In this document: one piece after another, positions 1 to 49,499 of the stretch
Numbering within the stretch: the first letter of the stretch is position 1
How the letters are laid out: every line of letters starts with the position of its first letter
Source of the DNA: Oscillatoriales cyanobacterium PMM_0019
GTDB taxonomy: Bacteria > Cyanobacteriota > Cyanobacteriia > Cyanobacteriales > CASBRB01
Length of the DNA: 49,499 nucleotides
NCBI GenBank assembly: GCA_949127975.1
Contig: CASBRB010000196.1
Location: 1 to 49,499, forward strand
Reading direction: 5' to 3'
Translations under genes and position numbers: made by a program
Notes under the pieces: model-generated
Seen by the model: the letters and a program-made list of their open reading frames with translations, nothing else
The model's database searches: none
Told to the model about the DNA's origin: nothing

Positions 1-49
1 GGTAAGAGACTGGAAATTTTAACACGGATTGCCACTATATAGTATCTTA

Positions 50-137
50 CAACAGCACTTGGCTGATTGTCAAGTAGAATCTACAAATTTGTCACAATTC
101 GCTTCTGCCGATTCTGTACGAAATCGTGAAATCAAGG
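50..137 (-). promoter_or_regulatory. Dispersed ~90-bp repeat with a sigma70-like promoter (TTGACA 73-68, N18, TAAGAT 49-44) firing leftwards out of the window
   Basis: About 85% identical to 48124-48210, which sits directly upstream of the DUF433 gene. -35/-10 hexamers read on the minus strand. Confidence 0.4.
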
Positions 138-234
138 TCGGAGCGATCGCAGCCTACTGCGAATTGTCAAAAACATTTCCGCGCCATAAACTCAATCCCG
201 GTGACGAGCTGCACCTGGGCGCGAGCCTTGGTTT

Positions 235-750
235 TTATTTTGCTCCCATCAGCGCGTTATAATTCAACTTCCACCCTAGATATTTTTCAATATCTTCAGT
301 ATTGATATAGTCTTCTTGAATAGCGGTTTTCAGAATTTCATCAATTAAATTACTCATTTTTTCTATAAACTTGTCTAGTAATATTGTGTAAGATTCACTG
401 GTAGATTCACCGAGAAAATTGACTTGACAAGTGACTTCATTTTTACTGGGATTTGGAAGAAGTTTTAAAATTAAATAGTTGAAAGCTATCCAAATCTCTT
501 TGCCAGCAGCTAGCTGAAAAAGTCTCTTACCCCAGTTATTTTCCAAAGCATCCAAAATATCGTGATAAAGGTGTAACTTAACCTGTTGATTACCTATCTC
601 TAATAAAACATAACGGTTATGCTCAAAGCAAAACTTCTTTAGACCAATTTCAAAATCCGTATATTCATTTAATGGATCTGATGGAGGATCGTACCAATCT
701 TCTTTTACAGGAGATTGTATTTGAATGTCGAAATTGCTGGTAGAATACAT
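235..750 (-). CDS. Hypothetical acidic 171-aa protein, possible immunity partner of the upstream toxin-like ORF
   Basis: ATG-initiated ORF 22 nt downstream of ORF 773-1213 on the same strand. No recognisable motif. Confidence 0.5.
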   Translation of the reverse strand: MYSTSNFDIQIQSPVKEDWYDPPSDPLNEYTDFEIGLKKFCFEHNRYVLLEIGNQQVKLHLYHDILDALENNWGKRLFQLAAGKEIWIAFNYLILKLLPNPSKNEVTCQVNFLGESTSESYTILLDKFIEKMSNLIDEILKTAIQEDYINTEDIEKYLGWKLNYNALMGAK

Positions 751-772
751 TGTGCTTGCACCTAGGATAAAT

Positions 773-1213
773 TTAATTTATTGTTAATCTAAAATCATCA
801 GTTACAGGATAAGTTGTGTTGAGCGTTCCATCATCTCGTCTCTGAATAAATGCGCGAGTAACATTTTCTATGGGGTTATCTGCACTACCACCTTTAACAA
901 AAACCCTACCAAGAGGACGATGAAAATCAATTATATAGTATCCAGGATGTTTAGGAGTTGCATTTTCAGCTTCTATTATATCTTCATCGTTATACCATTG
1001 ACCTTGAGCTTCTTGAGAATTTGCCCTATCTTGCATTCTAGAAGCTTTGGCATTAGAACCATGATCTGAAACTGTATGACCATATGCCTTTGATGTGATT
1101 TTATCCCATTGAGGTTCACTACCACTCCCAATCCACGGATAACCACTGCCGACTAAGACACTGGTATCCACTTTTTCTTGCTGTATTATATCATAACCTG
1201 CATTATGAACCAA
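773..1213 (-). CDS. Putative stand-alone polymorphic-toxin C-terminal domain (RNase A-like / CdiA-CT-like)
   Basis: GHTVSDHGSN and C-terminal LNTTYPV patterns recalled from bacterial RNase A-like toxin domains. TTG start, no signal peptide or delivery domain. Confidence 0.35.
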   Translation of the reverse strand: MVHNAGYDIIQQEKVDTSVLVGSGYPWIGSGSEPQWDKITSKAYGHTVSDHGSNAKASRMQDRANSQEAQGQWYNDEDIIEAENATPKHPGYYIIDFHRPLGRVFVKGGSADNPIENVTRAFIQRRDDGTLNTTYPVTDDFRLTIN

Positions 1214-1405
1214 AATCCCTAGCTCTGAGACAAAATATGTTTGAACCTCCCCACCTAAATTTTAAGATTTAGATGGATAAATATTGACTATGGCTCACCG
1301 TCAATATCAATTTAATTCTAGCATCCTTGCTTGATTAATGTCTACAATTACGATACCTAGTAATTAGGTACCGCTCGACAAGTCAGTACTTAATCACTAA
1401 ACACG

Positions 1406-2597
1406 TTAGCTATTCAAATGGATTTGTGAGATAGTTTTTAAATATAATAGTTGCGTCGGTGTAAATTCAAATCTACGTTGGAAAAAGTTAAGCATAGTTA
1501 CTTCAATCTCATCCAACTCAACAGTTCTCAGTTGGAGAATTAGTTTAGCTATTTCCTTGAATTGGGTTAGTTGTTCAGCAGGTAAATCTAGAGCTTGTAA
1601 ATCGCCTTGTTTGAAGTTGACTACAACTTCTCCCATATTTACTTGTATGCCCACCGGTGTTCCCTGAACTATTCCCCAAAATCCGTTCCATTTCCTTTCT
1701 GGGATTCCGGCTTTTTCTTGCCAAGTTATGTTGATTAAAACCACATCGCCAGCTTGAAATGGTGATGTATAGTCAAGGACTACGGGAGCGATTAAGGCAT
1801 CTTCATCAGTTAAGATTGGCAGCACAGTAGTGGATGGACTATGACGAATTAGCTTTGAAGCGTAATTTGTAGAACGCGCTTCACCCGTAGCTATTTTTTC
1901 TAAAATCTGCGCTCGCTCACTCGATGGTATCCTGGTTAACTGATATGCGGCGTCTACGCTTTGATGGTTCAATACCTGTCGCCATGCATTAGCTAAGTCC
2001 TTATCTCCAGAAGCCGACAACTGCTCAATGGCGTTTACTACCTTCAACCCCTTGCTGTAGGTACGCGGCTTTAGCCCCACCCTGGCAGCCACCTTGTCGC
2101 GAGTTTTTCCTTTTGACGCTTGTGGCAAATTTGCCGGAAGCGTCAAGTTACTGGCTCTGCCTTTTTTGGCATTAGTCAGGGCTGCTGCTTCCTGCTGTCT
2201 TACTTTGGCAGCGTCAGTTTCTAGTTCTTGCCACGCTTGGGCTTCCCGGATTTTTTGCTCCACTGTTTTAGTGCGGTAAGCGTTTTCTGTCAAAAGTGCC
2301 CGCAATTCGGCTGCTTCTGAGTCAAACTCTTTCACCTCTACTGGTACGCTTTCTATCCCCAGCTCTATCGCCGCCAGAAAGCGCCGATGCCCGCTCTTTC
2401 CTGCGTCCTGTAGGGGTAACCAACAAGCGCTGTATTTCTCCATTAGAACTAATTAGCTGCTTGAGGTCAGAAACATCCTCGTCTTCTCCGTATATTAGTG
2501 CATTGCGCGGGTGCGGTGATAGAGAATGAACCGAAACCGATGCGAACCCAGGAGCGAGAATTAATTTTAAGTTGAGTGGGATATTTTGAGCGCCCAT
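1406..2597 (-). pseudogene. ParB-like N-terminal-domain protein, split by a frameshift near 2400-2415
   Basis: The 91-aa ORF carries LSPHPRNALIYGEDEDVSDLKQLISSNGEIQRLLVTP. The 345-aa ORF continues in another frame with KSGHRRFLAAIELGIESVPVEV. Together they form one ParB/Srx fold motif set. Confidence 0.75.
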
Positions 2598-2699
2598 GAT
2601 GACGAAAAAGCGAACGGTTTTGATATGTAGCTAGATAACTCTTGAAGCATCAAGAGAACCTTTCAGCTAAGTATGCTGGCTATGGGGTAGGCGTTATTT

Positions 2700-2731
2700 A
2701 ACAAGTGTAGCACCTACATGATACACTTGTT
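2700..2731. promoter_or_regulatory. Perfect 10-bp inverted repeat AACAAGTGTA-N12-TACACTTGTT in the ParB-like/XRE divergent intergenic region (candidate operator)
   Basis: Read directly. Contains a nested TGTAG-CAC-CTACA palindrome. Confidence 0.45.
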
Positions 2732-2873
2732 ACATGTGAGAACAGCCTGTAACGGAAGTTCTGGAGTAGTTGTCGGTGTACCGATCGCGCCAGGGGCACT
2801 GCAGTCGGCGATCGCGCAAATAAAATGGCAGAATAAATCTAGATGCGGAGTCTATATGTAAGGTAGAATAAGC

Positions 2874-3377
2874 TTGAGTCTCGTGTCGGTGTCAGTCAAA
2901 CCGGACTTTTCAACTCGCTCTTTTAGACTCAGAAAGTTGCTCGAGCAACTGTTTGAGCAGTCTGAATGGAATCAGACTACTTTGGCACGCGAGATAGGAG
3001 TGTCGCGCCCTACGATAATCCGTTGGTTACAAGGAAAGAATTTACCAGATCCGGGAACTAACAATTTTAGGGAATTGGCACGGAGTAGTGGCGGCAGCTC
3101 TCAAACGCTTGAACTTTATTTGGATGGGGTTATTTCTCTGGAAGAGTATCGCCTCTTTACCGTCACAGGGGTTATTGAAGGGATTGACAGCGATGTATCC
3201 CATACGACGAGCGAACTTCCTTTAGCCGAAATCCTGACAATGATAGCTAAGTTAAAGCCCCAGGATATTGCTGATGTGATTTCTTCTTCTGCGGCTCTTC
3301 TGGTTCATACGCAGAATAAAACTTCATCAGAAAGAGTTCTGCCCAGTCGAGAACTAGCTCAACGAAATATGTCCTGA
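2874..3377 (+). CDS. XRE-family helix-turn-helix transcriptional regulator
   Basis: WNQTTLAREIGVSRPTIIRWLQGKNLPD HTH motif. TTG start, divergent from the ParB-like gene. Confidence 0.7.
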   Translation: MSLVSVSVKPDFSTRSFRLRKLLEQLFEQSEWNQTTLAREIGVSRPTIIRWLQGKNLPDPGTNNFRELARSSGGSSQTLELYLDGVISLEEYRLFTVTGVIEGIDSDVSHTTSELPLAEILTMIAKLKPQDIADVISSSAALLVHTQNKTSSERVLPSRELAQRNMS

Positions 3378-3549
3378 AAAACTTTTCGCTCGAAAGCCCT
3401 TGGGAATCTTTAGGGAATGCTCGGCTGTTTTGGGCTGTTGACTATCGAGCGCAATGGCTTCCTATCAAGTCGCTCGAGCGCAAGACGAGACCTCGTTCAC
3501 ATCCCCCCAGTGATTAACATCACCATAAACGACCTGTCAAGTCACTGTC

Positions 3550-3582
3550 ACATTAATTTACAATTCGTTACATTAATTTACA
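3550..3582. repeat. Direct repeat ACATTAATTTACA x2, period 20 bp
   Basis: Seen at 3550-3562 and 3570-3582 in a noncoding stretch. The minus strand reads TGTAAATTAATGT. Confidence 0.5.
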
Positions 3583-3829
3583 GATAGATAACAAAAGGAG
3601 TAAGGACGATGAAGACGATAGATTAAACCGGACGCTTAAATAACTACGCCACTGAGCCTGCTCTGTACTATGCAGAGTATCCCAGTGCAGAGCAACAACG
3701 CGGGTATGCAGTGCAGGGAGCTGTGGCTATCCTGTTGGTTGGCATGTTAGTGCTGACGGCATTAGGTGTCAGCTAAACGATAATTCCATTGGCATTAATA
3801 CTGAGAAATTTAGTAAACTCTGGAGGTCT

Positions 3830-4069
3830 ATGATGAGAACTGATTTTGACATCGCCAATAACTACAAAGTTCTGCCTACTATCTTTAGAGCTGATTTCAA
3901 CAATTCTGCAACCATCAATGCTAATCAAGCTTGGTCGTTGTTCTTTACGGCTGGTCGGGATGATGCCGCACTCGGATATAATCCAGAAGTCGGTCAATTC
4001 TTCAACAACATCTTAATCGCTGTTGTCGGTAGTTTTGTTGTAGGAACATTCCTTTACCCCTTATTCTAA
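3830..4069 (+). CDS. Small hypothetical protein with a C-terminal transmembrane helix
   Basis: GGAGG lies 5 nt upstream of the ATG. C-terminal ILIAVVGSFVVGTFLYPLF. Confidence 0.5.
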   Translation: MMRTDFDIANNYKVLPTIFRADFNNSATINANQAWSLFFTAGRDDAALGYNPEVGQFFNNILIAVVGSFVVGTFLYPLF

Positions 4070-4348
4070 AAATTTGCTGAGATAAGCTTTACAAATAACC
4101 TCAGTCATTTGACTGGGGTTAAAGTATTTAGCCCAACCTTAGATTGAAAGGTCTTTTTGGTAGAGCTTAATTTGTGCGACTGAAACATTATCCAACTGTG
4201 CGTAATTCGGTAGAAATCCTTGAATTATGGGCAATTGAAGTCGCTAGTACTCAACTCCCTCTTGGTGAAGTAAAGTTTGGCGCACTACCTTGTGAAGTAA
4301 TCCTTGGCTTGGCGCAAACTTTACTTAAAGTCACACTAACTGTCTTAT

Positions 4349-6304
4349 TTACGAACTGGTTGCTGAAAAGTTCGTAGGTTTGTAGTTAGGTCCGGTTTTT
4401 TGGGCACAATATCCTAATTGTGCTGTTTGATTTGGCTGAATGACACGTTCCCAATCCGGCGGTGTTACCTGATACATCGTGCCTTGGGAATTAAAACTAC
4501 CATTCCAAGAATTAGAAATAGTTCCTTGATTGAGATTAAACGTCAGCACCCAGTTGTTAGTACTCTTATTACCTTGATTGGTAACAAGCAGATTAACACA
4601 GTAACCAGTTTGCCAATCTGACTGGATAATTGCTTGTGTTTTTAACTCAGAAGAGGGAACCGGAGTAGGATTCGATGTAGTGGCTGAAAAGTTCGTAGGT
4701 TTGTAGTTAGGTCCGGTTTTTTGAGCACAATATCCCAATTGTACTGTTTGATTTGGCTGAATGACACGTTCCCAATCCGGCGGTGTTACCTGATACATCG
4801 TGCCTTGGGAATTAAAATTACCATTCCAAGAATTAGTAATAGTTCCCTGATTGAGATTAAACGTCAGCACCCAGTTATTAGTACTCTTATTCCCTTGATT
4901 GGTAACAAGCAGATTAACACAGTAACCAGTTTGCCAATCTGACTGGATAATTGCTTGTGCTTTTAACTCAGGAGAGGGAACCGGAGATGGAACCGGTGTG
5001 GGAGTAGGTATGGGAACCGGAGTAGGAGTAGGTATAGCAGCCGACAGTAGCGTGCTCAGCAGTTGTTGCTTGGCTGCATCAACAGTGTGCCAGTCATCTA
5101 GCAGAATACCGCCCGTATCCTTACTGTTAGGATTCCAACTCCAATAGGTGAAGCTAAGATTTTTTTTGCCGATAAAATCAACTAACTGTCGCTGCCATAT
5201 GCCCTCAGAAGAGCTACTATCTACCTGACGACCTCCAAATTCCCCAATCAGAATTGGTGCTATGCCCTTGGTAGCAATATAGTTAAATCCAGTTTCCCAG
5301 CGATCGTAAAGATTATTTGGGAAAGTAGGATCGGAGAACCAGGACTGATTATAGACCCCAAGACCATACTCATGTGGCGAATAAACTAGCTGTTTGGTCA
5401 CTGCCAGACGAACTGGGTATTGCCCAACACCCTCTAGATTGCTTCCCCACCAGTGACCTGATAATTTTTGACCGGGGACATTGTTTTCCACCCCTTCTAC
5501 AATAATCAACCAATTAGGATTGACGGCTTCGATCGCGTTGCCACATCGCTCAGCCGCCAGTCGCCAGTCAGTAGCTTCGTTACCACTTCCCCAACTAGCT
5601 ATACCGTGTGGTTCATTTTTTAAATCAGCTCCAATCACATTAGTCTGGTTTCTGTAGCGGGTTGCTAACATTGTCCAGGTATTGATCCAGTCGGCTTCTG
5701 TGAACTTGTCATTATACCATAATTCCGGAATAGCGGGGTCGTTATCGCTCAGGGTATGGTTGTCGAGTAGAACCAATAATCCTTGCCTTTGGGCTTCCTG
5801 AATCACCAAATCCATAACCTGTAAAGGGGTTTTCCCCTGAAGGTCTTTGTTGCTACCAATACTAAAGTCAATCCCACTAATGGTAGAAGAACGTAAAGAC
5901 TGCACCGAGAAGGGTAACCGAATGACGTTATATCCCAGGCTTTTGATCTGAGCTAACATATCCTTGTAGTCCCTCGCCCACAATCCGTGAGGAACGTGTA
6001 GATTTCCCTCTACTCCAAACCAATTCACTCCTCTGAGCAATACTGGTTTACCCGTGCTATCAACTATTTGAGAGCCTTTAGTGGAGAGCGGGGTGTTAAT
6101 TGTCGTCGCTGCGTTAGCTTTGCCTACCAAGTCTTGAGGAAAATTTGAAAAAATTACGGCAAATAGTCCTAAGAAAACATATTTGGCTTTTTGGCGGAAA
6201 TACCTTTTGAGTGGGTTGTAATTATTCTTGACTATCATTGGTTTTGTGACTCCTATTTGTTGTAAGTGAGTATGTGGTTGAAGTAGCTCTCGATTTTTGC
6301 TCAT
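4349..6304 (-). CDS. Secreted GH5 endoglucanase (cellulase) with two tandem C-terminal CBM2-like modules
   Basis: GH5 acid/base motif VIGADLKNEPHG and nucleophile region LIGEFGG. Pro/Thr linkers. Two 94-aa W-rich modules. The track ORF extends to a TTG at 6388; more likely starts are ATG 6304 or ATG 6238, ahead of a hydrophobic signal segment. Confidence 0.85.
   Translation of the reverse strand: MSKNRELLQPHTHLQQIGVTKPMIVKNNYNPLKRYFRQKAKYVFLGLFAVIFSNFPQDLVGKANAATTINTPLSTKGSQIVDSTGKPVLLRGVNWFGVEGNLHVPHGLWARDYKDMLAQIKSLGYNVIRLPFSVQSLRSSTISGIDFSIGSNKDLQGKTPLQVMDLVIQEAQRQGLLVLLDNHTLSDNDPAIPELWYNDKFTEADWINTWTMLATRYRNQTNVIGADLKNEPHGIASWGSGNEATDWRLAAERCGNAIEAVNPNWLIIVEGVENNVPGQKLSGHWWGSNLEGVGQYPVRLAVTKQLVYSPHEYGLGVYNQSWFSDPTFPNNLYDRWETGFNYIATKGIAPILIGEFGGRQVDSSSSEGIWQRQLVDFIGKKNLSFTYWSWNPNSKDTGGILLDDWHTVDAAKQQLLSTLLSAAIPTPTPVPIPTPTPVPSPVPSPELKAQAIIQSDWQTGYCVNLLVTNQGNKSTNNWVLTFNLNQGTITNSWNGNFNSQGTMYQVTPPDWERVIQPNQTVQLGYCAQKTGPNYKPTNFSATTSNPTPVPSSELKTQAIIQSDWQTGYCVNLLVTNQGNKSTNNWVLTFNLNQGTISNSWNGSFNSQGTMYQVTPPDWERVIQPNQTAQLGYCAQKTGPNYKPTNFSATSS
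4362..4986 (-). repeat. Tandem 321-bp duplication encoding the two CBM2-like modules plus linker
   Basis: 4362-4665 is almost identical to 4683-4986. The duplication also creates mirrored antisense ORFs at 4418 and 4721. Confidence 0.9.
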
Positions 6305-6390
6305 ATATCCCTCAATGCCAAGTTGACATAATAATAGATTTGCCGCTTTGAAATAGCTAGAATTGTCAATCTCTATGGAATTAATCAAAA

Positions 6391-8064
6391 CTAGCGGGAC
6401 AAAACACTGTGTGGTAACAATCGTAGGATTTCGCTTAAAGTAGTGACCCCCTGAGTTACCTTCTCTCTAGCTGCCATGCGAAATGAATCAAACTTACTTT
6501 CATGTAAGTGGCGATGTAATTGCATTATATTACCTTCGTAAATAATCTGGCGGACAGTCTCATCTACATTCAGTAGTTCAACAATTGCTTCTCGCCCCAA
6601 ATAGCCAGAATTGAAGCATTTAGTACAGCCTTTACCGATACGCCAGCCTGTGGTGTTCGCTTGATCTAACTCCAAATCAAGCTTTTTCAAATCTGCTTCA
6701 CTTGGTGTGTAAGCTTCTGCACAGTGGGGGCAGATTTGGCGAACTAAACGCTGCGCTACAATCCCCAATAAAGCATCACCGATTAACCCAGGATCGGGGC
6801 CAATATCTTTCAGACGAGGAATCGCACTAACGGCATCGTTAGTATGTAGTGTTGTTAACACTAAGTGTCCTGTTAGCGCTGCCCGAATCGCTGTTTCGGC
6901 TGTTTCCCCATCTCGGATTTCTCCTACCATGATAATATCTGGGTCTTGGCGTAAAATTGCTCTTAGTCCAGCAGCAAAAGTCATCCCTGCTGCTTCGTGT
7001 ACTTGTGTTTGGGTGATGCGGGGTAGCACATACTCTACGGGATCTTCCACCGTCACCACATTTACATCTTCAGTAGCGATCGCAATCAGGCTATTATACA
7101 GCGTACTGCTTTTACCAGAACCTGTGGGACCAGTGATAATAATCATCCCTTGAGGCTGTTTTAACCAACCTTTGTAAATCTCCAGTTTTTGAGGGGTAAA
7201 TCCCAAGTCTTCTAAGCCAGAAAAGGGGTTTTCACGCGGGAGTAAGCGAATTACGGCTTTTTCTCCACCCACGCAGGGCAGGGTACTGACTCGCATATCT
7301 ACCCGCAGCTCCGTTTCTGAGTCGGAGGCATAGTTTTCTCCAATGCGCCCATCTTGGGGACGACGGCTTTCGGAGATGTCTATCTTGGACATTACTTTGA
7401 GGGCGACTATTGCTTTGCGAGATACATCTGGTGGCAGAGTAGTAACATCTCGCAGAATGCCATCGATGCGATAGCGCACTCTTAACCCATCTGTTGTTGG
7501 TTCCAGATGAATATCCGAAGCTCGGTTGCTTAATGCTTGAGAAATTATGGTTTGAATGCGACTAATCTGGGTATCGGCTTTGGTGAGATAGAGTTGGGTG
7601 ACTTCACCAATGTCTTCTCGTTCCGTTTCACCTGTAATCGAATTAACACTCTTATCGGCAGTGATGCGTTTAGCGCTGAAGTTCTGGGTGAGTAACCACA
7701 GGCGATAGCTCTTGTCAGCAATGGGAATAATTTTAATGTCGGTGTTGGTGTAAGCGCGAAATTGCTCGATGTCTTTTTCAGAGAGAGCAACCGGACAACC
7801 TAAGTAATAACAACTGCGCCAGAGTAGTAGAGGAATTACAGGAGGTAAACCCCGACGATGAGAAACTACTCTGAGAAACCGAAAACTAACTTCTGAATCT
7901 AGTAATTCAAGGTTGACGTTTCCTCGATCGTCTACTAATAGGTTTAAAGCTTCAGTACAGTTAAGTGTGCGATTTTTTAGTTGAGACCAAACGGAGTCAA
8001 CTGTAATATAATTAGCCTGCATTGGGTTTAATACTCCAGTAAATAGTGAACTTGAATTAGCCAA
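6391..8064 (-). CDS. GspE/PilB-family type II secretion / type IV pilus assembly ATPase
   Basis: Walker A GPTGSGKSST, Walker B DPDIIMVGEIRD, tetracysteine CPHC...CTKC, N-terminal T2SSE_N-like region. Confidence 0.9.
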   Translation of the reverse strand: MANSSSLFTGVLNPMQANYITVDSVWSQLKNRTLNCTEALNLLVDDRGNVNLELLDSEVSFRFLRVVSHRRGLPPVIPLLLWRSCYYLGCPVALSEKDIEQFRAYTNTDIKIIPIADKSYRLWLLTQNFSAKRITADKSVNSITGETEREDIGEVTQLYLTKADTQISRIQTIISQALSNRASDIHLEPTTDGLRVRYRIDGILRDVTTLPPDVSRKAIVALKVMSKIDISESRRPQDGRIGENYASDSETELRVDMRVSTLPCVGGEKAVIRLLPRENPFSGLEDLGFTPQKLEIYKGWLKQPQGMIIITGPTGSGKSSTLYNSLIAIATEDVNVVTVEDPVEYVLPRITQTQVHEAAGMTFAAGLRAILRQDPDIIMVGEIRDGETAETAIRAALTGHLVLTTLHTNDAVSAIPRLKDIGPDPGLIGDALLGIVAQRLVRQICPHCAEAYTPSEADLKKLDLELDQANTTGWRIGKGCTKCFNSGYLGREAIVELLNVDETVRQIIYEGNIMQLHRHLHESKFDSFRMAAREKVTQGVTTLSEILRLLPHSVLSR

Positions 8065-8171
8065 ATATTGAATATTGGAGCTGAATTTTTCAGACGATAA
8101 TAGCGTCTGGAGTGCGGCTACTTAGTTCTAATCAGACCCCAATTCAGTCAAAAAACCACCAGATTTATCAG

Positions 8172-8552
8172 TTAGTACTTAGTGGTAGATGTTTGAGCTG
8201 GAATAAATGGAAAAAACTTTTTAGCTATTTGGGGTGGTAAACAAATAAGGTTTACACCATTTTCTCGACAAACGTTGTTATTTGCCCAGTAGGGATTACT
8301 CCAATTTTTCCAATCAGAAATGTTAATAACAGATACATCAGAGATAGCAGTTGTATTTGGTATTGAATCTGAGGTAGAAATTGGTGTTGGGGTTGCAACT
8401 GGCATTGGAGTTAGTATTTGAGGTTGTGTGAATCCTGCTTGACCAGAACCACCAAAACCACCAGCCTGAGCTTTTAATATCCCAGTAAAACCAGTAATTA
8501 AGTCTATGAGAATAACCAAAAAAGATATTAACCAAATGTGCGATTGTTTCAT
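8172..8552 (-). CDS. Small secreted hypothetical protein
   Basis: AGGAG RBS, N-terminal hydrophobic signal, Gly-rich then Pro/Thr-rich segment, two Cys. Confidence 0.55.
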   Translation of the reverse strand: MKQSHIWLISFLVILIDLITGFTGILKAQAGGFGGSGQAGFTQPQILTPMPVATPTPISTSDSIPNTTAISDVSVINISDWKNWSNPYWANNNVCRENGVNLICLPPQIAKKFFPFIPAQTSTTKY

Positions 8553-8659
8553 GTCAATACTCCTAGTTTTGTTTACTGATATTTAGAGCTAAACAGAGAA
8601 ACTATTTCAAGGTTTATGATTTGCTCCTAAATAATATTATCAGCTAACCTGGCAGTTAA

Positions 8660-8684
8660 GAAAGCCTGCCGTATGCAGGCTTTC
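8660..8684 (-). terminator. Hairpin GAAAGCCTGC-CGTAT-GCAGGCTTTC downstream of the lectin-M23 gene
   Basis: Perfect 10-bp stem about 95 nt after the stop at 8778. Weak T tract. Confidence 0.5.
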
Positions 8685-8777
8685 GCGGAAAATTATTGCT
8701 GAGTTAACCGAATCATATTGCCTAAAACACTTTGGATCAAAAGAGTTAATTTAGATCAACAATCCGATCTAAATTGT

Positions 8778-10283
8778 CTAACCTTTCCTCTTCATTTGCC
8801 AGTAGTCTTTCAAGGGGTTGTAGGTTCGCTGCCGGAACTCATTTTTGGTTTTAGCAGCTGGGATTTGTAAAGCTCCATACGGGAATTCTGTACGATCAAT
8901 TTCATAGTGCAAATGCGAATTATCTGCTCCTGTGTTACCAGTATTTGCAACTACTTGCCCTGCTGTTACCGACTTATTTAAAGAAACTAAAATCTTGCTC
9001 AGATGCATATACATATGATTGATGCCATTAGCATCTTGGATGGTTAATAAACCCCAGTTTTTATCATCAGCTACGACCACTTTGCCAGACACAAGAGTTT
9101 TGACTGGAGTTCCCAATGGCGCTGCAATATCTATTCCTCCGTGATACCCCTTAGCACCTCCGGTTTCCCTGTAGTAATCATCTGATATGTAAGCACCAGT
9201 GATAGGAAAGTTTTGACCAAATAAGTCATTGGTTAAATCTCTGTAGATTTTTCCAATATCAGAATTTGGATTTGTGTTGATATAGTCTAAAGCTTTAGCA
9301 CTGTTGATTTGATTTTCCCAATCAGTGTCAGACCAAGGTATGAAATTATCAAAATAACCAACTTTTTGTGGGTTCAACCAATTTGCTGATGCAGTGAACG
9401 TTCCAACCTTTCCACCATACGTACCAGTATCAAACAAAGGTCTGTTATTCGAGTCATATACGACAACATTTCCATCTGGCTGAATAGCGAAATAATCACC
9501 AGAATGACCCCATGTATTAGTCGCCCATACTGCTTTACCGTGGTCGTAAAGAACAACATTTCCATCTGTTTGTACTGCCAACAAGTCAGCACCTGTTCCA
9601 AATGTTCCAGTCGCCCAAATTGCTTTACCCTGTGGATTATACAGCACTAAATTTCCATCCGGCTGAAATATGAATTTGTAGTTAGTATAAGTAATCCATT
9701 GTTGACCACGGGAAAAATTTAAGGTGGTTGTGTTTTGCCTAATAATAATCTTAGGTCCACTAACAGGAACATAAGCACTACTTAGCCAACGTTGGTTAGG
9801 ATTAGTAGAATCACAAGTCCATAAATGAACAAATTCCCCATTCTTTCTGGTAGGAGTATCTATACAAAGATTTGTTCCAGCCAGCTTAATTAAATAGTAA
9901 CCATTTTGAAGATCGAGCAAATTCCAATTTTGATCGGCATCTGTAGCATCACATTTCCATACATTTATTGGTTTTTCTTGTTGCTGTATATAATGTGCAT
10001 TCAAACACTTGCCCTGATTAGCCGTGCTGGTAGAACGGTGTTTTAAAAGAAAGCTATCTTTTTGATTACCTGGCATCCTGTCAAATTGTTGATCGAAATC
10101 GCTATCATTGCGGGTATAAATTGCCAACTTGGGCTCATTATCAAGTTTCCCGAATAAGTTATTGGTGTTCAAAGCCATGTTATCTATAGAAAAGGTTTCA
10201 GCGGCTTGAGCCACTGCCGTACTGATAATGGCGGATGAGACAACTGTTGCTAGTGTCAGTTTGTGCAAAATTTTATTAAACAT
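8778..10283 (-). CDS. Secreted M23 metallopeptidase fused to ricin-B (QxW) and bulb-type (B-)lectin domains
   Basis: QNW and QRW ricin repeats. Three QxDGNxVxY repeats (QPDGNLVLY, QTDGNVVLY, QPDGNVVVY). M23 motifs YHGGIDI and NSHLHYE. Signal-peptide-like start at ATG 10283; the track ORF extends to 10373. Confidence 0.85.
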   Translation of the reverse strand: MFNKILHKLTLATVVSSAIISTAVAQAAETFSIDNMALNTNNLFGKLDNEPKLAIYTRNDSDFDQQFDRMPGNQKDSFLLKHRSTSTANQGKCLNAHYIQQQEKPINVWKCDATDADQNWNLLDLQNGYYLIKLAGTNLCIDTPTRKNGEFVHLWTCDSTNPNQRWLSSAYVPVSGPKIIIRQNTTTLNFSRGQQWITYTNYKFIFQPDGNLVLYNPQGKAIWATGTFGTGADLLAVQTDGNVVLYDHGKAVWATNTWGHSGDYFAIQPDGNVVVYDSNNRPLFDTGTYGGKVGTFTASANWLNPQKVGYFDNFIPWSDTDWENQINSAKALDYINTNPNSDIGKIYRDLTNDLFGQNFPITGAYISDDYYRETGGAKGYHGGIDIAAPLGTPVKTLVSGKVVVADDKNWGLLTIQDANGINHMYMHLSKILVSLNKSVTAGQVVANTGNTGADNSHLHYEIDRTEFPYGALQIPAAKTKNEFRQRTYNPLKDYWQMKRKG

Positions 10284-10390
10284 AAGTAGATGAGTCCTTT
10301 CAACTAATGCTTTGGTGAATTGCAAAGTTCCAATGGAGCGATTGCCGTAGTGTACTCGATTAAACTCTCTCACTTTTTCGCATTGCTCCC

Positions 10391-10499
10391 ATTGTGAACC
10401 TCTATTAGTACTCAGGCGCTAGTCAGCCTGTTTTACGCAGACAGCAGTTTTTTTTACAAAACTTTACAAAAAGCTGCTGCTTGGTTGGGAAGCTCAATT
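10391..10499 (-). promoter_or_regulatory. Conserved ~100-nt upstream element, copy 1 (upstream of the lectin-M23 gene)
   Basis: Near-identical to 12887-12978 and 14355-14457. Confidence 0.7.
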
Positions 10500-10591
10500 G
10501 CTCGGAAGCACAAAGGTTGCCTACCTCCGGGGCAGCCCTGCCATAAACGGGGGGATAAAAAGCGATCTAAAAAAAATCGGGAATATTCCCA

Positions 10592-10870
10592 ATGCTATTG
10601 GTATGCTTCCTGCTCGTTTACAAGTTACCTCAGAAAAGTCGTCAGGAGATTGAAAATATGTTTGGTTTAAGCGAGTTGAAACAAACCAAAGTCTATCAGG
10701 AAGCCTTGGCAGAAGGCGAAAAGATAGGCGAGCAAAGAGGTGAGCAACAAACTAAGTTAGAATCCGTAGGGCGAATGCTGCGCTTGGGGTTGAGTTTAGA
10801 GGTGATTGCTCAGTCGTTAGACTTACCCTTGGAAGTAGTACAGCAAGTCGCGCAGCAATCTAACAATTAA
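10592..10870 (+). pseudogene. 3' remnant of an Rpn/DUF4351-type (PD-(D/E)XK transposase-like) gene
   Basis: EIENMFGLSELKQTKVYQEALAEGEKIGEQRGEQ followed by an HTH-like tail resembles the C-terminus of this cyanobacterial family. No N-terminal nuclease part is present. Confidence 0.45.
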
Positions 10871-10942
10871 TCTGATTTTTGGGGATCTTCGGGTAAAATG
10901 AGGTAAAAGGTATCTAAGGATACATTTTACCTGGTGCCGCAA

Positions 10943-11071
10943 ATGGATTTTCATCTAGATTCTTTATTAAAGCTACCCAATGTAACGGTTTTTACGTGTT
11001 ATCAAAAAGAAGGATTCATTATTCTTAGAGCGATCGCAACCCTTATATGTTCAAATGGTTGGGTTAACTAG
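10943..11071 (+). mobile_element. N-terminal stub of an ISL3-family transposase gene
   Basis: MDFHLDSLLKLPNVTVFTCYQKEGFIIL matches the recalled ISL3 N-terminal pattern (LL-LP-VTV). Truncated after about 30 codons. Confidence 0.4.
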
Positions 11072-11083
11072 GTCAACCCAACC
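11057..11083. repeat. GGTTGGGTT-N9-AACCCAACC hairpin repeat
   Basis: Inverted repeat read directly. Related copies at 14523-14550 and 39681-39710. Confidence 0.7.
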
Positions 11084-11109
11084 TACAGGCTATTCGTTAG
11101 ACAATCTAG

Positions 11110-11199
11110 ATTTACTGTGGAATCTGCAAATAGAAGCTAGTAATCACACAACTTCCATTTCGCACGTTGTATAAATTTCCCACAGGTTTTGATGTTGCT
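11110..11199 (-). pseudogene. C-terminal remnant of a small secreted Cys-protein cassette
   Basis: Translates to ATSKPVGNLYNVRNGSCVITSFYLQIPQ. This is homologous to the C-terminus of ORF 11896-12240 (ATSRPMGIWYTLDNGSCVIDAFYV). Confidence 0.55.
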
Positions 11200-11209
11200 C
11201 TCTAAGAAA

Positions 11210-11581
11210 TTAATTATTTAATATGTTCATCAATCGCAATTGACAACCATTATTATATCCAAATAGTCGAACGGTCTTGTTGCTGCTAATTGCGGTTAGT
11301 AATGTAGCAAGCACAGCTTTTACATTGTCCTTCCGATCGCTATCAGTTGCCCCTTGACCATTCCATGTTAACACAGTGCCTTTAGGGCAAGAGCCTGCAC
11401 CTCCATCTATCATTACTGTTATACTGTTTGGCATGTATGTAGGTTCCACGACTAAGAGTTTTGCATCAACAACCCAGTCGAAGCGCGGGTCAGCCAAAGC
11501 AGGAGTCACGTTGAGAAGAGTAACTATCGGAACGAGAGCTAAAAGTTTACGAAACATAACGAATCTCCTTGATTTTGACAA
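11210..11581 (-). CDS. Small secreted two-Cys protein, paralog A
   Basis: The signal peptide MSKSRRFVMFRKLLALVPIVTLLNVTPALA is shared with ORF 11896-12240. The mature part is divergent. Confidence 0.7.
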   Translation of the reverse strand: MSKSRRFVMFRKLLALVPIVTLLNVTPALADPRFDWVVDAKLLVVEPTYMPNSITVMIDGGAGSCPKGTVLTWNGQGATDSDRKDNVKAVLATLLTAISSNKTVRLFGYNNGCQLRLMNILNN

Positions 11582-11643
11582 TTTTGGAACAAATCTTGCC
11601 TTTTAGTTAGAAAGCAACAGTTGAAGAATTGGAGCAATAGAAT
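11489..11643 (-). repeat. 155-bp segmental duplicate of 12149-12303 (offset exactly 660 bp)
   Basis: Covers the signal-peptide codons, the RBS region and a copy of the last ~38 nt of the M23 gene at 12262. Confidence 0.9.
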
Positions 11644-11704
11644 GGGCAAACGCATCGAACTTTGCCCTGCTGTTGATTGTAACTCGTCAGACAGCCTGAA
11701 TTTA

Positions 11705-11893
11705 CTAACCCTGCAAAAAGAAGCTCTGAATCACACAACTTCCATTTTGCACGGTGTAGTAAATTCCCACAGGTCTTGATGTGGCTTTTGCAAACATAAT
11801 CATGGCAGACAACCAATTTTTATCGCCTTCAGTAGCATTTGAGGGTAGGCTAAGATTGCCAGACTGACAAACACTTCCGGTGTAAAAGGCTAC
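11705..11893 (-). pseudogene. N-terminally truncated paralog of the small secreted Cys-protein family
   Basis: AFYTGSVCQSGNLSLPSNATEGDKNWLSAMIMFAKATSRPVGIYYTVQNGSCVIQSFFLQG aligns with residues of ORF 11896-12240. It lacks the signal peptide. Confidence 0.65.
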
Positions 11894-11895
11894 TA

Positions 11896-12240
11896 CTATG
11901 ATTGACCTCTTACATAAAATGCATCTATAACACAAGATCCATTGTCTAAGGTGTACCAAATTCCCATAGGTCTTGATGTGGCTTTTGCATACAGAATCAT
12001 GGCAACGAACCGATTTCTATCGGCTTCAGTAAAAGTTTTGGGTAGACTAATATTGCCATTTAAACAAGGACTGGAAGTCCACCAGACTGTTACATCACTT
12101 CCTTTGTAGTTTATTAATTGCCAACCGCTTGGCACTTCCCATAAAGTGTTAGCCAAAGCTGGAGCCACGTTGAGAAGAGTAACTATCGGAACGAGAGCTA
12201 GAAGTCTACGAAGCATAATGAATCTCCTTGATTTTGACAA
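11896..12240 (-). CDS. Small secreted two-Cys protein, paralog B
   Basis: Signal peptide MSKSRRFIMLRRLLALVPIVTLLNVAPALA. Lies 21 nt downstream of the M23 peptidase gene. Confidence 0.7.
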   Translation of the reverse strand: MSKSRRFIMLRRLLALVPIVTLLNVAPALANTLWEVPSGWQLINYKGSDVTVWWTSSPCLNGNISLPKTFTEADRNRFVAMILYAKATSRPMGIWYTLDNGSCVIDAFYVRGQS

Positions 12241-12303
12241 TTTTGGAACAAATCTTGCCTTTTAGTTAGAAAGCAACAGTTGAAGTATTGGAGCAATAGA
12301 ATT
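12149..12303 (-). repeat. 155-bp segmental duplicate of 11489-11643
   Basis: About 93% identity, read directly. Confidence 0.9.
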
Positions 12304-12864
12304 GGCTATATTCCCATAATTCTGAGAATAAATTGAAGACCAATCAGTAATTCCTTCATCAAATACCACAGATTGATAGTGGTTACCATACGGTTCATCT
12401 GATTTTTGGAAATGAAGATGTCTTCCGGTCGAGCAACCAGAAGCACCTATTATTCCAAGCTTTGTGCCTTGGGGAACAAGTTGATTGATGCCCACTTGAA
12501 AGGTGTTGTCTTTCAAGTGAGCATAGATAGTATAGGTATTGTCCGCATGCTTTATGACAACACGGTTGCCAAAGCCAGAAGGCAAGGTGGGATATCCTGG
12601 ACACCCGCCTGATGAATCATATCCAACTGCAACAACAGTTCCTGCTTGTGAAGCGCGAGCATAAATACCATCACCTGGAGGTACAAAATCGTATCCTCTG
12701 TGAGTTATAGTGCCATTAATGGCATACTCTAATCCGCGAGACATTGAAAACTTGACTTCTGGATCAAATGGCAGCTTATCTCCAGCCATCGCTTTTTCAG
12801 CGAAAACTAGACAAATAGCGATTAATCCAGTCAATCCTGCTACAGCACCCAATTTTTTCAGCAT
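12262..12864 (-). CDS. Secreted M23 family metallopeptidase (catalytic domain only)
   Basis: Signal peptide. HRGYDF (HxxxD) and GRHLHFQ (HxH) motifs. Confidence 0.85.
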   Translation of the reverse strand: MLKKLGAVAGLTGLIAICLVFAEKAMAGDKLPFDPEVKFSMSRGLEYAINGTITHRGYDFVPPGDGIYARASQAGTVVAVGYDSSGGCPGYPTLPSGFGNRVVIKHADNTYTIYAHLKDNTFQVGINQLVPQGTKLGIIGASGCSTGRHLHFQKSDEPYGNHYQSVVFDEGITDWSSIYSQNYGNIANSIAPILQLLLSN

Positions 12865-12886
12865 AAGTCTTCCATGTTCTAAAAAT

Positions 12887-12978
12887 GGTAATTGTGAACC
12901 TCTATTAGTACTCAGGCGCTAGTCAGCCAGTTTTACGCAGGCAGCAACTTTTTTTACAAAACTTTACAAAAAGCTGCT
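12887..12978 (-). promoter_or_regulatory. Conserved upstream element, copy 2
   Basis: Near-identical to copies at 10391 and 14355. Ends 22 nt before ATG 12864. Confidence 0.7.
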
Positions 12979-13150
12979 TTTCTACCTGTGGTGTATGAGT
13001 TGGCAGTATGCCTTTATCATTTGGTCTTAACTCTAAATGTACGTGTGGCCCAGTAGCTGAGCCTGTTTGTCTACATTTCCCAATTTCCTGCCCTCTTTTT
13101 ACAAAACCGCTAACATTACTTTGCACGTTTAAATTGTTCCATTGATTGTA
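12979..13150 (-). pseudogene. C-terminal fragment of another M23 peptidase gene
   Basis: VKRGQEIGKCRQTGSATGPHVHLEL is the M23 HxH region. There is no N-terminal half, and the fragment abuts conserved element copy 2. Confidence 0.65.
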
Positions 13151-13179
13151 ACGCCCAAAATGTGGGTTGTCGGAAATGC

Positions 13180-13204
13180 CAACTGTGAAAAATTTTCACA
13201 GTTG
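13180..13204 (-). terminator. Perfect 12-bp palindrome CAACTGTGAAAA-A-TTTTCACAGTTG just downstream of the M23-tectonin gene
   Basis: Read directly. Lies 22 nt after the stop at 13226. Confidence 0.5.
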
Positions 13205-13225
13205 TCTGCGATGCCTACACTTCAG

Positions 13226-14338
13226 TTAGTTACAACCTATTACCCAAGTGGAGCCATTAGCCCCTATTCCAATATCGTTTGCACAACCTGGAAGGTGCTG
13301 CCAGCCATTCCCCATCCATTTAAAAATAGCTCCATCCAAGTTATTAACTACCCAAGGTTTACCATCGGGGGCAACGGCTATCCCAACAGCACCACCACCA
13401 ACTGCAGTCCATCCTGAACCATTCCAATACTCTATTCCATATCCACCAAGAGTTGGATGACAATCTATTACCCAAGTGGAGCCATTAGCCCCTATTCCAA
13501 TATCTTTTGCACAACCTGGAATGTGCTGCCAGCCATTCCCCATCCATTTAAAAATAGCTCCATCTAAGCCATTAACTACCCAAGCTTTACCATCGGGGGC
13601 AACGGCTATCCTAACAGCATCACCACCACTTCCAGTCCATCCTGAACCATTCCAATAATATATTCCATATCCACCAGGGTGTGGATACTGTCTTAAAATA
13701 TTTTGGGATTTGTAGGATTTATCATAGTAAACTTGTCCATCTTTACAACTAGAATTGTTATCGCACTCATCAAAGTAAATTGGAGTAGTTTTTCTGTCTG
13801 ATGGACGATTTCCTAACTTTTGTTGTAAATATCGATCTCTGTCTGTCAGTTCTGAATCACTTTTTTGTAGCTCTAAATGTAAATGTGTACCCTTGCTATG
13901 ACCAGTATTTCCACATTGACCAATTACTTGTCCTTGTTTGACAAACCCCTCAACAGGGCTAGGATCTTTTAGATGAGCATAAAGGGAAATCCTTCCATTA
14001 GCGTGCTGGATTCTGATAAAGTTACCTTTCCATGCATCGTTAGTTACTTTTTGGACGACATTGCCATCCATAATTGCAATAATGTCATAATTATTTACAC
14101 CACAGCCAAAATCAATTGCATATTGTTGTAGTTCTCCAGCACCACTTGTGTCACCATCATGTAAATAATTTGTACCATCTATAGAATCCACACCTGACTG
14201 AGTTACTTGAATAGGTGTATCCTCTGGGTGAAATGGCAGTTTGTATCCTTGCCCTGCTTCTACTTTTGCAATTCCAACAACTAAAGACGAGATAGTCGCT
14301 GCTCCTACTACGATCTTTTGCCAAGTTTTACTCAACAT
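13226..14338 (-). CDS. Secreted M23 metallopeptidase fused to two tectonin/tachylectin-like beta-propeller repeats
   Basis: Signal peptide. GNTGHSKGTHLHLEL. Two 76-aa repeats GGYGIxYWNGSGWT...VAPDGKxWVVN...IFKWMGNGWQH.PGCA.DIGIGANGSTWVI. Confidence 0.8.
   Translation of the reverse strand: MLSKTWQKIVVGAATISSLVVGIAKVEAGQGYKLPFHPEDTPIQVTQSGVDSIDGTNYLHDGDTSGAGELQQYAIDFGCGVNNYDIIAIMDGNVVQKVTNDAWKGNFIRIQHANGRISLYAHLKDPSPVEGFVKQGQVIGQCGNTGHSKGTHLHLELQKSDSELTDRDRYLQQKLGNRPSDRKTTPIYFDECDNNSSCKDGQVYYDKSYKSQNILRQYPHPGGYGIYYWNGSGWTGSGGDAVRIAVAPDGKAWVVNGLDGAIFKWMGNGWQHIPGCAKDIGIGANGSTWVIDCHPTLGGYGIEYWNGSGWTAVGGGAVGIAVAPDGKPWVVNNLDGAIFKWMGNGWQHLPGCANDIGIGANGSTWVIGCN
13229..13684 (-). repeat. Tandem 228-bp duplication encoding the tectonin-like repeats
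   Basis: The mirrored antisense ORFs at 13248 and 13476 are offset by exactly 228 nt. Confidence 0.85.
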
Positions 14339-14354
14339 GATTATATAATCCCTT

Positions 14355-14457
14355 GGTAATTGTGAACCTCTATTAGTACTCAGGCGCTAGTCAACCTGTT
14401 TTACGCAGGCAGCAGTTTTTTTTACAAAACTTTACAAAAAGCTACTGATTGGTTGGG
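14355..14457 (-). promoter_or_regulatory. Conserved upstream element, copy 3. Boxes: TGTAAA 14436-14431, TGTAAA 14426-14421, TGCGTAAAAC 14407-14398, GCCTGAG 14385-14379
   Basis: Read on the minus strand. Ends 16 nt before ATG 14338. Confidence 0.7.
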
Positions 14458-14522
14458 TAACTGGGCAGCTGAGGTAGTAGCAGCTACGCCAGCGTATTAG
14501 AGTATTAGCGGCAATCGACTAA

Positions 14523-14550
14523 GTTGGGTTTCGTGCCTCAACCTAACCTA
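14523..14550. repeat. GTTGGGTT-N9-AACCTAAC hairpin repeat (imperfect)
   Basis: Same family as 11057 and 39681. Confidence 0.6.
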
Positions 14551-14621
14551 CCAACTGCTATTGTTATGGTTCCTGCCAGCGCTACTGCCCCCACGTCATC
14601 TATCGTGTGGGAACTCCGTCG

Positions 14622-14692
14622 TGTAAATTTTTGTAACAAATCTTGAGTTTTGCGTAAAACTTTGCAAACCAAGCCTGAGACATAATTAGAGG
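14622..14692 (+). promoter_or_regulatory. Diverged plus-strand copy of the composite element upstream of the sigma-like gene. Boxes: TGTAAA 14622-14627, TGTAAC 14632-14637, TGCGTAAAAC 14651-14660, GCCTGAG 14673-14679
   Basis: Box order and spacings (N4, N13, N12) are identical to copy 3, although the spacer sequences differ. Confidence 0.65.
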
Positions 14693-14708
14693 ATCGCTAG
14701 TCTTTCCT

Positions 14709-15398
14709 GTGGGGGTGGAAATGGATTGCGTGCAGAACGATATACTAGATGAGCGTCTGTTAGAGCTAGCTATGAAAGCTCAAGAACACCAACGTGGAAG
14801 TAAGCAGCGACGGCTAGCTTTAAAGGAGCTGATTAACGAAATTCAGCGGCAATCGGGTAGGCTTATCCGCCCCAATAGCAATAAATATCCGTCTAAACTT
14901 TGTCAAGAAATTTTTGATATAGCCTATCAAAGACTTTTAGTGTTTATCTACCATCCTGATAAAAATATAGAGAGGTATAACCATGACAAGGCAAGAGTAA
15001 TTGGATGGCTAAATATCAAATTAGACAGGCGGTTTTTTGAGGAAGCTAAAAATCAGCTTGTTTCTAATAAAAATATTTCGGTTGAAGATTGGGCGTGGGA
15101 AGATAATCAACAGGGCGAGGAGCTATATAGCATCTTAGTAAAAGAAGAGCCTCCTTGCTCATCCATGATAGTAAGACAGTGTATAGAAGAAGATTCTGAA
15201 GGTATTTTTGAAAAAAAGCATATCAAAGATAACCCAGAAGCTACCTTCCAAAAAATAGCTATAAAAAGGCTTGATGGAGAGTCATGGCAAGACATATCAG
15301 ATTTTTTTGGGATTAAAGCTTTGACAACTACAAGTACTTTTTACCATCGGTGTATTACCAAATTTGCGCCTATAATCAAGCAACTGTGTACTGATTAA
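14709..15398 (+). CDS. Sigma-70-family-like protein of the type found upstream of DUF1822 genes in cyanobacteria
   Basis: N-terminal pattern (GSKQRRLALKELINEIQ..., ...VIGWLNIKLDRRFFEEA) recalled from proteins annotated as sigma-70 family next to DUF1822. GTG 14709 or ATG 14721. Confidence 0.5.
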   Translation: MGVEMDCVQNDILDERLLELAMKAQEHQRGSKQRRLALKELINEIQRQSGRLIRPNSNKYPSKLCQEIFDIAYQRLLVFIYHPDKNIERYNHDKARVIGWLNIKLDRRFFEEAKNQLVSNKNISVEDWAWEDNQQGEELYSILVKEEPPCSSMIVRQCIEEDSEGIFEKKHIKDNPEATFQKIAIKRLDGESWQDISDFFGIKALTTTSTFYHRCITKFAPIIKQLCTD

Positions 15399-15421
15399 TT
15401 GAAGGATAAGTAGGAGGGGTT

Positions 15422-16354
15422 ATGACTCAAGTCAATCAAGTAATAGAGAAGTTAAAATTTTCAGTTGCTATACCTTCAGAAGCGTATGGGATGGCAGAAA
15501 AGTTTTCTAGGCAACAGCATCATCCTCAAAAAGCTAAACAAGTTTACCTAAACACTTTAGCTGTGTATGCAGGTAACTACTTCATAGAGTATCTGGAATT
15601 GGAGACAAATTTGTCAGGTAGTGACAGTTGGAATCCGGTGATGCAGACACTTATGGACACTGCCGATCTAGAAGTCAAGAACTTTGGTAAGCTAGAGTTT
15701 CGTCCGGTATTAGTAGAGTCCCAGTCCCAGGTAGTACACATTCCGTTAGAAGTTTGGGAAGACCGAATTGGCTATGTTGCAGTACAGATCGATCGCTCGC
15801 GCTCTTTAGCAACCCTGTTAGGGTTTGTCAAAACGGTAGTGACAGAAGAAATAGCGATCGACCAATTCCAACCCTTGGAAGATTTGTTAGATTTGCTGAA
15901 TCCCGTTCAGCAACCGGTGCAACTGCGGCAATGGTTACAGAATATTTTTGAACCAGAGTGGCAAGCATTTGAAGCTCTGCTTAAACCAGAACTAAGGAAT
16001 CCAGCCTATGCTACTAGAAAAGTGAGTAAAGAAGCTTTAATTCGAGCAAAGTTTATCGATCTGGAGATGCATCTGAAGGGACAAGCAGCCACTCTCTCGA
16101 TTGGTCTTACCCCAGATGATAAGCTAATGGAAATTCGCGTGCGGTTACATCCTGCACTAACTGCGAAGTATTTGCCCCCTAACCTAAAACTGGCTTTACT
16201 CACTCAGGCGGGGAGAGTGATCCGGGAGGTAGAATCGAGAAACCAAAATACCTGCATTCAACTCGAACCATTTAAGTATGAGATGGGGAGAAGCTTTCGT
16301 ATCCGGGTAGCTCTTGGTGATGTCAGCGTTATGGAAGATTTCTTTGCTGTCTGA
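15422..16354 (+). CDS. DUF1822 family protein
   Basis: KAKQVYLNTLAVYAGNYFIEYLELETNLSGSDSW...ADLEVKNFGKLEFRPVL matches the recalled DUF1822 signature. Starts 23 nt after the sigma-like gene. Confidence 0.75.
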   Translation: MTQVNQVIEKLKFSVAIPSEAYGMAEKFSRQQHHPQKAKQVYLNTLAVYAGNYFIEYLELETNLSGSDSWNPVMQTLMDTADLEVKNFGKLEFRPVLVESQSQVVHIPLEVWEDRIGYVAVQIDRSRSLATLLGFVKTVVTEEIAIDQFQPLEDLLDLLNPVQQPVQLRQWLQNIFEPEWQAFEALLKPELRNPAYATRKVSKEALIRAKFIDLEMHLKGQAATLSIGLTPDDKLMEIRVRLHPALTAKYLPPNLKLALLTQAGRVIREVESRNQNTCIQLEPFKYEMGRSFRIRVALGDVSVMEDFFAV

Positions 16355-16373
16355 GTGATTATCGGGGTGCATC

Positions 16374-19220
16374 ATGACTAAGCCATATTACTTCCGTTTC
16401 ATTAGGAGATGTTTAGGTTCCTTTGTTATACTGTACCTAACGCAGTTTAGCAAACTCAGTAGATCGAAAAGTTTTCCAGAAACTTTAAGGCGCAGGTATG
16501 TTGGGATTAAGGCCACCATCCGTCAGACTCCCCAAGGCATCAACTTCTTGAGGCATAGGGTTGTAGATCAATTTCTACGAGAGCGAACTGTCGCTCGCTC
16601 TCGTAGACCTCAGTTAAATGGGCTGAAAACTACTTTATCTCGTCAACTTACAAAAGTTTTAGATCTACTGAAAGGCTCTCGTAGATTGTTCGCAGGATTT
16701 ACCCGTCAACATCGCGAAAGACAGAGAATGACACGTATGCAACCAGGATTAAAAACAGTTATCTTGTGCTTAGGACGAGGGGATTTGCAGAAAGGCTGTC
16801 CGGATATCAGCGTTGAGCTTTTGGCGTCTGACAATCATACATTGATGAAAAAAATCTGCTGCTTACCCCCTTCGTTAGAACTGGTTAAACTTTATAGGTG
16901 TTGGGAGCTTTTCTACTGGGATTACTATGAAGGTCGGGGGTTTGATTTCCGTAGTGTAACGAATGAAGACGAAGAATACCCCGATGAGATCCTGAATGAA
17001 GACGATGAAGACCCCGATGAGATCCTTAATGAAGACGATGAAGACCCCGATGAGATTGCAGCAGCGGGGATCACCCATATTTCTGAGTACTCTGGGGCTG
17101 AACTAAGCGAACTAGATGAAAAATTAAAAGAGTGTTTCAATAAATGGCTAAGTTGTGAGGAATTTACTAAAATTGAAAAACAATTACGCGATCGATTGGG
17201 ATTATCTGAAAATATTATAATTGTCGTTGAAACTGAAGACGAGCAAATACGGAAACTTCCTTGGAGGCAGTGGAAGTTTGTTGAAGACCACCCTAAAGCA
17301 GGCGTGACTATCAGTGGTTTAACCCGTGAAGACTTGGATAAGTCGTCCCTACCAGAAGAAAAAAATGCAGTTAATATTTTATGTATTATCGGTAATAATA
17401 AAAATATTGATACAACTGATGATATAAATAGTATCAAAAAGATTCAGGGCGTATCAACAACTTTTTTATACCAGCCTTCATCATCAAAATTAAAAGACCA
17501 ACTTTGGGAAAACAGCTATGATTATTTATTGTTTTCTGGTCATAGTTCCAGCAAGGCAGGCGGAGTGATTAAGATAAACGATCGAGAAAGCTTGACAATC
17601 AAGGATTTAAGGGCAGCCCTGAAAAAAGCAATTGAAAATGGATTAAAGTTAGCAATTTTTAATTCTTGTGATGGATTGAAATTGGCAAGTGACTTAGCTG
17701 ATTTAAATATTCCGGCAGTGATTGTCATGCGAGATCCGGTGCCAGACAAAGTTGCACAAAATTTTTTGAACTATTTTATACAAGATTTTTTTAGTGGTAA
17801 TTCCCTAGATGCTTCTGTAAGGAAAGCAGCAGAAAGATTGCAATTAATGGAAAAAGAATTTCCTTGTGCATCGGGGTTGCCAACGCTCGTTTGGAACCGT
17901 GCCGAAGAGCTTCCGCGCCCAAGAACGCCAATCTGGGGTCGTCTTCGTCTAGTGCTTTGTGCAAGTTTACTTGTAACTAGCTTATTGATGTGGGGACGGC
18001 ATCAGGGCAAGCTACAAACATGGGAATTGCAGGCTTTTGACTACTCAATGCTAATGCAGTTGCAACAAGTTGAAAAGCCCGACAATCGGATCTTGGTTGT
18101 CAGAATAACTAAAGACGACATTAATGATCAGCCCCAAAAGGATCGAGGACTAGCATCGCTATCAGAACTCACACTGGAAACTCTCTTAAAGAAACTAGAG
18201 GAAGAGGATCATAAACCGCGAGTCATTGGTTTGGATATTTATCGCCCATTGCCGGTAAACTCCCGCTATATAAACTTAAAAGCTAATTTCCAAAGGAACG
18301 ATCGCCTGATTGTTGTATGCAAAGGTAACACTCCTCAAGATCCAGGTGCTTCACCCCCCCCTGAGGTTCCGCAAAAGCGCATAGGCTTTAGTGATTTTGT
18401 GCTTGATGAGGACAATATTATCCGTCGCCATCTTTTGTTGATGGAGCCTGTAGCCCCTTGTCAGGCAATGGACATAAATAAGAATGACAATATGGAAGCC
18501 TTCAGTGTCAAGTTAGCACTGAGTTATTTGAAAAAACAGGGTATTACACGCCAAGATGGTAAAAACGACGAATTTCTCAAGATTGGCGACGTTATTTTCA
18601 AAGACCTAGAAATCGGCTTTGGCGGCTACCAGCGTTCAGATTCATATAAAGATATGGACGGTCACCAGGTAATGCTGAATTACCGTCATTACCGTGACTA
18701 TCTCAACGACATTGCCAAATCATTAACTCTAAAAGAAGTTTTGAATAATCAGTTTAATACTGCTGATGTAAGAGATCGGATCGTTCTCATAGGTGGTGAT
18801 GTTGAAACTGATTTGTACTATACACCCTTTAGTAATCAGAAAAAGCCCCCTGAGCCAATACCAGGAGTATTCATTCATGCCCAGATGGTGAGCCATATTC
18901 TCAGTGTAGTTCTAAAGGAGCGCCCCTTAATTTGGGCTTGGTCTTGGTGGGGTGATACTCTATGGGTGTGGAGTTGGTCTTTAATAGGGGGTGTGTTGGT
19001 TTGGCGAGTGCGATCGCTATTACGCCTCGGACTTGCTACAGGAGCTGCACTTGTCATTTTGAATGGAATCTGCTTTGTCTTCTTAACGCAAGGCGGTTGG
19101 ATACCACTTGTTCCTTCAGCAATAGCACTGTTAACTACTGCTGGAAGTATAGTAGTTTACAGTGCCTTTTTTTACAACGATTTTGGTAGACATTTAAACC
19201 TTAAATTATCACTGAGATGA
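16374..19220 (+). CDS. Membrane protein with N-terminal CHAT-like (caspase-fold His/Cys) domain and C-terminal CHASE2 sensor domain
   Basis: LLFSGHSS...LAIFNSCDG His/Cys dyad context. TM segment LVLCASLLVTSLLMWG. CHASE2-like ILVVRITKDD...RVIGLDIY. Three or more C-terminal TM helices. Confidence 0.7.
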   Translation: MTKPYYFRFIRRCLGSFVILYLTQFSKLSRSKSFPETLRRRYVGIKATIRQTPQGINFLRHRVVDQFLRERTVARSRRPQLNGLKTTLSRQLTKVLDLLKGSRRLFAGFTRQHRERQRMTRMQPGLKTVILCLGRGDLQKGCPDISVELLASDNHTLMKKICCLPPSLELVKLYRCWELFYWDYYEGRGFDFRSVTNEDEEYPDEILNEDDEDPDEILNEDDEDPDEIAAAGITHISEYSGAELSELDEKLKECFNKWLSCEEFTKIEKQLRDRLGLSENIIIVVETEDEQIRKLPWRQWKFVEDHPKAGVTISGLTREDLDKSSLPEEKNAVNILCIIGNNKNIDTTDDINSIKKIQGVSTTFLYQPSSSKLKDQLWENSYDYLLFSGHSSSKAGGVIKINDRESLTIKDLRAALKKAIENGLKLAIFNSCDGLKLASDLADLNIPAVIVMRDPVPDKVAQNFLNYFIQDFFSGNSLDASVRKAAERLQLMEKEFPCASGLPTLVWNRAEELPRPRTPIWGRLRLVLCASLLVTSLLMWGRHQGKLQTWELQAFDYSMLMQLQQVEKPDNRILVVRITKDDINDQPQKDRGLASLSELTLETLLKKLEEEDHKPRVIGLDIYRPLPVNSRYINLKANFQRNDRLIVVCKGNTPQDPGASPPPEVPQKRIGFSDFVLDEDNIIRRHLLLMEPVAPCQAMDINKNDNMEAFSVKLALSYLKKQGITRQDGKNDEFLKIGDVIFKDLEIGFGGYQRSDSYKDMDGHQVMLNYRHYRDYLNDIAKSLTLKEVLNNQFNTADVRDRIVLIGGDVETDLYYTPFSNQKKPPEPIPGVFIHAQMVSHILSVVLKERPLIWAWSWWGDTLWVWSWSLIGGVLVWRVRSLLRLGLATGAALVILNGICFVFLTQGGWIPLVPSAIALLTTAGSIVVYSAFFYNDFGRHLNLKLSLR
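16962..17060 (+). repeat. In-frame 33-nt x3 tandem repeat encoding acidic NEDxEx PDEIL units
   Basis: Units at 16962, 16995 and 17028, read directly. Confidence 0.9.
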
Positions 19221-20047
19221 AGTTACATTTCCAGAACTTAAAACTTACCGTTGCTGTCACCTTGGCATTCGTTAGTTTGGTAAACACTGTGCCAGCGGTT
19301 CAGAGCGAGACAGATCCTGTGCCTCCTCCAGATGTTCTGCTTTCACCTACTCAAAAGAGCGATCGCTTAATCTTCACACAGCTAGAAGCTTCCAGACGCG
19401 GAGCACCTGGTCGTCGCAGAGGGGGAGGAACCTTTGGTGGTGGTAATCAGTGCAAAGGTGTGACAATACCTCTCACTGCCTTAGTACCTGGTGAGGAGAA
19501 AGTCGGCAGTTTAGACCTAAAAGCCGAAAGCGTTCGGGGATTAACCGCAGAGGGATATCCAACTTTTTGGTTTTTTGTTCCCTATGGGGAAGCGTCTAAA
19601 CTAGACGCTGAGTTAGTCTTGGTAAATGACCAGAATAAACCAGTTTACCAAGAACTTGTTCCGCTAACTGGAACCCCTGGTATAGTGAAAATTTCATCAA
19701 AACGGATGTCAGCACCGTTAGAAGTTGGCAAGGATTATCGGTGGTCATTTTCAGTTATTTGTAACCCGCAAGAGTCATCTGCAAATTTTTATGTGCAAGG
19801 GCGGGTAAAAAGGATCGAGCCAAGTCCCAATCTTACAAGGGAGTTAAAGACAGCAACACCAGAGCAAAAAGTTTTTCTTTATGCCCAAGAAGGCTTGTGG
19901 TATGAAACTGTAACCACTATCAGAGAAGAACTTAGTTCGACTAATCCCCAAAAAGCCACATTACTAATGACTAACCTTTTGCAGTCAGTAGGTTTGGATG
20001 ACATCGCTCAACAGCCATTTGTTCCATGTTGCACGCACAAAAAATAA
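19217..20047 (+). CDS. DUF928 domain-containing secreted protein
   Basis: Signal peptide. RRGAPGRRRGGGT and YPTFWFFVPY signatures. The ATGA start overlaps the stop of the CHASE2 gene. Confidence 0.75.
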   Translation: MKLHFQNLKLTVAVTLAFVSLVNTVPAVQSETDPVPPPDVLLSPTQKSDRLIFTQLEASRRGAPGRRRGGGTFGGGNQCKGVTIPLTALVPGEEKVGSLDLKAESVRGLTAEGYPTFWFFVPYGEASKLDAELVLVNDQNKPVYQELVPLTGTPGIVKISSKRMSAPLEVGKDYRWSFSVICNPQESSANFYVQGRVKRIEPSPNLTRELKTATPEQKVFLYAQEGLWYETVTTIREELSSTNPQKATLLMTNLLQSVGLDDIAQQPFVPCCTHKK

Positions 20048-20069
20048 CTGACCGATGACAATCGAATCA

Positions 20070-22961
20070 CTATAGCCAATCTACCACAAGCACAAATGAT
20101 GCCCAATGACGCGGAGCTTCGTAGGATGAATCAGGATCTTCTAGGAGAGCTTTTTGGGCAAGGTGAAGCGCTTCTGCTGGGCTTTTTTGGTTTTTGACTA
20201 ACTCGGTATAGAACTTCTCTATAAGAATGGTGGTAGAGTCTTGATCTGCAAACCAGAGAGGTGCGATCGTACTGTGTGCCCCAGATTTAACGGCTACTCC
20301 AGCAATTCCCAAAGCTGTTCGATTGTTTCCTTTAGCCGTCTCACAAGCACTCAAGACAAGTAACTGAATAGCATCACCTTTATTTTGGTTCCTATTTTCC
20401 AGGTAACCTCTCAACTCATTTATATTTATTTTACCATCTCCAGAAAGTATATATGTAGTCTGGTAACTTGAACCGAATTGACCATGAGCTGCCAGGTGGA
20501 TTATATTATACAACGATGAGCTAAGCTTGTCTTTAAAAACATTTTTACTGAAGTCTGGATCGAGTAGCACATCAGAATCATTTCTAATTTTCTTAATTAT
20601 ATTTGCTTGTTCCTGCACTAATGGATTGGCACCAAATTCAGGAGGATGTTCTTTAGTTACTCCTGCAAATAGAATTTTAAACCGCTTTAAATTATATTTT
20701 TGAGCTTCTAGAATTTGAACAGTAGGAATCAAAGCTACTGTAAAATTTTTCTGTACCAGATACTCCTTACCATCGTAAAGAGCCGCCATTGGAATATCTC
20801 GTAAATAACCATCTAGTACAAACACTAAAGACTTAATTTTATTTTTATATAACTGGTCTATAAAAGGCAAAATTAACCAGTTATACACTTCTTCTGATAA
20901 GTTCTCACCTTCTTTATCAAATATTGGTTTTCCTAAGAGATAATGCAGTTTTTTCAGCTTCTTTATCACTGCTTTCTCATTAAGATTAGGCGTGACGTGG
21001 TAAAGTAGATTATCTTGCCCAGGCAGCTTGACTATTACCGATACTTGCGTTTTCAAAATAATCGGAAAAATCAAGGCTACTGTCTGATTCTCTCTCAAAA
21101 CTTGATTTATTTGCTTAATCAATATCTCTGTAGGGTCGTCTTGAGCGATAACTCGATTAATCTGTACGGTTCTGACATCCGCTAGGTTGCACTGTAGAAA
21201 ATTTTCTAACTCGGCTAATTGCAGAGATTCAATATAGTAAAGTGATTCTTCTAGTTGTTTTTGATTGGGATGGGTTTCTTCAGGTGGCAATAATAAAGCG
21301 ACTAAGTCTCGATAAACTGGTTCTACATTATCCCGTAAGGAAAACTGCGCTTCTGTGTTCACCCCTGCCAAGTTATTGCGCAGTGACTTGAGAGTTTTCA
21401 CCGCGTCCCGATAGGCAGAAATAGCCTCTGGGATATGGTTCTGTTCTTTGTATATGCGCCCCATCTGCCATTGCCACCGATAGTAGAGATCCGGTGCTAT
21501 GATATTTTGTTGTGATAGGTCCAGGGCTTGCTGAGTAAAAGTTTCAGCTTTATCCCACTGCTTAGTTACTTCATACAGGTTTCCAAGAGTACCAAGAGTG
21601 TAAGATTCTGCGCGTCGATCTCCTTTTCCTAGTTGTCGAGCTTGCTGTGCTGTTTGCCGTAATAAATTGGTAATTTCTGGTTCTGAAGGTGCGCCCGTTA
21701 TCTGAAGCTGTACAAGGCGTATCAAACTCTGAGCCAGGTTAATTTGATTGTAAATTCTGGTACTGCTTGGGGATACATCTGGGATTGGAGTAAGCAGTTG
21801 AGACAGGTTAAATTTAGCAAGCCACTCATTAATTTTGGACTGCCAATTCGGAAAAGCTGGAGATTCTATATATTGCAACCATTGTGCTGTTTCTAGCAAT
21901 AAGCCAATTTGATTGAGTTTAGATTGAATCTTGGTATTGTGAGCAATGAATTGACTGTCTACAGCTTGTTGATAGAGTTTTATCGCTTTGTCAGCACTTT
22001 CTTGAGCTTGCTGTTCATCATCCAACGCTCTGGCGCGACTTGATCTTGCTCGTTCGACGTTACCCAAACTAAGAAGGATATCACCACTAATGCTTTGAGA
22101 AGATTTTAGACTGTTAGCTAATTTTTGACTTGAGTCGAAAAATGATTTAGCATCATCATAGTCTCCTAAGGCTAGATAAACATTACCAAAGTTGTACAAA
22201 CCGCCGAACTTAATCAATAAATCTAGCGGCTGTTGGAGAATGTATTTAATGTGTTTTGAAGCATCGTAGTCTAGCTTGTCAATTTTAAAAGCTTGCTCGT
22301 CAATTTTAAAAGCTTTCAGTAATGTTTTGCGAGCGTCCAGGTAATATCCTAGATATTGCAGCGCTTGAGATTGGTTGATTTGGTTGCGGATACTTCCAGC
22401 CGTGTCTGTTACTTTGATGTAGATTGCATCCGCCTGTCGCCAGGTTTCCAATGCTTCTTTAGCTTTTCCTAATGCTAATTCCAGCTTGCCGCGTGTATTT
22501 AAGGCTTGAGCCAAAACTGGCAATTGCTCTGGAGAATTACTTGTATCTAGTACTGTTGGTAACAGTTGCAAGCTGTCGTTAATAGCTTGTTCTGCCTCAG
22601 TCCATCTGCTCTGTTGCTGATAAGTCAGTGAGAGATTACTCAAAGCCATAGCCTGACACAGCTTATTTTTTTGGGATTGATAATTATCTCTGGCTGATTC
22701 CCATGCTGTCTGTGCTTTGTCGAACTGTCCTGTTTCGTAAAATTCTCTACCTGGCTGTACGAGTGGGCAGGAATTGACAGGTGTAGGAGGAACTTGGGAC
22801 ATGGCGGGGGATATCCCTATGCCCGTAAACAAATTGTATGCCAACTGCCCCAACAATGCCAAAACAAAGAGTAGCAGTAAGTGCCAGCGCGATCGCATAA
22901 GACTATGTATTAATGCAAGCAGTTTTCTAGAAATGTTCATCAGATCAATTACCAAAGTCAC
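20070..22961 (-). CDS. TPR-repeat protein with C-terminal CHAT (caspase-like) domain
   Basis: N-terminal TM/signal segment, many TPR-like repeats, IIHLAAHGQF and LLVLSACETAKG His/Cys motifs. Starts 6 nt after the stop of the TPS exoprotein gene. Confidence 0.85.
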   Translation of the reverse strand: MTLVIDLMNISRKLLALIHSLMRSRWHLLLLFVLALLGQLAYNLFTGIGISPAMSQVPPTPVNSCPLVQPGREFYETGQFDKAQTAWESARDNYQSQKNKLCQAMALSNLSLTYQQQSRWTEAEQAINDSLQLLPTVLDTSNSPEQLPVLAQALNTRGKLELALGKAKEALETWRQADAIYIKVTDTAGSIRNQINQSQALQYLGYYLDARKTLLKAFKIDEQAFKIDKLDYDASKHIKYILQQPLDLLIKFGGLYNFGNVYLALGDYDDAKSFFDSSQKLANSLKSSQSISGDILLSLGNVERARSSRARALDDEQQAQESADKAIKLYQQAVDSQFIAHNTKIQSKLNQIGLLLETAQWLQYIESPAFPNWQSKINEWLAKFNLSQLLTPIPDVSPSSTRIYNQINLAQSLIRLVQLQITGAPSEPEITNLLRQTAQQARQLGKGDRRAESYTLGTLGNLYEVTKQWDKAETFTQQALDLSQQNIIAPDLYYRWQWQMGRIYKEQNHIPEAISAYRDAVKTLKSLRNNLAGVNTEAQFSLRDNVEPVYRDLVALLLPPEETHPNQKQLEESLYYIESLQLAELENFLQCNLADVRTVQINRVIAQDDPTEILIKQINQVLRENQTVALIFPIILKTQVSVIVKLPGQDNLLYHVTPNLNEKAVIKKLKKLHYLLGKPIFDKEGENLSEEVYNWLILPFIDQLYKNKIKSLVFVLDGYLRDIPMAALYDGKEYLVQKNFTVALIPTVQILEAQKYNLKRFKILFAGVTKEHPPEFGANPLVQEQANIIKKIRNDSDVLLDPDFSKNVFKDKLSSSLYNIIHLAAHGQFGSSYQTTYILSGDGKININELRGYLENRNQNKGDAIQLLVLSACETAKGNNRTALGIAGVAVKSGAHSTIAPLWFADQDSTTILIEKFYTELVKNQKSPAEALHLAQKALLEDPDSSYEAPRHWASFVLVVDWL

Positions 22962-22967
22962 TATTTA

Positions 22968-25900
22968 TCATGGCGCTTGGCAGCCAGTTGGTGTCTGAGC
23001 TACAAGCAATAACCGATTATCGGCGGTTTTCACCAGCGCCTGGGCTTCCACAATTGGCATTGATACAGAACTGGTGGCAGTTCTTGCACGCGGGACAGAA
23101 GCGCCCAAATCGTCCAGAGTCGTATTATTATTGAGGACTTCATTAGGCTGAGGTGGCAATCCGCCAGTTCCGCTGACAGTAAAGCTGTTGGTTGCTACTG
23201 TCCCACTGGATTGACAGACGGGGAAGTTGGCGACAGGTTGCCCTAACTCCAATCGCAAAGGGGCTACTGAGCGACTAGGATCGTCTAGCCTCTTGATTGT
23301 CACCTGGCCATTGATCCCCAGTTGGGAACTGGCATCAATGTTACTATCTGGTGAACCAAAGATTCCTGCAACTGTTATTGCAATATTACCTCCTTGTCCG
23401 CGAATAGCATTAGCTCGGATGTCACTATTTTCCAAAGCTATAATAGTGTCACTGTTGAAATTAATATTCCCACCGTTAGCAGTGCCTAAAGCATTGGTGG
23501 TGATATTACTTTGGTGACGCAGTTGTGCGTCTTTTGCCTGTATTGTAATATTGCCGCGATCGCCTGCTGTGGTGTTAGCCTTAAAACTGCTGTTGTCCAT
23601 ATAGAGCGAGTTAGTCTCAATTCCCATATTGCCTGCTCCCCCTAAACCATCAGCGCTCACAGAGGATTGGGCTCCATCCAGGATTTGCAACTGCCCCGTT
23701 TGAACTGTTAAGTTTCCGCCTGCACCTGTTGAGTTAGCTTCGGTGTTGGCAAACAAGCCACTGGCTGATCCTTGGTTGCCACTGATATCTGGAACGAGTT
23801 TTCCGGTGTTATCTATAACATTCTGGATAGGTCGGTTAGCAAAATTGCGATCGCTCCCAGAGAGGATAATGCTACCATCGACATGCAGGTTAATATTCCC
23901 TGCCTTACCACTGCCAGCAGTTGTAGTTACGATTTGTCCGCCATTAATCGCTTCAACCCGATGGGCGTTAATATTAATATTTCCCCCAGGACTGGAATTA
24001 AGAGTTAAAGAACTGATAATTGCTCCATCTAGCACCCGCAACCTATCAGTATTAACTGTGATTTCTCCCGCCTGACTATGTGCAGCCTGTTCGGTAGGTG
24101 TAAATAATCCACTAGATTGCCCGTTAGAGCCAACTCCAGCTAGAGTAACCTCGCGAGCATTAATCTGAATATTTCCTCCTTTTCCTTGATTGCGAGTGCT
24201 AGCGATCGCTATAGCTCCATTAGTGATAGAAATTGTCCCCGCTACGAGCGAAATGTTTCCTCCTCGACCAACTCCAAAATCTTTAACACTACTGTATATA
24301 CCACTGTTTCTAGGAAAGCCAAGGTTGGGATCGAATAAACCCAGTCCATCTAAGACAATGCGATCGCTTACATTAATATCAATAATCCCCGCATCGCCCA
24401 TCCCATTTGTACTGCTGGTGAGGTAAGCACCATGAGTGACAAAGAGCGACCCCGCCACGATCTTAATTATCCCGCCATTACCTACAGCTTGAATTCCTAC
24501 TTGATTGAAGGCACCACTAGATGCGATATCCAAACCCTGTCCATCAAAGGTTACAGTATCGCGAACATTAATATTTATAATCCCCGCATTACCTTGTCCC
24601 AATGTACTAGCGGTGATCGCAGCACCGTTGGTAACAAAAAGCGAGCCTGCCGCAATACTAATATTACCCCCATCACCGACAGCATTTTGATTTTCTACGC
24701 GATTGTAGATCCCAGTGGAAAATAAATCAGGTCCCTCACCATCAAGAATGGCAAGATCTCGGACATTTATATTTATACTACCTGCCTGACCATGTCCAAA
24801 GGTACTAACTTGCAGCGTTGCACCATTAGTAAAAGATAGCGAGCCCGCCGTAATATTAACATTACCCCCTTGACCCACACCTGTAGATGCTACATTGCTG
24901 AATGCACCACTGGAGTTGCCATTCCTGCCCTCTCCATCAAAGGAAACGCGATCTCTAACATTAATATTTACAATACCCGCGTTGCCTCGTCCATAGGTAC
25001 TAGCAGTAAAAATTGCACCATTAGTCATAAAAAGCGATCCAGCTGTGAGATTAATATTACCCCCATTACCTACAGCATCTTTGGTTTCTACCCGACTGTA
25101 TATACCACTAGAAGAAAATGGGCCTTTGGGATCGGCCCCATCAAAAGAAGCGATATTTTTAACATTAATCAATACATTGCCCGCATCACCCACTCCAAAA
25201 GTGCTGGCAATCAAATCAGATGCATCAGTAACTTTGAGCGATTCGGCTTCGATAATAATGTCGCCACCCTTGCCCGTAGCTCTAGATTGCACCACATTAG
25301 CAAGAAAACTCCCACCAGACAGGTTAATTTTCCCTGTCGTGTTAAGTTCAATATTTCCTGCCTTACTGCCAACCGAACCCAACCCCAAACCTATCCCTGC
25401 TCGCAGATTACTTCCTCCTGACATATCTAAATTCCGGGCATTGACAACAATGCTGCCACCACCTCCAGCACGGACATTCACTTCAGCACCATTGCTCAGG
25501 GATACGTCTGCTCGTTGTACTCCCTCCGGGAAACTTAAACGCAGGTTACTGCCATCTACGATTAGAGGTATGGTTCCAGAACCTGCTAGTCCTCCCAACT
25601 CGACTCGACCCCCTGGTGCTAATAACTGCCCACCATCAATCTGCACATTGCCACCCACCAATAACAAACTTTGACCAGATGGAACTTCTAAATTTGCGTG
25701 ATTGGTGATCGAGTTCGCTGCCAGTTGATTTAAGAAAAGGGCATTCGGGTTTACCGTCAATAGTGTTGGGTTATTCGGAGTTGTTGCACTAAATTTGCCT
25801 ACATTGCCAAACCCTAGAGCATTGGCTGTTGTAGCCACAAAAGAACCACGGATATCTAAGCCTGCATTCGGACCAAAAATAATTCCATTGGGATTGAGCA

Positions 25901-26267
25901 GGAATAAGTTAGCTGTGCCGTTGGCTCGCAGAATGCCATTAATAGTAGACATCGACCCACCTGTCACCCGCGTGAAGATGTTACTAACATCCACAGCATT
26001 GTTGAAAAGAGCCGTACCACCTGTGGGTACAGAAAACTGAGTAAAGCTGTGAAAAAGGTTGCCCCCGGCTCTGGTGCCACCGTTAATCAGACTGGTAGAA
26101 CCCTGCGATGTGACAAGAGAATTGACAGGCAGAGTTTTATCAGGTATAATCGACGGAGGTATGATTTGCGCTCCTGTGCGAGTTCCGGGGAATGCTCTAG
26201 CTCCACCCATCGCAAAAAAACTCATGAGTCCTAACTTCCAGCCCCAACGCCCCCAATTTTTAGCCAT
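22968..26267 (-). CDS. Two-partner-secretion (filamentous hemagglutinin N-terminal, TPS) domain exoprotein with beta-helix repeats
   Basis: Signal peptide. GGNLFHSFTQFSV and LFLLNPNGIIFG TPS motifs. Long Gly/Asn/Ile-rich repeat region. Confidence 0.9.
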   Translation of the reverse strand: MAKNWGRWGWKLGLMSFFAMGGARAFPGTRTGAQIIPPSIIPDKTLPVNSLVTSQGSTSLINGGTRAGGNLFHSFTQFSVPTGGTALFNNAVDVSNIFTRVTGGSMSTINGILRANGTANLFLLNPNGIIFGPNAGLDIRGSFVATTANALGFGNVGKFSATTPNNPTLLTVNPNALFLNQLAANSITNHANLEVPSGQSLLLVGGNVQIDGGQLLAPGGRVELGGLAGSGTIPLIVDGSNLRLSFPEGVQRADVSLSNGAEVNVRAGGGGSIVVNARNLDMSGGSNLRAGIGLGLGSVGSKAGNIELNTTGKINLSGGSFLANVVQSRATGKGGDIIIEAESLKVTDASDLIASTFGVGDAGNVLINVKNIASFDGADPKGPFSSSGIYSRVETKDAVGNGGNINLTAGSLFMTNGAIFTASTYGRGNAGIVNINVRDRVSFDGEGRNGNSSGAFSNVASTGVGQGGNVNITAGSLSFTNGATLQVSTFGHGQAGSININVRDLAILDGEGPDLFSTGIYNRVENQNAVGDGGNISIAAGSLFVTNGAAITASTLGQGNAGIININVRDTVTFDGQGLDIASSGAFNQVGIQAVGNGGIIKIVAGSLFVTHGAYLTSSTNGMGDAGIIDINVSDRIVLDGLGLFDPNLGFPRNSGIYSSVKDFGVGRGGNISLVAGTISITNGAIAIASTRNQGKGGNIQINAREVTLAGVGSNGQSSGLFTPTEQAAHSQAGEITVNTDRLRVLDGAIISSLTLNSSPGGNININAHRVEAINGGQIVTTTAGSGKAGNINLHVDGSIILSGSDRNFANRPIQNVIDNTGKLVPDISGNQGSASGLFANTEANSTGAGGNLTVQTGQLQILDGAQSSVSADGLGGAGNMGIETNSLYMDNSSFKANTTAGDRGNITIQAKDAQLRHQSNITTNALGTANGGNINFNSDTIIALENSDIRANAIRGQGGNIAITVAGIFGSPDSNIDASSQLGINGQVTIKRLDDPSRSVAPLRLELGQPVANFPVCQSSGTVATNSFTVSGTGGLPPQPNEVLNNNTTLDDLGASVPRARTATSSVSMPIVEAQALVKTADNRLLLVAQTPTGCQAP
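24270..25250 (-). repeat. About five internal ~200-nt (about 67-aa) repeats in the TPS exoprotein
   Basis: Recurrent GNAGI.NINVRD...FDG.G...GGN.NI.AGSL..TNGA units. Boundaries are approximate. Confidence 0.6.
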
Positions 26268-26565
26268 TTCAGTAATTGCACCCTTAGAAAATTGCTAAAT
26301 TTTTTAACCCGAGTGGATAATTTAAGCCCTTGCAGCACGCTTGACGCTTGTAGGCTCAAGTGTCCTCAAGAGGATCGCTGGTAGTAATCTATTTGCTGCC
26401 ACAACAATTAATCATTAATATAATATCTCTTTAGGGGGACAAAAAAAAAATAAATCCAATTTATATAAAACTTTACAATAAATTGGTGTATTAAGTGTTT
26501 TTGGATATAAAACTGGGCGCATAAGCTGTGAGAGTCACTTCGCCTTTACCACAACTAGATGTGTA

Positions 26566-26926
26566 CTAGCCCATAACTTCTTGTCTTTGAGCGATCGTTT
26601 CAACACAAACAGCAGCCACTTTAACAACCTCTGACAGGGGCAGCTTCCGTATTCTGTTTAACAATTGCTCTAGTGGAACTTCTTCTAGCGATCCCAAATG
26701 GGGTTGTTCCCCCTTTACTAAATAATGTTGAAGGTCATCTAGGCTCCACCCTTTCAGTGCCGCCAGCTTCTCCAAATTCTCCGTTGATGGCCAAGCTAAG
26801 CCAGATTCCCAAAAGTTGACAGCCCCATTGCTCACGCCTAGCCGTTTAGCAAACTGGCGTTGACGCAAGAAAACCCCGCAACTCTTGAACTATTTTGGCT
26901 AATCGTTGACTTTTGCTGGACTCCAT
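26566..26926 (-). pseudogene. XRE-family HTH regulator, 5' end frameshifted near 26868-26880
   Basis: Paralog of ORF 48716-49081. MESSKSQRLAKIVQELRGFL from ATG 26926 is in a different frame from QRQFAKRLGVSNGAVNFWE. Confidence 0.6.
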
Positions 26927-27052
26927 AACATTCATTCTAAAGCTATCACAAGCGGCACATACCTGTGTCCCTTTTTTTTAAGGTAAACTTGGATGAATGA
27001 CGGATTTAACAAAATGTTTATTCCATCATTCAGTCGCTGCCTTAAATCAACC

Positions 27053-28226
27053 ATGTCAATAAGCCCCGTCATTGAAGTTGACCCCAACACCCTACAACCA
27101 CATCCACTTAATGCCCCGATATACGGAGAAGAAGAGAACGTGGAAGAGCTGGTGGAACTCATCAGCCAATCGGGATGGGTTAAACCTTTAGTCGTCACAA
27201 CCACCTCTAGAATTATCTCAGGACACCGACGTTGGAAGGCAGCATTGCAGGTGGGACTAGACAGCATTCCCGTCGAGGTGAGAGAATTTCAGACCGAACT
27301 GCAAGAGCTAGAAGCACTGCTGTTGGAGAACGCCACCCGGATTAAAACCACCGAGCTTTTATGTACGGGAAGCTAACGCCTGGAAGGACGTTGAGGCTGA
27401 AAAAGCCAAGATGCGGAAAATTGCTACCCAGAATAATGATACGGGCAGGGCAGTCGATCGAGCTGCAGAGGTGGCAAATTTACCACCTCTGCTCGAAAGT
27501 AAAGGTAAAGTTCGCGATATCATTGCGGCTAGAGTAGGACTCCGCGCCCGTAATTATGAGAAAGCTGCCAAGGTAGTCGAGTTTATCGACTCCCAAACCG
27601 AGCTAGCGCAAGCCGCAGCGCTCCGACAAGTCCTGAACAAAAGTGTCGATGCCGCTTACCAGTTGATTAAGAAGCCTCATACTACGCGCTCCCAAATTCT
27701 GACTTTACTAGCTGGAGGGAAATCCTTAAGAGAGGCGCTATCTCGTTCTCGGCGGCAATCAACCTCAACTTCAAACCAGTCCGACAACAACTGCTCTGAA
27801 GAAACGCAGGTTGAAGAAGCTCGGCGCAGCTGCTGGGATTGTCAGAATCGAGGGGAATCTATTGACAATCAAAGCTTCTACTGCTATATGAATGGAGCAA
27901 TTAGTTGTATATCCGATCTTAGTGCGATCCGCCTTTGGCGGCTGCGCTTCGCTATCGCAGCCGAATGCGACTACTTTAGAGAACGAACTATGCCCCCCGA
28001 TAAAGCAGACTACAGCAATTCCCGTTTAAAAACCTGCACCTACCAGCTTCATTTACCTTGGGAATGGCAAGAAAAGTTAGAGGCACGCGCCGCAGCCGAA
28101 GGTATGAGCATCGAGGAATGGATTAAATTACTCGTAGCTCACCAACTGTTCCCACCATCGGGTAAGGTCGAACATTGCGTGTTGAAAAACGACATTTTCA
28201 ATGCAGTCTGTGACAATCCAGTATAA
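27053..28226 (+). pseudogene. Second ParB-like N-terminal-domain protein, frameshifted near 27350-27365
   Basis: LQPHPLNAPIYGEEE...IISGHRRWKAALQVGLDSIPVEV. After ENATRIKTTE the homologous sequence (VREANAWKDVEAEKAKMRKIAT) continues in another frame. Confidence 0.75.
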
Positions 28227-28256
28227 TGCCGCAAGTAAGTAAGTCATCACTGCATT

Positions 28257-28424
28257 ATGGGAGTAATAAAGGCATTCATTAACCAGAAGGGGGGCTGCGG
28301 GAAATCAACCACAGCAGTTCATTTCGCGTACTGGCTGCATGAACGACAACAGCAGGACTTACGCACACTGGCATATATAGGGGGCAACCACAGGGGGATT
28401 GCCCCTACTCACCTATATATATAG
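28257..28424 (+). pseudogene. ParA/Soj-type ATPase N-terminal stub (about 35 homologous codons)
   Basis: MGVIKAFINQKGGCGKSTTAVHFAYWL is a deviant Walker A motif. The reading frame then runs into a hairpin repeat and stops. Confidence 0.7.
28381..28405. repeat. Hairpin GGGGCAA-N11-TTGCCCC at the ParA truncation point
   Basis: Read directly. Confidence 0.6.
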
Positions 28425-28436
28425 AGTCGTATTAGC

Positions 28437-29597
28437 CTATTCATTAACAGCCACACCTAATTTAGCCCCCAGGCGTTCGCGGAAAGTGCGATACATTGCA
28501 TAAACATCAGCTAAACGGTTACCCAGAGACGCCGTATCCAAAGTTGGTGGAATTTCATCAGCATCCCAAATCACATTATCATCCTTATAGCGGGAGCTCA
28601 ACTGGGCCTCAAACAAATGCGCCGTACCACCACAGAATATCAGTTCATCTCGTTCAGGCGGCAAAGTTTTATCCAACCACCTAGTCAAAATCTGGAAATA
28701 TTCCTTCCTGGCAAGTTTAGTCGCCTTAACCATCAGAGCAACATCTTCCTTCTTCCCAGTTTCAGAACAACTACGAGCCAAACGCATAAAAGGTAATGAT
28801 TCAACTTTAGCCCCAGCTTCGACAATGGCACGAATAATTTTATCCGTTGGCTGAGAAGAAGTACCAGAAGTCTCCCTAATAAACACCTCAACCAGCTTAT
28901 TGCAGCCAAAATCCGACATCTTCCCCTCGCCGACAGCCCCCTTATTAGCAACCAAAACGCTAGCATTGCGGTGCCCAACCATCGCTACCGCCAAAACCTT
29001 CTGTTTAACCGAATCCTTCAGACGTTGACGGTGGTAAAGGTAAACACCACCACCTTCCGGCTTGCAGTCAAAAAATACCAGATTAACCTTGAAGTTAGAG
29101 CTGGGAGTAAGGAAGTTAGACAAGGCAGTTTTCAAAGACTTCTCAAAGCGTTCCCTATCGCTCTTATATTCTCCAGGGGGAAGCAACGCTGCAATAGCAA
29201 TATCGAACTTATCACCAAGTTTGAGCCGCTCACTTAAAACCCAGACAGCAGCCAGAGTTTTCCTCACCGCATCTTCCCACTTCAAAGGCTTTAAGTCGAA
29301 TGAGGAGTGAAAGCGATCCTTGGCTAAGGCACCGAGAGCGTAATACTGCTTCCCTACAGCAATCCAGCAGCTATTTTCTGGAGTTGTAGAGCCAATAACC
29401 CCCGCTTTATAAGCATCAATCGATTCCTTACTTACAGGTTCAACCTCCGGTTCCATACAGATAAGGAAAGGCTTACCAATACCATGAGACGTTCTAAAGC
29501 CAATCCCTCTAACACTCGAACCGCCAAAATCCATCACCAACCCAGCGGCTGCGGAAAACTTATTTTCTGCTGAGTTACTCGCTTTTACCATAACCAA
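28437..29597 (-). CDS. Actin-like (ASKHA-fold) ATPase, candidate ParM/Alp-type plasmid segregation protein
   Basis: MDFGGSSVRG (phosphate-1-like), DCKPEGGGVY and FCGGTAHLF (adenosine-like). The phosphate-2 motif is atypical. Confidence 0.45.
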   Translation of the reverse strand: MVMVKASNSAENKFSAAAGLVMDFGGSSVRGIGFRTSHGIGKPFLICMEPEVEPVSKESIDAYKAGVIGSTTPENSCWIAVGKQYYALGALAKDRFHSSFDLKPLKWEDAVRKTLAAVWVLSERLKLGDKFDIAIAALLPPGEYKSDRERFEKSLKTALSNFLTPSSNFKVNLVFFDCKPEGGGVYLYHRQRLKDSVKQKVLAVAMVGHRNASVLVANKGAVGEGKMSDFGCNKLVEVFIRETSGTSSQPTDKIIRAIVEAGAKVESLPFMRLARSCSETGKKEDVALMVKATKLARKEYFQILTRWLDKTLPPERDELIFCGGTAHLFEAQLSSRYKDDNVIWDADEIPPTLDTASLGNRLADVYAMYRTFRERLGAKLGVAVNE

Positions 29598-29615
29598 ATT
29601 CTACTCCCTACTCTC

Positions 29616-30017
29616 TCAAGAAAAATCGTTAAGGCCCAATTCATCGTCTAACTCTTCAGGCGTTTTGGAATGGGGCGTACTCTCGGCTGGTACCGACGAT
29701 GGACTTTGAGCGACTGGCATGTAAGGGATTCTATCCTTATCAGTCGGGGATTCCAACTGCAACACACGTTCGATTAGCTTTATCTGCATCTCCAGATCCC
29801 CGATAGCTTTCCAACCAACTTCTCGCAGCACAGCCGGATCTCGCGAGCCACTATGAAAAAAAGCTAGAGGCATCCAATAAGCTCTCAACGCTTCCATCAC
29901 TGCATCCGCTGAACCGAGAGTCGGGTGAGAGAGCAGGTACTCGAGCAGCTTACCATCTCCCTGCCTCTTACTCTTCTTCAGTCTCAGCTTTAATTCGATC
30001 GGGTCGCTAATAGGCAT
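29616..30017 (-). CDS. Small protein upstream of the actin-like gene, candidate ParR-like centromere-binding adaptor
   Basis: Basic N-terminus (IELKLRLKKSKRQ), acidic C-terminal tail (EELDDELGLNDFS). Lies 18 nt upstream of the actin-like ORF and directly downstream of the iteron array. Confidence 0.4.
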   Translation of the reverse strand: MPISDPIELKLRLKKSKRQGDGKLLEYLLSHPTLGSADAVMEALRAYWMPLAFFHSGSRDPAVLREVGWKAIGDLEMQIKLIERVLQLESPTDKDRIPYMPVAQSPSSVPAESTPHSKTPEELDDELGLNDFS

Positions 30018-30165
30018 AAATACTTAGAAAAATTAGCTATTTTTGGGTGGTTAAAGGATGGAGATAAGTGGTGACAAACCCAATTAAATCACATAGGGGT
30101 GGAATAAGTTTCAGTAGTATACCACGATTATAGCAAATTCTGCCCTCTATGTCTGCTCCATAATC

Positions 30166-30272
30166 CACCCTATAGTCACCCTATATCCACTATATTACAC
30201 CCTATGTCAACCTTGCTGTCTGCTCCTTTTTACACCCTATAGTCACCCTATATCCACTACTATACACCCTAA
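30166..30272. promoter_or_regulatory. Candidate centromere (parC-like): two 67-bp direct repeats, each with four CACCCTAT-type boxes at 10-11 bp spacing
   Basis: Boxes start at 30166, 30177, 30188 (degenerate), 30198 and at 30233, 30244, 30255 (degenerate), 30265. An inverted near-copy lies at 30093-30101. TATAAT sits on the minus strand at 30132-30127. Confidence 0.6.
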
Positions 30273-30755
30273 GTCCCCCGTCCCCGCGCTTTTTGGCTGT
30301 TGATGCAGGGGGGTTTAATAAGAAATATTGGCAATTTAATCAGGAGAATATTATCAAGTGGCACAAGAGTTTGTCCGGTGAAACGGCGCAGAGGAAATAA
30401 AATTTAAGGCGTTTTTTCGTATACTAAAAAACATCTCAAAATTCCCAAAAGTCTCCGAAAGCTCATTCCTCCGGTGAAAAATTTACCCCGAAGTGGCACC
30501 AAATACTAATGAGAATAATTATTAATTAGCCTGGTATTTTTATCTGGCTCTAGAAAATCTGCTCCTCGGACACAAATTTTTCACGCTTAGCCTTGTGTTC
30601 ACAGGAGTTATGGTGCGCTTGAGCGTTAAGCCTCGAGAGTCGGACTTGGTGAGTCTAGGTGATTTGGCGTAAAATAGATTAGTCTCAGCCGATTAGCAGA
30701 GCGGCGGGAGACAACTGAACCTTGAGCGTGCATTGGCGATGAAAATATTCGGTGA

Positions 30756-31496
30756 GTGCAGGAAAGTTTTATGTCACCATCAAAACGGAATCGAGACAAC
30801 AGCGCTTATAAGCTGCCCGATGGGGCATTGTATGTAGATAAAATTTGTGAGTTGTACGACATATGGGAGTCTACTTGTCACGCTCGGCTGAATGTATTGA
30901 ACATCGATACACTGAAACTAAATGGGTGGGCTTATCTCACCAAAGAGCAGTTGGCAGAGTTTGATAGACTCGACAAGCACCTAAAAGTTGATAGGCGGTA
31001 CAAGACATATAGGAAGAGTCAGGAGCGACAGGATGCGCCTAAAGTTGTGGTTAACTCTGATGCCGCAGCCGAGCCAGAAGAACCCAGTAAGCTTGAACAA
31101 GCAGAAGAGAAAGTTGAAGTCAATGACAATGATTTGGTTGTTGACGCGGATAAAGCACCTCCAACAGCGCCTCCACTACAATTACCCCAGGCACCATTAC
31201 CCCAGCAGATACAGGTGCCAACCAAAGCACCCAAAGCACCGAGGAGAAAGTCAGCGCCCAAACCATTACCCAAGCAACTATATAGACAGGTACAACGGAA
31301 AGCTCAACCGGCTCCTACAACAAAGCCAGAGTCCCCAAAGACGCTTTGGTGGGATTCATTATTTAGAATGGTGGGGATAGGATTATTCGTCCTAGGTCTG
31401 TCAATGTTCTACCAGCACAAAGATTCACTCCAACCCATTCAGACGTGGAGTAGCCCTGTCAATGAATCTGTCTCGTCCGAGAGTAGCGCTCCTTGA
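30756..31496 (+). CDS. Hypothetical protein with a proline-rich central region and a C-terminal TM helix
   Basis: PPTAPPLQLPQAPLPQQIQVP... then FRMVGIGLFVLGLSMFY. GTG 30756 or ATG 30771. Confidence 0.5.
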   Translation: MQESFMSPSKRNRDNSAYKLPDGALYVDKICELYDIWESTCHARLNVLNIDTLKLNGWAYLTKEQLAEFDRLDKHLKVDRRYKTYRKSQERQDAPKVVVNSDAAAEPEEPSKLEQAEEKVEVNDNDLVVDADKAPPTAPPLQLPQAPLPQQIQVPTKAPKAPRRKSAPKPLPKQLYRQVQRKAQPAPTTKPESPKTLWWDSLFRMVGIGLFVLGLSMFYQHKDSLQPIQTWSSPVNESVSSESSAP

Positions 31497-31589
31497 ATGT
31501 ATGAAGTTGCTCTAATCAGTCGAGAAAAGGAAGCGGGAGCAACTACGAGCGCTGGCTCCGACGCAGCCATATTAAAATAAGGCGGAACC

Positions 31590-32008
31590 ATGTCAGAAAC
31601 TATTACTGCTGTCTACGATTCACGGGGTGCTGCGCCCATTAAGTCCCATTACGCTGCCGGAACACCAAACCGTGCGTCTTCAAGTTTTGACTCCTGAGTC
31701 AACAGAAGCATCAACACTCTTATTCTCTGAGGTAATTCAATCCCTAGTAGCTAAGGGATTGGTTACTTCTCCTCCCCATCGGGATGATATTGAGCCAGTT
31801 TCCTCTCACAGAGTGGAGCGAACTGACCAAAAGACTGGAAGCATCAGGAGGCAAGCCCCTTTCAGAAATCATCATTGAAGAGCGAAACAATCGTCTCTGC
31901 CTGCACGCGATGTTAGCCCTGCCCCACAGAGATGAGTCCCACGCCAAAGGAGCTAACACCGAAACTTTATCAGACGAGCAGTGGGTAGAAATCGGACAGC
32001 AATGTTAG
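31590..32008 (+). pseudogene. Decayed DUF104/AF2212-like antitoxin gene (at least two frame changes)
   Basis: MSETITAVYDSRG (from ATG 31590), then VLRPLSPITLPEHQTVRLQVL in another frame, then GKPLSEIIIEERN in a third. Confidence 0.45.
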
Positions 32009-32087
32009 CACGAAATGGGCTCTTACGACCAATATTTCATCGCTCTGCGGTAGAGGCAGCGATTATGGAACAGGTGGCTAGTTTATA

Positions 32088-32330
32088 ATGGCAGTTAACT
32101 ACATAGTCCAGGCTAAAGTAGTTGATATCCAAGCTGAGCTACCCCAACCCGGTGATATTTTTCTAGTAGATACCAATGTTTGGTGAAGACTTACCCGAAA
32201 GCTAGTGGGTTTTCCCTGACCTATCAAACTACGGACTACCCTAACTATATTGCCAAAGCTATTTCTGCTCAATCTCTACTTTTGTACTCCGGTCTTTCTT
32301 TAGCTAAGCTTCAATATCTATCAAGTTGAA
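32088..32330 (+). pseudogene. Decayed PIN-like toxin remnant
   Basis: GDIFLVDTNVW then a stop. The sequence continues in another frame. Confidence 0.3.
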
Positions 32331-32404
32331 GCTCCGATAGTCGGAGATCCCGGACGAACGCCAAAAGTAAATTATAATCACCATAAAACCTTACAATTAA
32401 ATAG

Positions 32405-32421
32405 CGTTAACGTTGCTAACG
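32405..32421. promoter_or_regulatory. Imperfect palindrome CGTTAACGTTGCTAACG upstream of the RHH gene
   Basis: Related to the perfect palindrome at 33205-33221. Confidence 0.45.
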
Positions 32422-32438
32422 ATTGTCAATTAAACCTC

Positions 32439-33167
32439 ATGATCAATGACAACCAACCTCCCAAGGAGAATATTGGCGCTAGGATTCCGGCTGATTGGGC
32501 TGCGAAACTCAAAAATTTAGCTGAGGTTCTTCACTGTAGCCAAACCGAACTAATCACCGAAGCTATTGGAGAGTACCTGGAGAAAGACGTAACAAATATT
32601 ACCTGTAGCATAACGCGCTTGGAAAGAAACTTAGCTACCGATGGCGGACACGAAATCGTCACCAATCCGGGCATTGATGCTGATGGCTTCGCTGCATTAA
32701 CCCAGCTTGTTGAACAATTACAGTTAATGAATCAAACTGGAATTCAACAAAATACCGAACTGCACCAGCACGTTACTCATATTATACATCAAAACGCCGA
32801 ACTTAGAAATCAAGTTACCAATCTCACCAACCAACATACCGAACTGAATAATCAAGTTGCCAATCAAATCTATAATCTTGCCAGAAAAATAGACAACCTT
32901 TTAGAGCAAGTAACCCAAATAAAACAGCAGCCCCCAACAGATCGGGTAACGTTGGTTGAGTCGGTTTCTGCCGATAAGTTTGCGGGAGGTATTACCCAAA
33001 CCGAATTATGCGAACGATTTGGAATTAAGCCTGGTAGTTTAGCAAGGATGGCTGAAAGGGCAATTCAATCGCCCCAAAATTTTTTGGAAGATTTAACTAA
33101 ATGGCGTTACCTAGTACGACCCGGACAAAAGCGAGGACGCTGGCATCCACCAGAGGACTCTACATGA
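32439..33167 (+). CDS. Ribbon-helix-helix (CopG-like) protein with coiled-coil middle and HTH-like C-terminus
   Basis: IGARIPADWAAKLKNLAEVLHCSQTELITEAIGEYL. Repetitive QNxELxNQV heptad-like segment. GITQTELCERFGIKPGSLARMA. Confidence 0.6.
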   Translation: MINDNQPPKENIGARIPADWAAKLKNLAEVLHCSQTELITEAIGEYLEKDVTNITCSITRLERNLATDGGHEIVTNPGIDADGFAALTQLVEQLQLMNQTGIQQNTELHQHVTHIIHQNAELRNQVTNLTNQHTELNNQVANQIYNLARKIDNLLEQVTQIKQQPPTDRVTLVESVSADKFAGGITQTELCERFGIKPGSLARMAERAIQSPQNFLEDLTKWRYLVRPGQKRGRWHPPEDST

Positions 33168-33204
33168 AGATTAACAGGTAGCTTAAATCCAATTTAAACA
33201 ATAC

Positions 33205-33221
33205 CGTTAGCAGTGCTAACG
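33205..33221. promoter_or_regulatory. Perfect palindrome CGTTAGCA-G-TGCTAACG upstream of mobC/relaxase (candidate oriT inverted repeat or operator)
   Basis: Read directly. Lies about 240 nt upstream of the MobC ATG. Confidence 0.45.
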
Positions 33222-33457
33222 CCAAGGTGCTGGTACGGTTTTTCTGTCTATAGTTAGACGCCAGTACAGGCATCCTGCATTAACCTATAATCTAAGGTCT
33301 TCTAACAGCAAGCCATGTCAAAATCTACGCCTTCTTAGGGTTGCCGACCAATACCAAGCTCTCACCCACATGCCCCTCGAACGATTTCAGTACCAATCAG
33401 CGCTGCTCCCAGCTTGCCTGTTGGTAGTGCCAATAATAATTTTAATTAGGTAAACAT

Positions 33458-33821
33458 ATGGTAAAGACTGCTGTAATTCCCGTAAGATTTGAACCCTCGG
33501 AACGCGACTATATAAAAGATGTTGCAGGTTCTCTTGGCAGAGCGCGAGTATATCAGAAAAGCCGTACTAAAAGAACCAGTTCCCCAACTCCGCAAAAGGC
33601 AACGAGTACCGGAAGTTAATCGGCTTATCTATGTTGAATTAGGACAAATTGGAAGTAACATTAACCGGATAGCCGATGCTTGTCAGATTGCTTTAGAGCG
33701 GGGACAAGGCTGTAATATTGATGCCGATACTTTGCAAATCTTATCTCAAAAACTAGACGAAATCCGATTAGAACTTCTTGCAGTAAACTCCAATTCTGAT
33801 GATGATGGTGATACGGAATGA
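33458..33821 (+). pseudogene. mobC: MobC-type relaxosome accessory protein, frameshifted near 33525-33545
   Basis: MVKTAVIPVRFEPSERDYIKDVAGSLG (from ATG 33458) continues in another frame as EREYIRKAVL...IGSNINRIADAC. Confidence 0.65.
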
Positions 33822-36140
33822 TTGGCAAGCAAGTTAAAGGCACCAGTTTTAGAGCAGTGCTGGATTATTTGGAATCTAAGGAAGGAGCCAAGCTCATCGG
33901 CGGTAACATGGCAGGGAAAGAGCCTCGCAATGCGAGCTGCTGAGTTTCGGGTGTCTGCCGAACTAAATCCCAGAGTCAAACGAGCTGTATACCACGCCAG
34001 CTTAAGTCTGCCCCACGAAGAACATTTAACCGATGCTCGGTGGAGGGCTCTAGCGGATGACTATAGAAAAGGTATGGGATTTACTGACTGTCAATATACA
34101 GTTTACCGCCACAGCTCAAGAGAACACGACCACGTTCATATTGTCGCCAGTCGCGTCGGCATTATTGATGGTAAAACGGTATCCGATAGTTGGGATTATG
34201 CCAAGAGCGAAACTTTAATCCGCGAGTTAGAGAAGAAATACTCCTTGGCATCGGTACGCCCCAGCAGGGAATTAGATACCCGTTCGCCCACTACTGGAGA
34301 GCAGCGGCGATTTATGCGAACTGGAGAGGTGGCACTCAGGGTACAGCTCCAGGAATTAATCTCGAGCTTAACTGAGGATAATCCTACCATGCCGCAGTTA
34401 ATTGACCGACTGAAAGACCGGGGCGTTGATGTCAAAGTTAGGTTTAGCGATACCGGAAGAATTCGGGAAGGGATTAGCTACGAACTTAACGGGATTCCAT
34501 TTAGCGGCACATCGTTGGGTGCCGCTTATACGTTTAAAGGCTTGCAGAAACACAGAGGAGTAATATATGAACGCTCAAGACACTATGAGGAAACTTGCGC
34601 GGCAGCAGATAGAGAGCCAAGAGGAGAACAGGTTGTTGACTCAAGAGACGTTGAAGGAATTATCCACAGCATTAAAACATTGGACGGAAAAGATTCAAAC
34701 ATTGGAGACGGAGCAGACTTCGACTACTCGGCAACTATCCAACATGAATCAAACGCTAAAGGATCTAACTCAGCAAGTGACTATATTAATTCTGGAGCAG
34801 CAGAAAACCAACAGCGCTATCCAGAGTCTACAGAAATATCAGCCCCAGGCGTACCCCAAGCACCAGACATTAACCTACAAGGGGATGCTAGTGATGTTAG
34901 GAATAGCGGCAATATTCAGCAGTCTGTTGACTTGTTTCATGCTTCAGTTGATGTCGCCAGGAGTGCTGAACCAAAGCAACGACAGAACGAACAACGTGGA
35001 AGTGAAACCATAAAAGCTGCTGCATCCAATAGTACCAGTAATGCCGAAACTGAGAGTGCTGCCAATGCTAAAGCTGAGAATTTTAAGGAAACCAAATCCA
35101 AAGTTGCAGCAGATCAGAAAAAGTGGGAGTCTAGTCCAGTGTGGCAGCAGCGGGCAGATTGGGAACGCCATATGATTGTGGCTGCATTTGCCGCTTTGAA
35201 GAATGGTGATAGGGAATTACCCACAGTAGTTACGGCTAAGTTTGCGTCGGCGCGATACACGGCGGAGCTAATCAACTTAAACCACTTACAAGTTGATGAT
35301 AACTTTTTCTCTGTTTATAAATACAAAACTTACCGAGACGCGCTTGCTCATGAATGCAACCTGGCACCCAGCAAGCAGCAAGTATTCGGAAGTTACAAAC
35401 AGAATCTAGAAGCAGAGCCTAGGTTAAAAAGCAGCTCATCTACAGCTGCTTTGTTGCAGCAATTCAGGGATAGTATTTTAGCTTCTGATAACAGTAAAAA
35501 AACTGAGCAGCCATCAAGTACACCTACCAAGAGCTTGCAGCTACCTGAAGACGACTATGTCTTACGCGCTTATGTCGATAAGTTTTACCAAAAGTATGCA
35601 AGTCGCGTCAAACAGCAGCAATCTGACTTGAAGCGACTTGAGGATGTAGATGTTCAAATCGCCCTGTTAGCGCTATACGATGGATATAATGCTAAAGATG
35701 CCTGGTGCATGTTACTGAGAAGTCCTAAAATTCAGGATTTCTTGCGCTGCTCCAATCCCCTTGAATCGTTCTCCAATTATACGAAACAACGGGTAGCGAT
35801 CGCTATATGTGAAAAACAGCTTGATAGCGATCCCCAGCAGCGGAAACGAGTTGAAATCGTTAAGCCGATTATTGATGAGTTTTGTATTGGGCTTGCAGAT
35901 GGCAAGCAGATTGATGGTACGGATTACACATGTAAGCGAAACGGGGATAGTCGCATTATGATTGCCCACGATGGACGGGGGGAAGTGTTGAAACTTACTG
36001 GTAGATGGGTGGAGCATTGTACCCTTACCGATAGCGATGTCCGCATTTTTCAGAAAGCAGAATTGGAACGTCAGAAAAAGCGGTTAGTGCGATCCCACGA
36101 GCCTAAACCTGAGAATAAGTCTTTTCAGATGGAACTTTAA
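33822..36140 (+). CDS. MobA/VirD2-family relaxase (mobilization nuclease). The true 5' end is probably ATG 33819, with a frameshift near 33925-33940
   Basis: VYHASLSLP and EHDHVHIVASRV histidine motif. MIGKQVKGTSFRAVLDYLESKEGAKLIGGNMAGKEPR is encoded from ATG 33819 in another frame and overlaps the mobC stop (ATGA). Confidence 0.8.
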   Translation: MASKLKAPVLEQCWIIWNLRKEPSSSAVTWQGKSLAMRAAEFRVSAELNPRVKRAVYHASLSLPHEEHLTDARWRALADDYRKGMGFTDCQYTVYRHSSREHDHVHIVASRVGIIDGKTVSDSWDYAKSETLIRELEKKYSLASVRPSRELDTRSPTTGEQRRFMRTGEVALRVQLQELISSLTEDNPTMPQLIDRLKDRGVDVKVRFSDTGRIREGISYELNGIPFSGTSLGAAYTFKGLQKHRGVIYERSRHYEETCAAADREPRGEQVVDSRDVEGIIHSIKTLDGKDSNIGDGADFDYSATIQHESNAKGSNSASDYINSGAAENQQRYPESTEISAPGVPQAPDINLQGDASDVRNSGNIQQSVDLFHASVDVARSAEPKQRQNEQRGSETIKAAASNSTSNAETESAANAKAENFKETKSKVAADQKKWESSPVWQQRADWERHMIVAAFAALKNGDRELPTVVTAKFASARYTAELINLNHLQVDDNFFSVYKYKTYRDALAHECNLAPSKQQVFGSYKQNLEAEPRLKSSSSTAALLQQFRDSILASDNSKKTEQPSSTPTKSLQLPEDDYVLRAYVDKFYQKYASRVKQQQSDLKRLEDVDVQIALLALYDGYNAKDAWCMLLRSPKIQDFLRCSNPLESFSNYTKQRVAIAICEKQLDSDPQQRKRVEIVKPIIDEFCIGLADGKQIDGTDYTCKRNGDSRIMIAHDGRGEVLKLTGRWVEHCTLTDSDVRIFQKAELERQKKRLVRSHEPKPENKSFQMEL

Positions 36141-36253
36141 GCGAGCGCCGAGATCCCGTGAGCGTCCTATCAATTTTAGTCGAACGACGACTTTCGTCTT
36201 GCTCATGAGCGCAGCGTGTCCTCAAGACATAGGGAATCGCCCAAATTGAAGGA

Positions 36254-36663
36254 CTAAATTTGTGAAAGCAGCTCTTGAATAGATAGTACTGCTATAGCTA
36301 CGCCAGAGAAATCTGAGATATCGCGAGTCACGATCGCCGGAATGCTGATTGAGCGTTGCACAGGCAAACTGAACACCATCTTCTCCCATCCTTCAAATTA
36401 CTGATTAAAGCTTGTTGAATCGTTAGACGATCGACACAACAAAGCTCCAACCCTGCTAACATTCGGGAAACCGACAAGATTGCTGGTTCTCGACCTTGAG
36501 CCTTTCTGATAATATAGAAAACATTTGTCAGTGTTGTCGCGGCAATATACCCCTGGATTCGACTCATTTCAACCATTTCAAATAACACTATAGCATCTTC
36601 TACAAATGGCGATCGCTCTAGCAGCAGATCTAGAACAATATTAGTGTCGATCAAAATTTTCAT
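36254..36663 (-). pseudogene. vapC: PIN-domain toxin (VapC-like) with two frameshifts in the 3' third
   Basis: MKILIDTNIVLDLL. The later segments EDGVQFACATLNQ and IPAIVTRDISDFSGVAIAVLSIQELL are each in a different frame. Confidence 0.7.
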
Positions 36664-36912
36664 TACTGATATTTTTCCATCAAATAGGCTGTGTAGTCTG
36701 ACTGAACTTCTGCATCTGTGGGAGAAATATCAGTCTGTGGGAGCAATTCCTCGTAATCCTGTTAAGGTTCCCTTCGGAATTTTTGATAGTTGCTCAGACC
36801 CGACTTTAAAAGTTGCTTTGTGTCTGAGCAACTCCACAAAATCGAGTACCTCATTAACTTGCTCTTCTGGCATCGCCTGCACCAGCTCATAAATCCTTTG
36901 TGCTGTATTCAT
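36663..36912 (-). pseudogene. vapB: VapB-type (DUF2281-like) antitoxin interrupted by a 19-nt insertion
   Basis: PEEQVNEVLDFVELLRHK. Removing 19 nt between the repeated CCCACAGA restores APTDAEVQSDYTAYLMEKYQ and a stop overlapping the vapC ATG. Confidence 0.6.
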
Positions 36913-37099
36913 AGAATCTGACCCCCTTGTTGTTTTGCCAATTCTATTAACAATTTTATTTCCATAATTTCACTACAATTCTAACAATTTTTGCTAGAAT
37001 ATACTCAACAACTTAAAAGCGATCGCTCTGTCTGGAAAACTAGCGATCGCTTCTAAGCCAAAAAATTATTCAGGTGTCCAATGGGAGGCACTAATAACC

Positions 37100-37949
37100 A
37101 TGATAGATGAACATTGCATAGGTGACAATGTATTGACGATTGAGGAGCGAGAACTTCTATCGACAGCCGAGTCGGCGATCGAGAGGTTCAGAATCGCCTA
37201 TTGGGAAGCTGGAGCAGCCCTGAACAAGATCTTCTTAGAAAAACTCTATCGAGAGAATTATGTGACATTTGATGCCTACTGCCACAGAAGGTGGAATATG
37301 GATCGAGTATATGCACATTACCTCATCAAAGCAACTCTGGTACGTGAGATGCGTGTTAACCACGGTTAACATTTCGGATGAAGAAAGCAATGACGATCGC
37401 TCCAAGGTTAGAGAAGGCGATAATTATAAGCTACCATCGAATGAACGTCAAGCACGACCTCTGATTCCCCTCAAAGAACCGGAGCAGATCCAGAGGGCAT
37501 GGTCGAGGGCATTGGAGATGAGCGATGGCTCTCCGAAAGAGAAAGACGTTCGTCAGGCAGTCGCAGAGTTATATGGTTCGCCAAAACGCCCGAAAAAGAA
37601 GCGAACGTATACCGAGGAAGAGAAGGAGTTAGGGGTCTGTGATTGGGATCGATCGGTTCATGAGGGAGTTCCACGTTTTGATGTCTCTCTGCATGACCCT
37701 GAAGTGGCAACCAAGATAGAGAGGATAGCGGCAGAGAATGGAAGGAGTAATGCTTACGCGATCGGAATGTGTGTTAATACTTTCGATGAGGGCTCTAAAC
37801 TTAGAGAGGACAATAACGATCTGAAGGAAAAGTTTAATTCAATCTCAGCTCTTAATGAACGATTGAAGCAGGAAATTGACAAACTTTGGAATGCTCAACA
37901 ACACAGCAATCACCTGAAGAGTACAAAGGGAAGTATCCAGGCTGTCTGA
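37100..37949 (+). pseudogene. Hypothetical DNA-binding-like protein, apparently one gene split by a frameshift near 37340-37365
   Basis: The 89-aa and 226-aa ORFs overlap. KLYRENYVTFDAYCHRRW...YAHYLIKATLV and then LPSNERQARPLIPL read like one family pattern. The family is not identified. Confidence 0.4.
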
Positions 37950-37963
37950 ATGTTAAGGATTAT

Positions 37964-38653
37964 ATGGGGGAGTGGATGTGCCGAATTAACAGAGATGGTA
38001 CCATCTTTTTTAGCGACAAGTGGCAACCTTGTATCCTGACAATACTTCAAGAATTCGCAAATAATCCACAGGCAGTAGTAGCGAATCATGGTCAGACAAC
38101 GGGAAGTTGTTGCTTTTGTAATAGACCATTAACTGATGAGCGATCGTTATCTGTTGGATATGGTTCTACCTGCGCGAAGCATTACGGATTACCTTGGGAT
38201 GAAGTGGGGATTGAAGGTCAATGTAATGAAGTTGAAGTTGATGAAGTAACCATTGTCGATCGTACCACAGGTTCATCAGAAATTAGCACAACCGCACCCG
38301 ATGAAGTAATTGATGGTAGTACAGAAATCCCTTTTGAGTCATCCCAATCCTTAAAATCTATATTTAGGATTGGGATCAGTGTTGAAGTTAAATCGGGTCG
38401 TTACCTTGAAGAATTAGGAGGTAAAGAGGGCATCGTCAGGACAGATGATGAGGAGATTGGGTGCGTTGTTGACTTCGACGGTCAGCGCAAGTTTATCTTT
38501 TATGACGATCTAGCGCCTGCGTTAAGAATGCACTCTGTTCTATTGATAGCATTGTTATTTCGCCAGTGGCAGGACTTAATATTCCAACAATCCCATCATC
38601 ATCGCATGGTAGTAAATCTAGGCAATCCTTATATCTTGGTGAAGAATATTTAA
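37964..38653 (+). CDS. DUF6011-like Cys-cluster protein with an SH3/KOW-like C-terminal module. The 3' end is uncertain
   Basis: SCCFCNRPLTDERSLSVGYGSTCAKHYG. IGISVEVKSGRY...GIVRTDDEEIGCVVDFDG resembles the two C-terminal modules of the Rep protein. The last ~160 nt overlap a convergent ORF. Confidence 0.5.
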   Translation: MGEWMCRINRDGTIFFSDKWQPCILTILQEFANNPQAVVANHGQTTGSCCFCNRPLTDERSLSVGYGSTCAKHYGLPWDEVGIEGQCNEVEVDEVTIVDRTTGSSEISTTAPDEVIDGSTEIPFESSQSLKSIFRIGISVEVKSGRYLEELGGKEGIVRTDDEEIGCVVDFDGQRKFIFYDDLAPALRMHSVLLIALLFRQWQDLIFQQSHHHRMVVNLGNPYILVKNI

Positions 38654-38768
38654 AATCCCAATCGGTTAGTTGCATAGCCCTAATTATCGGGTCTATTAAT
38701 TGCCTAGCTTCCTCTGCTTTTTCTCTATCAATATAAACAGCCAAACTATCACACCTACCTTTATTCAA
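38493..38768 (-). CDS. Hypothetical protein
   Basis: Start overlaps the stop of ORF 38765-39202 by 4 nt, suggesting operon coupling. Confidence 0.45.
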   Translation of the reverse strand: MNKGRCDSLAVYIDREKAEEARQLIDPIIRAMQLTDWDFKYSSPRYKDCLDLLPCDDDGIVGILSPATGEITMLSIEQSAFLTQALDRHKR

Positions 38769-39202
38769 TAATCCTCTTCAATACAAACTGTGTCCGTAGA
38801 ATAGCTGTAAGTCCCCGCTAACTTCAACCACTCTGTCATTAGATTGGCATAACGATACTCAACAACTAAAATAGTATGCCCCTTTTCGTGCATTTTAAAG
38901 CAATATCCAAGCATTCTCCATTCGTAATCAGCAGGTAAGGTGATAACATAAGGCTGACAGTATTTGGTATTTTCATACTTCCAAAACCTTTTGACATAGA
39001 TATCAATCAACTTCTCTACTCTTTCCTTGATAATCAGATAGTTGCGATAAGCGTCTATCTCAGTCGCGTCAGAAAAAGACTCTGCCAATTCCAAAAGTCT
39101 ATCTTTTACACTATACAGGGAAATTCCATAAGTCCAATCGTCTGTTGGGCTTATGGTAATATAAGTCCAGTACTCAACCTGTTTTTTCTTTTCGAGATAC
39201 AT
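38765..39202 (-). CDS. Hypothetical protein
   Basis: ATG-initiated 145-aa ORF with no motif recognised. Confidence 0.5.
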   Translation of the reverse strand: MYLEKKKQVEYWTYITISPTDDWTYGISLYSVKDRLLELAESFSDATEIDAYRNYLIIKERVEKLIDIYVKRFWKYENTKYCQPYVITLPADYEWRMLGYCFKMHEKGHTILVVEYRYANLMTEWLKLAGTYSYSTDTVCIEEDY

Positions 39203-39680
39203 TTACACAACCTCCTGTATAAATATCCTGCGGCGGCGGCATGACTTAACATCTCCAGTCACCAATACCATCCCAGGCAATGTCTAGTTCTCTTTGGTCA
39301 AATTTAGGCATAGCATCCGCTACTCTATACATCAAGTCCGTGCCACCTATCTCGCGGGCGTCTCTCTCCAAAATACCTTAATCAGCCTGATATAGTCCTG
39401 AAATCCATCATCGGATTTACATCCACCTCCCTCCATAGAGTATATATGGGAGCAACGCGAAAAAGTGAGAGGTCGTACCCGTACCGGGGCCGGAGGCAAT
39501 CGTTTCGCTCCCTCCAAGCGATGCCTGCGGCGGGCTGCGCCTACGCTCTATGAAGTAGGAGCAGCCTTCATTACCATAATTAAGGGTTTATTACAACCTT
39601 CTGAAGATTTGTTAAGCAAACTTGATAGTTATATAGCTATAAACAGTTAATATTCGACCAACCTACAATGCTGCCACTAA

Positions 39681-39710
39681 TAGGTTGGGTAAAGTACCTC
39701 AACCCAACCT
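39681..39710. repeat. TAGGTTGGGT-N11-ACCCAACCT hairpin flanked by 17-nt direct repeats CCAACCT(A/C)CAATGCTGC
   Basis: Read directly. The direct repeats lie at about 39655 and 39704. Confidence 0.65.
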
Positions 39711-39750
39711 CCAATGCTGCTAATAAATGGCAAAAACAAGATTAATTATG

Positions 39751-40371
39751 CTACCAACCCTGTTCTTTACCGAGTTGCAAAAGTTCAGTCAAGATAGCCT
39801 TACCTTCTCCAAAACTCCGCCCACGCTTTTCTAACACCGTTTCAATGATTTTAGTATCGCTGATACCTGACTGTTGCAACAGCGTTACAGCGTGAAACAG
39901 CGGTTTGAAACTGTCGGCTGTTTCAGCGTTACTTCCATAACTTTCAGAATCGGTAATGCCGGGAACGCTTGGTAGTTCGTCACTTCCCATCTCTGGAAGT
40001 TGTGGCGTCAGTTCAGAAGTGGACTGAAACAGTGATTGCGACGCTTGCTGTTGCCAGTATAATTCCTGCTGGTATTGGCTACTGGCTAATTGAGTTATAA
40101 AATCAGTTTGCTCTGCCTTATCCACTGCCTTTAACAGTGGCTTGATTCGTTCTAGTTGGTTGCCAGAAACGACTGTAGCAATCCCACAGCCAAGCGTCCC
40201 CAGTAAACTCAAATACCTCAAAGTAATTTGAAATTTACCTTTAGGCGATGCCAGTAGGAAAGGGGTAGCACTCCAACCAAACAAACCTACGATGCTACAA
40301 ATGCCACAGATAAGTAATAGTAAATTACGATTCTGTCTCAACTGTTGCTCTGGACTAGATATCTTTATCAT
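39751..40371 (-). CDS. Hypothetical membrane protein (two TM helices)
   Basis: LLLLICGICSIVGLFGW and YLSLLGTLGCGIATVV. Last gene of a tightly packed minus-strand operon. Confidence 0.55.
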   Translation of the reverse strand: MIKISSPEQQLRQNRNLLLLICGICSIVGLFGWSATPFLLASPKGKFQITLRYLSLLGTLGCGIATVVSGNQLERIKPLLKAVDKAEQTDFITQLASSQYQQELYWQQQASQSLFQSTSELTPQLPEMGSDELPSVPGITDSESYGSNAETADSFKPLFHAVTLLQQSGISDTKIIETVLEKRGRSFGEGKAILTELLQLGKEQGW

Positions 40372-40372
40372 G

Positions 40373-40639
40373 TTACCTCACCCACTGGATGATCCCACCA
40401 ACAATCAGCACCAGGGCGACGCTAGCCATGAATCCGATATATTGCTGTTGATTCATGCCAAAAAGCTCTGCAAAATAATCGTCACACAGCCCTAAAACTG
40501 CTATAATTAGGGCAACTACTACTGCCATCCAAAATCCATACGCTCTGAAATTCGGGAAGATTGACGCTGTAAAGCTGAACAATCCAACGACTGAAATGCC
40601 TAGAATAAAGTACCCAGTCAAGATAAATAATTTACTCAT
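40373..40639 (-). CDS. Small three-TM membrane protein
   Basis: Three hydrophobic segments. Stop lies 1 nt before the next start. Confidence 0.55.
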   Translation of the reverse strand: MSKLFILTGYFILGISVVGLFSFTASIFPNFRAYGFWMAVVVALIIAVLGLCDDYFAELFGMNQQQYIGFMASVALVLIVGGIIQWVR

Positions 40640-40703
40640 GTTTCACCAATTGATAAAAAAAATCCCTACTCTGGTTAAAGGTTAGAGTAGGGAAAAGTTA
40701 AAA

Positions 40704-41213
40704 CTAAACGCCGTAGCTATCTCGGATTGCTTGAATAGCTACAACAGCGTTAGATTCAGCAATATCCACACGGCTGTTTAATTGCTGGTACTGTGGACGT
40801 AATCCGTGAAGTTTCTCAGCTAGTCGCGTGTTAGCTTGGAGCTTTTCGACTTCGTTCTGAGCAACTTTACCTTGATAGTTTCGGTGGACTTGGTGGACTT
40901 GAGTGTCGCTGTTATCAATTGACTTCAAGGCTCGATATGCTTGCTGTGCCTGTGCTGCTTGCTCTCGTTTCAGTTTAGCCATCTGCTTTAAAGCTTCTGC
41001 TTCCTGTTTATTGAAGTAGCGGGGGGCTTGCAATACTGGAGCAGTGCGAATGCTGGTAAAGTTAGCCGTAGTCGGGCTAACTACATCACTTGAGGTATTG
41101 CCTACCACTGCCTGTTTATTGATAGAGTGAGTATCTGTGTTAGCTAGAGTGCCTGGTGCTGACTGGTTTATCTCTGGCTTAGTACCGCCCAGTATTTTAG
41201 ACATGATCCCCAT
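40704..41213 (-). CDS. Hypothetical coiled-coil protein
   Basis: Gln/Ala-rich helical C-terminal half. Overlaps the upstream ORF by 17 nt. Confidence 0.5.
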   Translation of the reverse strand: MGIMSKILGGTKPEINQSAPGTLANTDTHSINKQAVVGNTSSDVVSPTTANFTSIRTAPVLQAPRYFNKQEAEALKQMAKLKREQAAQAQQAYRALKSIDNSDTQVHQVHRNYQGKVAQNEVEKLQANTRLAEKLHGLRPQYQQLNSRVDIAESNAVVAIQAIRDSYGV

Positions 41214-41688
41214 TTTCGTTGTCTCCTTGTGGTAAATAGTTGGTATTGTTTCCTTGAAGTAGCAATTCTGGATTAGCTGGTTTTAGTCCCAACTGACTGA
41301 GTAACGATACTCGTTCTAACGTGGATACAGGTTTGGTTAGGTGCTGTTTCACCCGGCCCGTTACTGTCGCGTCAATCCGTGATAAGATTTGATTAGCGAT
41401 CGCGTCCGAAACCGTCTCGATAATCGGCGTGTACCTAATGGTAAGGTCGGTTGGATCATCTGTTTCAGGTTGAAACGATGCTGTTTCAGTCGTTGAAACG
41501 CCACCGTTACATAGGTGTCGCAGCATTTCCACACCCGTTTCAGTCCACAGGGTGCCACCATCGCTGGACTTTACCCAATGGGTATTTTCCTGTATTTGCT
41601 CGGACTTCCTAGCCTTCCAAGTCCGTAAAGTACCTTCCTTGATACCTAGTAGCTCGGCTACCTGTTGGTTGGAGTAAACGTCTGACAT
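41197..41688 (-). CDS. MerR/excisionase-like HTH DNA-binding protein
   Basis: NQQVAELLGIKEGTLRTWKARK. Confidence 0.55.
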   Translation of the reverse strand: MSDVYSNQQVAELLGIKEGTLRTWKARKSEQIQENTHWVKSSDGGTLWTETGVEMLRHLCNGGVSTTETASFQPETDDPTDLTIRYTPIIETVSDAIANQILSRIDATVTGRVKQHLTKPVSTLERVSLLSQLGLKPANPELLLQGNNTNYLPQGDNENGDHV

Positions 41689-41960
41689 TAGCGCCTACCC
41701 TCTTTGAATCCGCGCAGCTCACCAGTAAGTTCCGTAACCTGGGTTCTCAGTGAGGTGTTCTCAGTCTGGAATTCGTGGAGCTTCAGTCGAGCGCTCTCGC
41801 CACTCAAATGCCCTGCGTATAGCCCACAGAAAAATAAGCCGACTGCTACGAATAAAAACCCGATGGCGTTGTTGTCATTCACTCCAATACCCCCCGACAC
41901 CGCGCTAATATTCTTAAAGCAGTTGGGTTTCCGGCTAGTAGCCTTGTGGCAGCTTCCCAT
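41688..41960 (-). CDS. Small TM plus coiled-coil protein (start uncertain)
   Basis: IGFLFVAVGLFFCGLYAG followed by a helical tail. Overlaps the next gene by 1 nt. Confidence 0.45.
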   Translation of the reverse strand: MGSCHKATSRKPNCFKNISAVSGGIGVNDNNAIGFLFVAVGLFFCGLYAGHLSGESARLKLHEFQTENTSLRTQVTELTGELRGFKEGRR

Positions 41961-42061
41961 TTACCAGCGGCGGCAAGGGTGGCTATCTTTTTGGCAAGGG
42001 GTAGCCCAATGTGGGGGGCGAGTTGCCCGTCAACCAGTCCCAGTTCGTCTTGGTGGTTCAT
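41879..42061 (-). CDS. Small hypothetical protein, first gene of the operon
   Basis: GGGAGGTGA RBS 5 nt upstream of ATG 42061. The track ORF start at 42109 is probably too long. Confidence 0.45.
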   Translation of the reverse strand: MNHQDELGLVDGQLAPHIGLPLAKKIATLAAAGKWEAATRLLAGNPTALRILARCRGVLE

Positions 42062-42218
42062 CGGTTCACCTCCCAACTGTGCAACGGTTGCACAGTTACA
42101 TCCTGGCAACCAGCTCCTCGGTAGGGCGATGGTGGGGGTAGGGGTGATGTGGTGAGTGCGTGAGCTGTCAGAATCGCATACATATATAGATCAGCCTCCT
42201 GTCGTTAGGTGGTGTAGA

Positions 42219-42255
42219 GTCAGCCCGTTACGTGGAATGTGGGGGCTGACTTTTT
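42219..42255 (+). terminator. Rho-independent terminator GTCAGCCC-N16-GGGCTGAC-TTTTT with no plus-strand gene upstream
   Basis: 8-bp GC-rich stem plus a T5 tail, read directly. Confidence 0.6.
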
Positions 42256-42355
42256 GATTTATCTTATGGTAACATGGAAACGTGACAACGTGGTAACAAG
42301 TAAAACTGACTAAGCTACCTCATGGCAGAATAAGCACATGAGGGAAAAATCAACT

Positions 42356-42505
42356 ATGCACGTTGTAATACCAGAAGATCTAAAAAAACGATTCAAAGCT
42401 CGCTGCGTTATGGAGGGAGTGAATATGAGCGAAGTTGTGGTCGAGCTTATCCAAGATTGGATGAGCCGTGAAAATCCTACCCAGATTACAAAGATTGATG
42501 ATTAA
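42356..42505 (+). CDS. Ribbon-helix-helix (CopG/ParG/Arc-like) 49-aa protein
   Basis: MHVVIPEDLKKRFKARCVMEGVNMSEVVVELIQDWM. Below the track length cutoff. Alternative in-frame ATG at 42338. Confidence 0.6.
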   Translation: MHVVIPEDLKKRFKARCVMEGVNMSEVVVELIQDWMSRENPTQITKIDD

Positions 42506-42572
42506 CATCAATTCCCAAATATACCTAGATTTTATTTGCGGATTAACCATTTTTGATTAATTTGGGAGGTTT

Positions 42573-42888
42573 ATGGCACCACCAGGAAAACTGGAAATCA
42601 CAATTAAAATCAACGAGATACCCAAAGTTAGAAACGTAGAGAACGGCTGGAAAGAATTCAGCCTCAACTGCGACGGGCAGCTTGTCACCGTTAAGGTGAA
42701 GCCAAAAGTTTTCAAGAAACTTGAGGACGCCCAAGCTAATTATCCGATGTGGGTAGCTGCGGTCGGCGGCAAGCTGGGGGCGCAAACCACTAACGGTTTT
42801 ATCCACGATTGCTCCAAATATTCAAGTGTTCGAGCGCAAGCCGAAGGAGGCGAAACCAGAGCAGGAATCAGCGACAGTATCAGGTTAA
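42573..42888 (+). pseudogene. Hypothetical conserved plasmid protein, frameshifted near 42800. The tail of track ORF 42573-42995 is probably spurious
   Basis: After TNGF the sequence IAPNIQVFERKPKEAKPEQESATVSG-stop is encoded in another frame and looks like the natural C-terminus. Confidence 0.4.
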
Positions 42889-43573
42889 GCGATCGCTACG
42901 CCGAAGGATCGCTAATTCGATGGATAAAGGTGGACAATAGGTGTATAAGCGTACATGAGGGTGTTGGAAACCACTACCGCCTCGGGATTACTTAATGCCG
43001 GGTGCTTTTGTGATGTACTTTCGCCCAGACAATTATGGGCTGACATCTTTTATCCTGTACGCATAGTGGTTGTTTTCTCCCTTTCGGGGTAATGTTTTCC
43101 GTCCCTAAGAGGGACCGCGTAGCGTGTACGGCAATGTTAGAGAGGCTTGTCATGCTGAAGACACTAGCTTAAACCTTATACACCTGTTTAATCTCCAGCG
43201 ATAGAGCCACAAACTGGAAAGCATCTGCGGGTATCATGACCTTTCTAACGTAGTCCTGTTACAGACTTAGCCTGGCTACCTCTTCAACAGAAGTACTGGT
43301 TGTCCAGCATTGTCCATTGATTGGTGGATAGCCACAACTAAACGATAAACCTATCTATTATAACAGCAACAACAATGCTGGATTTTTGTGCTGTCTATCA
43401 TAAGTGATTGCGTAAAACTTGTCATAAAACTTAACAAAACTTTTTATTAAGTAGGGATCTTTATTCCGGTTTTTGTGCCAAGATCTAAATTAAGAACTTT
43501 GGGGTAATAAATCCAAAAAAAATTTGGGGATGCTTTCACATCTCCCCAAAGTTCATTTTGTTTTTATTTTTAT

Positions 43574-46500
43574 GTGGTTACCAGTATGACACACTCCAAC
43601 CCAGAACGGGTAGTACCATTTGACAGATCGCAGGCTTCCGAACAACTCAAAGCTTTAGGCTACGAACCAGGACGGGATTTAATCTTCCTCCGCTACATAG
43701 ATCCGACGAAGACGGAACCCGCAGACATGAAAACAGGTGCGCGTTCCCTCAACCAGAAGGTAATCGAGGCAAAACAGCGCCAGGGCTACGACGTCTATTT
43801 CGTGGTTAACGGACAAGGTAACAAAGACGACAAGGTAAAACTCGGACGTGCGCTGTGGTACGAACACGATAAAATGACCAAAGAACTACAGCGGGAACTG
43901 TGGAAGACGCTCGGACTACCAGAACCAACATTTCAAGTAGACACCGGGGGTAAGTCGATTCATAGTTACTGGGTATTTGACGAGCCGATTCCCATAGAGC
44001 AGTGGGAGCCACTTCAATCTGACTTGCTGGAATACTCGGATGGCGATCGCACGATCAAAAACCCGTCTCGCATTCTCCGGCTAGCTGGCTGCGCTTACAT
44101 GAAAGGGGATAACCCAGGGACGACGCAAGCAACCATCATCAGTAACAGTGGCAAGCGCTACACCTACCCAGAATTACGGACAATTATCCCACAACCACAG
44201 CCGCCAGAGCCGCCACAGATTCCCAAACCTTCTTACCAGCCATCGATCCCCGATGACGTTCCCCTATATATCTGTCTGACTAAGGACGATCGCGCACTGC
44301 TCGATTGCGGGGCAACTGATATGCGTAACGCCCAGGGAGCTAAACTAGCACGTAACCTCATCGGCACGGCAGAACGGCTGATAACCCTTGGCTATCGCTT
44401 CAGTGGAGATCCATACCAATTATTTATAGACTACTGCCAGTGCTGTCGCCAAGGTGACGGGTGGAATCAGAAAGAGTGGGACTCAATCTGGAAGTCAGCG
44501 CAGAAGGACAACCCCACGCCATCAATGACAGACGATGCCATAGTAAACTGCATCAAAGCGTGGCAGCGCAACCAGCTCAATAGCCGAAAATCTTCTTCTC
44601 AAGGTGAAGCGACTGAGCCAGAGAACAAAGCAATCGCTACCAAAAAGAGGAAAACCAAATCACCACCACCACCATCACCATCCTCCGATGAAGCACCAGA
44701 AGAAAATGAAATAGAAGAAATAGACTGGAAGGAACCACAATCATACCATCGGACTCTTGGATTCTGGAAAAAAAATAAGGGTGACGGTGAAGAATTTTAC
44801 TGGGAGCCGCGCTGTAACTTTGATTTTCAAATAGAGCGGGAATTATCCGACAGCGACGGTGGTGGATTCATTCTTCAGATTGCACCACAGTGGACTACGC
44901 AGCAATACAGAGTATTGGTACGCCGTAATGCACTTTCCTCGCCCGATGAATTCGCTTCCTCAATATCCAAAGCTTTAACAGCTACAGTAACCTGCTCTTT
45001 GACTAAATGGGAATTAAATGCCTTGATTGCAGCCCGACAATTAGCTTATCGCAGCCGAGGTGAAAAGCTTTTTAAAGTGTGCGATCGCTACGGTCAACAG
45101 CGTAATGCATTGTGGGTATTTGAGGAGTACCAATTTACTCAGACAGGAACCCCAACAACAGAGGAAGAAAGTTTATTCGTATTCGATCCGGCTTTGGGTA
45201 AAGAAGACTTTATTCCTTGCCCACAGCTAGCAGACCCTAATGGAATTGAGGGCTTAACTGAACTGATAAATGCTGGACGGCAAGCGCTTGGTAAAGAAAA
45301 TGCCAATCAATTTATCTTAGCTGTGGCTTGGGTCGTGGCTGGCTTGCATTTGCAAACTATTAAGAAAGAAGAAGGATTCTTCCCATTACTGAATGCTCAT
45401 GGTGACCCCGGTACTGGGAAGACGATCGCGCTAGAATCAGCACTTTCGTTAATTGGCACAAACTGGGCTGATGATGGCATGATTTCCAAAGTCACCATGT
45501 CAGCAGTCTACGAACATCTGAGCAAGACAGGCTCTTTACCCGTAGTTTGGGACGATCCACCACGCAATTGGGGACACGGGGAACTGGATGAATTTTGCAA
45601 GGCGATGTGGAACCTCAAATCACGAGTCGTGAGGGGTAACCGACAGACACCACACAGTACAATTGCTTTTACCAGCAACCATCTCATGTGCGCCGAACAA
45701 GATGCCGCCTACACCCGCATCTTGCGACTGCCATTTTACAAAGGTGGCGACCCATTAGCAATTCCTCTGCTCCGGGCAGCACAGAAAAAAGCATCTGGAT
45801 CTTTTCAGCAATTAATTTCAATTGGCTACGATCCTATTGAAGTCAGGAAGCTAGAGCAAGTATTTCTCCCTAAATTACCTTTAGCTCATGCCAGAATTGC
45901 ATTTATTATGGCTATGATCTGCTGTTACGCCGAGAAGGTACTCGCCATAGTTGGTGGCAATGAAAATCCTCGCCAGTGGATTATAGATAATCTCTGCCCT
46001 CTGGAAAACGATGCAGAAAATACCGGAGATTCCTTGCAAGATTTTATCCGCTGCATCATCGCTCTGGAAGGTAAAGATGCCATTGGGAGTTGGAACAAAC
46101 GTACTTACACAGATTCAAATGGGCAAAAATGGGTGGCGATTCACCCTGAATCTGTGTGGGCTGAGGTTGAGAAAGCTTTTAAACCAACAACCTACAACAA
46201 AAAATCCATAAAGATCCACCTTCTCAAAATTGGTGGGGTGGCAGATAAAGTCGTTAAATTTGACCAATCCCGCGATGAAGTACTAGCTTACCATCGGGCG
46301 TTTATCTCTCCCCGCCTCGATCCTGAAGGTAATCCAATCTCGCCAATCCCTCCACGCCAACTGGCGAGAAAAGCTTGGTTATTTCCTGGTAGCTTGTTCC
46401 CTCCAGGTGACGACCATACACCGCCACCACCACCACCACCACCACCAACACCAACACCAACACCAACACCCTCACCAGTTACGAAGGTTACCGAAGTTAC

Positions 46501-47512
46501 CGCTGGTTACCAAAAGTTACCGAATTTGGTAACCAGCGGTAACCCAGATATATCAAGGGATTCAGGCGCATCAATTACCCAAGTTACCTTCGTTACCGAA
46601 AAAAATAGTAATTCTAATGAAAAAAATGGATTAAGCAACCACGGCGAGAACTCGCCAAACCACGGTGCGATTGAAGATGCGCCAGGTTACCAGCCTAGTA
46701 ACCAAAATGGTTACCATAATGGTAACCAAACCGAAACCATTGATATGACTGGGTTACCAGTGGTTACCGACCCTGGTAACCAGACGGTAACTTTTGGTAA
46801 CCACGGTAACCACGGTAACCAGGATTCTGAAAATGTCAAAGAAATTGAAGATATAGCCGAGCAGCTCCAGGAAGCACTTGCCACCAATTTCCGCGAGATG
46901 CTGTCCCAACCGGAGCTGCTGGCTACAAAGCTTGGGGAGCAACCCGCTGCCACCGAGGTAGTACAACTAGATTTATTCGCGCAACCCAAGCCAGTTCCCA
47001 CCGAGCCAGTACCGCTCACCAGCTTCGCTCCCGATGCCTACCAACCGGAAGCAGAGTCAGAAGCACCAAAACCGTCAAAGCTACAACGAAATATTGAAGA
47101 GGAAGAAGCTATGAAGGCGCTCCTCAAAAAACAATTTCCACTTGGCGCGACGGTGAAACGTATTGATGCTGGCTACCAGGGCATAGTAACTGGCTACCAT
47201 CAGTCAGGCAATGTGGTTTTTGATCTAGAAGGCAACCGTGGCGTAGATATCCAACCACCTACCAACCTTGAACTAATTTCACTGCCACACAGCGAAGTAA
47301 GAGATGAAGTCAAAAAGGATGTTTTTGACGTCAAACAGTTAAAGGTTGGCTCGCGTGTAAAAATTAACACGGGACCTTCGTATCGCACACACGGTCTTGT
47401 TGGCACTATTACCGGGGTTAACGGGGTGCGGTATGCCATTGCATTAGAAGATCCTGAAATTCCTTTTTGCGAGATTAAACCTGAATACCTGGAATTAGTT
47501 GAAGAGAGCTAG
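43574..47512 (+). CDS. Plasmid replication protein: AEP-type primase-polymerase N-terminus, P-loop (SF3-like) NTPase centre, poly-Pro/Thr linker, low-complexity region, two SH3/KOW-like C-terminal modules
   Basis: DVYFVVNG, LWYEHD, GGKSIHSYWVF and ILRLAGC primase-like motifs. Walker A GDPGTGKT, Walker B LPVVWDDP. GTG 43574 or in-frame ATG 43586. Confidence 0.7.
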   Translation: MVTSMTHSNPERVVPFDRSQASEQLKALGYEPGRDLIFLRYIDPTKTEPADMKTGARSLNQKVIEAKQRQGYDVYFVVNGQGNKDDKVKLGRALWYEHDKMTKELQRELWKTLGLPEPTFQVDTGGKSIHSYWVFDEPIPIEQWEPLQSDLLEYSDGDRTIKNPSRILRLAGCAYMKGDNPGTTQATIISNSGKRYTYPELRTIIPQPQPPEPPQIPKPSYQPSIPDDVPLYICLTKDDRALLDCGATDMRNAQGAKLARNLIGTAERLITLGYRFSGDPYQLFIDYCQCCRQGDGWNQKEWDSIWKSAQKDNPTPSMTDDAIVNCIKAWQRNQLNSRKSSSQGEATEPENKAIATKKRKTKSPPPPSPSSDEAPEENEIEEIDWKEPQSYHRTLGFWKKNKGDGEEFYWEPRCNFDFQIERELSDSDGGGFILQIAPQWTTQQYRVLVRRNALSSPDEFASSISKALTATVTCSLTKWELNALIAARQLAYRSRGEKLFKVCDRYGQQRNALWVFEEYQFTQTGTPTTEEESLFVFDPALGKEDFIPCPQLADPNGIEGLTELINAGRQALGKENANQFILAVAWVVAGLHLQTIKKEEGFFPLLNAHGDPGTGKTIALESALSLIGTNWADDGMISKVTMSAVYEHLSKTGSLPVVWDDPPRNWGHGELDEFCKAMWNLKSRVVRGNRQTPHSTIAFTSNHLMCAEQDAAYTRILRLPFYKGGDPLAIPLLRAAQKKASGSFQQLISIGYDPIEVRKLEQVFLPKLPLAHARIAFIMAMICCYAEKVLAIVGGNENPRQWIIDNLCPLENDAENTGDSLQDFIRCIIALEGKDAIGSWNKRTYTDSNGQKWVAIHPESVWAEVEKAFKPTTYNKKSIKIHLLKIGGVADKVVKFDQSRDEVLAYHRAFISPRLDPEGNPISPIPPRQLARKAWLFPGSLFPPGDDHTPPPPPPPPPTPTPTPTPSPVTKVTEVTAGYQKLPNLVTSGNPDISRDSGASITQVTFVTEKNSNSNEKNGLSNHGENSPNHGAIEDAPGYQPSNQNGYHNGNQTETIDMTGLPVVTDPGNQTVTFGNHGNHGNQDSENVKEIEDIAEQLQEALATNFREMLSQPELLATKLGEQPAATEVVQLDLFAQPKPVPTEPVPLTSFAPDAYQPEAESEAPKPSKLQRNIEEEEAMKALLKKQFPLGATVKRIDAGYQGIVTGYHQSGNVVFDLEGNRGVDIQPPTNLELISLPHSEVRDEVKKDVFDVKQLKVGSRVKINTGPSYRTHGLVGTITGVNGVRYAIALEDPEIPFCEIKPEYLELVEES
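46478..46820. repeat. Array of about 20 GGTNACC-type heptamers (GGTTACC/GGTAACC and one-mismatch variants) in both orientations inside the rep ORF
   Basis: Examples: 46486, 46505, 46528, 46538, 46685, 46709, 46721, 46752, 46762, 46775, 46796, 46805, 46814. Spacings are mostly 9-13 bp. Confidence 0.9.
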
Positions 47513-47535
47513 CTCGATTTTGAATTCATTTTGAA

Positions 47536-47868
47536 TTAATGCAGCTCTAAGCAATGAAAAGTAGGCTTCTCTAGAAGCTTTTGAATTGCTTCATGTCCAG
47601 CACGGATGAGAGCTTCAACTTGATTTGTAGGCGCATTTCCACATCTTAACCACACCACTTTTGGTGGAGAACCATACAATCTACTTCTTTCTGCAAAGTC
47701 TACATCTTGGGTCACAATGCAGAAGTCGTTTAACTTGGCAAATTCCCAAATCTCTGTATCTGTCTTCTCTGCTAGCCCATGAAACTGTACATGGCTAGCA
47801 TTAGGGAAAATATCAGCCATGCGAGTAACTAGTTTTCGGCTCAGGTTCTGATCAAATAGTAGTTTCAA
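47536..47868 (-). CDS. DUF5615 family PIN-like (Mut7-C-type) putative toxin
   Basis: MKLLFDQNLSRKLV...IVTQDVDF. 4-nt overlap with the DUF433 gene. Confidence 0.8.
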   Translation of the reverse strand: MKLLFDQNLSRKLVTRMADIFPNASHVQFHGLAEKTDTEIWEFAKLNDFCIVTQDVDFAERSRLYGSPPKVVWLRCGNAPTNQVEALIRAGHEAIQKLLEKPTFHCLELH

Positions 47869-48095
47869 GCGGGGCTCACTGAAGCAATTAAACGACGCTC
47901 GCGATCAGCCGCAAACTCTAGACAGGCTCTAATGTCTGTTTCTGTCAGTTCTGGAAAGTCGTCGATAATCTCAGCAGTAGACATTCCAACGGCTAGCCAC
48001 CCAAGAACGTCATAAACCGTAATCCGCATCCGACGGATACAAGGTTTGCCCCCACGTTTATCAGGTTCAATAGTAATGATGTCGCGATAACTCAT
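47865..48095 (-). CDS. DUF433 domain protein (putative antitoxin partner)
   Basis: DKRGGKPCIRRMRITVYDVLGWLAVGMSTAEIIDDFPELTETDIRACLEFA. Confidence 0.8.
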   Translation of the reverse strand: MSYRDIITIEPDKRGGKPCIRRMRITVYDVLGWLAVGMSTAEIIDDFPELTETDIRACLEFAADRERRLIASVSPA

Positions 48096-48123
48096 AATAA
48101 TAGGTAGACTTTATATTAGTGTA

Positions 48124-48210
48124 CAACAGCAATTGGCTGATTGTCAAGCGTAATCTACAAATTCGTTACAAGAAGCTGCCCCGATTCTTTCCTAAATCGT
48201 GAAATCAATA
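48124..48210 (-). promoter_or_regulatory. Promoter-bearing repeat upstream of the DUF433/DUF5615 operon (TTGACA 48147-48142, N18, TACACT)
   Basis: Paralog of 50-137. The -10 ends about 20 nt before ATG 48095. Confidence 0.5.
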
Positions 48211-48260
48211 TTTAGCAGCGCCAGTAGCAAATGCTTCGCCTGATGGGAAATTTAGCAACA

Positions 48261-48645
48261 TTAATAAATAGCCGTTAAAAGTACGCCTTTGAGATTATTC
48301 TCTCCCACGCGAGCCAGTAATTCATCAAGAGAGGCGGCATCAGCAACCAAATTACCGCTCTTGAGTGCTATCCAGCGGTTTTTATATTCATCACGATGTT
48401 GCTTAATCCATTCGCTGGAGGCTAAAACGCTCTGACGGCGTTCCGGGTTACTGGGAACAACTCTAGGTGGTGGCGGGTTGAGAACGTAATCAAAATGCGT
48501 GAACTTCCTCGTGTTCTGGGAAGTGCTTGATTGCGAGTTTCGCTAGTCGGATAGCTTCAGGCCGATTGGCATCCCACAAAGCCGCTCGCATTGCCGCGAC
48601 ATATTCTTCTGGTGAATTGTAAGCTACCAAATTATCCGTACCCAT
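48261..48645 (-). pseudogene. Hypothetical gene with a DUF5678-like C-terminus, frameshifted at the T run near 48490
   Basis: ORF ...KHFPEHEEVHAF stops at 48490. The next frame has no start codon but encodes SEWIKQHRDEYKNRWIALKSGNLVADAASLDELLARV... down to the stop at 48261. Confidence 0.45.
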
Positions 48646-48715
48646 GTCATAGCCCCACTGGTAACAATGTAATGTATAGCTGGTTATTCCAAGTACGATG
48701 CGTGATGGACGTAGG

Positions 48716-49081
48716 TCAACTGCGGGAGTTGATACCTTCACCATGACTAAGAGCTAATGCCAAGATCTGCGCTCCCTCCTGAACGACTCTAGCAACAGCT
48801 TCAACTGGCAGCGATCGCACATGAGTTAATAACTTCTCTACAGGATCTTCCGCAGGCAGTTTTCCTTCATTGAGAAAAAGTTGGAGATCTTCTACGCTCC
48901 AACCTTTCAAAGCTGCCAATTTTTGAAGATTATTTGTATCCGGCAAACCTACTTTGGCTTCCCACAACGAAACCGCAGGACGACTAATGCCTAGTCTTTT
49001 TGCCAACTGACCTTGCGTCAGAGCAAGATCTGCCCGCAGTTCTTTGACGAATGTGGATAGTCGTTCGGTTTTCGAGTTCAT
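48716..49081 (-). CDS. XRE-family HTH regulator (intact paralog of 26566-26926)
   Basis: LTQGQLAKRLGISRPAVSLWE. Shares NLQKLAALKGWS.EDLQ with the paralog. Confidence 0.75.
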   Translation of the reverse strand: MNSKTERLSTFVKELRADLALTQGQLAKRLGISRPAVSLWEAKVGLPDTNNLQKLAALKGWSVEDLQLFLNEGKLPAEDPVEKLLTHVRSLPVEAVARVVQEGAQILALALSHGEGINSRS

Positions 49082-49087
49082 AAATTT

Positions 49088-49117
49088 ATTCTACACGTTC
49101 TACTTCCCTTGTAGAAT
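49088..49117. promoter_or_regulatory. Inverted repeat ATTCTACA-N14-TGTAGAAT immediately upstream of the XRE gene (candidate operator)
   Basis: Read directly. Confidence 0.45.
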
Positions 49118-49270
49118 AGAATGTGTAAATGCTCTTACCTAAAATAGTTGCAACCTTAACGGCGACGGGTTGAGCTTCATACAAGCTGGTGCGTGTCTCT
49201 CACGCTAAGCAATATCGAGCTATCCAGCTGCATCCCCGTCATAAAAAATTAACCAACGAAAAATTTTCCT

Positions 49271-49499
49271 ATGACTGACAACAACAATAATTGCAAAACT
49301 TTTGTTGAATGCTGTTCAACAAGTCCACTTATTGAACAGGATTCAACAAGCCCACTTATTGAACAGGATTCAACAAGCCCACTTATTGAACAGGATTCAA
49401 CAAGCCCACTTATTGAACAGGATTCAACAAGTCCACTTATTGAACAGGATTCAACAAGTCCACTTATTGAACAGGATTCAACAAGTCCACTTATTGAAC
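49271..49499 (+). CDS. Possible 5'-partial ORF encoding STSPLIEQD nonapeptide repeats (alternative reading of the 27-bp repeat array)
   Basis: ATG 49271 is open to the window edge. No convincing RBS. Confidence 0.25.
   Translation, partial: MTDNNNNCKTFVECCSTSPLIEQDSTSPLIEQDSTSPLIEQDSTSPLIEQDSTSPLIEQDSTSPLIEQDSTSPLIE
49315..49499. repeat. 27-bp tandem repeat, 6.8 copies, running off the window edge. Each unit contains the palindrome TTGAACAGGATTCAA
   Basis: Unit starts at 49315, 49342, 49369, 49396, 49423, 49450 and 49477. A single C/T variable position has the pattern T,C,C,C,T,T,T. Confidence 0.95.

Follow-up and report, generated by a model that had tools for sequence, protein, structure and literature searches.

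A composite four-box motif as the probable autoregulated promoter of a divergent ECF-type sigma factor encoded with DUF1822 and CHAT-CHASE2 proteins in filamentous cyanobacteria

In a 49,499-nucleotide stretch of DNA from Oscillatoriales cyanobacterium PMM_0019 (contig CASBRB010000196.1, hereafter the window), three M23 peptidase genes and the gene of a sigma-like protein are each preceded by a copy of the same composite element, which raises the question of what the element does and which protein reads it. The first-pass annotation had described an almost identical block upstream of the three M23 genes, and on the opposite strand before the sigma-like gene a diverged copy with the same boxes and other spacers. 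Both observations were borne out. The three M23-linked copies have a block of 104 nt in common that is 84-94% identical, spacers included, whereas copy 4 shares with them the boxes and the spacing and not the spacer sequences, and differs in length by one base before TAGAGG, the hexamer found 3' of every copy in the window. The element is a real composite motif of about 72 bases with four boxes (A to D), and four full copies are present (Table 1). The pattern TGTAAA-N4-TGTAAM-N13-TGCGTAAAAC had exactly four matches in the window, at 10430-10468 (-), 12930-12968 (-), 14398-14436 (-) and 14622-14660 (+), with no match in 100 shuffles and none expected by chance, and TGCGTAAAAC-N12-GCCTGAG matched there too. 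Searched with a profile of the complete motif, the window likewise yielded these four copies (E 6e-13 to 7e-12) and no others. Copies 3 and 4 are divergent, with 185 nt between their box A ends.

Table 1. Motif copies, boxes of copy 4 and neighbouring genes in the window.
Feature	Position	Strand	Remark
Ricin-lectin + M23 peptidase	8778..10283	-	Signal-peptide-like N-terminus; predicted target of copy 1
Motif copy 1	10399..10468	-	Upstream of ricin-lectin + M23 gene; TAGAGG ends 115 nt before likely start ATG 10283
Small secreted DUF5992-like genes	11210-12240		After small M23 gene
Small M23 peptidase	12262..12864	-	Signal-peptide-like N-terminus; predicted target of copy 2
Motif copy 2	12899..12968	-	Upstream of small M23 gene; TAGAGG ends 34 nt before ATG 12864
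M23 peptidase with tectonin repeats	13226..14338	-	Signal-peptide-like N-terminus; predicted target of copy 3
Motif copy 3	14367..14436	-	Upstream of M23 + tectonin gene; TAGAGG ends 28 nt before ATG 14338
Motif copy 4	14622..14692	+	Upstream of sigma-like gene; ends 28 nt before ATG 14721
Copy 4, box A, TGTAAATTTTTGTAAC	14622-14637	+	
Copy 4, box B, TGCGTAAAAC	14651-14660	+	
Copy 4, box C	14673-14679	+	Inside GCCTGAG
Copy 4, box D, TAGAGG	14687-14692	+	
Divergent ECF-type sigma factor (by homology)	14721..15398	+	225 aa; presumed reader of the motif
DUF1822 protein	15422..16354	+	Directly after sigma gene; PMC8195603
CHAT (caspase-like) + CHASE2 sensor-protease	16374..19220	+	PMC8195603
DUF928 protein	19217..20047	+	Conserved cluster member
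Isolated exact box A match, GTAAAGTTTTATA	26464..26476	-	Upstream of TPS/FHA-CHAT operon

Two of the three M23 peptidases carry lectin-type domains (ricin and tectonin), and the three proteins are 30-38% identical or less, in the catalytic domain only. The DUF5992-like genes probably form one operon with the small M23 gene. Rearrangement of the locus is evident from a truncated M23 fragment directly adjoining copy 2. The partial match proposed by the first-pass annotation at 26461-26481 was found to be an exact box A; boxes B to D are absent there and the whole-motif profile gave no detection at this site, so that the suggested connection with the TPS/CHAT genes comes down to box A and membership of the site in a regulon is uncertain. 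About 0.6 matches to box A by itself are expected by chance, even allowing one mismatch.

The distribution of the motif was analyzed in two ways. With DNA patterns and no protein input, TAAAKTTTTRTA-N{14,20}-TGSRTAAAA-N{20,32}-TAGAGG was searched in 185,579 bacterial and archaeal species genomes. All 43 matching stretches were cyanobacterial, and about half of them (~24) lay 13-134 nt upstream of a sigma-like ORF that is followed by DUF1822. In a metagenome scan, 12 of 61 matches were located upstream of a sigma-like/DUF1822 operon. Genome and metagenome matches alike lay in intergenic DNA and were always oriented toward the downstream gene, the true start codons following at 13 to >400 nt in the genome matches. 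Among 2.9 million viral contigs the pattern of boxes A and B had no match. Plasmid loci, on the other side, were collected by tblastn anchored on the sigma protein and thus picked blind to the motif. The motif was present upstream of the sigma gene at loci L001-L003, which had been chosen via the protein only, and it was complete at sigma homologues of 31-36% identity from Fischerella, Tolypothrix and Nostoc UHCC 0926. It was degraded or diverged at three plasmid homologues (Aulosira, 30%; a truncated Nostoc flagelliforme copy, 33%; a second N. flagelliforme copy, 26%) and absent at four of 26-28% identity. At a sigma homologue with 50% identity (P0002), one copy precedes the homologue's own gene and another the divergent neighbour, which is the arrangement of the window. 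Megablast of the locus against plasmids gave no near relative. Taken together, the motif was seen only where this sigma family occurs and preferentially directly upstream of its genes, and no other regulator gene was consistently linked to it.

In other genomes, the boxes are conserved before sigma/DUF1822 operons and before M23 and TPS genes, including an M23 peptidase gene that is independent of those in the window. The targets in other genomes are mostly predicted extracellular proteins, namely trypsin-like proteins and combinations of RTX with reprolysin-like (RTX/M12-like), CAP or PPC domains. Further targets are ChW + M23 and TPS/FHA proteins, very large DUF4347/DUF11 proteins and TRADD-N-associated membrane proteins; at locus L037 the motif stands before a TRADD-N-associated gene with two TM segments.

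Alignment of 98 distinct copies gave the consensus (T)GTAAAGTTTTGTAAC - N14 - TGC(A/G)TAAAA - N14 - C-n-G-A-T-A-g-A-T-A-A-A-T-A-G-A-G-G. Box A contains AAC in 72 of these copies (73%), and box B reads CGT in 37 (38%) and CAT in 57. The gap between A and B is 14 in 56 copies, 15 in 30 and 13 in 12, that between B and C is 14 in 76 copies, and the spacer of the AAC-to-CGT-type element is 15-17. In the genome-scan copies, gap 1 was 15-18 (mode 16) where the pattern allowed 14-20, and gap 2 was 25-28 (mode 26) where it allowed 20-32. Hence the spacing is tight, ±1 to ±2 across genomes, and not absolutely fixed, and the spacer sequences are variable; the distance from B to C is 5 nt shorter at L051 and 6 nt longer in the Aulosira sigma copy. 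The sigma copy of the window and its three M23 copies agree in departing from the mode, with CGT in box B and with gaps of 13 and 15.

Given the fact that many loci were recovered with the motif itself, the invariance of the positions in the search pattern is partly by construction. In a sample chosen on boxes A and B only, 48 of 59 copies had CnGA at an offset of 12-16, against 4.3 in shuffles, 32 of 59 had ATAGRR, against 0.7 in shuffles, and positions 15-31 after box B were individually conserved. A pattern of boxes B to D had 93 matches, seven of them lacking a strict box A (six with one mismatch in box A, one with no recognisable box A). The sigma clades differ in the sequence of box B and in spacing, a correlation that could come from joint inheritance of promoter and gene without co-evolution. 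Likeness to an NtcA site (GTA-N8-TAC) and a LexA-like AGTACTAAT in copies 1-3 were noticed by eye; both are absent from other genomes and were discarded.

The window sigma-like protein alone matched no Pfam or NCBIfam model. Its gene most likely starts at ATG 14721 and not at GTG 14709, the former being preferred because of the alignment with homologues. An exhaustive search assembled a family of 458 representative clusters, among which weak Pfam matches were obtained to Sigma70_r2 (14 of 40 members) and r4_2 (25 of 40), and several homologues are annotated as sigma-70 family in RefSeq. When the family profile was compared with the PDB, the eight best matches were all ECF sigma factors (E 0.005-0.08). 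With hhalign it aligned to E. coli RpoE from sigma2 to sigma4 with a probability of 94.4% (E 8.7e-8). A whole-chain Foldseek search of the confident AF2 model against the PDB gave no significant match and no sigma factor. By profile homology, the window protein is a divergent ECF-type sigma factor consisting of sigma2 and sigma4 domains only. Its family neighbourhood always includes DUF1822, the gene of which is next after the sigma gene in essentially every locus, and usually CHAT/caspase-CHASE2, DUF928 and TPS genes. No defence-system model of PADLOC fits the cluster, the only match being a generic TPR one.

Because the motif recurs before genes of this sigma family and of secreted hydrolases across filamentous cyanobacteria, it is most likely this sigma factor's own promoter. 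We therefore favour, at a probability of roughly 70%, the reading that the sigma/DUF1822/CHAT-CHASE2 system has in this motif its cognate promoter module, under positive autoregulation, and that the M23 peptidases are its local regulon. An autoregulated regulon tied to the sigma-like gene had been suggested by the first-pass annotation, and comparative evidence from the DNA-only scan, the motif-blind plasmid loci, the other hydrolases and the ECF-like protein speaks for it.

Among autoregulated ECF sigma promoters, those of Bacillus subtilis SigW have the consensus TGAAAC-N16-CGTA and those of SigX TGTAAC-N17-CGAC. Like these systems, the one described here has a presumed reader composed of sigma2 and sigma4 only, a motif before its own operon, a candidate partner gene immediately after the sigma gene and a predicted regulon in which envelope and extracellular functions are enriched, and GTAAC-N16-C(G/A)TA, one of two pairings that fit, would carry the hallmark 'AAC...CGT' and the spacing. 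It differs in that the motif extends over ~72 bp with four boxes, has a phased GTAAAGTTTT half-site upstream and, 14 nt beyond the putative -10, a conserved block of 18 nt, in that the candidate partner is DUF1822, described as TPR-like and not as a ZAS or recognised anti-sigma factor, and in that the sigma factor is too divergent for Pfam thresholds.

We prefer an assignment in which GTAAC, the second half of box A, is the -35 element and CRTA in box B the -10 element, with an N16 spacer, a geometry that is canonical for ECF promoters such as those of SigW. The GTAAAGTTTT half of box A would then be an upstream extension, and the C/D block (CnGATAgATAAATAGAGG) would lie at about +12 to +30 and have a second function. 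An assignment of TTGCRTA as -35 and nCnGA (box C) as -10, with a 16-nt spacer, is nearly as good. In that case transcription would start inside TAGAGG and box A would be an upstream element, UP-like or accessory; box A matches the UP-element consensus partially and is positionally off. Spacing, the indel cases and the pattern of conservation are ambiguous between the two. Since these incompatible assignments both fit, at least one conserved block is unexplained, and the four-box module of ~72 bp is longer than a normal ECF promoter.

A precedent comes from sigma-HetZ, a divergent cyanobacterial ECF sigma factor with PatU3, an adjacent inhibitor gene, and the DIF1 motif (Hu et al., PNAS 2026, PMC13342950). 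Both are highly divergent ECF-derived sigma factors of filamentous cyanobacteria with a neighbouring inhibitor, a candidate in our case, and positive feedback, here a proposed one, and in both the cis motif was recognisable genome-wide before its reader was known; a geometry of -35 hexamer, N16-17 and short -10 (TGNA in DIF1) would also be common to both under the assignments proposed above. The motifs are unrelated, however: DIF1 reads TCCGGA-N16-17-TGNA-N7-9-T (PMC13342950), no TCCGGA is present in our motif copies and the box sequences are unrelated to it. Moreover, HetZ is described with three insertion domains (PMC13342950), and its output is heterocyst development, whereas extracellular hydrolases are predicted here. 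Neighbourhoods of an ECF sigma factor, DUF1822 and an EACC2-caspase (CHAT) were described by Kaur, Burroughs, Iyer and Aravind (eLife 2021, PMC8195603), who predicted that the sigma factor regulates multiple genes. The window has the same sigma, DUF1822 and CHAT components, the latter with a variable C-terminal sensor that is CHASE2 in this case, and the TRADD-N-associated gene at L037 is a further likeness to the neighbourhoods of that paper, which predicted a transcriptional output via the sigma factor. In contrast to the present analysis, that work dealt with protein architectures only and included no cis-element, promoter or regulon. In the literature on DUF1822, DUF928, PF08852 and EACC2 the motif was not found; it appears not to have been described before, and its four-box architecture is unusual.

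Under the favoured reading, the sigma factor would be released from a partner, presumably DUF1822, which is a candidate anti-sigma or partner protein, and RNA polymerase carrying it would initiate at the module. The CHAT protease might bring about this release upon a signal sensed by CHASE2, which makes the CHAT-CHASE2 protein a candidate signal input. One copy of the motif would drive the sigma-DUF1822-CHAT/CHASE2-DUF928 operon, resulting in positive feedback, while the other copies would drive genes of predicted extracellular enzymes, in the window the three M23 peptidoglycan peptidases with their lectin-type targeting domains.

Alternatively, the boxes could be operator or activator sites of a separate regulator, for example the OmpR-type RpaB at HLR1-like sites, with a housekeeping or group-2 sigma factor transcribing from a weak AT-rich -10 (ATAAAT/CATAAT) and the sigma-like gene being just a member of the regulon. 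Indeed, the GTAAA, GTAAC, RTAAA and GATA repeats are phased on one helix face, the TA steps of the boxes falling at about -8, 2, 24 and 47 and so roughly in helical phase, and CATAAT in copy 4 and AATAAT or ATAAAT in several copies elsewhere immediately precede AGAGG. The HLR1 consensus is (G/T)TTACA(T/A)(T/A)-N2-repeat. Box A resembles it in that direct repeats of the TTACA type occur twice at a period of 10 bp, and its reverse complement in copies 1-3, TTTACAAA-AC-TTTACAAA, is a perfect match, so another regulator could bind box A in the window. However, the T that HLR1 requires before GTAAA is found in only 51 of the 98 copies (52%), which argues that the second repeat, unconserved across genomes, is not under selection, and the site is always accompanied by boxes B to D and by this sigma family. 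To our knowledge RpaB is found throughout cyanobacteria, yet the motif is confined to where this sigma family occurs. In copies aligned on box B the TAnnnT -10 consensus was not conserved at any fixed offset, a consensus scan for canonical sigma-70 promoters (TTGACA-N16-18-TATAAT-like) found none coinciding with the boxes, and, as noted above, a consistent linkage to a regulator gene was seen for this sigma family alone. A separate regulator is therefore an unlikely explanation.

Less likely again is that all or part of the conserved stretch, and the C/D block CnGAUAgAUAAAUAGAGG above all, acts in the RNA as a protein- or ribosome-binding site of the 5' leader or as a stability determinant. 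With boxes A and B as the promoter, each transcript would carry this block at about +12 to +30; it is rich in purines, seems to be unstructured and has a Shine-Dalgarno-like GAGG at its end, and it is conserved across unrelated downstream genes. However, Rfam had no match at the motif, the sole match in the window at gathering score being HEARO elsewhere, and RNAalifold predicted no conserved base pairs in 42 copies; these two results ruled out an RNA element as the main explanation. In addition, no start codon is conserved at Shine-Dalgarno distance from GAGG, a distance to box B that varies by only ±1 would sooner be expected of a constraint on DNA, and boxes A and B would be unaccounted for. 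A reading of the copies as functionless leftovers, either of a recent duplication at this locus or of a small mobile repeat, to which the near-identity of the M23-linked blocks and the truncated M23 fragment beside copy 2 might point, is effectively refuted by the cross-genome conservation, as the same boxes are kept at ±1 spacing between unrelated spacers in many genera of filamentous cyanobacteria, identity between the M23 coding sequences on the flanks is only about 30%, the motif always aims at a downstream gene from intergenic DNA, its matches in the species genomes are restricted to cyanobacteria, and the pattern of boxes A and B is missing from the viral contigs; the view of the first-pass annotation that a functional site and not a recent duplication is present thus has strong backing, and membership in a mobile repeat or MITE family was rejected, only the boxes being conserved between genomes.

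The promoter reading can be extended to a switch with two checkpoints, which we consider a tentative proposal. Here, the ECF-like sigma promoter formed by boxes A and B would be combined with the (GATA)n-AGAGG block at fixed distance, and another component of the CHAT/caspase-DUF1822 system would read this block, either in the DNA or in the initial 30 nt of the RNA. Promoter and block would jointly control a 'lytic secretome' that comprises M23, trypsin-like and RTX proteases as well as TPS exoproteins. In multicellular cyanobacteria such a secretome might be used for programmed cell lysis, filament fragmentation or antagonism between filaments.

Neighbourhoods of sigma, DUF1822 and CHAT/caspase genes are widespread in multicellular cyanobacteria and have been proposed to be apoptosis- or immunity-like from domain architecture alone. 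The motif and its predicted extracellular-hydrolase targets are new information beyond PMC8195603, in that a specific and scannable promoter motif yields a testable prediction of a regulon for caspase-linked systems, one in which predicted extracellular hydrolases, among them M23 peptidases that cut peptidoglycan, and TPS exoproteins predominate. A parallel is the DIF1 motif, which recently turned out to be the promoter of HetZ, likewise a divergent sigma factor. In promoter-reporter fusions the motif is also a reagent with which the signal sensed by CHASE2/CHAT can be probed. The two-checkpoint switch, if true, would mean that a transcriptional output has for the first time been defined for a caspase-linked conflict system of bacteria.

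The sequence of the region was inspected, and an alignment was made of the four upstream stretches. The composite pattern TGTAAA-N4-TGTAAM-N13-TGCGTAAAAC has exactly four matches in the window of 49.5 kb (none in 100 shuffles), TGCGTAAAAC-N12-GCCTGAG matched at the same four sites and TAGAGG followed every copy, giving a ~72-nt motif of four boxes: A (TGTAAA-type repeats), B (TGCRTAAAA-type), C (CnGA) and D (TAGAGG). Within the window, a whole-motif profile HMM built from 42 copies detected these four and no others (E ~1e-12). As the first-pass annotation had described, a near-identical block precedes three M23 peptidase genes: the minus-strand copies share 104 nt (repeat family D6) at 84-94% identity. 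Of the three M23 peptidases encoded 3' of them, the first carries a ricin lectin domain, another has tectonin repeats and the third is small. All have signal-peptide-like N-termini, and the proteins are mutually no more than 30-38% identical, over the catalytic domain only. The diverged, opposite-facing copy proposed before the sigma-like gene was likewise recovered; in the alignment of upstream regions its boxes and distances are kept while the spacers differ, and it ends 28 nt before the ATG at 14721. A further partial match claimed near 26470 has an exact box A, but the other boxes are absent and the profile HMM did not detect it.

Positions of features in the window and, where a locus is named, in loci of other genomes
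Feature	Position	Strand	Remark
Composite match, copy 1	10430-10468	-	
Composite match, copy 2	12930-12968	-	
Composite match, copy 3	14398-14436	-	
Composite match, copy 4	14622-14660	+	
DUF1822	15422-16354		3' of sigma-like gene
CHAT + CHASE2 protein	16374-19220		3' of sigma-like gene
DUF928	19217-20047		3' of sigma-like gene
Truncated C-terminal M23 catalytic-domain fragment	~12985-13200	-	48% identical to tectonin-M23 protein
Small secreted paralogues	11210-11581; 11896-12240	-	one with weak DUF5992 match; signal peptides near-identical
Upstream/5' block of these paralogues	11489-11647; 12148-12306		159 nt, 94% identical
HEARO RNA (RF02033)	43119-43332	-	full-length; 114.8 bits, E 4e-23
27-nt tandem unit TTATTGAACAGGATTCAACAAGCCCAC	49275-49499		at least 8 copies, 90-100% identity; runs past window end
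Four TGTAA repeats (TGTAAATTAATGTAACGAATTGTAAATTAATGTGA)	3548-3582	-	exact 10-bp period; intergenic between convergent ORFs
26-nt ATGGGAGCAAYGCGAAAAAGTGAGAG	10367-10392	-	just 3' of copy 1
Recurrence of ATGGGAGCAAYGCGAAAAAGTGAGAG	39446-39471	+	29 kb off, 96% identity
Short palindromic repeat (GGTTGGGT...ACCCAACCT family)	14522-14552; 11057-11087; 39683-39713		one between the two divergent motif copies
Two tandem sigma-family genes, L006	8983-10642		Nostoc plasmid
Two tandem sigma-family genes, L010	8980-10639		Nostoc plasmid
Tandem motif array, L011	7454-7956		
Tandem motif array, L036	3540-3960		
Tandem motif arrays, L013, L016, L024, L045, L078, L096, L119			

The truncated M23 fragment abuts box A of copy 2 directly, which indicates that part of the M23 array has been rearranged or duplicated in the past. 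The genes of the two small secreted paralogues lie directly 3' of the small M23 gene and probably belong to its operon; their products are candidate accessory or immunity proteins. On the strand opposite to the sigma operon, a TPR/CHAT-type protein and a TPS/filamentous-haemagglutinin (FHA) protein are encoded. Also in the window, the TGTAA repeats are similar to box A or to half-sites of HLR1 and have no boxes B to D, and the palindromic repeat is probably a dispersed cyanobacterial repeat. HEARO is the HNH-endonuclease-associated RNA of IS605-type/IscB-like elements. With no spacers between its units, the 27-nt array looks closer to iterons or a satellite than to a CRISPR array.

The window sigma-like protein alone gave no match in Pfam or NCBIfam, and its confident AF2 model (pLDDT 90) gave none in a whole-chain Foldseek search, an outcome that, for a two-domain helical protein, speaks neither for nor against a sigma. 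An exhaustive search yielded 458 representative clusters of the family. Among 40 members (alignment A2), weak matches to Sigma70_r2 and Sigma70_r4_2 were found in 14 and 25, respectively, and the best eight PDB matches of the family profile were all ECF sigmas (E 0.005-0.08). Alignment of the profile by hhalign with E. coli RpoE extended from sigma2 to sigma4 (probability 94.4%, E 8.7e-8) and agreed with the PDB match 1or7. We conclude that the window protein is a divergent sigma of ECF type, extended at its N-terminus by ~55 residues.

Searching plasmids with this sigma by tblastn returned 13 records, cyanobacterial without exception. Upstream of the sigma genes of Fischerella NIES-4106, Tolypothrix PCC 7712 and Nostoc UHCC 0926 (31-36% identical) stands TGTAAATTTTTGTAAM-N15/16-TGGATAAAA...CCGATAG...TAGAGGA. 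The motif is degraded or diverged in Aulosira (30%) and two N. flagelliforme loci (33%, truncated, and 26%), and none is recognisable in Pseudanabaena, Acaryochloris and two tandem-sigma Nostoc loci (26-28%). As the tandem genes of L006 and L010, which lie beside NACHT/metallophosphoesterase genes, have no recognisable motif, they may represent a different family branch with another promoter specificity. A metagenome locus (P0002, sigma 50% identical) carries one copy before its own sigma gene and a second before the divergent neighbour, like the window, and back-to-back divergent copies were also found in other genomes.

Scanning one genome per species (185,579 bacterial and archaeal species) with TAAAKTTTTRTA-N{14,20}-TGSRTAAAA-N{20,32}-TAGAGG gave 43 stretches, all cyanobacterial and nearly all from filamentous genera (e.g. 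Microcoleus, Tychonema, Kamptonema, Nostoc, Tolypothrix, Richelia, Scytonematopsis), with one Chroococcales-labelled MAG; the gaps used were 15-18 (mode 16; 14-20 allowed) and 25-28 (mode 26; 20-32 allowed). Although the scan had no protein input, ~24 matches lie 13-134 nt 5' of an ORF matching the sigma-family HMM, followed by DUF1822. In a metagenome scan (68 loci) only boxes A and B were required, so that the downstream part was unbiased by the search pattern. Of 59 copies, 38 have CnGA 14 nt past box B and 48 have it within 12-16 nt (shuffles 4.3), while 32 go on to ATAGRR (shuffles 0.7). Positions 15-31 past box B read C-n-G-A-T-A-g-A-T-A-A-A-T-A-G-A-G, the majority of them being kept in 60-83% of copies. 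Over 98 distinct copies, box A contains GTAAC (73%) or GTAAA (24%), box B is TGCATAAAA (57), TGCGTAAAA (37) or TGGATAAAA (4), the A-B gap is 13 (12 copies), 14 (56) or 15 (30), and 76 copies have a B-C gap of 14. Strict box A is missing from 7 of 93 B-D pattern matches, six of which have a one-mismatch box A and one no recognisable box A. Among 2.9 million viral contigs, none matched an A+B pattern.

The scans, of a kind that the first-pass annotation had suggested for related cyanobacterial genomes, placed the motif before sigma/DUF1822 operons, TPS/FHA and M23 genes in other cyanobacteria. Further targets encode a trypsin-like protease, a DUF6232 membrane protein (with tandem motif arrays in front of its gene), a very large DUF4347/DUF11 protein, an RTX + reprolysin-like protein, a cyanobacterial TRADD-N-associated 2-TM protein whose gene has a sigma gene after it, and RTX + CAP, RTX + PPC, ChW + M23, DUF3466, DUF4114 + Big_13 and M50-like proteins; with ChW + M23 among them, the M23 link recurs independently. 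In Microcoleus/Tychonema-type genomes, 2-4 whole copies stand in tandem 155-212 nt apart, 5' of DUF6232 or TPR genes, each followed by a ~100-nt conserved segment with a small hairpin (ACCGC...GCGGT). Such arrays might represent stacked promoters, or small RNAs whose expression depends on the sigma.

Other identities of the motif were rejected. Box A of the window fits the HLR1/RpaB consensus, yet the base required for a conserved site of this kind is present in only 52% of 98 copies. A canonical sigma-70 promoter would call for a coinciding site in the consensus scan or a TAnnnT at fixed offset, and neither was obtained. Against a mobile repeat, just the boxes are kept between genomes, the motif is always aimed at the downstream gene, and the species scan was exclusively cyanobacterial; conservation of boxes without spacers also upholds the earlier reading of a functional site rather than a recent duplication. 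A structured RNA was dismissed, as there was no Rfam match at the motif and RNAalifold, run on 42 copies, predicted no consensus pairs.

Most simply, the motif would be the sigma's cognate promoter module; the sigma operon would be under positive autoregulation, and the M23 peptidases would make up its local regulon. The autoregulated regulon put forward in the first-pass annotation gains from the position of the motif before the ~24 sigma/DUF1822 operons and before genes for predicted extracellular proteins elsewhere; that the sigma reads the motif we infer. Consistent with the local sigma as reader, box B contains CGT and the gaps are 13 and 15, all non-modal features, in the window sigma copy and in its three targets alike, and box B and spacing differ between sigma clades. 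Both gaps are constant to ±1 and boxes A to D are near-inseparable, which argues for one nucleoprotein complex over the whole ~72-bp module; ambiguous indel cases are a B-C gap 5 nt shorter in one locus of another genome (L051) and 6 nt longer in the Aulosira sigma copy.

Two promoter assignments fit ECF geometry. In the first, GTAAC-N16-C(G/A)TA would form the core elements, essentially the SigW/SigX-type 'AAC...CGT' arrangement, and the conserved C/D block would lie at ~+12 to +30. In the second, the core would be TTGCRTA-N16-nCnGA, transcription would start within TAGAGG, and box A would serve as an upstream element. Gap constancy and the indel cases give mixed evidence on the choice, and the first is preferred, by a modest margin, on precedent. 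Gene order together with PMC8195603 suggests DUF1822 as an anti-sigma and CHAT/CHASE2 as signal input. Kaur et al. suggested 'a multiplicity of genes' to be under control of the sigma and did not describe a cis-element (PMC8195603), and full-text searches of the literature on DUF1822, DUF928, PF08852 and EACC2 gave no description of the motif.

In mechanism, the motif is closest to classical autoregulated ECF promoters; the nearest cyanobacterial counterpart is sigma-HetZ, which has PatU3 as inhibitor and TCCGGA-N16-17-TGNA as its DIF1 motif (PMC13342950). The four-box architecture is unusually long for this promoter type. Taken together, the motif is predicted to be the promoter and regulon mark of an uncharacterised ECF-like sigma family, whose regulon would be dominated by predicted extracellular proteins.

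Follow-up and report, generated by a model that had tools for sequence, protein, structure and literature searches.

A plasmid-borne sigma factor/DUF1822/CHAT-CHASE2/DUF928 locus in an Oscillatoriales cyanobacterium as a candidate protease-gated envelope-to-gene signaling pathway

We analyzed a 49,499-nucleotide stretch of Oscillatoriales cyanobacterium PMM_0019 (assembly GCA_949127975.1, contig CASBRB010000196.1, positions 1 to 49,499; hereafter the window), in which a four-gene plus-strand operon converges with a two-gene minus-strand operon. The open reading frames and spacing of all six genes are as an earlier note on this DNA gave them, and its domain assignments stand.

14721-15398, plus strand: divergent ECF-like sigma factor of 225 aa, with regions 2 and 4 recognized at the profile level
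15422-16354, plus strand: DUF1822 protein (Pfam E=5.6e-69), beginning 23 nt past the sigma stop
16374-19220, plus strand: sensor-caspase with a putative EACC2-like N-terminal region, CHAT domain, transmembrane (TM) segment, CHASE2 domain and C-terminal TM segments (Pfam, hydropathy)
19217-20047, plus strand: exported DUF928 protein (Pfam E=7e-54, N-terminal signal-like segment)
20070-22961, minus strand: exported TPR-CHAT caspase-like protease (Pfam E=1e-46), beginning 6 nt past the TPS gene
22968-26267, minus strand: TpsA-type exoprotein (PF05860 TPS domain, E=1e-56; TIGR01901)

The plus-strand genes are coupled by gaps of 23 nt (sigma to DUF1822) and 19 nt and then by one stop/start overlap, where the DUF928 ATG overlaps the stop of the CHAT-CHASE2 gene. 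The locus is borne on a mobilizable plasmid, and a 1312-aa open reading frame of the window encodes a PrimPol-type replication protein.

For the first gene, family alignment favors a start at ATG 14721, and the listed open reading frame begins at GTG 14709 (14709-15398). The window protein by itself had no Pfam or NCBIfam match. An exhaustive search defined a family of 458 representatives, and among 79 sampled members Sigma70_r4_2 was matched by 32 and Sigma70_r2 by 19. Nearly all PDB matches of the family profile were ECF sigma factors, at weak E-values (best 0.0065; 0.0065-0.07 for ECF region 2), and hhalign against E. coli RpoE gave a probability of 94%, with an alignment that takes in region 4. 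The AF2 model (pLDDT 90) has two helical domains joined by a disordered linker at residues 131-141, a layout of two domains only, with neither region 1.1 nor region 3. Foldseek did not recognize this model (best PDB match, a sigma-S holoenzyme chain, E=0.9), and the sigma assignment therefore rests on profiles. Thus, the description of this protein as sigma-like holds for a divergent ECF-type factor on the evidence of Pfam matches of family members, PDB matches and hhalign, and the fold search adds no significant match to it. Many homologues carry N-terminal extensions of 90-180 residues or make up the C-terminal domain of a larger protein; the window protein has no such extension.

The DUF1822 protein lacks a TM segment and is predicted to be soluble and cytoplasmic. 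Its AF2 model consists of an alpha+beta N-terminal domain, a disordered linker (residues 163-201) and a C-terminal beta-sandwich. Sequence comparison with the PDB gave no match, and Foldseek with the model returned generic beta-sandwiches only, with no anti-sigma or Csx30-like fold. We regard this protein as a candidate sigma-binding inhibitor or adaptor and as a candidate caspase substrate.

In the third protein, Pfam places the CHAT domain at residues 354-490 (E=2.8e-9) and the CHASE2 domain at residues 537-873 (E=3.4e-54). Hydropathy gives a TM segment at 520-538 ahead of CHASE2 and more hydrophobic segments from ~829 to 930, and the order is thus cytoplasmic CHAT, TM, CHASE2, TMs; because CHASE2 is flanked by TM segments, it is assigned to the extracytoplasmic (periplasmic) side. 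The CHAT dyad, His390/Cys432, is invariant in 41/41 homologues. When both CHAT proteins of the locus were checked for catalytic residues, the TPR-CHAT protein was likewise found to keep its His and Cys, in the segments ...AAHGQF... and ...LSACET.... An N-terminal block of ~170 residues in the CHAT-CHASE2 protein is conserved in all homologues. The first ~118 codons of the open reading frame have no counterpart among 40 homologues, and translation may therefore in fact begin at Met119 or Met122 (nt 16728 or 16737). A tandem-repeat scan of positions 8000-27500 also showed a 33-bp repeat at 16961-17056, which encodes an acidic insert in this protein.

These genes recur together. Around DUF1822 anchors in 39 loci from diverse cyanobacteria, the order sigma, DUF1822, EACC2-caspase was found in ~33, a clustering beyond chance, and the DUF1822 gene always lies between the sigma and caspase genes where both are present (~30 fetched loci). 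The sensor varies among CHASE2, TPR and pentapeptide types. Across related loci all six genes form one recurrent set, shuffled yet co-inherited.

DUF928 accompanies the CHASE2 sensor. It occurred in 15/18 CHASE2-type loci versus 0/10 non-CHASE2 loci (p=2e-5) and also adjoins CHASE2 genes whose cytoplasmic module is TIR, AAA_35, a partner-switch module or absent. DUF928 therefore goes with CHASE2 rather than with the caspase, an association newly found here, and is a candidate periplasmic partner of CHASE2. The family has a conserved GAPxGRRRGGxSRGxC motif and a C-terminal CC; in some homologues DUF928 is fused to PG_binding_1.

A second association links this sensor pair to the minus-strand operon. 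Genes for TPS, CHAT or ShlB proteins were present in 13/18 CHASE2-type loci compared to 0/10 others (p=2.5e-4), in varying order and orientation, which shows, also for the first time here, that exported TPR-CHAT and TpsA travel as a pair with CHASE2/DUF928. In Nostoc PCC 7524 DUF928 lies inside the TPS operon; in Acaryochloris (locus L046) it adjoins a TPS-TPR-CHAT fusion, and in Calothrix (L106) TPR-CHAT is fused to ShlB-type POTRA domains. TPR-CHAT N-termini are signal-like. The long C-terminal region of TpsA has no further Pfam match. Related loci L002, L009, L014 and L108 encode TpsB; in the window, tblastn with the L002 ShlB query gave no match, and the open reading frames scanned with Pfam contain no POTRA or ShlB-type domain. 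The possibility that two unrelated operons simply abut on the plasmid, as their convergent, separate transcription and the lack of a sigma-type promoter before the TPS operon would allow, is very improbable given this co-occurrence despite shuffled order and orientation and the placement of DUF928 in Nostoc PCC 7524 and Acaryochloris.

Upstream of the sigma gene we found a predicted ECF-type promoter with the consensus TGTAAAGTTTTGTAAC-N15/16-CGTAAAA (TGTAAC-N15/16-CGTAAAA). The window holds four perfect sites, one before the sigma operon and one before each of three M23 peptidase genes:

8778-10373, minus strand: M23 peptidase with Ricin-B and B-lectin domains (Pfam, promoter)
10431-10468, minus strand: promoter of the same type upstream of the M23-Ricin/B-lectin gene
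12262-12864, minus strand: secreted M23 peptidase of 200 aa (Pfam, signal-like N-terminus, promoter)
12931-12968, minus strand: promoter of the same type upstream of the short M23 gene
13226-14338, minus strand: secreted M23 peptidase with Tectonin repeats (Pfam, signal-like N-terminus, promoter)
14399-14436, minus strand: M23-Tectonin promoter, TGTAAAGTTTTGTAAA-N15-CGTAAAA, back-to-back with the sigma promoter
14622-14659, plus strand: sigma-operon promoter, TGTAAATTTTTGTAAC-N15-CGTAAAA, ending 62 nt ahead of ATG 14721

With its AAC-type -35 box and CGT-type -10 box, the sigma promoter is predicted to be autoregulatory, and the three M23 genes are predicted regulon members. That M23-lectin enzymes are outputs had been a guess, which the sites before all three genes directly support; a predicted promoter common to the sigma operon and the M23 genes is new to this analysis. 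A strict composite scan gave 14 matches in 918 kb and none in 10 shuffles. Distant loci (L009, L012, L020, L021 and L025) conserve the motif ahead of their sigma genes, and in L009 and L012 divergent copies stand before the genes for a giant S8 protein and for a trypsin-like protein of the PEP-CTERM type. Across the fetched loci the strict form precedes only ~6/29 sigma genes, the others having looser or differently spaced variants. Exact metagenome matches fell directly before a sigma-family gene in 13/53 cases and otherwise before S8, lipase, GH19+PG_binding, RTX, PPC and TpsA genes; in other genomes, the promoter precedes subtilase, trypsin-like, lipase, GH19 and RTX genes. Because the M23 promoters are three paralogous copies of a single ~85-nt block, they count as about one independent event, and M23 genes are absent from 39/39 related loci, which makes the outputs genome-specific.

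The exoprotein had also been proposed as an output, which the promoter evidence does not support. No ECF-type promoter lies upstream of the window TpsA/TPR-CHAT operon, and none was found in the TPS, DUF928, TPR-CHAT and control upstream regions examined from other loci. The TpsA/TPR-CHAT pair thus looks like input rather than output.

Our best explanation, held with moderate confidence, is a transmembrane ECF sigma pathway that is gated by a protease and carried on the plasmid. Outside the cytoplasm, CHASE2 together with exported DUF928 would detect an envelope cue, joined on this sensing side in most loci by the exported TPR-CHAT protease and the TpsA fiber, and sometimes by TpsB. The cytoplasmic CHAT domain fused to CHASE2 (His390/Cys432) would then become active and lift a DUF1822-dependent inhibition of the sigma factor, to which we infer that DUF1822 binds. 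The likeliest route would be a CHAT cut in the disordered linker of the two-domain DUF1822 protein; such cleavage to release sigma is plausible because Craspase, with Csx30 and RpoE, provides a precedent. The freed sigma factor would recognize TGTAAC-N15/16-CGTAAAA, raise its own operon and turn on secreted hydrolases: here the three M23 peptidoglycan endopeptidases, two with lectin modules, and in other genomes probably subtilases, trypsin-like proteases, a lipase, GH19 and RTX proteins. The observed gene order and tight coupling, the catalytic dyad, the topology, the CHASE2-DUF928 link, the fusions and the promoter all count for this model. It is weakened by the lack of an anti-sigma fold in DUF1822, the null Foldseek result, the M23 paralogy, the missing TpsB in the window, the few sigma genes preceded by a strict promoter and the absence of M23 genes from related loci.

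Alternatively, the locus could be a counter-invader or programmed-death system in which a phage or other invader sets off the response, the caspase serves mainly as a self-directed effector or an autoprocessing trigger, and transcription plays a secondary part. Kaur et al. (2021; PMC8195603) defined the EACC2-caspase family within this general frame, and both the mobilizable plasmid and the TIR domains that replace the caspase on the same CHASE2/DUF928 sensor in sister architectures fit it. We nevertheless judge it unlikely: the sensor is extracytoplasmic, the sigma factor is dedicated, with predicted autoregulation and a predicted hydrolase regulon, and a PADLOC defense-system scan of the window returned nothing except one generic TPR match. 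The counter-invader and protease-gated readings are not mutually exclusive.

It is similarly doubtful that DUF1822, within an unchanged architecture, is a TRADD-N-like adaptor or switch or a co-activator instead of an inhibitor, with the caspase targeting itself, sigma or sigma N-terminal extensions. Some NCBI 'DUF1822 family' proteins are labeled TRADD-N+TPRs in the supplement of Kaur et al. (PMC8195603), but hhalign of the DUF1822 profile against an approximate query sequence for human TRADD-N gave a probability of 0.1%, and TRADD was not among the Foldseek results listed for the model. The extended or C-terminally placed sigma homologues would offer such targets, whereas the window sigma factor has no extension; and although DUF1822 has no anti-sigma fold, its two domains and disordered linker suit a cleavable substrate.

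Quite improbable, in our estimate, is a guard circuit in which two caspases form a relay across the envelope and DUF928 serves as bait. The exported TPR-CHAT protease, whether the cell's own and deployed with the TpsA fiber on contact or delivered by a rival, would cut the conserved GRRRGG segment of periplasmic DUF928; CHASE2 would read the cut, the cytoplasmic caspase would free the ECF sigma factor, and lectin-targeted lytic enzymes would be the response. Other cyanobacteria would reuse the CHASE2/DUF928 sensor with TIR or AAA effectors, and, if the relay is real, this sensor would serve multicellular cyanobacteria as a general module for envelope surveillance.

The protease-gated pathway shares features with several known systems. 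Like two-partner secretion (TpsA/TpsB), the minus-strand operon encodes a large exoprotein with an N-terminal TPS domain, and TpsB adjoins in some related loci; unlike it, the window has no TpsB, and an exported TPR-CHAT protease accompanies TpsA or is fused to it. Classical ECF pathways operate by sigma/anti-sigma proteolysis and cell-surface signaling, as with RseA and DegS/RseP or FecA-FecR-FecI. The proposed route, in which an envelope signal leads by way of proteolysis to a freed, autoregulated ECF sigma factor, resembles these, as does a promoter whose -35 box contains AAC and whose -10 box contains CGT. Here, however, proteolysis would fall to a clan-CD caspase-like domain that lies in the cytoplasm on the same polypeptide as the sensor, the putative inhibitor is a soluble protein with no anti-sigma domain, and a site-1/site-2 protease pair is lacking.

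In Craspase (type III-E CRISPR), the TPR-CHAT protease Csx29 cleaves Csx30, which binds the sigma factor RpoE (PMC9825189). In both systems a signal-switched CHAT-family protease is genetically coupled to a small sigma factor of the ECF type and to a two-domain partner protein with a linker, here DUF1822 with putative linker cleavage. They differ in that no Cas7-11/gRAMP match was found among the window open reading frames scanned, the large 1312-aa frame being the PrimPol-type protein, and PADLOC gave no such match either; moreover, the trigger is a transmembrane CHASE2 sensor rather than RNA, and DUF1822 shows no detectable relationship with Csx30.

The closest counterpart is the EACC2-caspase system with ECF sigma and DUF1822, described by Kaur, Iyer, Burroughs & Aravind (eLife 2021; PMC8195603) as a computational prediction only. 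The earlier note knew of no functional description; this paper already describes the sigma/DUF1822/EACC2-caspase(-CHASE2) neighborhood and proposes a mechanism, a scheme related to the protease-gated model. We found no experimental work on this core in the literature. Their constant N-terminal module plus caspase, with a variable C-terminal sensor explicitly including CHASE2, corresponds to the His/Cys caspase after a conserved, putatively EACC2-like N-terminal block, the variable sensor and the adjacent ECF sigma and DUF1822 genes described here. They call DUF1822 a TPR protein, whereas our model is alpha+beta plus beta-sandwich. We found no mention there of DUF928, a CHASE2-DUF928 pairing, a cognate promoter or a hydrolase regulon. 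Since the predicted sigma promoter also stands ahead of three secreted cell-wall-cutting enzymes, the sensor-caspase, sigma factor and common promoter would make up an envelope-to-gene signaling circuit that is not wholly new and is testable.

The six open reading frames that the earlier note had placed in two facing operons are present in the window with the spacing it gave, and their domain matches are as follows.

14721–15398 (+), sigma-like protein
15422–16354 (+), DUF1822 protein, Pfam match with E=5.6e-69
16374–19220 (+), sensor protein, CHAT (E=2.8e-9) and then CHASE2 (E=3.4e-54)
19217–20047 (+), DUF928 protein, E=7e-54
22968–26267 (-), TpsA, TPS domain with E=1e-56
20070–22961 (-), TPR-CHAT protein, TPR plus CHAT with E=1e-46

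NCBIfam added only the filamentous-haemagglutinin N-terminal domain and, far below threshold, HetF. Hydropathy analysis revealed no hydrophobic segment in the sigma-like protein or DUF1822, a single segment (residues 520–538) ahead of CHASE2 in the sensor protein with more after it (~829 to 930), and signal-like N-termini in DUF928, TPR-CHAT, TpsA, and two of the three M23 peptidases. The first ~118 codons of the sensor open reading frame (16374–16727) encode a basic stretch with a counterpart in 0 of 40 homologues; the true start may be the ATG at 16728 or 16737, in which case the gap after DUF1822 would be ~370 nt. A 33-bp tandem repeat (16961–17056, 2.9 copies) encodes an acidic NEDDEDPDEIL insert, absent from homologues, within the region resembling EACC2, the N-terminal module of the caspase protein. 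Megablast of the operon against plasmids returned no match.

We compared 39 DUF1822-anchored loci from diverse cyanobacteria, together with plasmid loci, classing them by tblastn/blastp with the window proteins. The gene order sigma, DUF1822, EACC2-caspase was near-universal among the fetched loci, and the sensor-protein caspase residues His390 and Cys432 were invariant (41 of 41 homologues), supporting the expectation that the CHAT catalytic dyads are kept. The remainder of the caspase protein varied, with CHASE2 in ~21 loci and TPR or pentapeptide repeats elsewhere. DUF928 was encoded in 15 of 18 informative CHASE2-type loci compared to 0 of 10 non-CHASE2 loci (Fisher p=2e-5), and TPS, exported CHAT, or ShlB genes were found in 13 of 18 compared to 0 of 10 (p=2.5e-4), neighbourhood counts that uphold the proposed system-level linkage of these genes. 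The order of the CHASE2-associated genes shuffles between loci; Nostoc PCC 7524, for example, has a DUF928-TPS-TPR-CHAT operon divergent from sigma-DUF1822-caspase-CHASE2.

CHASE2 adjoins DUF928 in 12 of 15 DUF928-anchored places, with DUF928 mostly immediately downstream of the CHASE2 gene and divergent from it in Kovacikia. The cytoplasmic part of these CHASE2 proteins varies: it may be EACC2-caspase or CHAT, consists of three TIR domains in Kovacikia and AAA_35 in Planktothrix, and is missing in Nostoc NIES-3756, where the CHASE2 gene follows a STAS/kinase/PP2C partner-switch set. We infer that CHASE2 and DUF928, often joined by TPR-CHAT/TpsA/TpsB, make up a module for sensing outside the cytoplasm, which would be plugged into different cytoplasmic effectors, caspase–sigma being one. 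Some DUF928 proteins also contain PG_binding_1, and a DUF928 profile matched no PDB sequence. The family shares an Arg/Gly-rich GAPxGRRRGGxSRGxC segment just before a conserved PLTALVP (residues ~60–80 of the window protein, 19217–20047), and most members have a C-terminal CC motif; these motifs could mark a protease site or a lipid or metal site.

Searched alone, the window sigma-like protein had no match in Pfam, NCBIfam, or the PDB. A word-indexed search recovered a single relative and was replaced by an exhaustive search, which yielded a family of 458 cluster representatives. In an alignment of 79 of these (A1), 32 members matched Sigma70_r4_2 and 19 matched Sigma70_r2. The A1 profile retrieved mostly ECF sigma factors from the PDB at weak E-values (0.0065 to 0.8), its top eight matches all being ECF sigma factors (RpoE, SigE, SigK, SigH, SigW), and hhalign aligned it to E. 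coli RpoE over regions 2 and 4 with 94% probability. The AF2 model (pLDDT 90) has two helical domains joined by a disordered linker, and Foldseek with this model retrieved no sigma factor at a significant level. By these profile matches, the protein is a predicted divergent ECF-like sigma factor, in agreement with its original designation as sigma-like.

The AF2 model of DUF1822 (pLDDT 83) comprises an alpha+beta N-domain (13–160), a low-confidence linker (163–201), and a C-terminal beta-sandwich (206–308). This predicted fold is not TPR-like; Foldseek retrieved generic Ig-like sandwiches only, and a DUF1822 profile matched no PDB sequence. An hhalign comparison of DUF1822 with human TRADD-N was negative (0.1%), and a Fischerella plasmid locus considered as a bridge between DUF1822 and the TRADD-N entry of Kaur et al. 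(2021; PMC8195603) turned out to be a different (WD40) variant. In Craspase, a type III-E CRISPR system, the TPR-CHAT protease Csx29 cuts Csx30, whose N-terminal domain binds the sigma factor RpoE (PMC9825189). Because its gene sits between the sigma and caspase genes, because its modeled layout is of two domains with a linker, and by analogy with Craspase, DUF1822 is a candidate gate of the sigma factor.

The sigma genes share the upstream element TGTAAAGTTTTGTAAC-N15/16-C(G/A)TAAAA. ECF promoters typically have an AAC-containing -35 box and a CGT-containing -10 box. This composite motif replaced a first short motif, AAAACTTTRCAAA, which corresponded to the upstream half of the real promoter in reverse complement. 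Scanned strictly for the composite promoter, the window and all loci together (918 kb) contained 14 matches compared to 0 in ten shuffles; a generic sigma-70 promoter/terminator scan performed no better than shuffles. Exactly four perfect sites lie in the window.

14622–14659 (+), promoter 62 nt ahead of the sigma ATG
14436–14399 (-), promoter ahead of the M23-Tectonin gene
12968–12931 (-), promoter ahead of the short M23 gene
10468–10431 (-), promoter ahead of the M23-Ricin/B-lectin gene

An ECF-type promoter thus precedes the sigma operon and all three M23 genes, supporting the suggestion that the M23 enzymes are outputs of the sigma factor. The upstream regions of the M23 genes are paralogous copies of one ~85-nt block starting at the promoter, and their three promoters therefore count as approximately one independent event. 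The exoprotein had also been proposed as an output, a claim that is not supported: the region upstream of the window TPS operon has no ECF-type promoter and contains only the half-element TTGTAAAGTTTT. Nor did an ECF-type promoter precede the TPS, DUF928, TPR-CHAT, or control genes examined in other loci.

The comparison loci lend independent support: L009 has a divergent promoter copy ahead of a 1765-aa Peptidase_S8 protein, and in L012 the gene for a trypsin-like PEP-CTERM protein is preceded by one copy and by three more in tandem, the latter (8257–8486, -) 96 bp apart. The exact pattern occurred in metagenome contigs at 53 loci, with a sigma-family gene (E=1e-20 to 1e-79) as the first downstream gene in 13 and a sigma gene nearby in three or four more. 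Other downstream genes encoded S8+PPC giants, an RTX/beta-propeller protein, a lipase, RTX+PPC, PG_binding_1+GH19, DUF3466, TpsA (L078), COP23, a dynamin-like GTPase, and a recurrent ~75-aa protein. The last comes first after the promoter in three loci (L072 3462+, L094 283+, L097 2191-) and has a conserved ...LIRDVV..GYLT..EE..LR.LL.TKYD.EDL... pattern with no Pfam match. M23 genes were rejected as conserved neighbours, being found in 0 of 39 related loci, and the predicted outputs are therefore genome-specific, but usually secreted hydrolases.

A hydrophobic signal-like start was found in 12 of 14 TPR-CHAT homologues examined; together with the signal-like N-terminus of the window protein, this indicates that the protease family is exported. 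Its connection with the TPS machinery is seen in two fusions adjoining DUF928: a 1774-aa TPS-TPR-CHAT protein in Acaryochloris (L046, 9672–14996) and a 1415-aa POTRA+POTRA_2(ShlB-type)-TPR-CHAT protein in Calothrix (L106, 10662–14909). The window contains no TpsB gene. Cyanophage-resistant mutants of Nostoc PCC 7120 had mutations in a filamentous-haemagglutinin N-terminal-domain gene and the CHAT gene all2170 (PMC10811720), so that surface proteins of the TpsA/CHAT kind may be connected with phage.

The window resembles a segment of a mobilisable plasmid, and the following features were also observed.

33822–36140 (+), MobA/VirD2 relaxase
43574–47512 (+), 1312-aa protein with an N-terminus matching a PrimPol AEP domain (PDB 6zp9, E=1e-24)
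32439–33167 (+), RHH protein
26932–27267 (-), ParB-like open reading frame (by eye only)
49315–49499, tandem array of 27-bp units, ~98% alike, reaching the very end of the window
13232–13676, 228-bp tandem duplication, 93% identical, in the C-terminal (Tectonin-repeat) half of the M23-Tectonin gene
4349–6388 (-) and 6391–8064 (-), GH5 cellulase carrying two CBM2 modules and, immediately upstream of it, a T2SS/T4P-type ATPase (T2SSE), the two being 3 nt apart

A closed circle was rejected, as the window ends do not overlap. The cellulase/T2SSE pair represents a further secreted-hydrolase theme on the same plasmid and has no ECF-type promoter.

Kaur et al. named CHASE2 as one C-terminus of the caspase protein, proposed stimulus-induced autopeptidase activation with a last step via a sigma factor, and listed Haemagg_act genes beside 'SIG+TPRs+CASPASE' (PMC8195603). 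The core of sigma, DUF1822, and caspase is thus of an already known, computationally predicted kind, and the statement that no functional description existed was incorrect. Taken as a whole, the earlier interpretation is partly supported, namely for the linkage, the dyads, the ECF-like sigma factor, and the M23 outputs, and is not supported for the exoprotein output. Our literature searches found no experimental study of the cluster, only an unrelated mention of DUF928, few mentions of DUF1822, and nothing linking CHASE2 with 'CHAT domain' or 'CHAT domain' with 'two-partner secretion'; PADLOC returned no defence-system match. What the present analysis adds is that CHASE2 pairs with DUF928, that exported TPR-CHAT/TpsA is linked to the cluster, and that a defined promoter marks a predicted regulon of secreted hydrolases. 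With the promoter motif, sequence by itself suffices to read the regulon. The outputs that it indicates are secreted enzymes of bacteriolytic and proteolytic type, which bear on how filamentous cyanobacteria compete, defend themselves against predation, and remodel their cell walls. If the model is true, it would assign a first function to three uncharacterised families that are widespread in cyanobacteria: DUF1822 would act as the gate and DUF928 as the partner of CHASE2, and the divergent sigma family would have a defined promoter. Control of a dedicated sigma factor would then lie with a caspase-like protease joined to a membrane sensor, making the pathway a transmembrane counterpart of the Craspase–Csx30–RpoE idea.

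Follow-up and report, generated by a model that had tools for sequence, protein, structure and literature searches.

A short-iteron array inside the rep gene of a cyanobacterial plasmid-like contig as its probable replication origin

Background

The replication origins of the SaPI islands of staphylococci contain 6-12 penta- or hexanucleotide iterons directly downstream of rep, placed in opposite orientation on each side of an A/T-rich centre, and these iterons are bound by the C-terminal winged-helix domain of Rep, for which a loader is unnecessary (PMC9371898). Cch2 of SCCmec binds and unwinds 5-nt direct repeats located immediately 3' of its own gene (PMC7581432). In the O gene of lambdoid phages, additional iterons lengthen the protein (PMC7466680); extra iterons thus add residues, and selection on the DNA shapes the peptide.

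Here we describe a related arrangement in a 49,499-nucleotide stretch (the window) of contig CASBRB010000196.1 from Oscillatoriales cyanobacterium PMM_0019, where a preliminary description had reported an array of GGTNACC words inside a replication gene. We computed the statistics of this array, the conservation of its place and layout among relatives, its independence from coding status and the fold encoded next to it. The array is probably the plasmid's cognate replication origin, composed of iterons and an unwinding element and embedded in the rep open reading frame (ORF).

Results

The contig resembles a plasmid and encodes a relaxase of the MobA/VirD2 type, an XRE regulator and a toxin-antitoxin pair. 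Its sole recognised replication gene is rep; no second Rep was recognised on the contig and no ParA in the window. Relatives of Rep are located on complete cyanobacterial plasmids. The features of the gene are as follows.

43574..47512, + strand: rep ORF, 1312 aa from GTG 43574 (database version from ATG 43586, 1308 aa)
43718..44161, + strand: N-terminal AEP PrimPol domain (archaeo-eukaryotic-type primase-polymerase), from phmmer and a profile search
44738..46399, + strand: Cch/SaPI-Rep-like self-loading helicase-initiator module, aa 389-942 (554 aa), from AF2 and Foldseek
45401-45424, + strand: Walker A GDPGTGKT, in the helicase module
45542-45559, + strand: Walker B VVWDDP, in the helicase module
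46193-46225, + strand: candidate recognition helix YNKKSIKIHLL, in the predicted C-terminal winged-helix-like part
46823..47509, + strand: C-terminal extension, aa 1084-1312, reached only via translation through the array

Searches of Rep against Pfam and NCBIfam returned no family above threshold, and the Pfam DUF927 match stayed below its 22.6-bit cut-off (13.4 bits, E 0.06) and was confined to the surroundings of Walker A. The N-terminal domain was identified by phmmer against PDB chain sequences (6zp9, 'PrimPol AEP domain', E 1.7e-25) and by the profile search (E 8e-34). The AF2 model of the helicase module (pLDDT 90.4) found Cch as its best Foldseek match (5dgk, E 1.3e-13, TM 0.52-0.56) and SaPIbov1 Rep as its second (8tch, E 3.4e-12, TM 0.51-0.58), followed in order by SaPI5 PriRep, PriRep1, poxvirus D5/E5 and NrS-1. 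The alignments to 5dgk and 8tch extend over 526-566 columns, the full length of the 554-residue query. Judged from this model, the module is structurally a remote homologue of both SCCmec Cch and SaPIbov1 Rep. The order of secondary-structure elements in model residues 432-550 fits a winged helix, in a region covered by the full-length alignment. The C-terminal extension contains two repeats of SH3/KOW-like appearance; homologue searches with it were empty, and its AF2 model is unreliable (pLDDT 38).

To rank the array against the rest of the contig, we scanned each 400-bp interval for all 6-mers, without prior choice of a word, and the array came first (Poisson p 2e-26; runner-up 2e-11). Twenty GTWAC cores, of consensus RGTTACCR, fall between 46478 and 46819, and 46478-46820 (343 bp) holds 13 exact GGTWACC words and 19 with at most one mismatch, so that the dense cluster first noticed, of about 20 copies in some 340 bp, is borne out. 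For GGTNACC itself, the count in the window is 22, where shuffles give 7.5 +/- 2.75 and 0 of 100 reach 22; 13 of the 22 fall in 46486-46820. The nine outside the array compare with 7.5 expected for the whole window, which indicates neither avoidance nor general enrichment. For exact GGTWACC the window total is 20, with 13 copies inside the array and 7 outside; the latter are all single and none is clustered, as had been said of the remainder of the stretch. The array and its surroundings comprise the following parts.

43576..43582, unstranded: lone GGTTACC, 4 nt upstream of ATG 43586
46413..46470, + strand: (ACCAAC)n tract encoding PPPPPPPPPTPTPTPTP, of extreme strand asymmetry, directly 5' of the array
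46478..46545, unstranded: left iteron cluster, 7 sites
46582..46598, unstranded: two GTTACC-oriented sites, AGTTACC and CGTTACC, adjoining the A/T-rich tract
46598..46640, unstranded: A/T-rich centre, 43 bp, 20% GC, A-rich on the coding strand
46685..46820, unstranded: right iteron cluster, 11 sites, 4 GTTAC and 7 GTAAC

The array begins 79 bp past the last helicase-module residue, behind the (ACCAAC)n tract, which is either a linker or an origin flank. In the left cluster, five GTTACC-oriented sites (46478, 46487, 46496, 46506, 46516) are followed by two inverted ones (46529, 46539), at spacings of 9, 9, 10, 10, 13 and 10 bp, and the right cluster closes with five GTAAC-oriented sites in a row. 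Nine sites thus lie to the left of the A/T tract and 11 to the right with opposite orientation bias, a bias that is partial and not strict (7:2 left, 4:7 right). The 43-bp centre is predicted to be a DNA-unwinding element. Centre-to-centre spacing is 9-13 bp within clusters, as first reported, but the array is not continuous: it is interrupted by gaps of 44, 94 and 31 bp, with the 20%-GC tract inside the 94-bp gap. The lone GGTTACC near the start codon is a possible operator, though not a family-wide feature: across 38 loci, the cognate word near the rep start was observed in 18 cases against 9.8 expected.

Comparison with related cyanobacterial loci indicates that the place of the array is conserved. 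In 34 of 37 relatives, the top-ranking 6-mer cluster of the whole locus is found directly behind the helicase module, where chance would yield about 0.1 per locus, and on the complete plasmids NZ_CP091920 (L058) and NC_014504 (L059) the rep-internal array is likewise the top word cluster. The array-bearing relatives share just 35-63% identity in the adjacent domain, and their words are clade-specific, including TGTAAC(C), TGAAAC, TGCAAC, GTAATC, GTCAAC, GATCAC, GCTACC and GGTACC; even the closest helicase relatives (L001 and L003-L006, 53-63% identity) carry TGAAAC instead of GGTTACC. No residues that track the word were found in the winged-helix region or in the rest of the module.

The layout is conserved as well. 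Typically, a left cluster with one or two inverted sites is followed by a gap of about 40-50 bp, by one or two sites adjoining an A/T tract, and by a right cluster mainly in the opposite orientation; the A/T-rich tract occurs at the equivalent place in many relatives, not all. The sites of the window align one-to-one with those of L022 and L048 despite only 38-39% identity of the helicase modules, the left-cluster sites have positional homologues in both, and the string AATAGTAAT in the A/T-rich centre is common to all three. The junction GTTACC-GAAAAA is also kept in relatives and appears in the peptides as VTEK... or VTKK.... Over 39 loci, neighbouring sites are 8-11 bp apart (mode 9) in the same orientation and 12-14 bp apart in opposite orientations. 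In place of the helical phasing that had been suggested, the same-orientation spacing peaks at 9 bp and not at one helical turn.

Alternative explanations of the array

The array could be a cluster of binding sites for Rep or another protein that serves only copy control, incompatibility or partition. Initiation would then take place elsewhere, for example at a 27-bp tandem array or in the A/T-rich stretch ahead of rep. Centromeres and control regions also possess arrays of short sites in both orientations, and the 27-bp array (at least 7 copies, 49315-49499, 1.8 kb downstream, running off the contig end) could be an alternative origin or a centromere. Nor does GC skew support initiation at the array, as the cumulative skew makes no turn there, either in the window or on the complete plasmids L058 and L059. 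Skew on such small replicons is weak and follows gene orientation. Against this explanation, the array always accompanies the helicase module and not par genes (ParA of L058 lies 2.7 kb from its array), the arrangement of an A/T centre between iteron sets of opposite bias is that of an unwinding origin and matches the SaPI origin throughout, and L058 and L059, with the rep-internal array as their top word cluster, lack any long tandem array of a comparable kind as an alternative origin. We therefore consider a purely regulatory array unlikely, while a secondary role of the origin in copy control or incompatibility, via titration or handcuffing, is likely.

Less probable still is that the array acts in single-stranded DNA or RNA through long hairpins, whether these serve as a regulatory mRNA structure, a rolling-circle origin or a single-strand initiation site. 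The single-strand fold of 46470-46830 is indeed very stable (-89 kcal/mol against -38 in shuffles, z = -11.9), with the left arm paired to the right arm in an overall dyad symmetry, but this stability is a consequence of the array and not independent evidence, because any array with its word in both orientations folds likewise. Rep, moreover, is a primase-helicase whose model matches only helicase-initiators, and with no Pfam or NCBIfam match besides, nothing points to a rolling-circle (HUH) nuclease. The relatives conserve word identity and the 8-14-bp spacing, which suggests recognition of the duplex over stem geometry, and an Rfam search of the array gave no matching family.

The repeats might instead have been selected as a low-complexity protein linker, or have been made by slippage, with the DNA word incidental. 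The region is translated, and only the ORF frame is open across the array, with 0 stops where the other frames have 4 and 15; it gives a disordered-looking stretch rich in Gly, Asn, Thr and Val (VTKVTEVTAGYQ..., GNHGNHGNQ) between folded parts and behind a Pro/Thr tract. This explanation is effectively refuted, and we give it very little weight. The word was said to occur on both strands and in several frames, and it does: 11 cores read GTTAC and 9 GTAAC, 8, 10 and 2 of them lie in ORF frames 0, 1 and 2, and GGTWACC yields unrelated peptides by frame and strand (VT, GYQ, GNQ/GNH, LP). Multiples of three are no more common among the spacings than 8, 10 and 11 bp. Most or all sites lie beyond the stop codon in L024, L037, L042, L043, L046 and L052, and part of the array does in L026 and L008-10, so that it is partly or wholly non-coding in about ten relatives. 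Where the word differs between relatives, the encoded peptide differs too; the comparison of rep homologues shows that the peptide is not conserved, while place and layout are kept and the word is often another. At the level of sequence, this comparison indicates that selection acts on the DNA of the array and not on the peptide, since words, and hence peptides, vary by clade and the ORF of about ten loci stops before or within the array; the peptide had been called a by-product from the outset.

Finally, although GGTNACC is a known type II target and GGTWACC a near-palindrome, a target cluster for a BstEII-like restriction-modification or methylation system, which had been offered for checking, deserves almost no credence, as GGTNACC outside the array is at expectation, non-palindromic words (TGAAAC, GTCAAC, GTAATC, GCTACC) hold the same layout in relatives, and a scan of the large ORFs revealed no restriction-modification gene.

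A model for initiation

We return to the reading of the array as the origin of its plasmid. In Rep, an AEP primase-polymerase is joined to an AAA+ helicase of the Cch/SaPI-Rep-like type, followed by a predicted winged-helix-like part at the C-terminal side; its binding to the array, the domain responsible and the subsequent steps are what we infer. The winged-helix end of the helicase module would read the 7-bp word RGTTACCR. It is the more likely iteron binder than the C-terminal modules, which had been put forward for this role, because the latter are missing in relatives that still carry arrays. Rep oligomers might then form on the two oppositely biased clusters of 9 and 11 sites flanking the 43-bp tract and melt its 20%-GC sequence, whereupon helicase rings could self-load on the strands, probably one per arm. 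The fused primase would lay the first primers, and a host polymerase would finish theta replication. That the iterons are translated may be explained by an origin that directly follows the helicase-coding sequence and by a C-terminal extension added downstream in this lineage; the sequence of the linker peptide would then be dictated by the DNA word.

A further possibility, which we offer tentatively and regard as doubtful, is that the plasmid family forms a natural library of orthogonal helicase-origin pairs with in-gene feedback on copy number. If so, replication specificity and incompatibility would hinge on changes of one or two bases in a 6-7-bp word within a fixed origin layout. Since the origin is translated, the linker peptide of Rep would be rewritten with each switch of specificity. 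Transcription could also be blocked by Rep bound within its own gene, and the proportion of full-length to C-terminally truncated Rep would then depend on how far the origin is occupied; no such inbuilt feedback on copy number has been described for SaPI-type origins.

Comparison with known origins

The preliminary description had proposed an iteron or oriV element of Rep. An iteron element is supported by the SaPI/Cch-like module and the layout, but not the classical type with 17-22-bp Rep_3 iterons. A classical iteron plasmid (Rep_3/RepA) needs direct iterons of 17-22 bp, whereas the sites here are 7 bp long, in both orientations and 9-13 bp apart; Pfam and NCBIfam gave no match to an initiator of that family, and the fold is that of an AAA+ helicase. 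DnaA boxes (TTATCCACA, at most one mismatch), which a classical iteron origin would include, are absent within 800 bp of the array and number 15 across the window against 13.3 expected.

The ORF is continuous through the array from 43574 to 47512, which would place the locus among origins inside an initiator gene, a class that is positional and not a homologous family. In repABC plasmids, oriV lies within the repC coding sequence at an A+T-rich region, but repC is without detectable iterons and its initiator family is unrelated (PMC3155836). Lambdoid phages carry iterons and an A/T-rich tract mid-gene, in the linker-coding part of O (PMC7466680). O, however, is neither helicase nor primase and is without homology to Rep, and it has fewer iterons, 4-6, all on one side of the A/T tract. 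At about 19 bp, these iterons are also much longer than 7 bp. In the alpha protein of satellite phage P4 and in N15 RepA, one polypeptide has primase and helicase parts together with an origin-binding winged-helix domain at its C-terminus. The short 'type I' repeats of P4 (8 bp) occur in either orientation, and its ori and crr are intergenic and several kb apart; the ori of N15 is located inside repA; both differ from the present case in their primase and helicase families.

SCCmec Cch/Cch2 shares with our locus the top structural match (5dgk) and iterons directly downstream of the helicase gene, but has only three iterons, intergenic and of themselves only putative in origin function, and its primase is a separate A-family polymerase complex. 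With the SaPI origins the differences are that the element is a cyanobacterial plasmid and not a Firmicute phage satellite, that it has 20 sites rather than 6-12, that the origin is in-ORF and translated with a C-terminal extension beyond, and that the primase is from another AEP family and DUF927 is sub-threshold. The likenesses are many short iterons (5-7 nt) starting directly 3' of the helicase-coding sequence, two iteron sets of opposite orientation bias around an A/T-rich centre, an AAA+ helicase initiator with a C-terminal winged-helix domain (a predicted one in our Rep), in some cases with a fused primase (PriRep5), differing iteron specificity among related elements and, in about ten relatives, an ORF that stops before or within the array. 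The array is most likely an origin of the SaPI/SCCmec type known from staphylococcal islands, of which translation within the ORF would be the variant found here.

A clustered array of sites within rep

The reading frame at 43574-47512 (+), which codes for a protein of 1312 amino acids (Rep), contains a dense array of short sites at 46478-46820. This interval holds 13 exact copies of GGTWACC, 19 within one mismatch and 20 GTWAC cores, which confirms the array that a preliminary description, made from the sequence alone, had noticed inside the replication gene; the oriented consensus of the sites is RGTTACCR. The scattered single copies described elsewhere were also found, as seven exact GGTWACC heptamers outside the array in the 49.5-kb window, each of them isolated. 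Counted over the window only, GGTNACC occurs 22 times, against an expectation of 7.5 ± 2.75 from shuffled sequences, and when all 6-mers are compared in all 400-bp windows the array ranks first among the word clusters of the contig (P = 2 × 10-26; runner-up 2 × 10-11). As had been described, the word is used in multiple frames and on both strands: read on the + strand, 11 cores are GTTAC and nine are GTAAC, they fall into frames 0/1/2 of the reading frame as 8/10/2, and the resulting peptides are VT, GYQ, GNQ/GNH and LP. The array is non-uniform, with two clusters of sites arranged around a gap, a pair of abutting sites, an A/T tract and a spacer.

Parts of the array (+ strand coordinates)
46478-46545: left cluster, five same-direction sites, then two inverted
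Following the left cluster: gap of 44 bp, site centre to site centre
46582-46598: two abutting sites, touching the A/T tract
46598-46640: A/T tract, 20% GC, A-rich on the coding strand
Following the A/T tract: spacer of about 45 bp, G+C-richer
46685-46820: right cluster, eleven sites, the last five consecutive ones inverted

Directly 5' of the array is an (ACCAAC)n hexamer repeat (46413-46470, 9.5 copies) that encodes PPPPPPPPPTPTPTPTP and has a GC skew of about -0.9 and an AT skew of +1.0; it is either a mere linker or a piece of the origin flank. A scan for DnaA boxes showed no enrichment, an Rfam scan gave no family at the array, and a promoter/terminator scan around it was uninformative, its hits being the inverted iterons themselves.

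The Rep protein and its plasmid context

No family scored above threshold for Rep in Pfam and NCBIfam scans, and megablast of rep against plasmids returned no match. The N-terminus of Rep is a primase-polymerase of the archaeo-eukaryotic type (match to PDB 6zp9, E = 1.7 × 10-25), and the protein carries Walker A, Walker B and TSNH motifs. The helicase module (residues 389-942) was modelled with AlphaFold2 from an alignment of 24 sequences (pLDDT 90.4), and over its full length it is best matched in structure by SCCmec Cch (5dgk, E = 1.3 × 10-13) and SaPIbov1 Rep (8tch, E = 3.4 × 10-12), followed by SaPI5 PriRep, PriRep1, poxvirus D5/E5 and NrS-1 helicases. In the last segment of the module, the predicted order of secondary structures resembles a winged helix. 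Behind the module come a Pro/Thr tract, the array, which starts 79 bp past the last residue of the module, and a C-terminal extension of 229 amino acids. For this extension, local blastp among the relatives and a large protein search found no homologues, and a single-sequence AlphaFold2 model was unusable (pLDDT 38); its sequence has an SH3/KOW-like look, which is only an impression.

The contig also encodes a MobA/VirD2-type relaxase, a DUF433/DUF5615 toxin-antitoxin pair and an XRE regulator, and relatives of Rep are found on complete cyanobacterial plasmids; this makes rep the replication gene of an element that is plasmid-like and mobilizable, from a filamentous cyanobacterium. Near the start of rep the cognate word is weakly enriched among 38 loci (18 copies, 9.8 expected), and we make no claim that the single GGTTACC at 43576 is a functional operator.

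Words and layout among the relatives

A scan of a genome collection yielded 57 cyanobacterial loci with the helicase module. De novo 6-mer enrichment revealed a short word strongly over-represented after the module in most of the 47 loci analysed. In a whole-locus scan made without a prior and covering 37 loci no shorter than 7 kb, the strongest word cluster directly follows the module in 34 (chance about 0.1 per locus), and two complete plasmids, NZ_CP091920 (Nostoc) and NC_014504 (Gloeothece PCC 7822), show this placement as well. The iteron word itself is clade-specific.

Iteron words of the window and of related cyanobacterial loci (L-numbers)
GGTTACC: window, L022, L048, L052
TGTAAC(C): L007, L011, L013, L016, L018, L024, L026, L028, L037, L041
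TGAAAC: L001, L003-L006
TGCAAC: L008-L010
GTAATC: L012, L014, L017
GTCAAC: L031, L034-L036, L039, L044
GATCA[ACT]: L025, L030, L040
GCTACC: L042, L049
GGTACC: L043, L046

Site maps of 46 loci follow a common plan: three to five same-direction sites and then one or two inverted ones, a gap of about 40-50 bp followed by one or two sites, and finally a second cluster of mainly opposite orientation. Right after the middle sites, many loci, though not all, have a tract of at most 20% GC. Pooled over 39 loci, same-orientation neighbours are 8-11 bp apart (mode 9) and opposite-orientation neighbours 12-14 bp; since 8, 10 and 11 bp often occur as spacings, the period of the sites is not that of codons. 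When the window array is aligned with those of L022 and L048, the GTTACC sites are in register, as is the A/T-tract string AATAGTAAT, and the proteins share only 38-39% identity in their best-conserved module. The positions of the sites are shared and the spacers have diverged, by a measure that is partly circular and illustrative only.

L022 and L048 are paralogous rep loci about 60 kb apart on one contig (CAVXZH010000007.1, 123 kb); they share the GTTACC word and near-identical arrays, and in L048 the helicase module is frameshifted and the array kept. In the Crocosphaera loci L021 (about 650-1150) and L023 (about 1150-1650), the top cluster is AGATTG/CAATCT, which lies about 5.5 kb upstream of the post-helicase array and has 10 copies in 500 bp. 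Some relatives have a second in-ORF tandem DNA repeat, absent from the window's Rep, in the linker between primase and helicase, such as PDATKVQ x6 and TVNNSSQ x5 (among the protein sequences P0002 and P0003) and a 12-bp unit x6.8 in the rep of a Nostoc plasmid (L058, 28233-28314).

The window's helicase module has its closest relatives (53-63% identity) in the TGAAAC clade, whose word differs from that of the window. Neither a module swap nor a clean specificity code emerged from group-specific columns, from a sliding-window search for the best relative or from a look at the aligned winged-helix region. Because the window Rep is nearest to the TGAAAC clade over the entire module, the switch of word was probably due to a few substitutions, as far as the sequences suggest; our guess at the specificity residues is K876, I881 and H882, all three within the predicted recognition helix.

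The array as a putative replication origin

We consider it likely that the array is the cognate replication origin of the plasmid, a putative assignment with binding taken by analogy, because the anatomy of the array is accounted for by what has been published on how the structural relatives behave. SaPI Reps are self-loading helicases that bind penta- or hexanucleotide iterons with a winged-helix domain at the C-terminus; six to twelve of these lie immediately 3' of rep, at least two on each side of an A/T-rich centre and in opposite directions, and both binding and melting proceed without ATP or a loader (PMC9371898). In SCCmec, the 5-nt repeats that the helicase Cch2 binds and unwinds directly follow the gene that encodes it, and priming begins there (PMC7581432). 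By analogy, the end of the helicase module would bind RGTTACCR, Rep would assemble on both arms of the array, open 46598-46640 and then load itself, and its fused primase would do the priming. We infer each of these steps; the anatomy of the array, its conservation and the fold of the module are what we observe. The iterons or origin suggested in the preliminary description are thus supported, and sharpened to a SaPI/SCCmec-type layout joined to a module of matching fold. An additional role of the array in copy control or incompatibility, through titration or handcuffing, is plausible and inseparable here from the origin role.

Alternatively, the array may be a control or partition site only, with initiation elsewhere, for instance at the 27-bp tandem array that runs past the contig end. 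We regard this as improbable, since the array is tied to the helicase module rather than to par genes, its centre is of the unwinding type, and no alternative array is present on complete plasmids of the family. Cumulative GC skew is neutral between these two readings: in the window, as in two complete plasmids, its extremes lie away from the array, and the signal tracks gene orientation. That the array acts as a single-strand structure is very unlikely. Its left arm does pair with its right arm in a single-strand fold (z = -11.9), but this stable fold is a consequence of the inverted words, which we read as dyad symmetry of the arms and not as evidence for a functional hairpin, and nothing points to Rep being a rolling-circle nuclease.

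Selection for the peptide is more doubtful still. The word differs by clade and uses several frames and both strands within each locus, the layout is conserved with non-codon spacings, and arrays extend past stop codons: sites lie mostly or wholly beyond the stop in L024, L037, L042, L043, L046 and L052, and partly so in L026 and L008-L010. The preliminary description had held that the DNA word, not the peptide, is conserved; the homologues were checked for a conserved peptide without the word, and the opposite was found. A cluster of restriction-modification targets can practically be dismissed, as GGTNACC occurs outside the array at its expected number and the relatives have clade-specific words in a shared layout.

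A putative origin inside a reading frame

About two thirds of the loci, the window among them, have a reading frame that crosses the array into a variable C-terminal extension; in about ten relatives the frame stops before or within the array, as it does in SaPIs. Across the window array there are no stops in the frame of the gene, as opposed to 4 and 15 in the other two, and none of the nine GTAAC cores lies in the frame that reads TAA (chance (2/3)^9, about 0.03, for the window locus alone), so that the read-through itself is maintained. Because the array lies in a frame that is read through, its odd peptide is the translation of the putative origin. In lambdoid phages, iterons and an A/T tract lie in the O gene's middle part, and extra iterons lengthen O by residues (PMC7466680); repC is another initiator gene with an origin inside (PMC3155836). 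Embedding as such is therefore not new, but we could find no precedent for a SaPI-type origin whose 20 heptamers run through a reading frame. It offers a clean natural case of overlapping codes, in which a predicted protein-binding DNA code of 20 sites is laid over a reading frame, the word stands in any frame where it creates no stop, and the peptide is set by the DNA.

Other features of the contig

A 27-bp tandem repeat (TTCAACAAGTCCACTTATTGAACAGGA, 49315-49499, at least 6.9 copies, 98% matches) continues past the 3' contig end, with degenerate copies from about 49275. Each unit holds the inverted pair TTGAAC...TTCAA, and the repeat lies upstream of the XRE-type regulator gene (48716-49081, -). 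It probably caused the assembly break, and its possible roles are those of a centromere, an array of operators or a second set of iterons. About 100 bp are repeated at both contig ends (34-135 and 48108-48208, 83-89% identity), one copy just upstream of the DUF433/DUF5615 operon; this may be a duplicated promoter or operator region. At 30150-30275, between reading frames 29616-30017 (-) and 30756-31496 (+) and 3.5 kb from the relaxase gene, two intergenic 67-bp direct repeats are dense in CACCCTATA-like words and form the third-best word cluster of the contig; they may serve as a centromere or another array of binding sites, or have to do with oriT.

HEARO RNAs are associated with HNH-endonuclease/IscB-type reading frames. 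A full-length HEARO RNA lies just upstream of rep (43119-43332, -; Rfam RF02033, 114.8 bits, E = 4 × 10-23) and appears to stand alone, because no large HNH/IscB reading frame follows it on that strand. The cargo at 14709-26267 comprises CHAT-domain proteins with TPR or CHASE2 domains, DUF1822, DUF928 and a TPS-domain, filamentous-haemagglutinin-like secreted protein; a similar DUF1822 and CHAT cluster is found on the Gloeothece PCC 7822 plasmid that bears a related rep.

Comparison with known origins

Few vector tools exist for cyanobacteria, and the origins of their plasmids have been poorly characterized (10.1101/2022.11.17.516977, PMC10899382). The protein architecture has been catalogued, as All3500-type AEP fused to putative helicases (PMC5862659), and published work on cyanobacterial Reps concerns other families (CyRepA, CyRepX), in which such origins were not defined. 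We found no account of such arrays in the cyanobacterial literature, in a search that lay outside most subscription journals, so that an earlier description is possible. The present analysis provides a base-pair-resolution origin prediction for a widespread family of cyanobacterial primase-helicase replicons, which is represented by 57 genome loci as well as several complete plasmids. About ten specificity classes would thereby be available ready-made, as candidate minimal replicons (rep plus about 400 bp) that might be mutually compatible.

The SaPI/SCCmec type of origin is already established for staphylococcal elements; with the arrays described here it would reach another phylum and bona fide plasmids. 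At the level of sequence, the window Rep falls outside DUF927, in which it differs from the SaPI/SCCmec helicases. In most features of structure and anatomy the two agree, and by this analogy the window origin would function like a SaPI/SCCmec origin.
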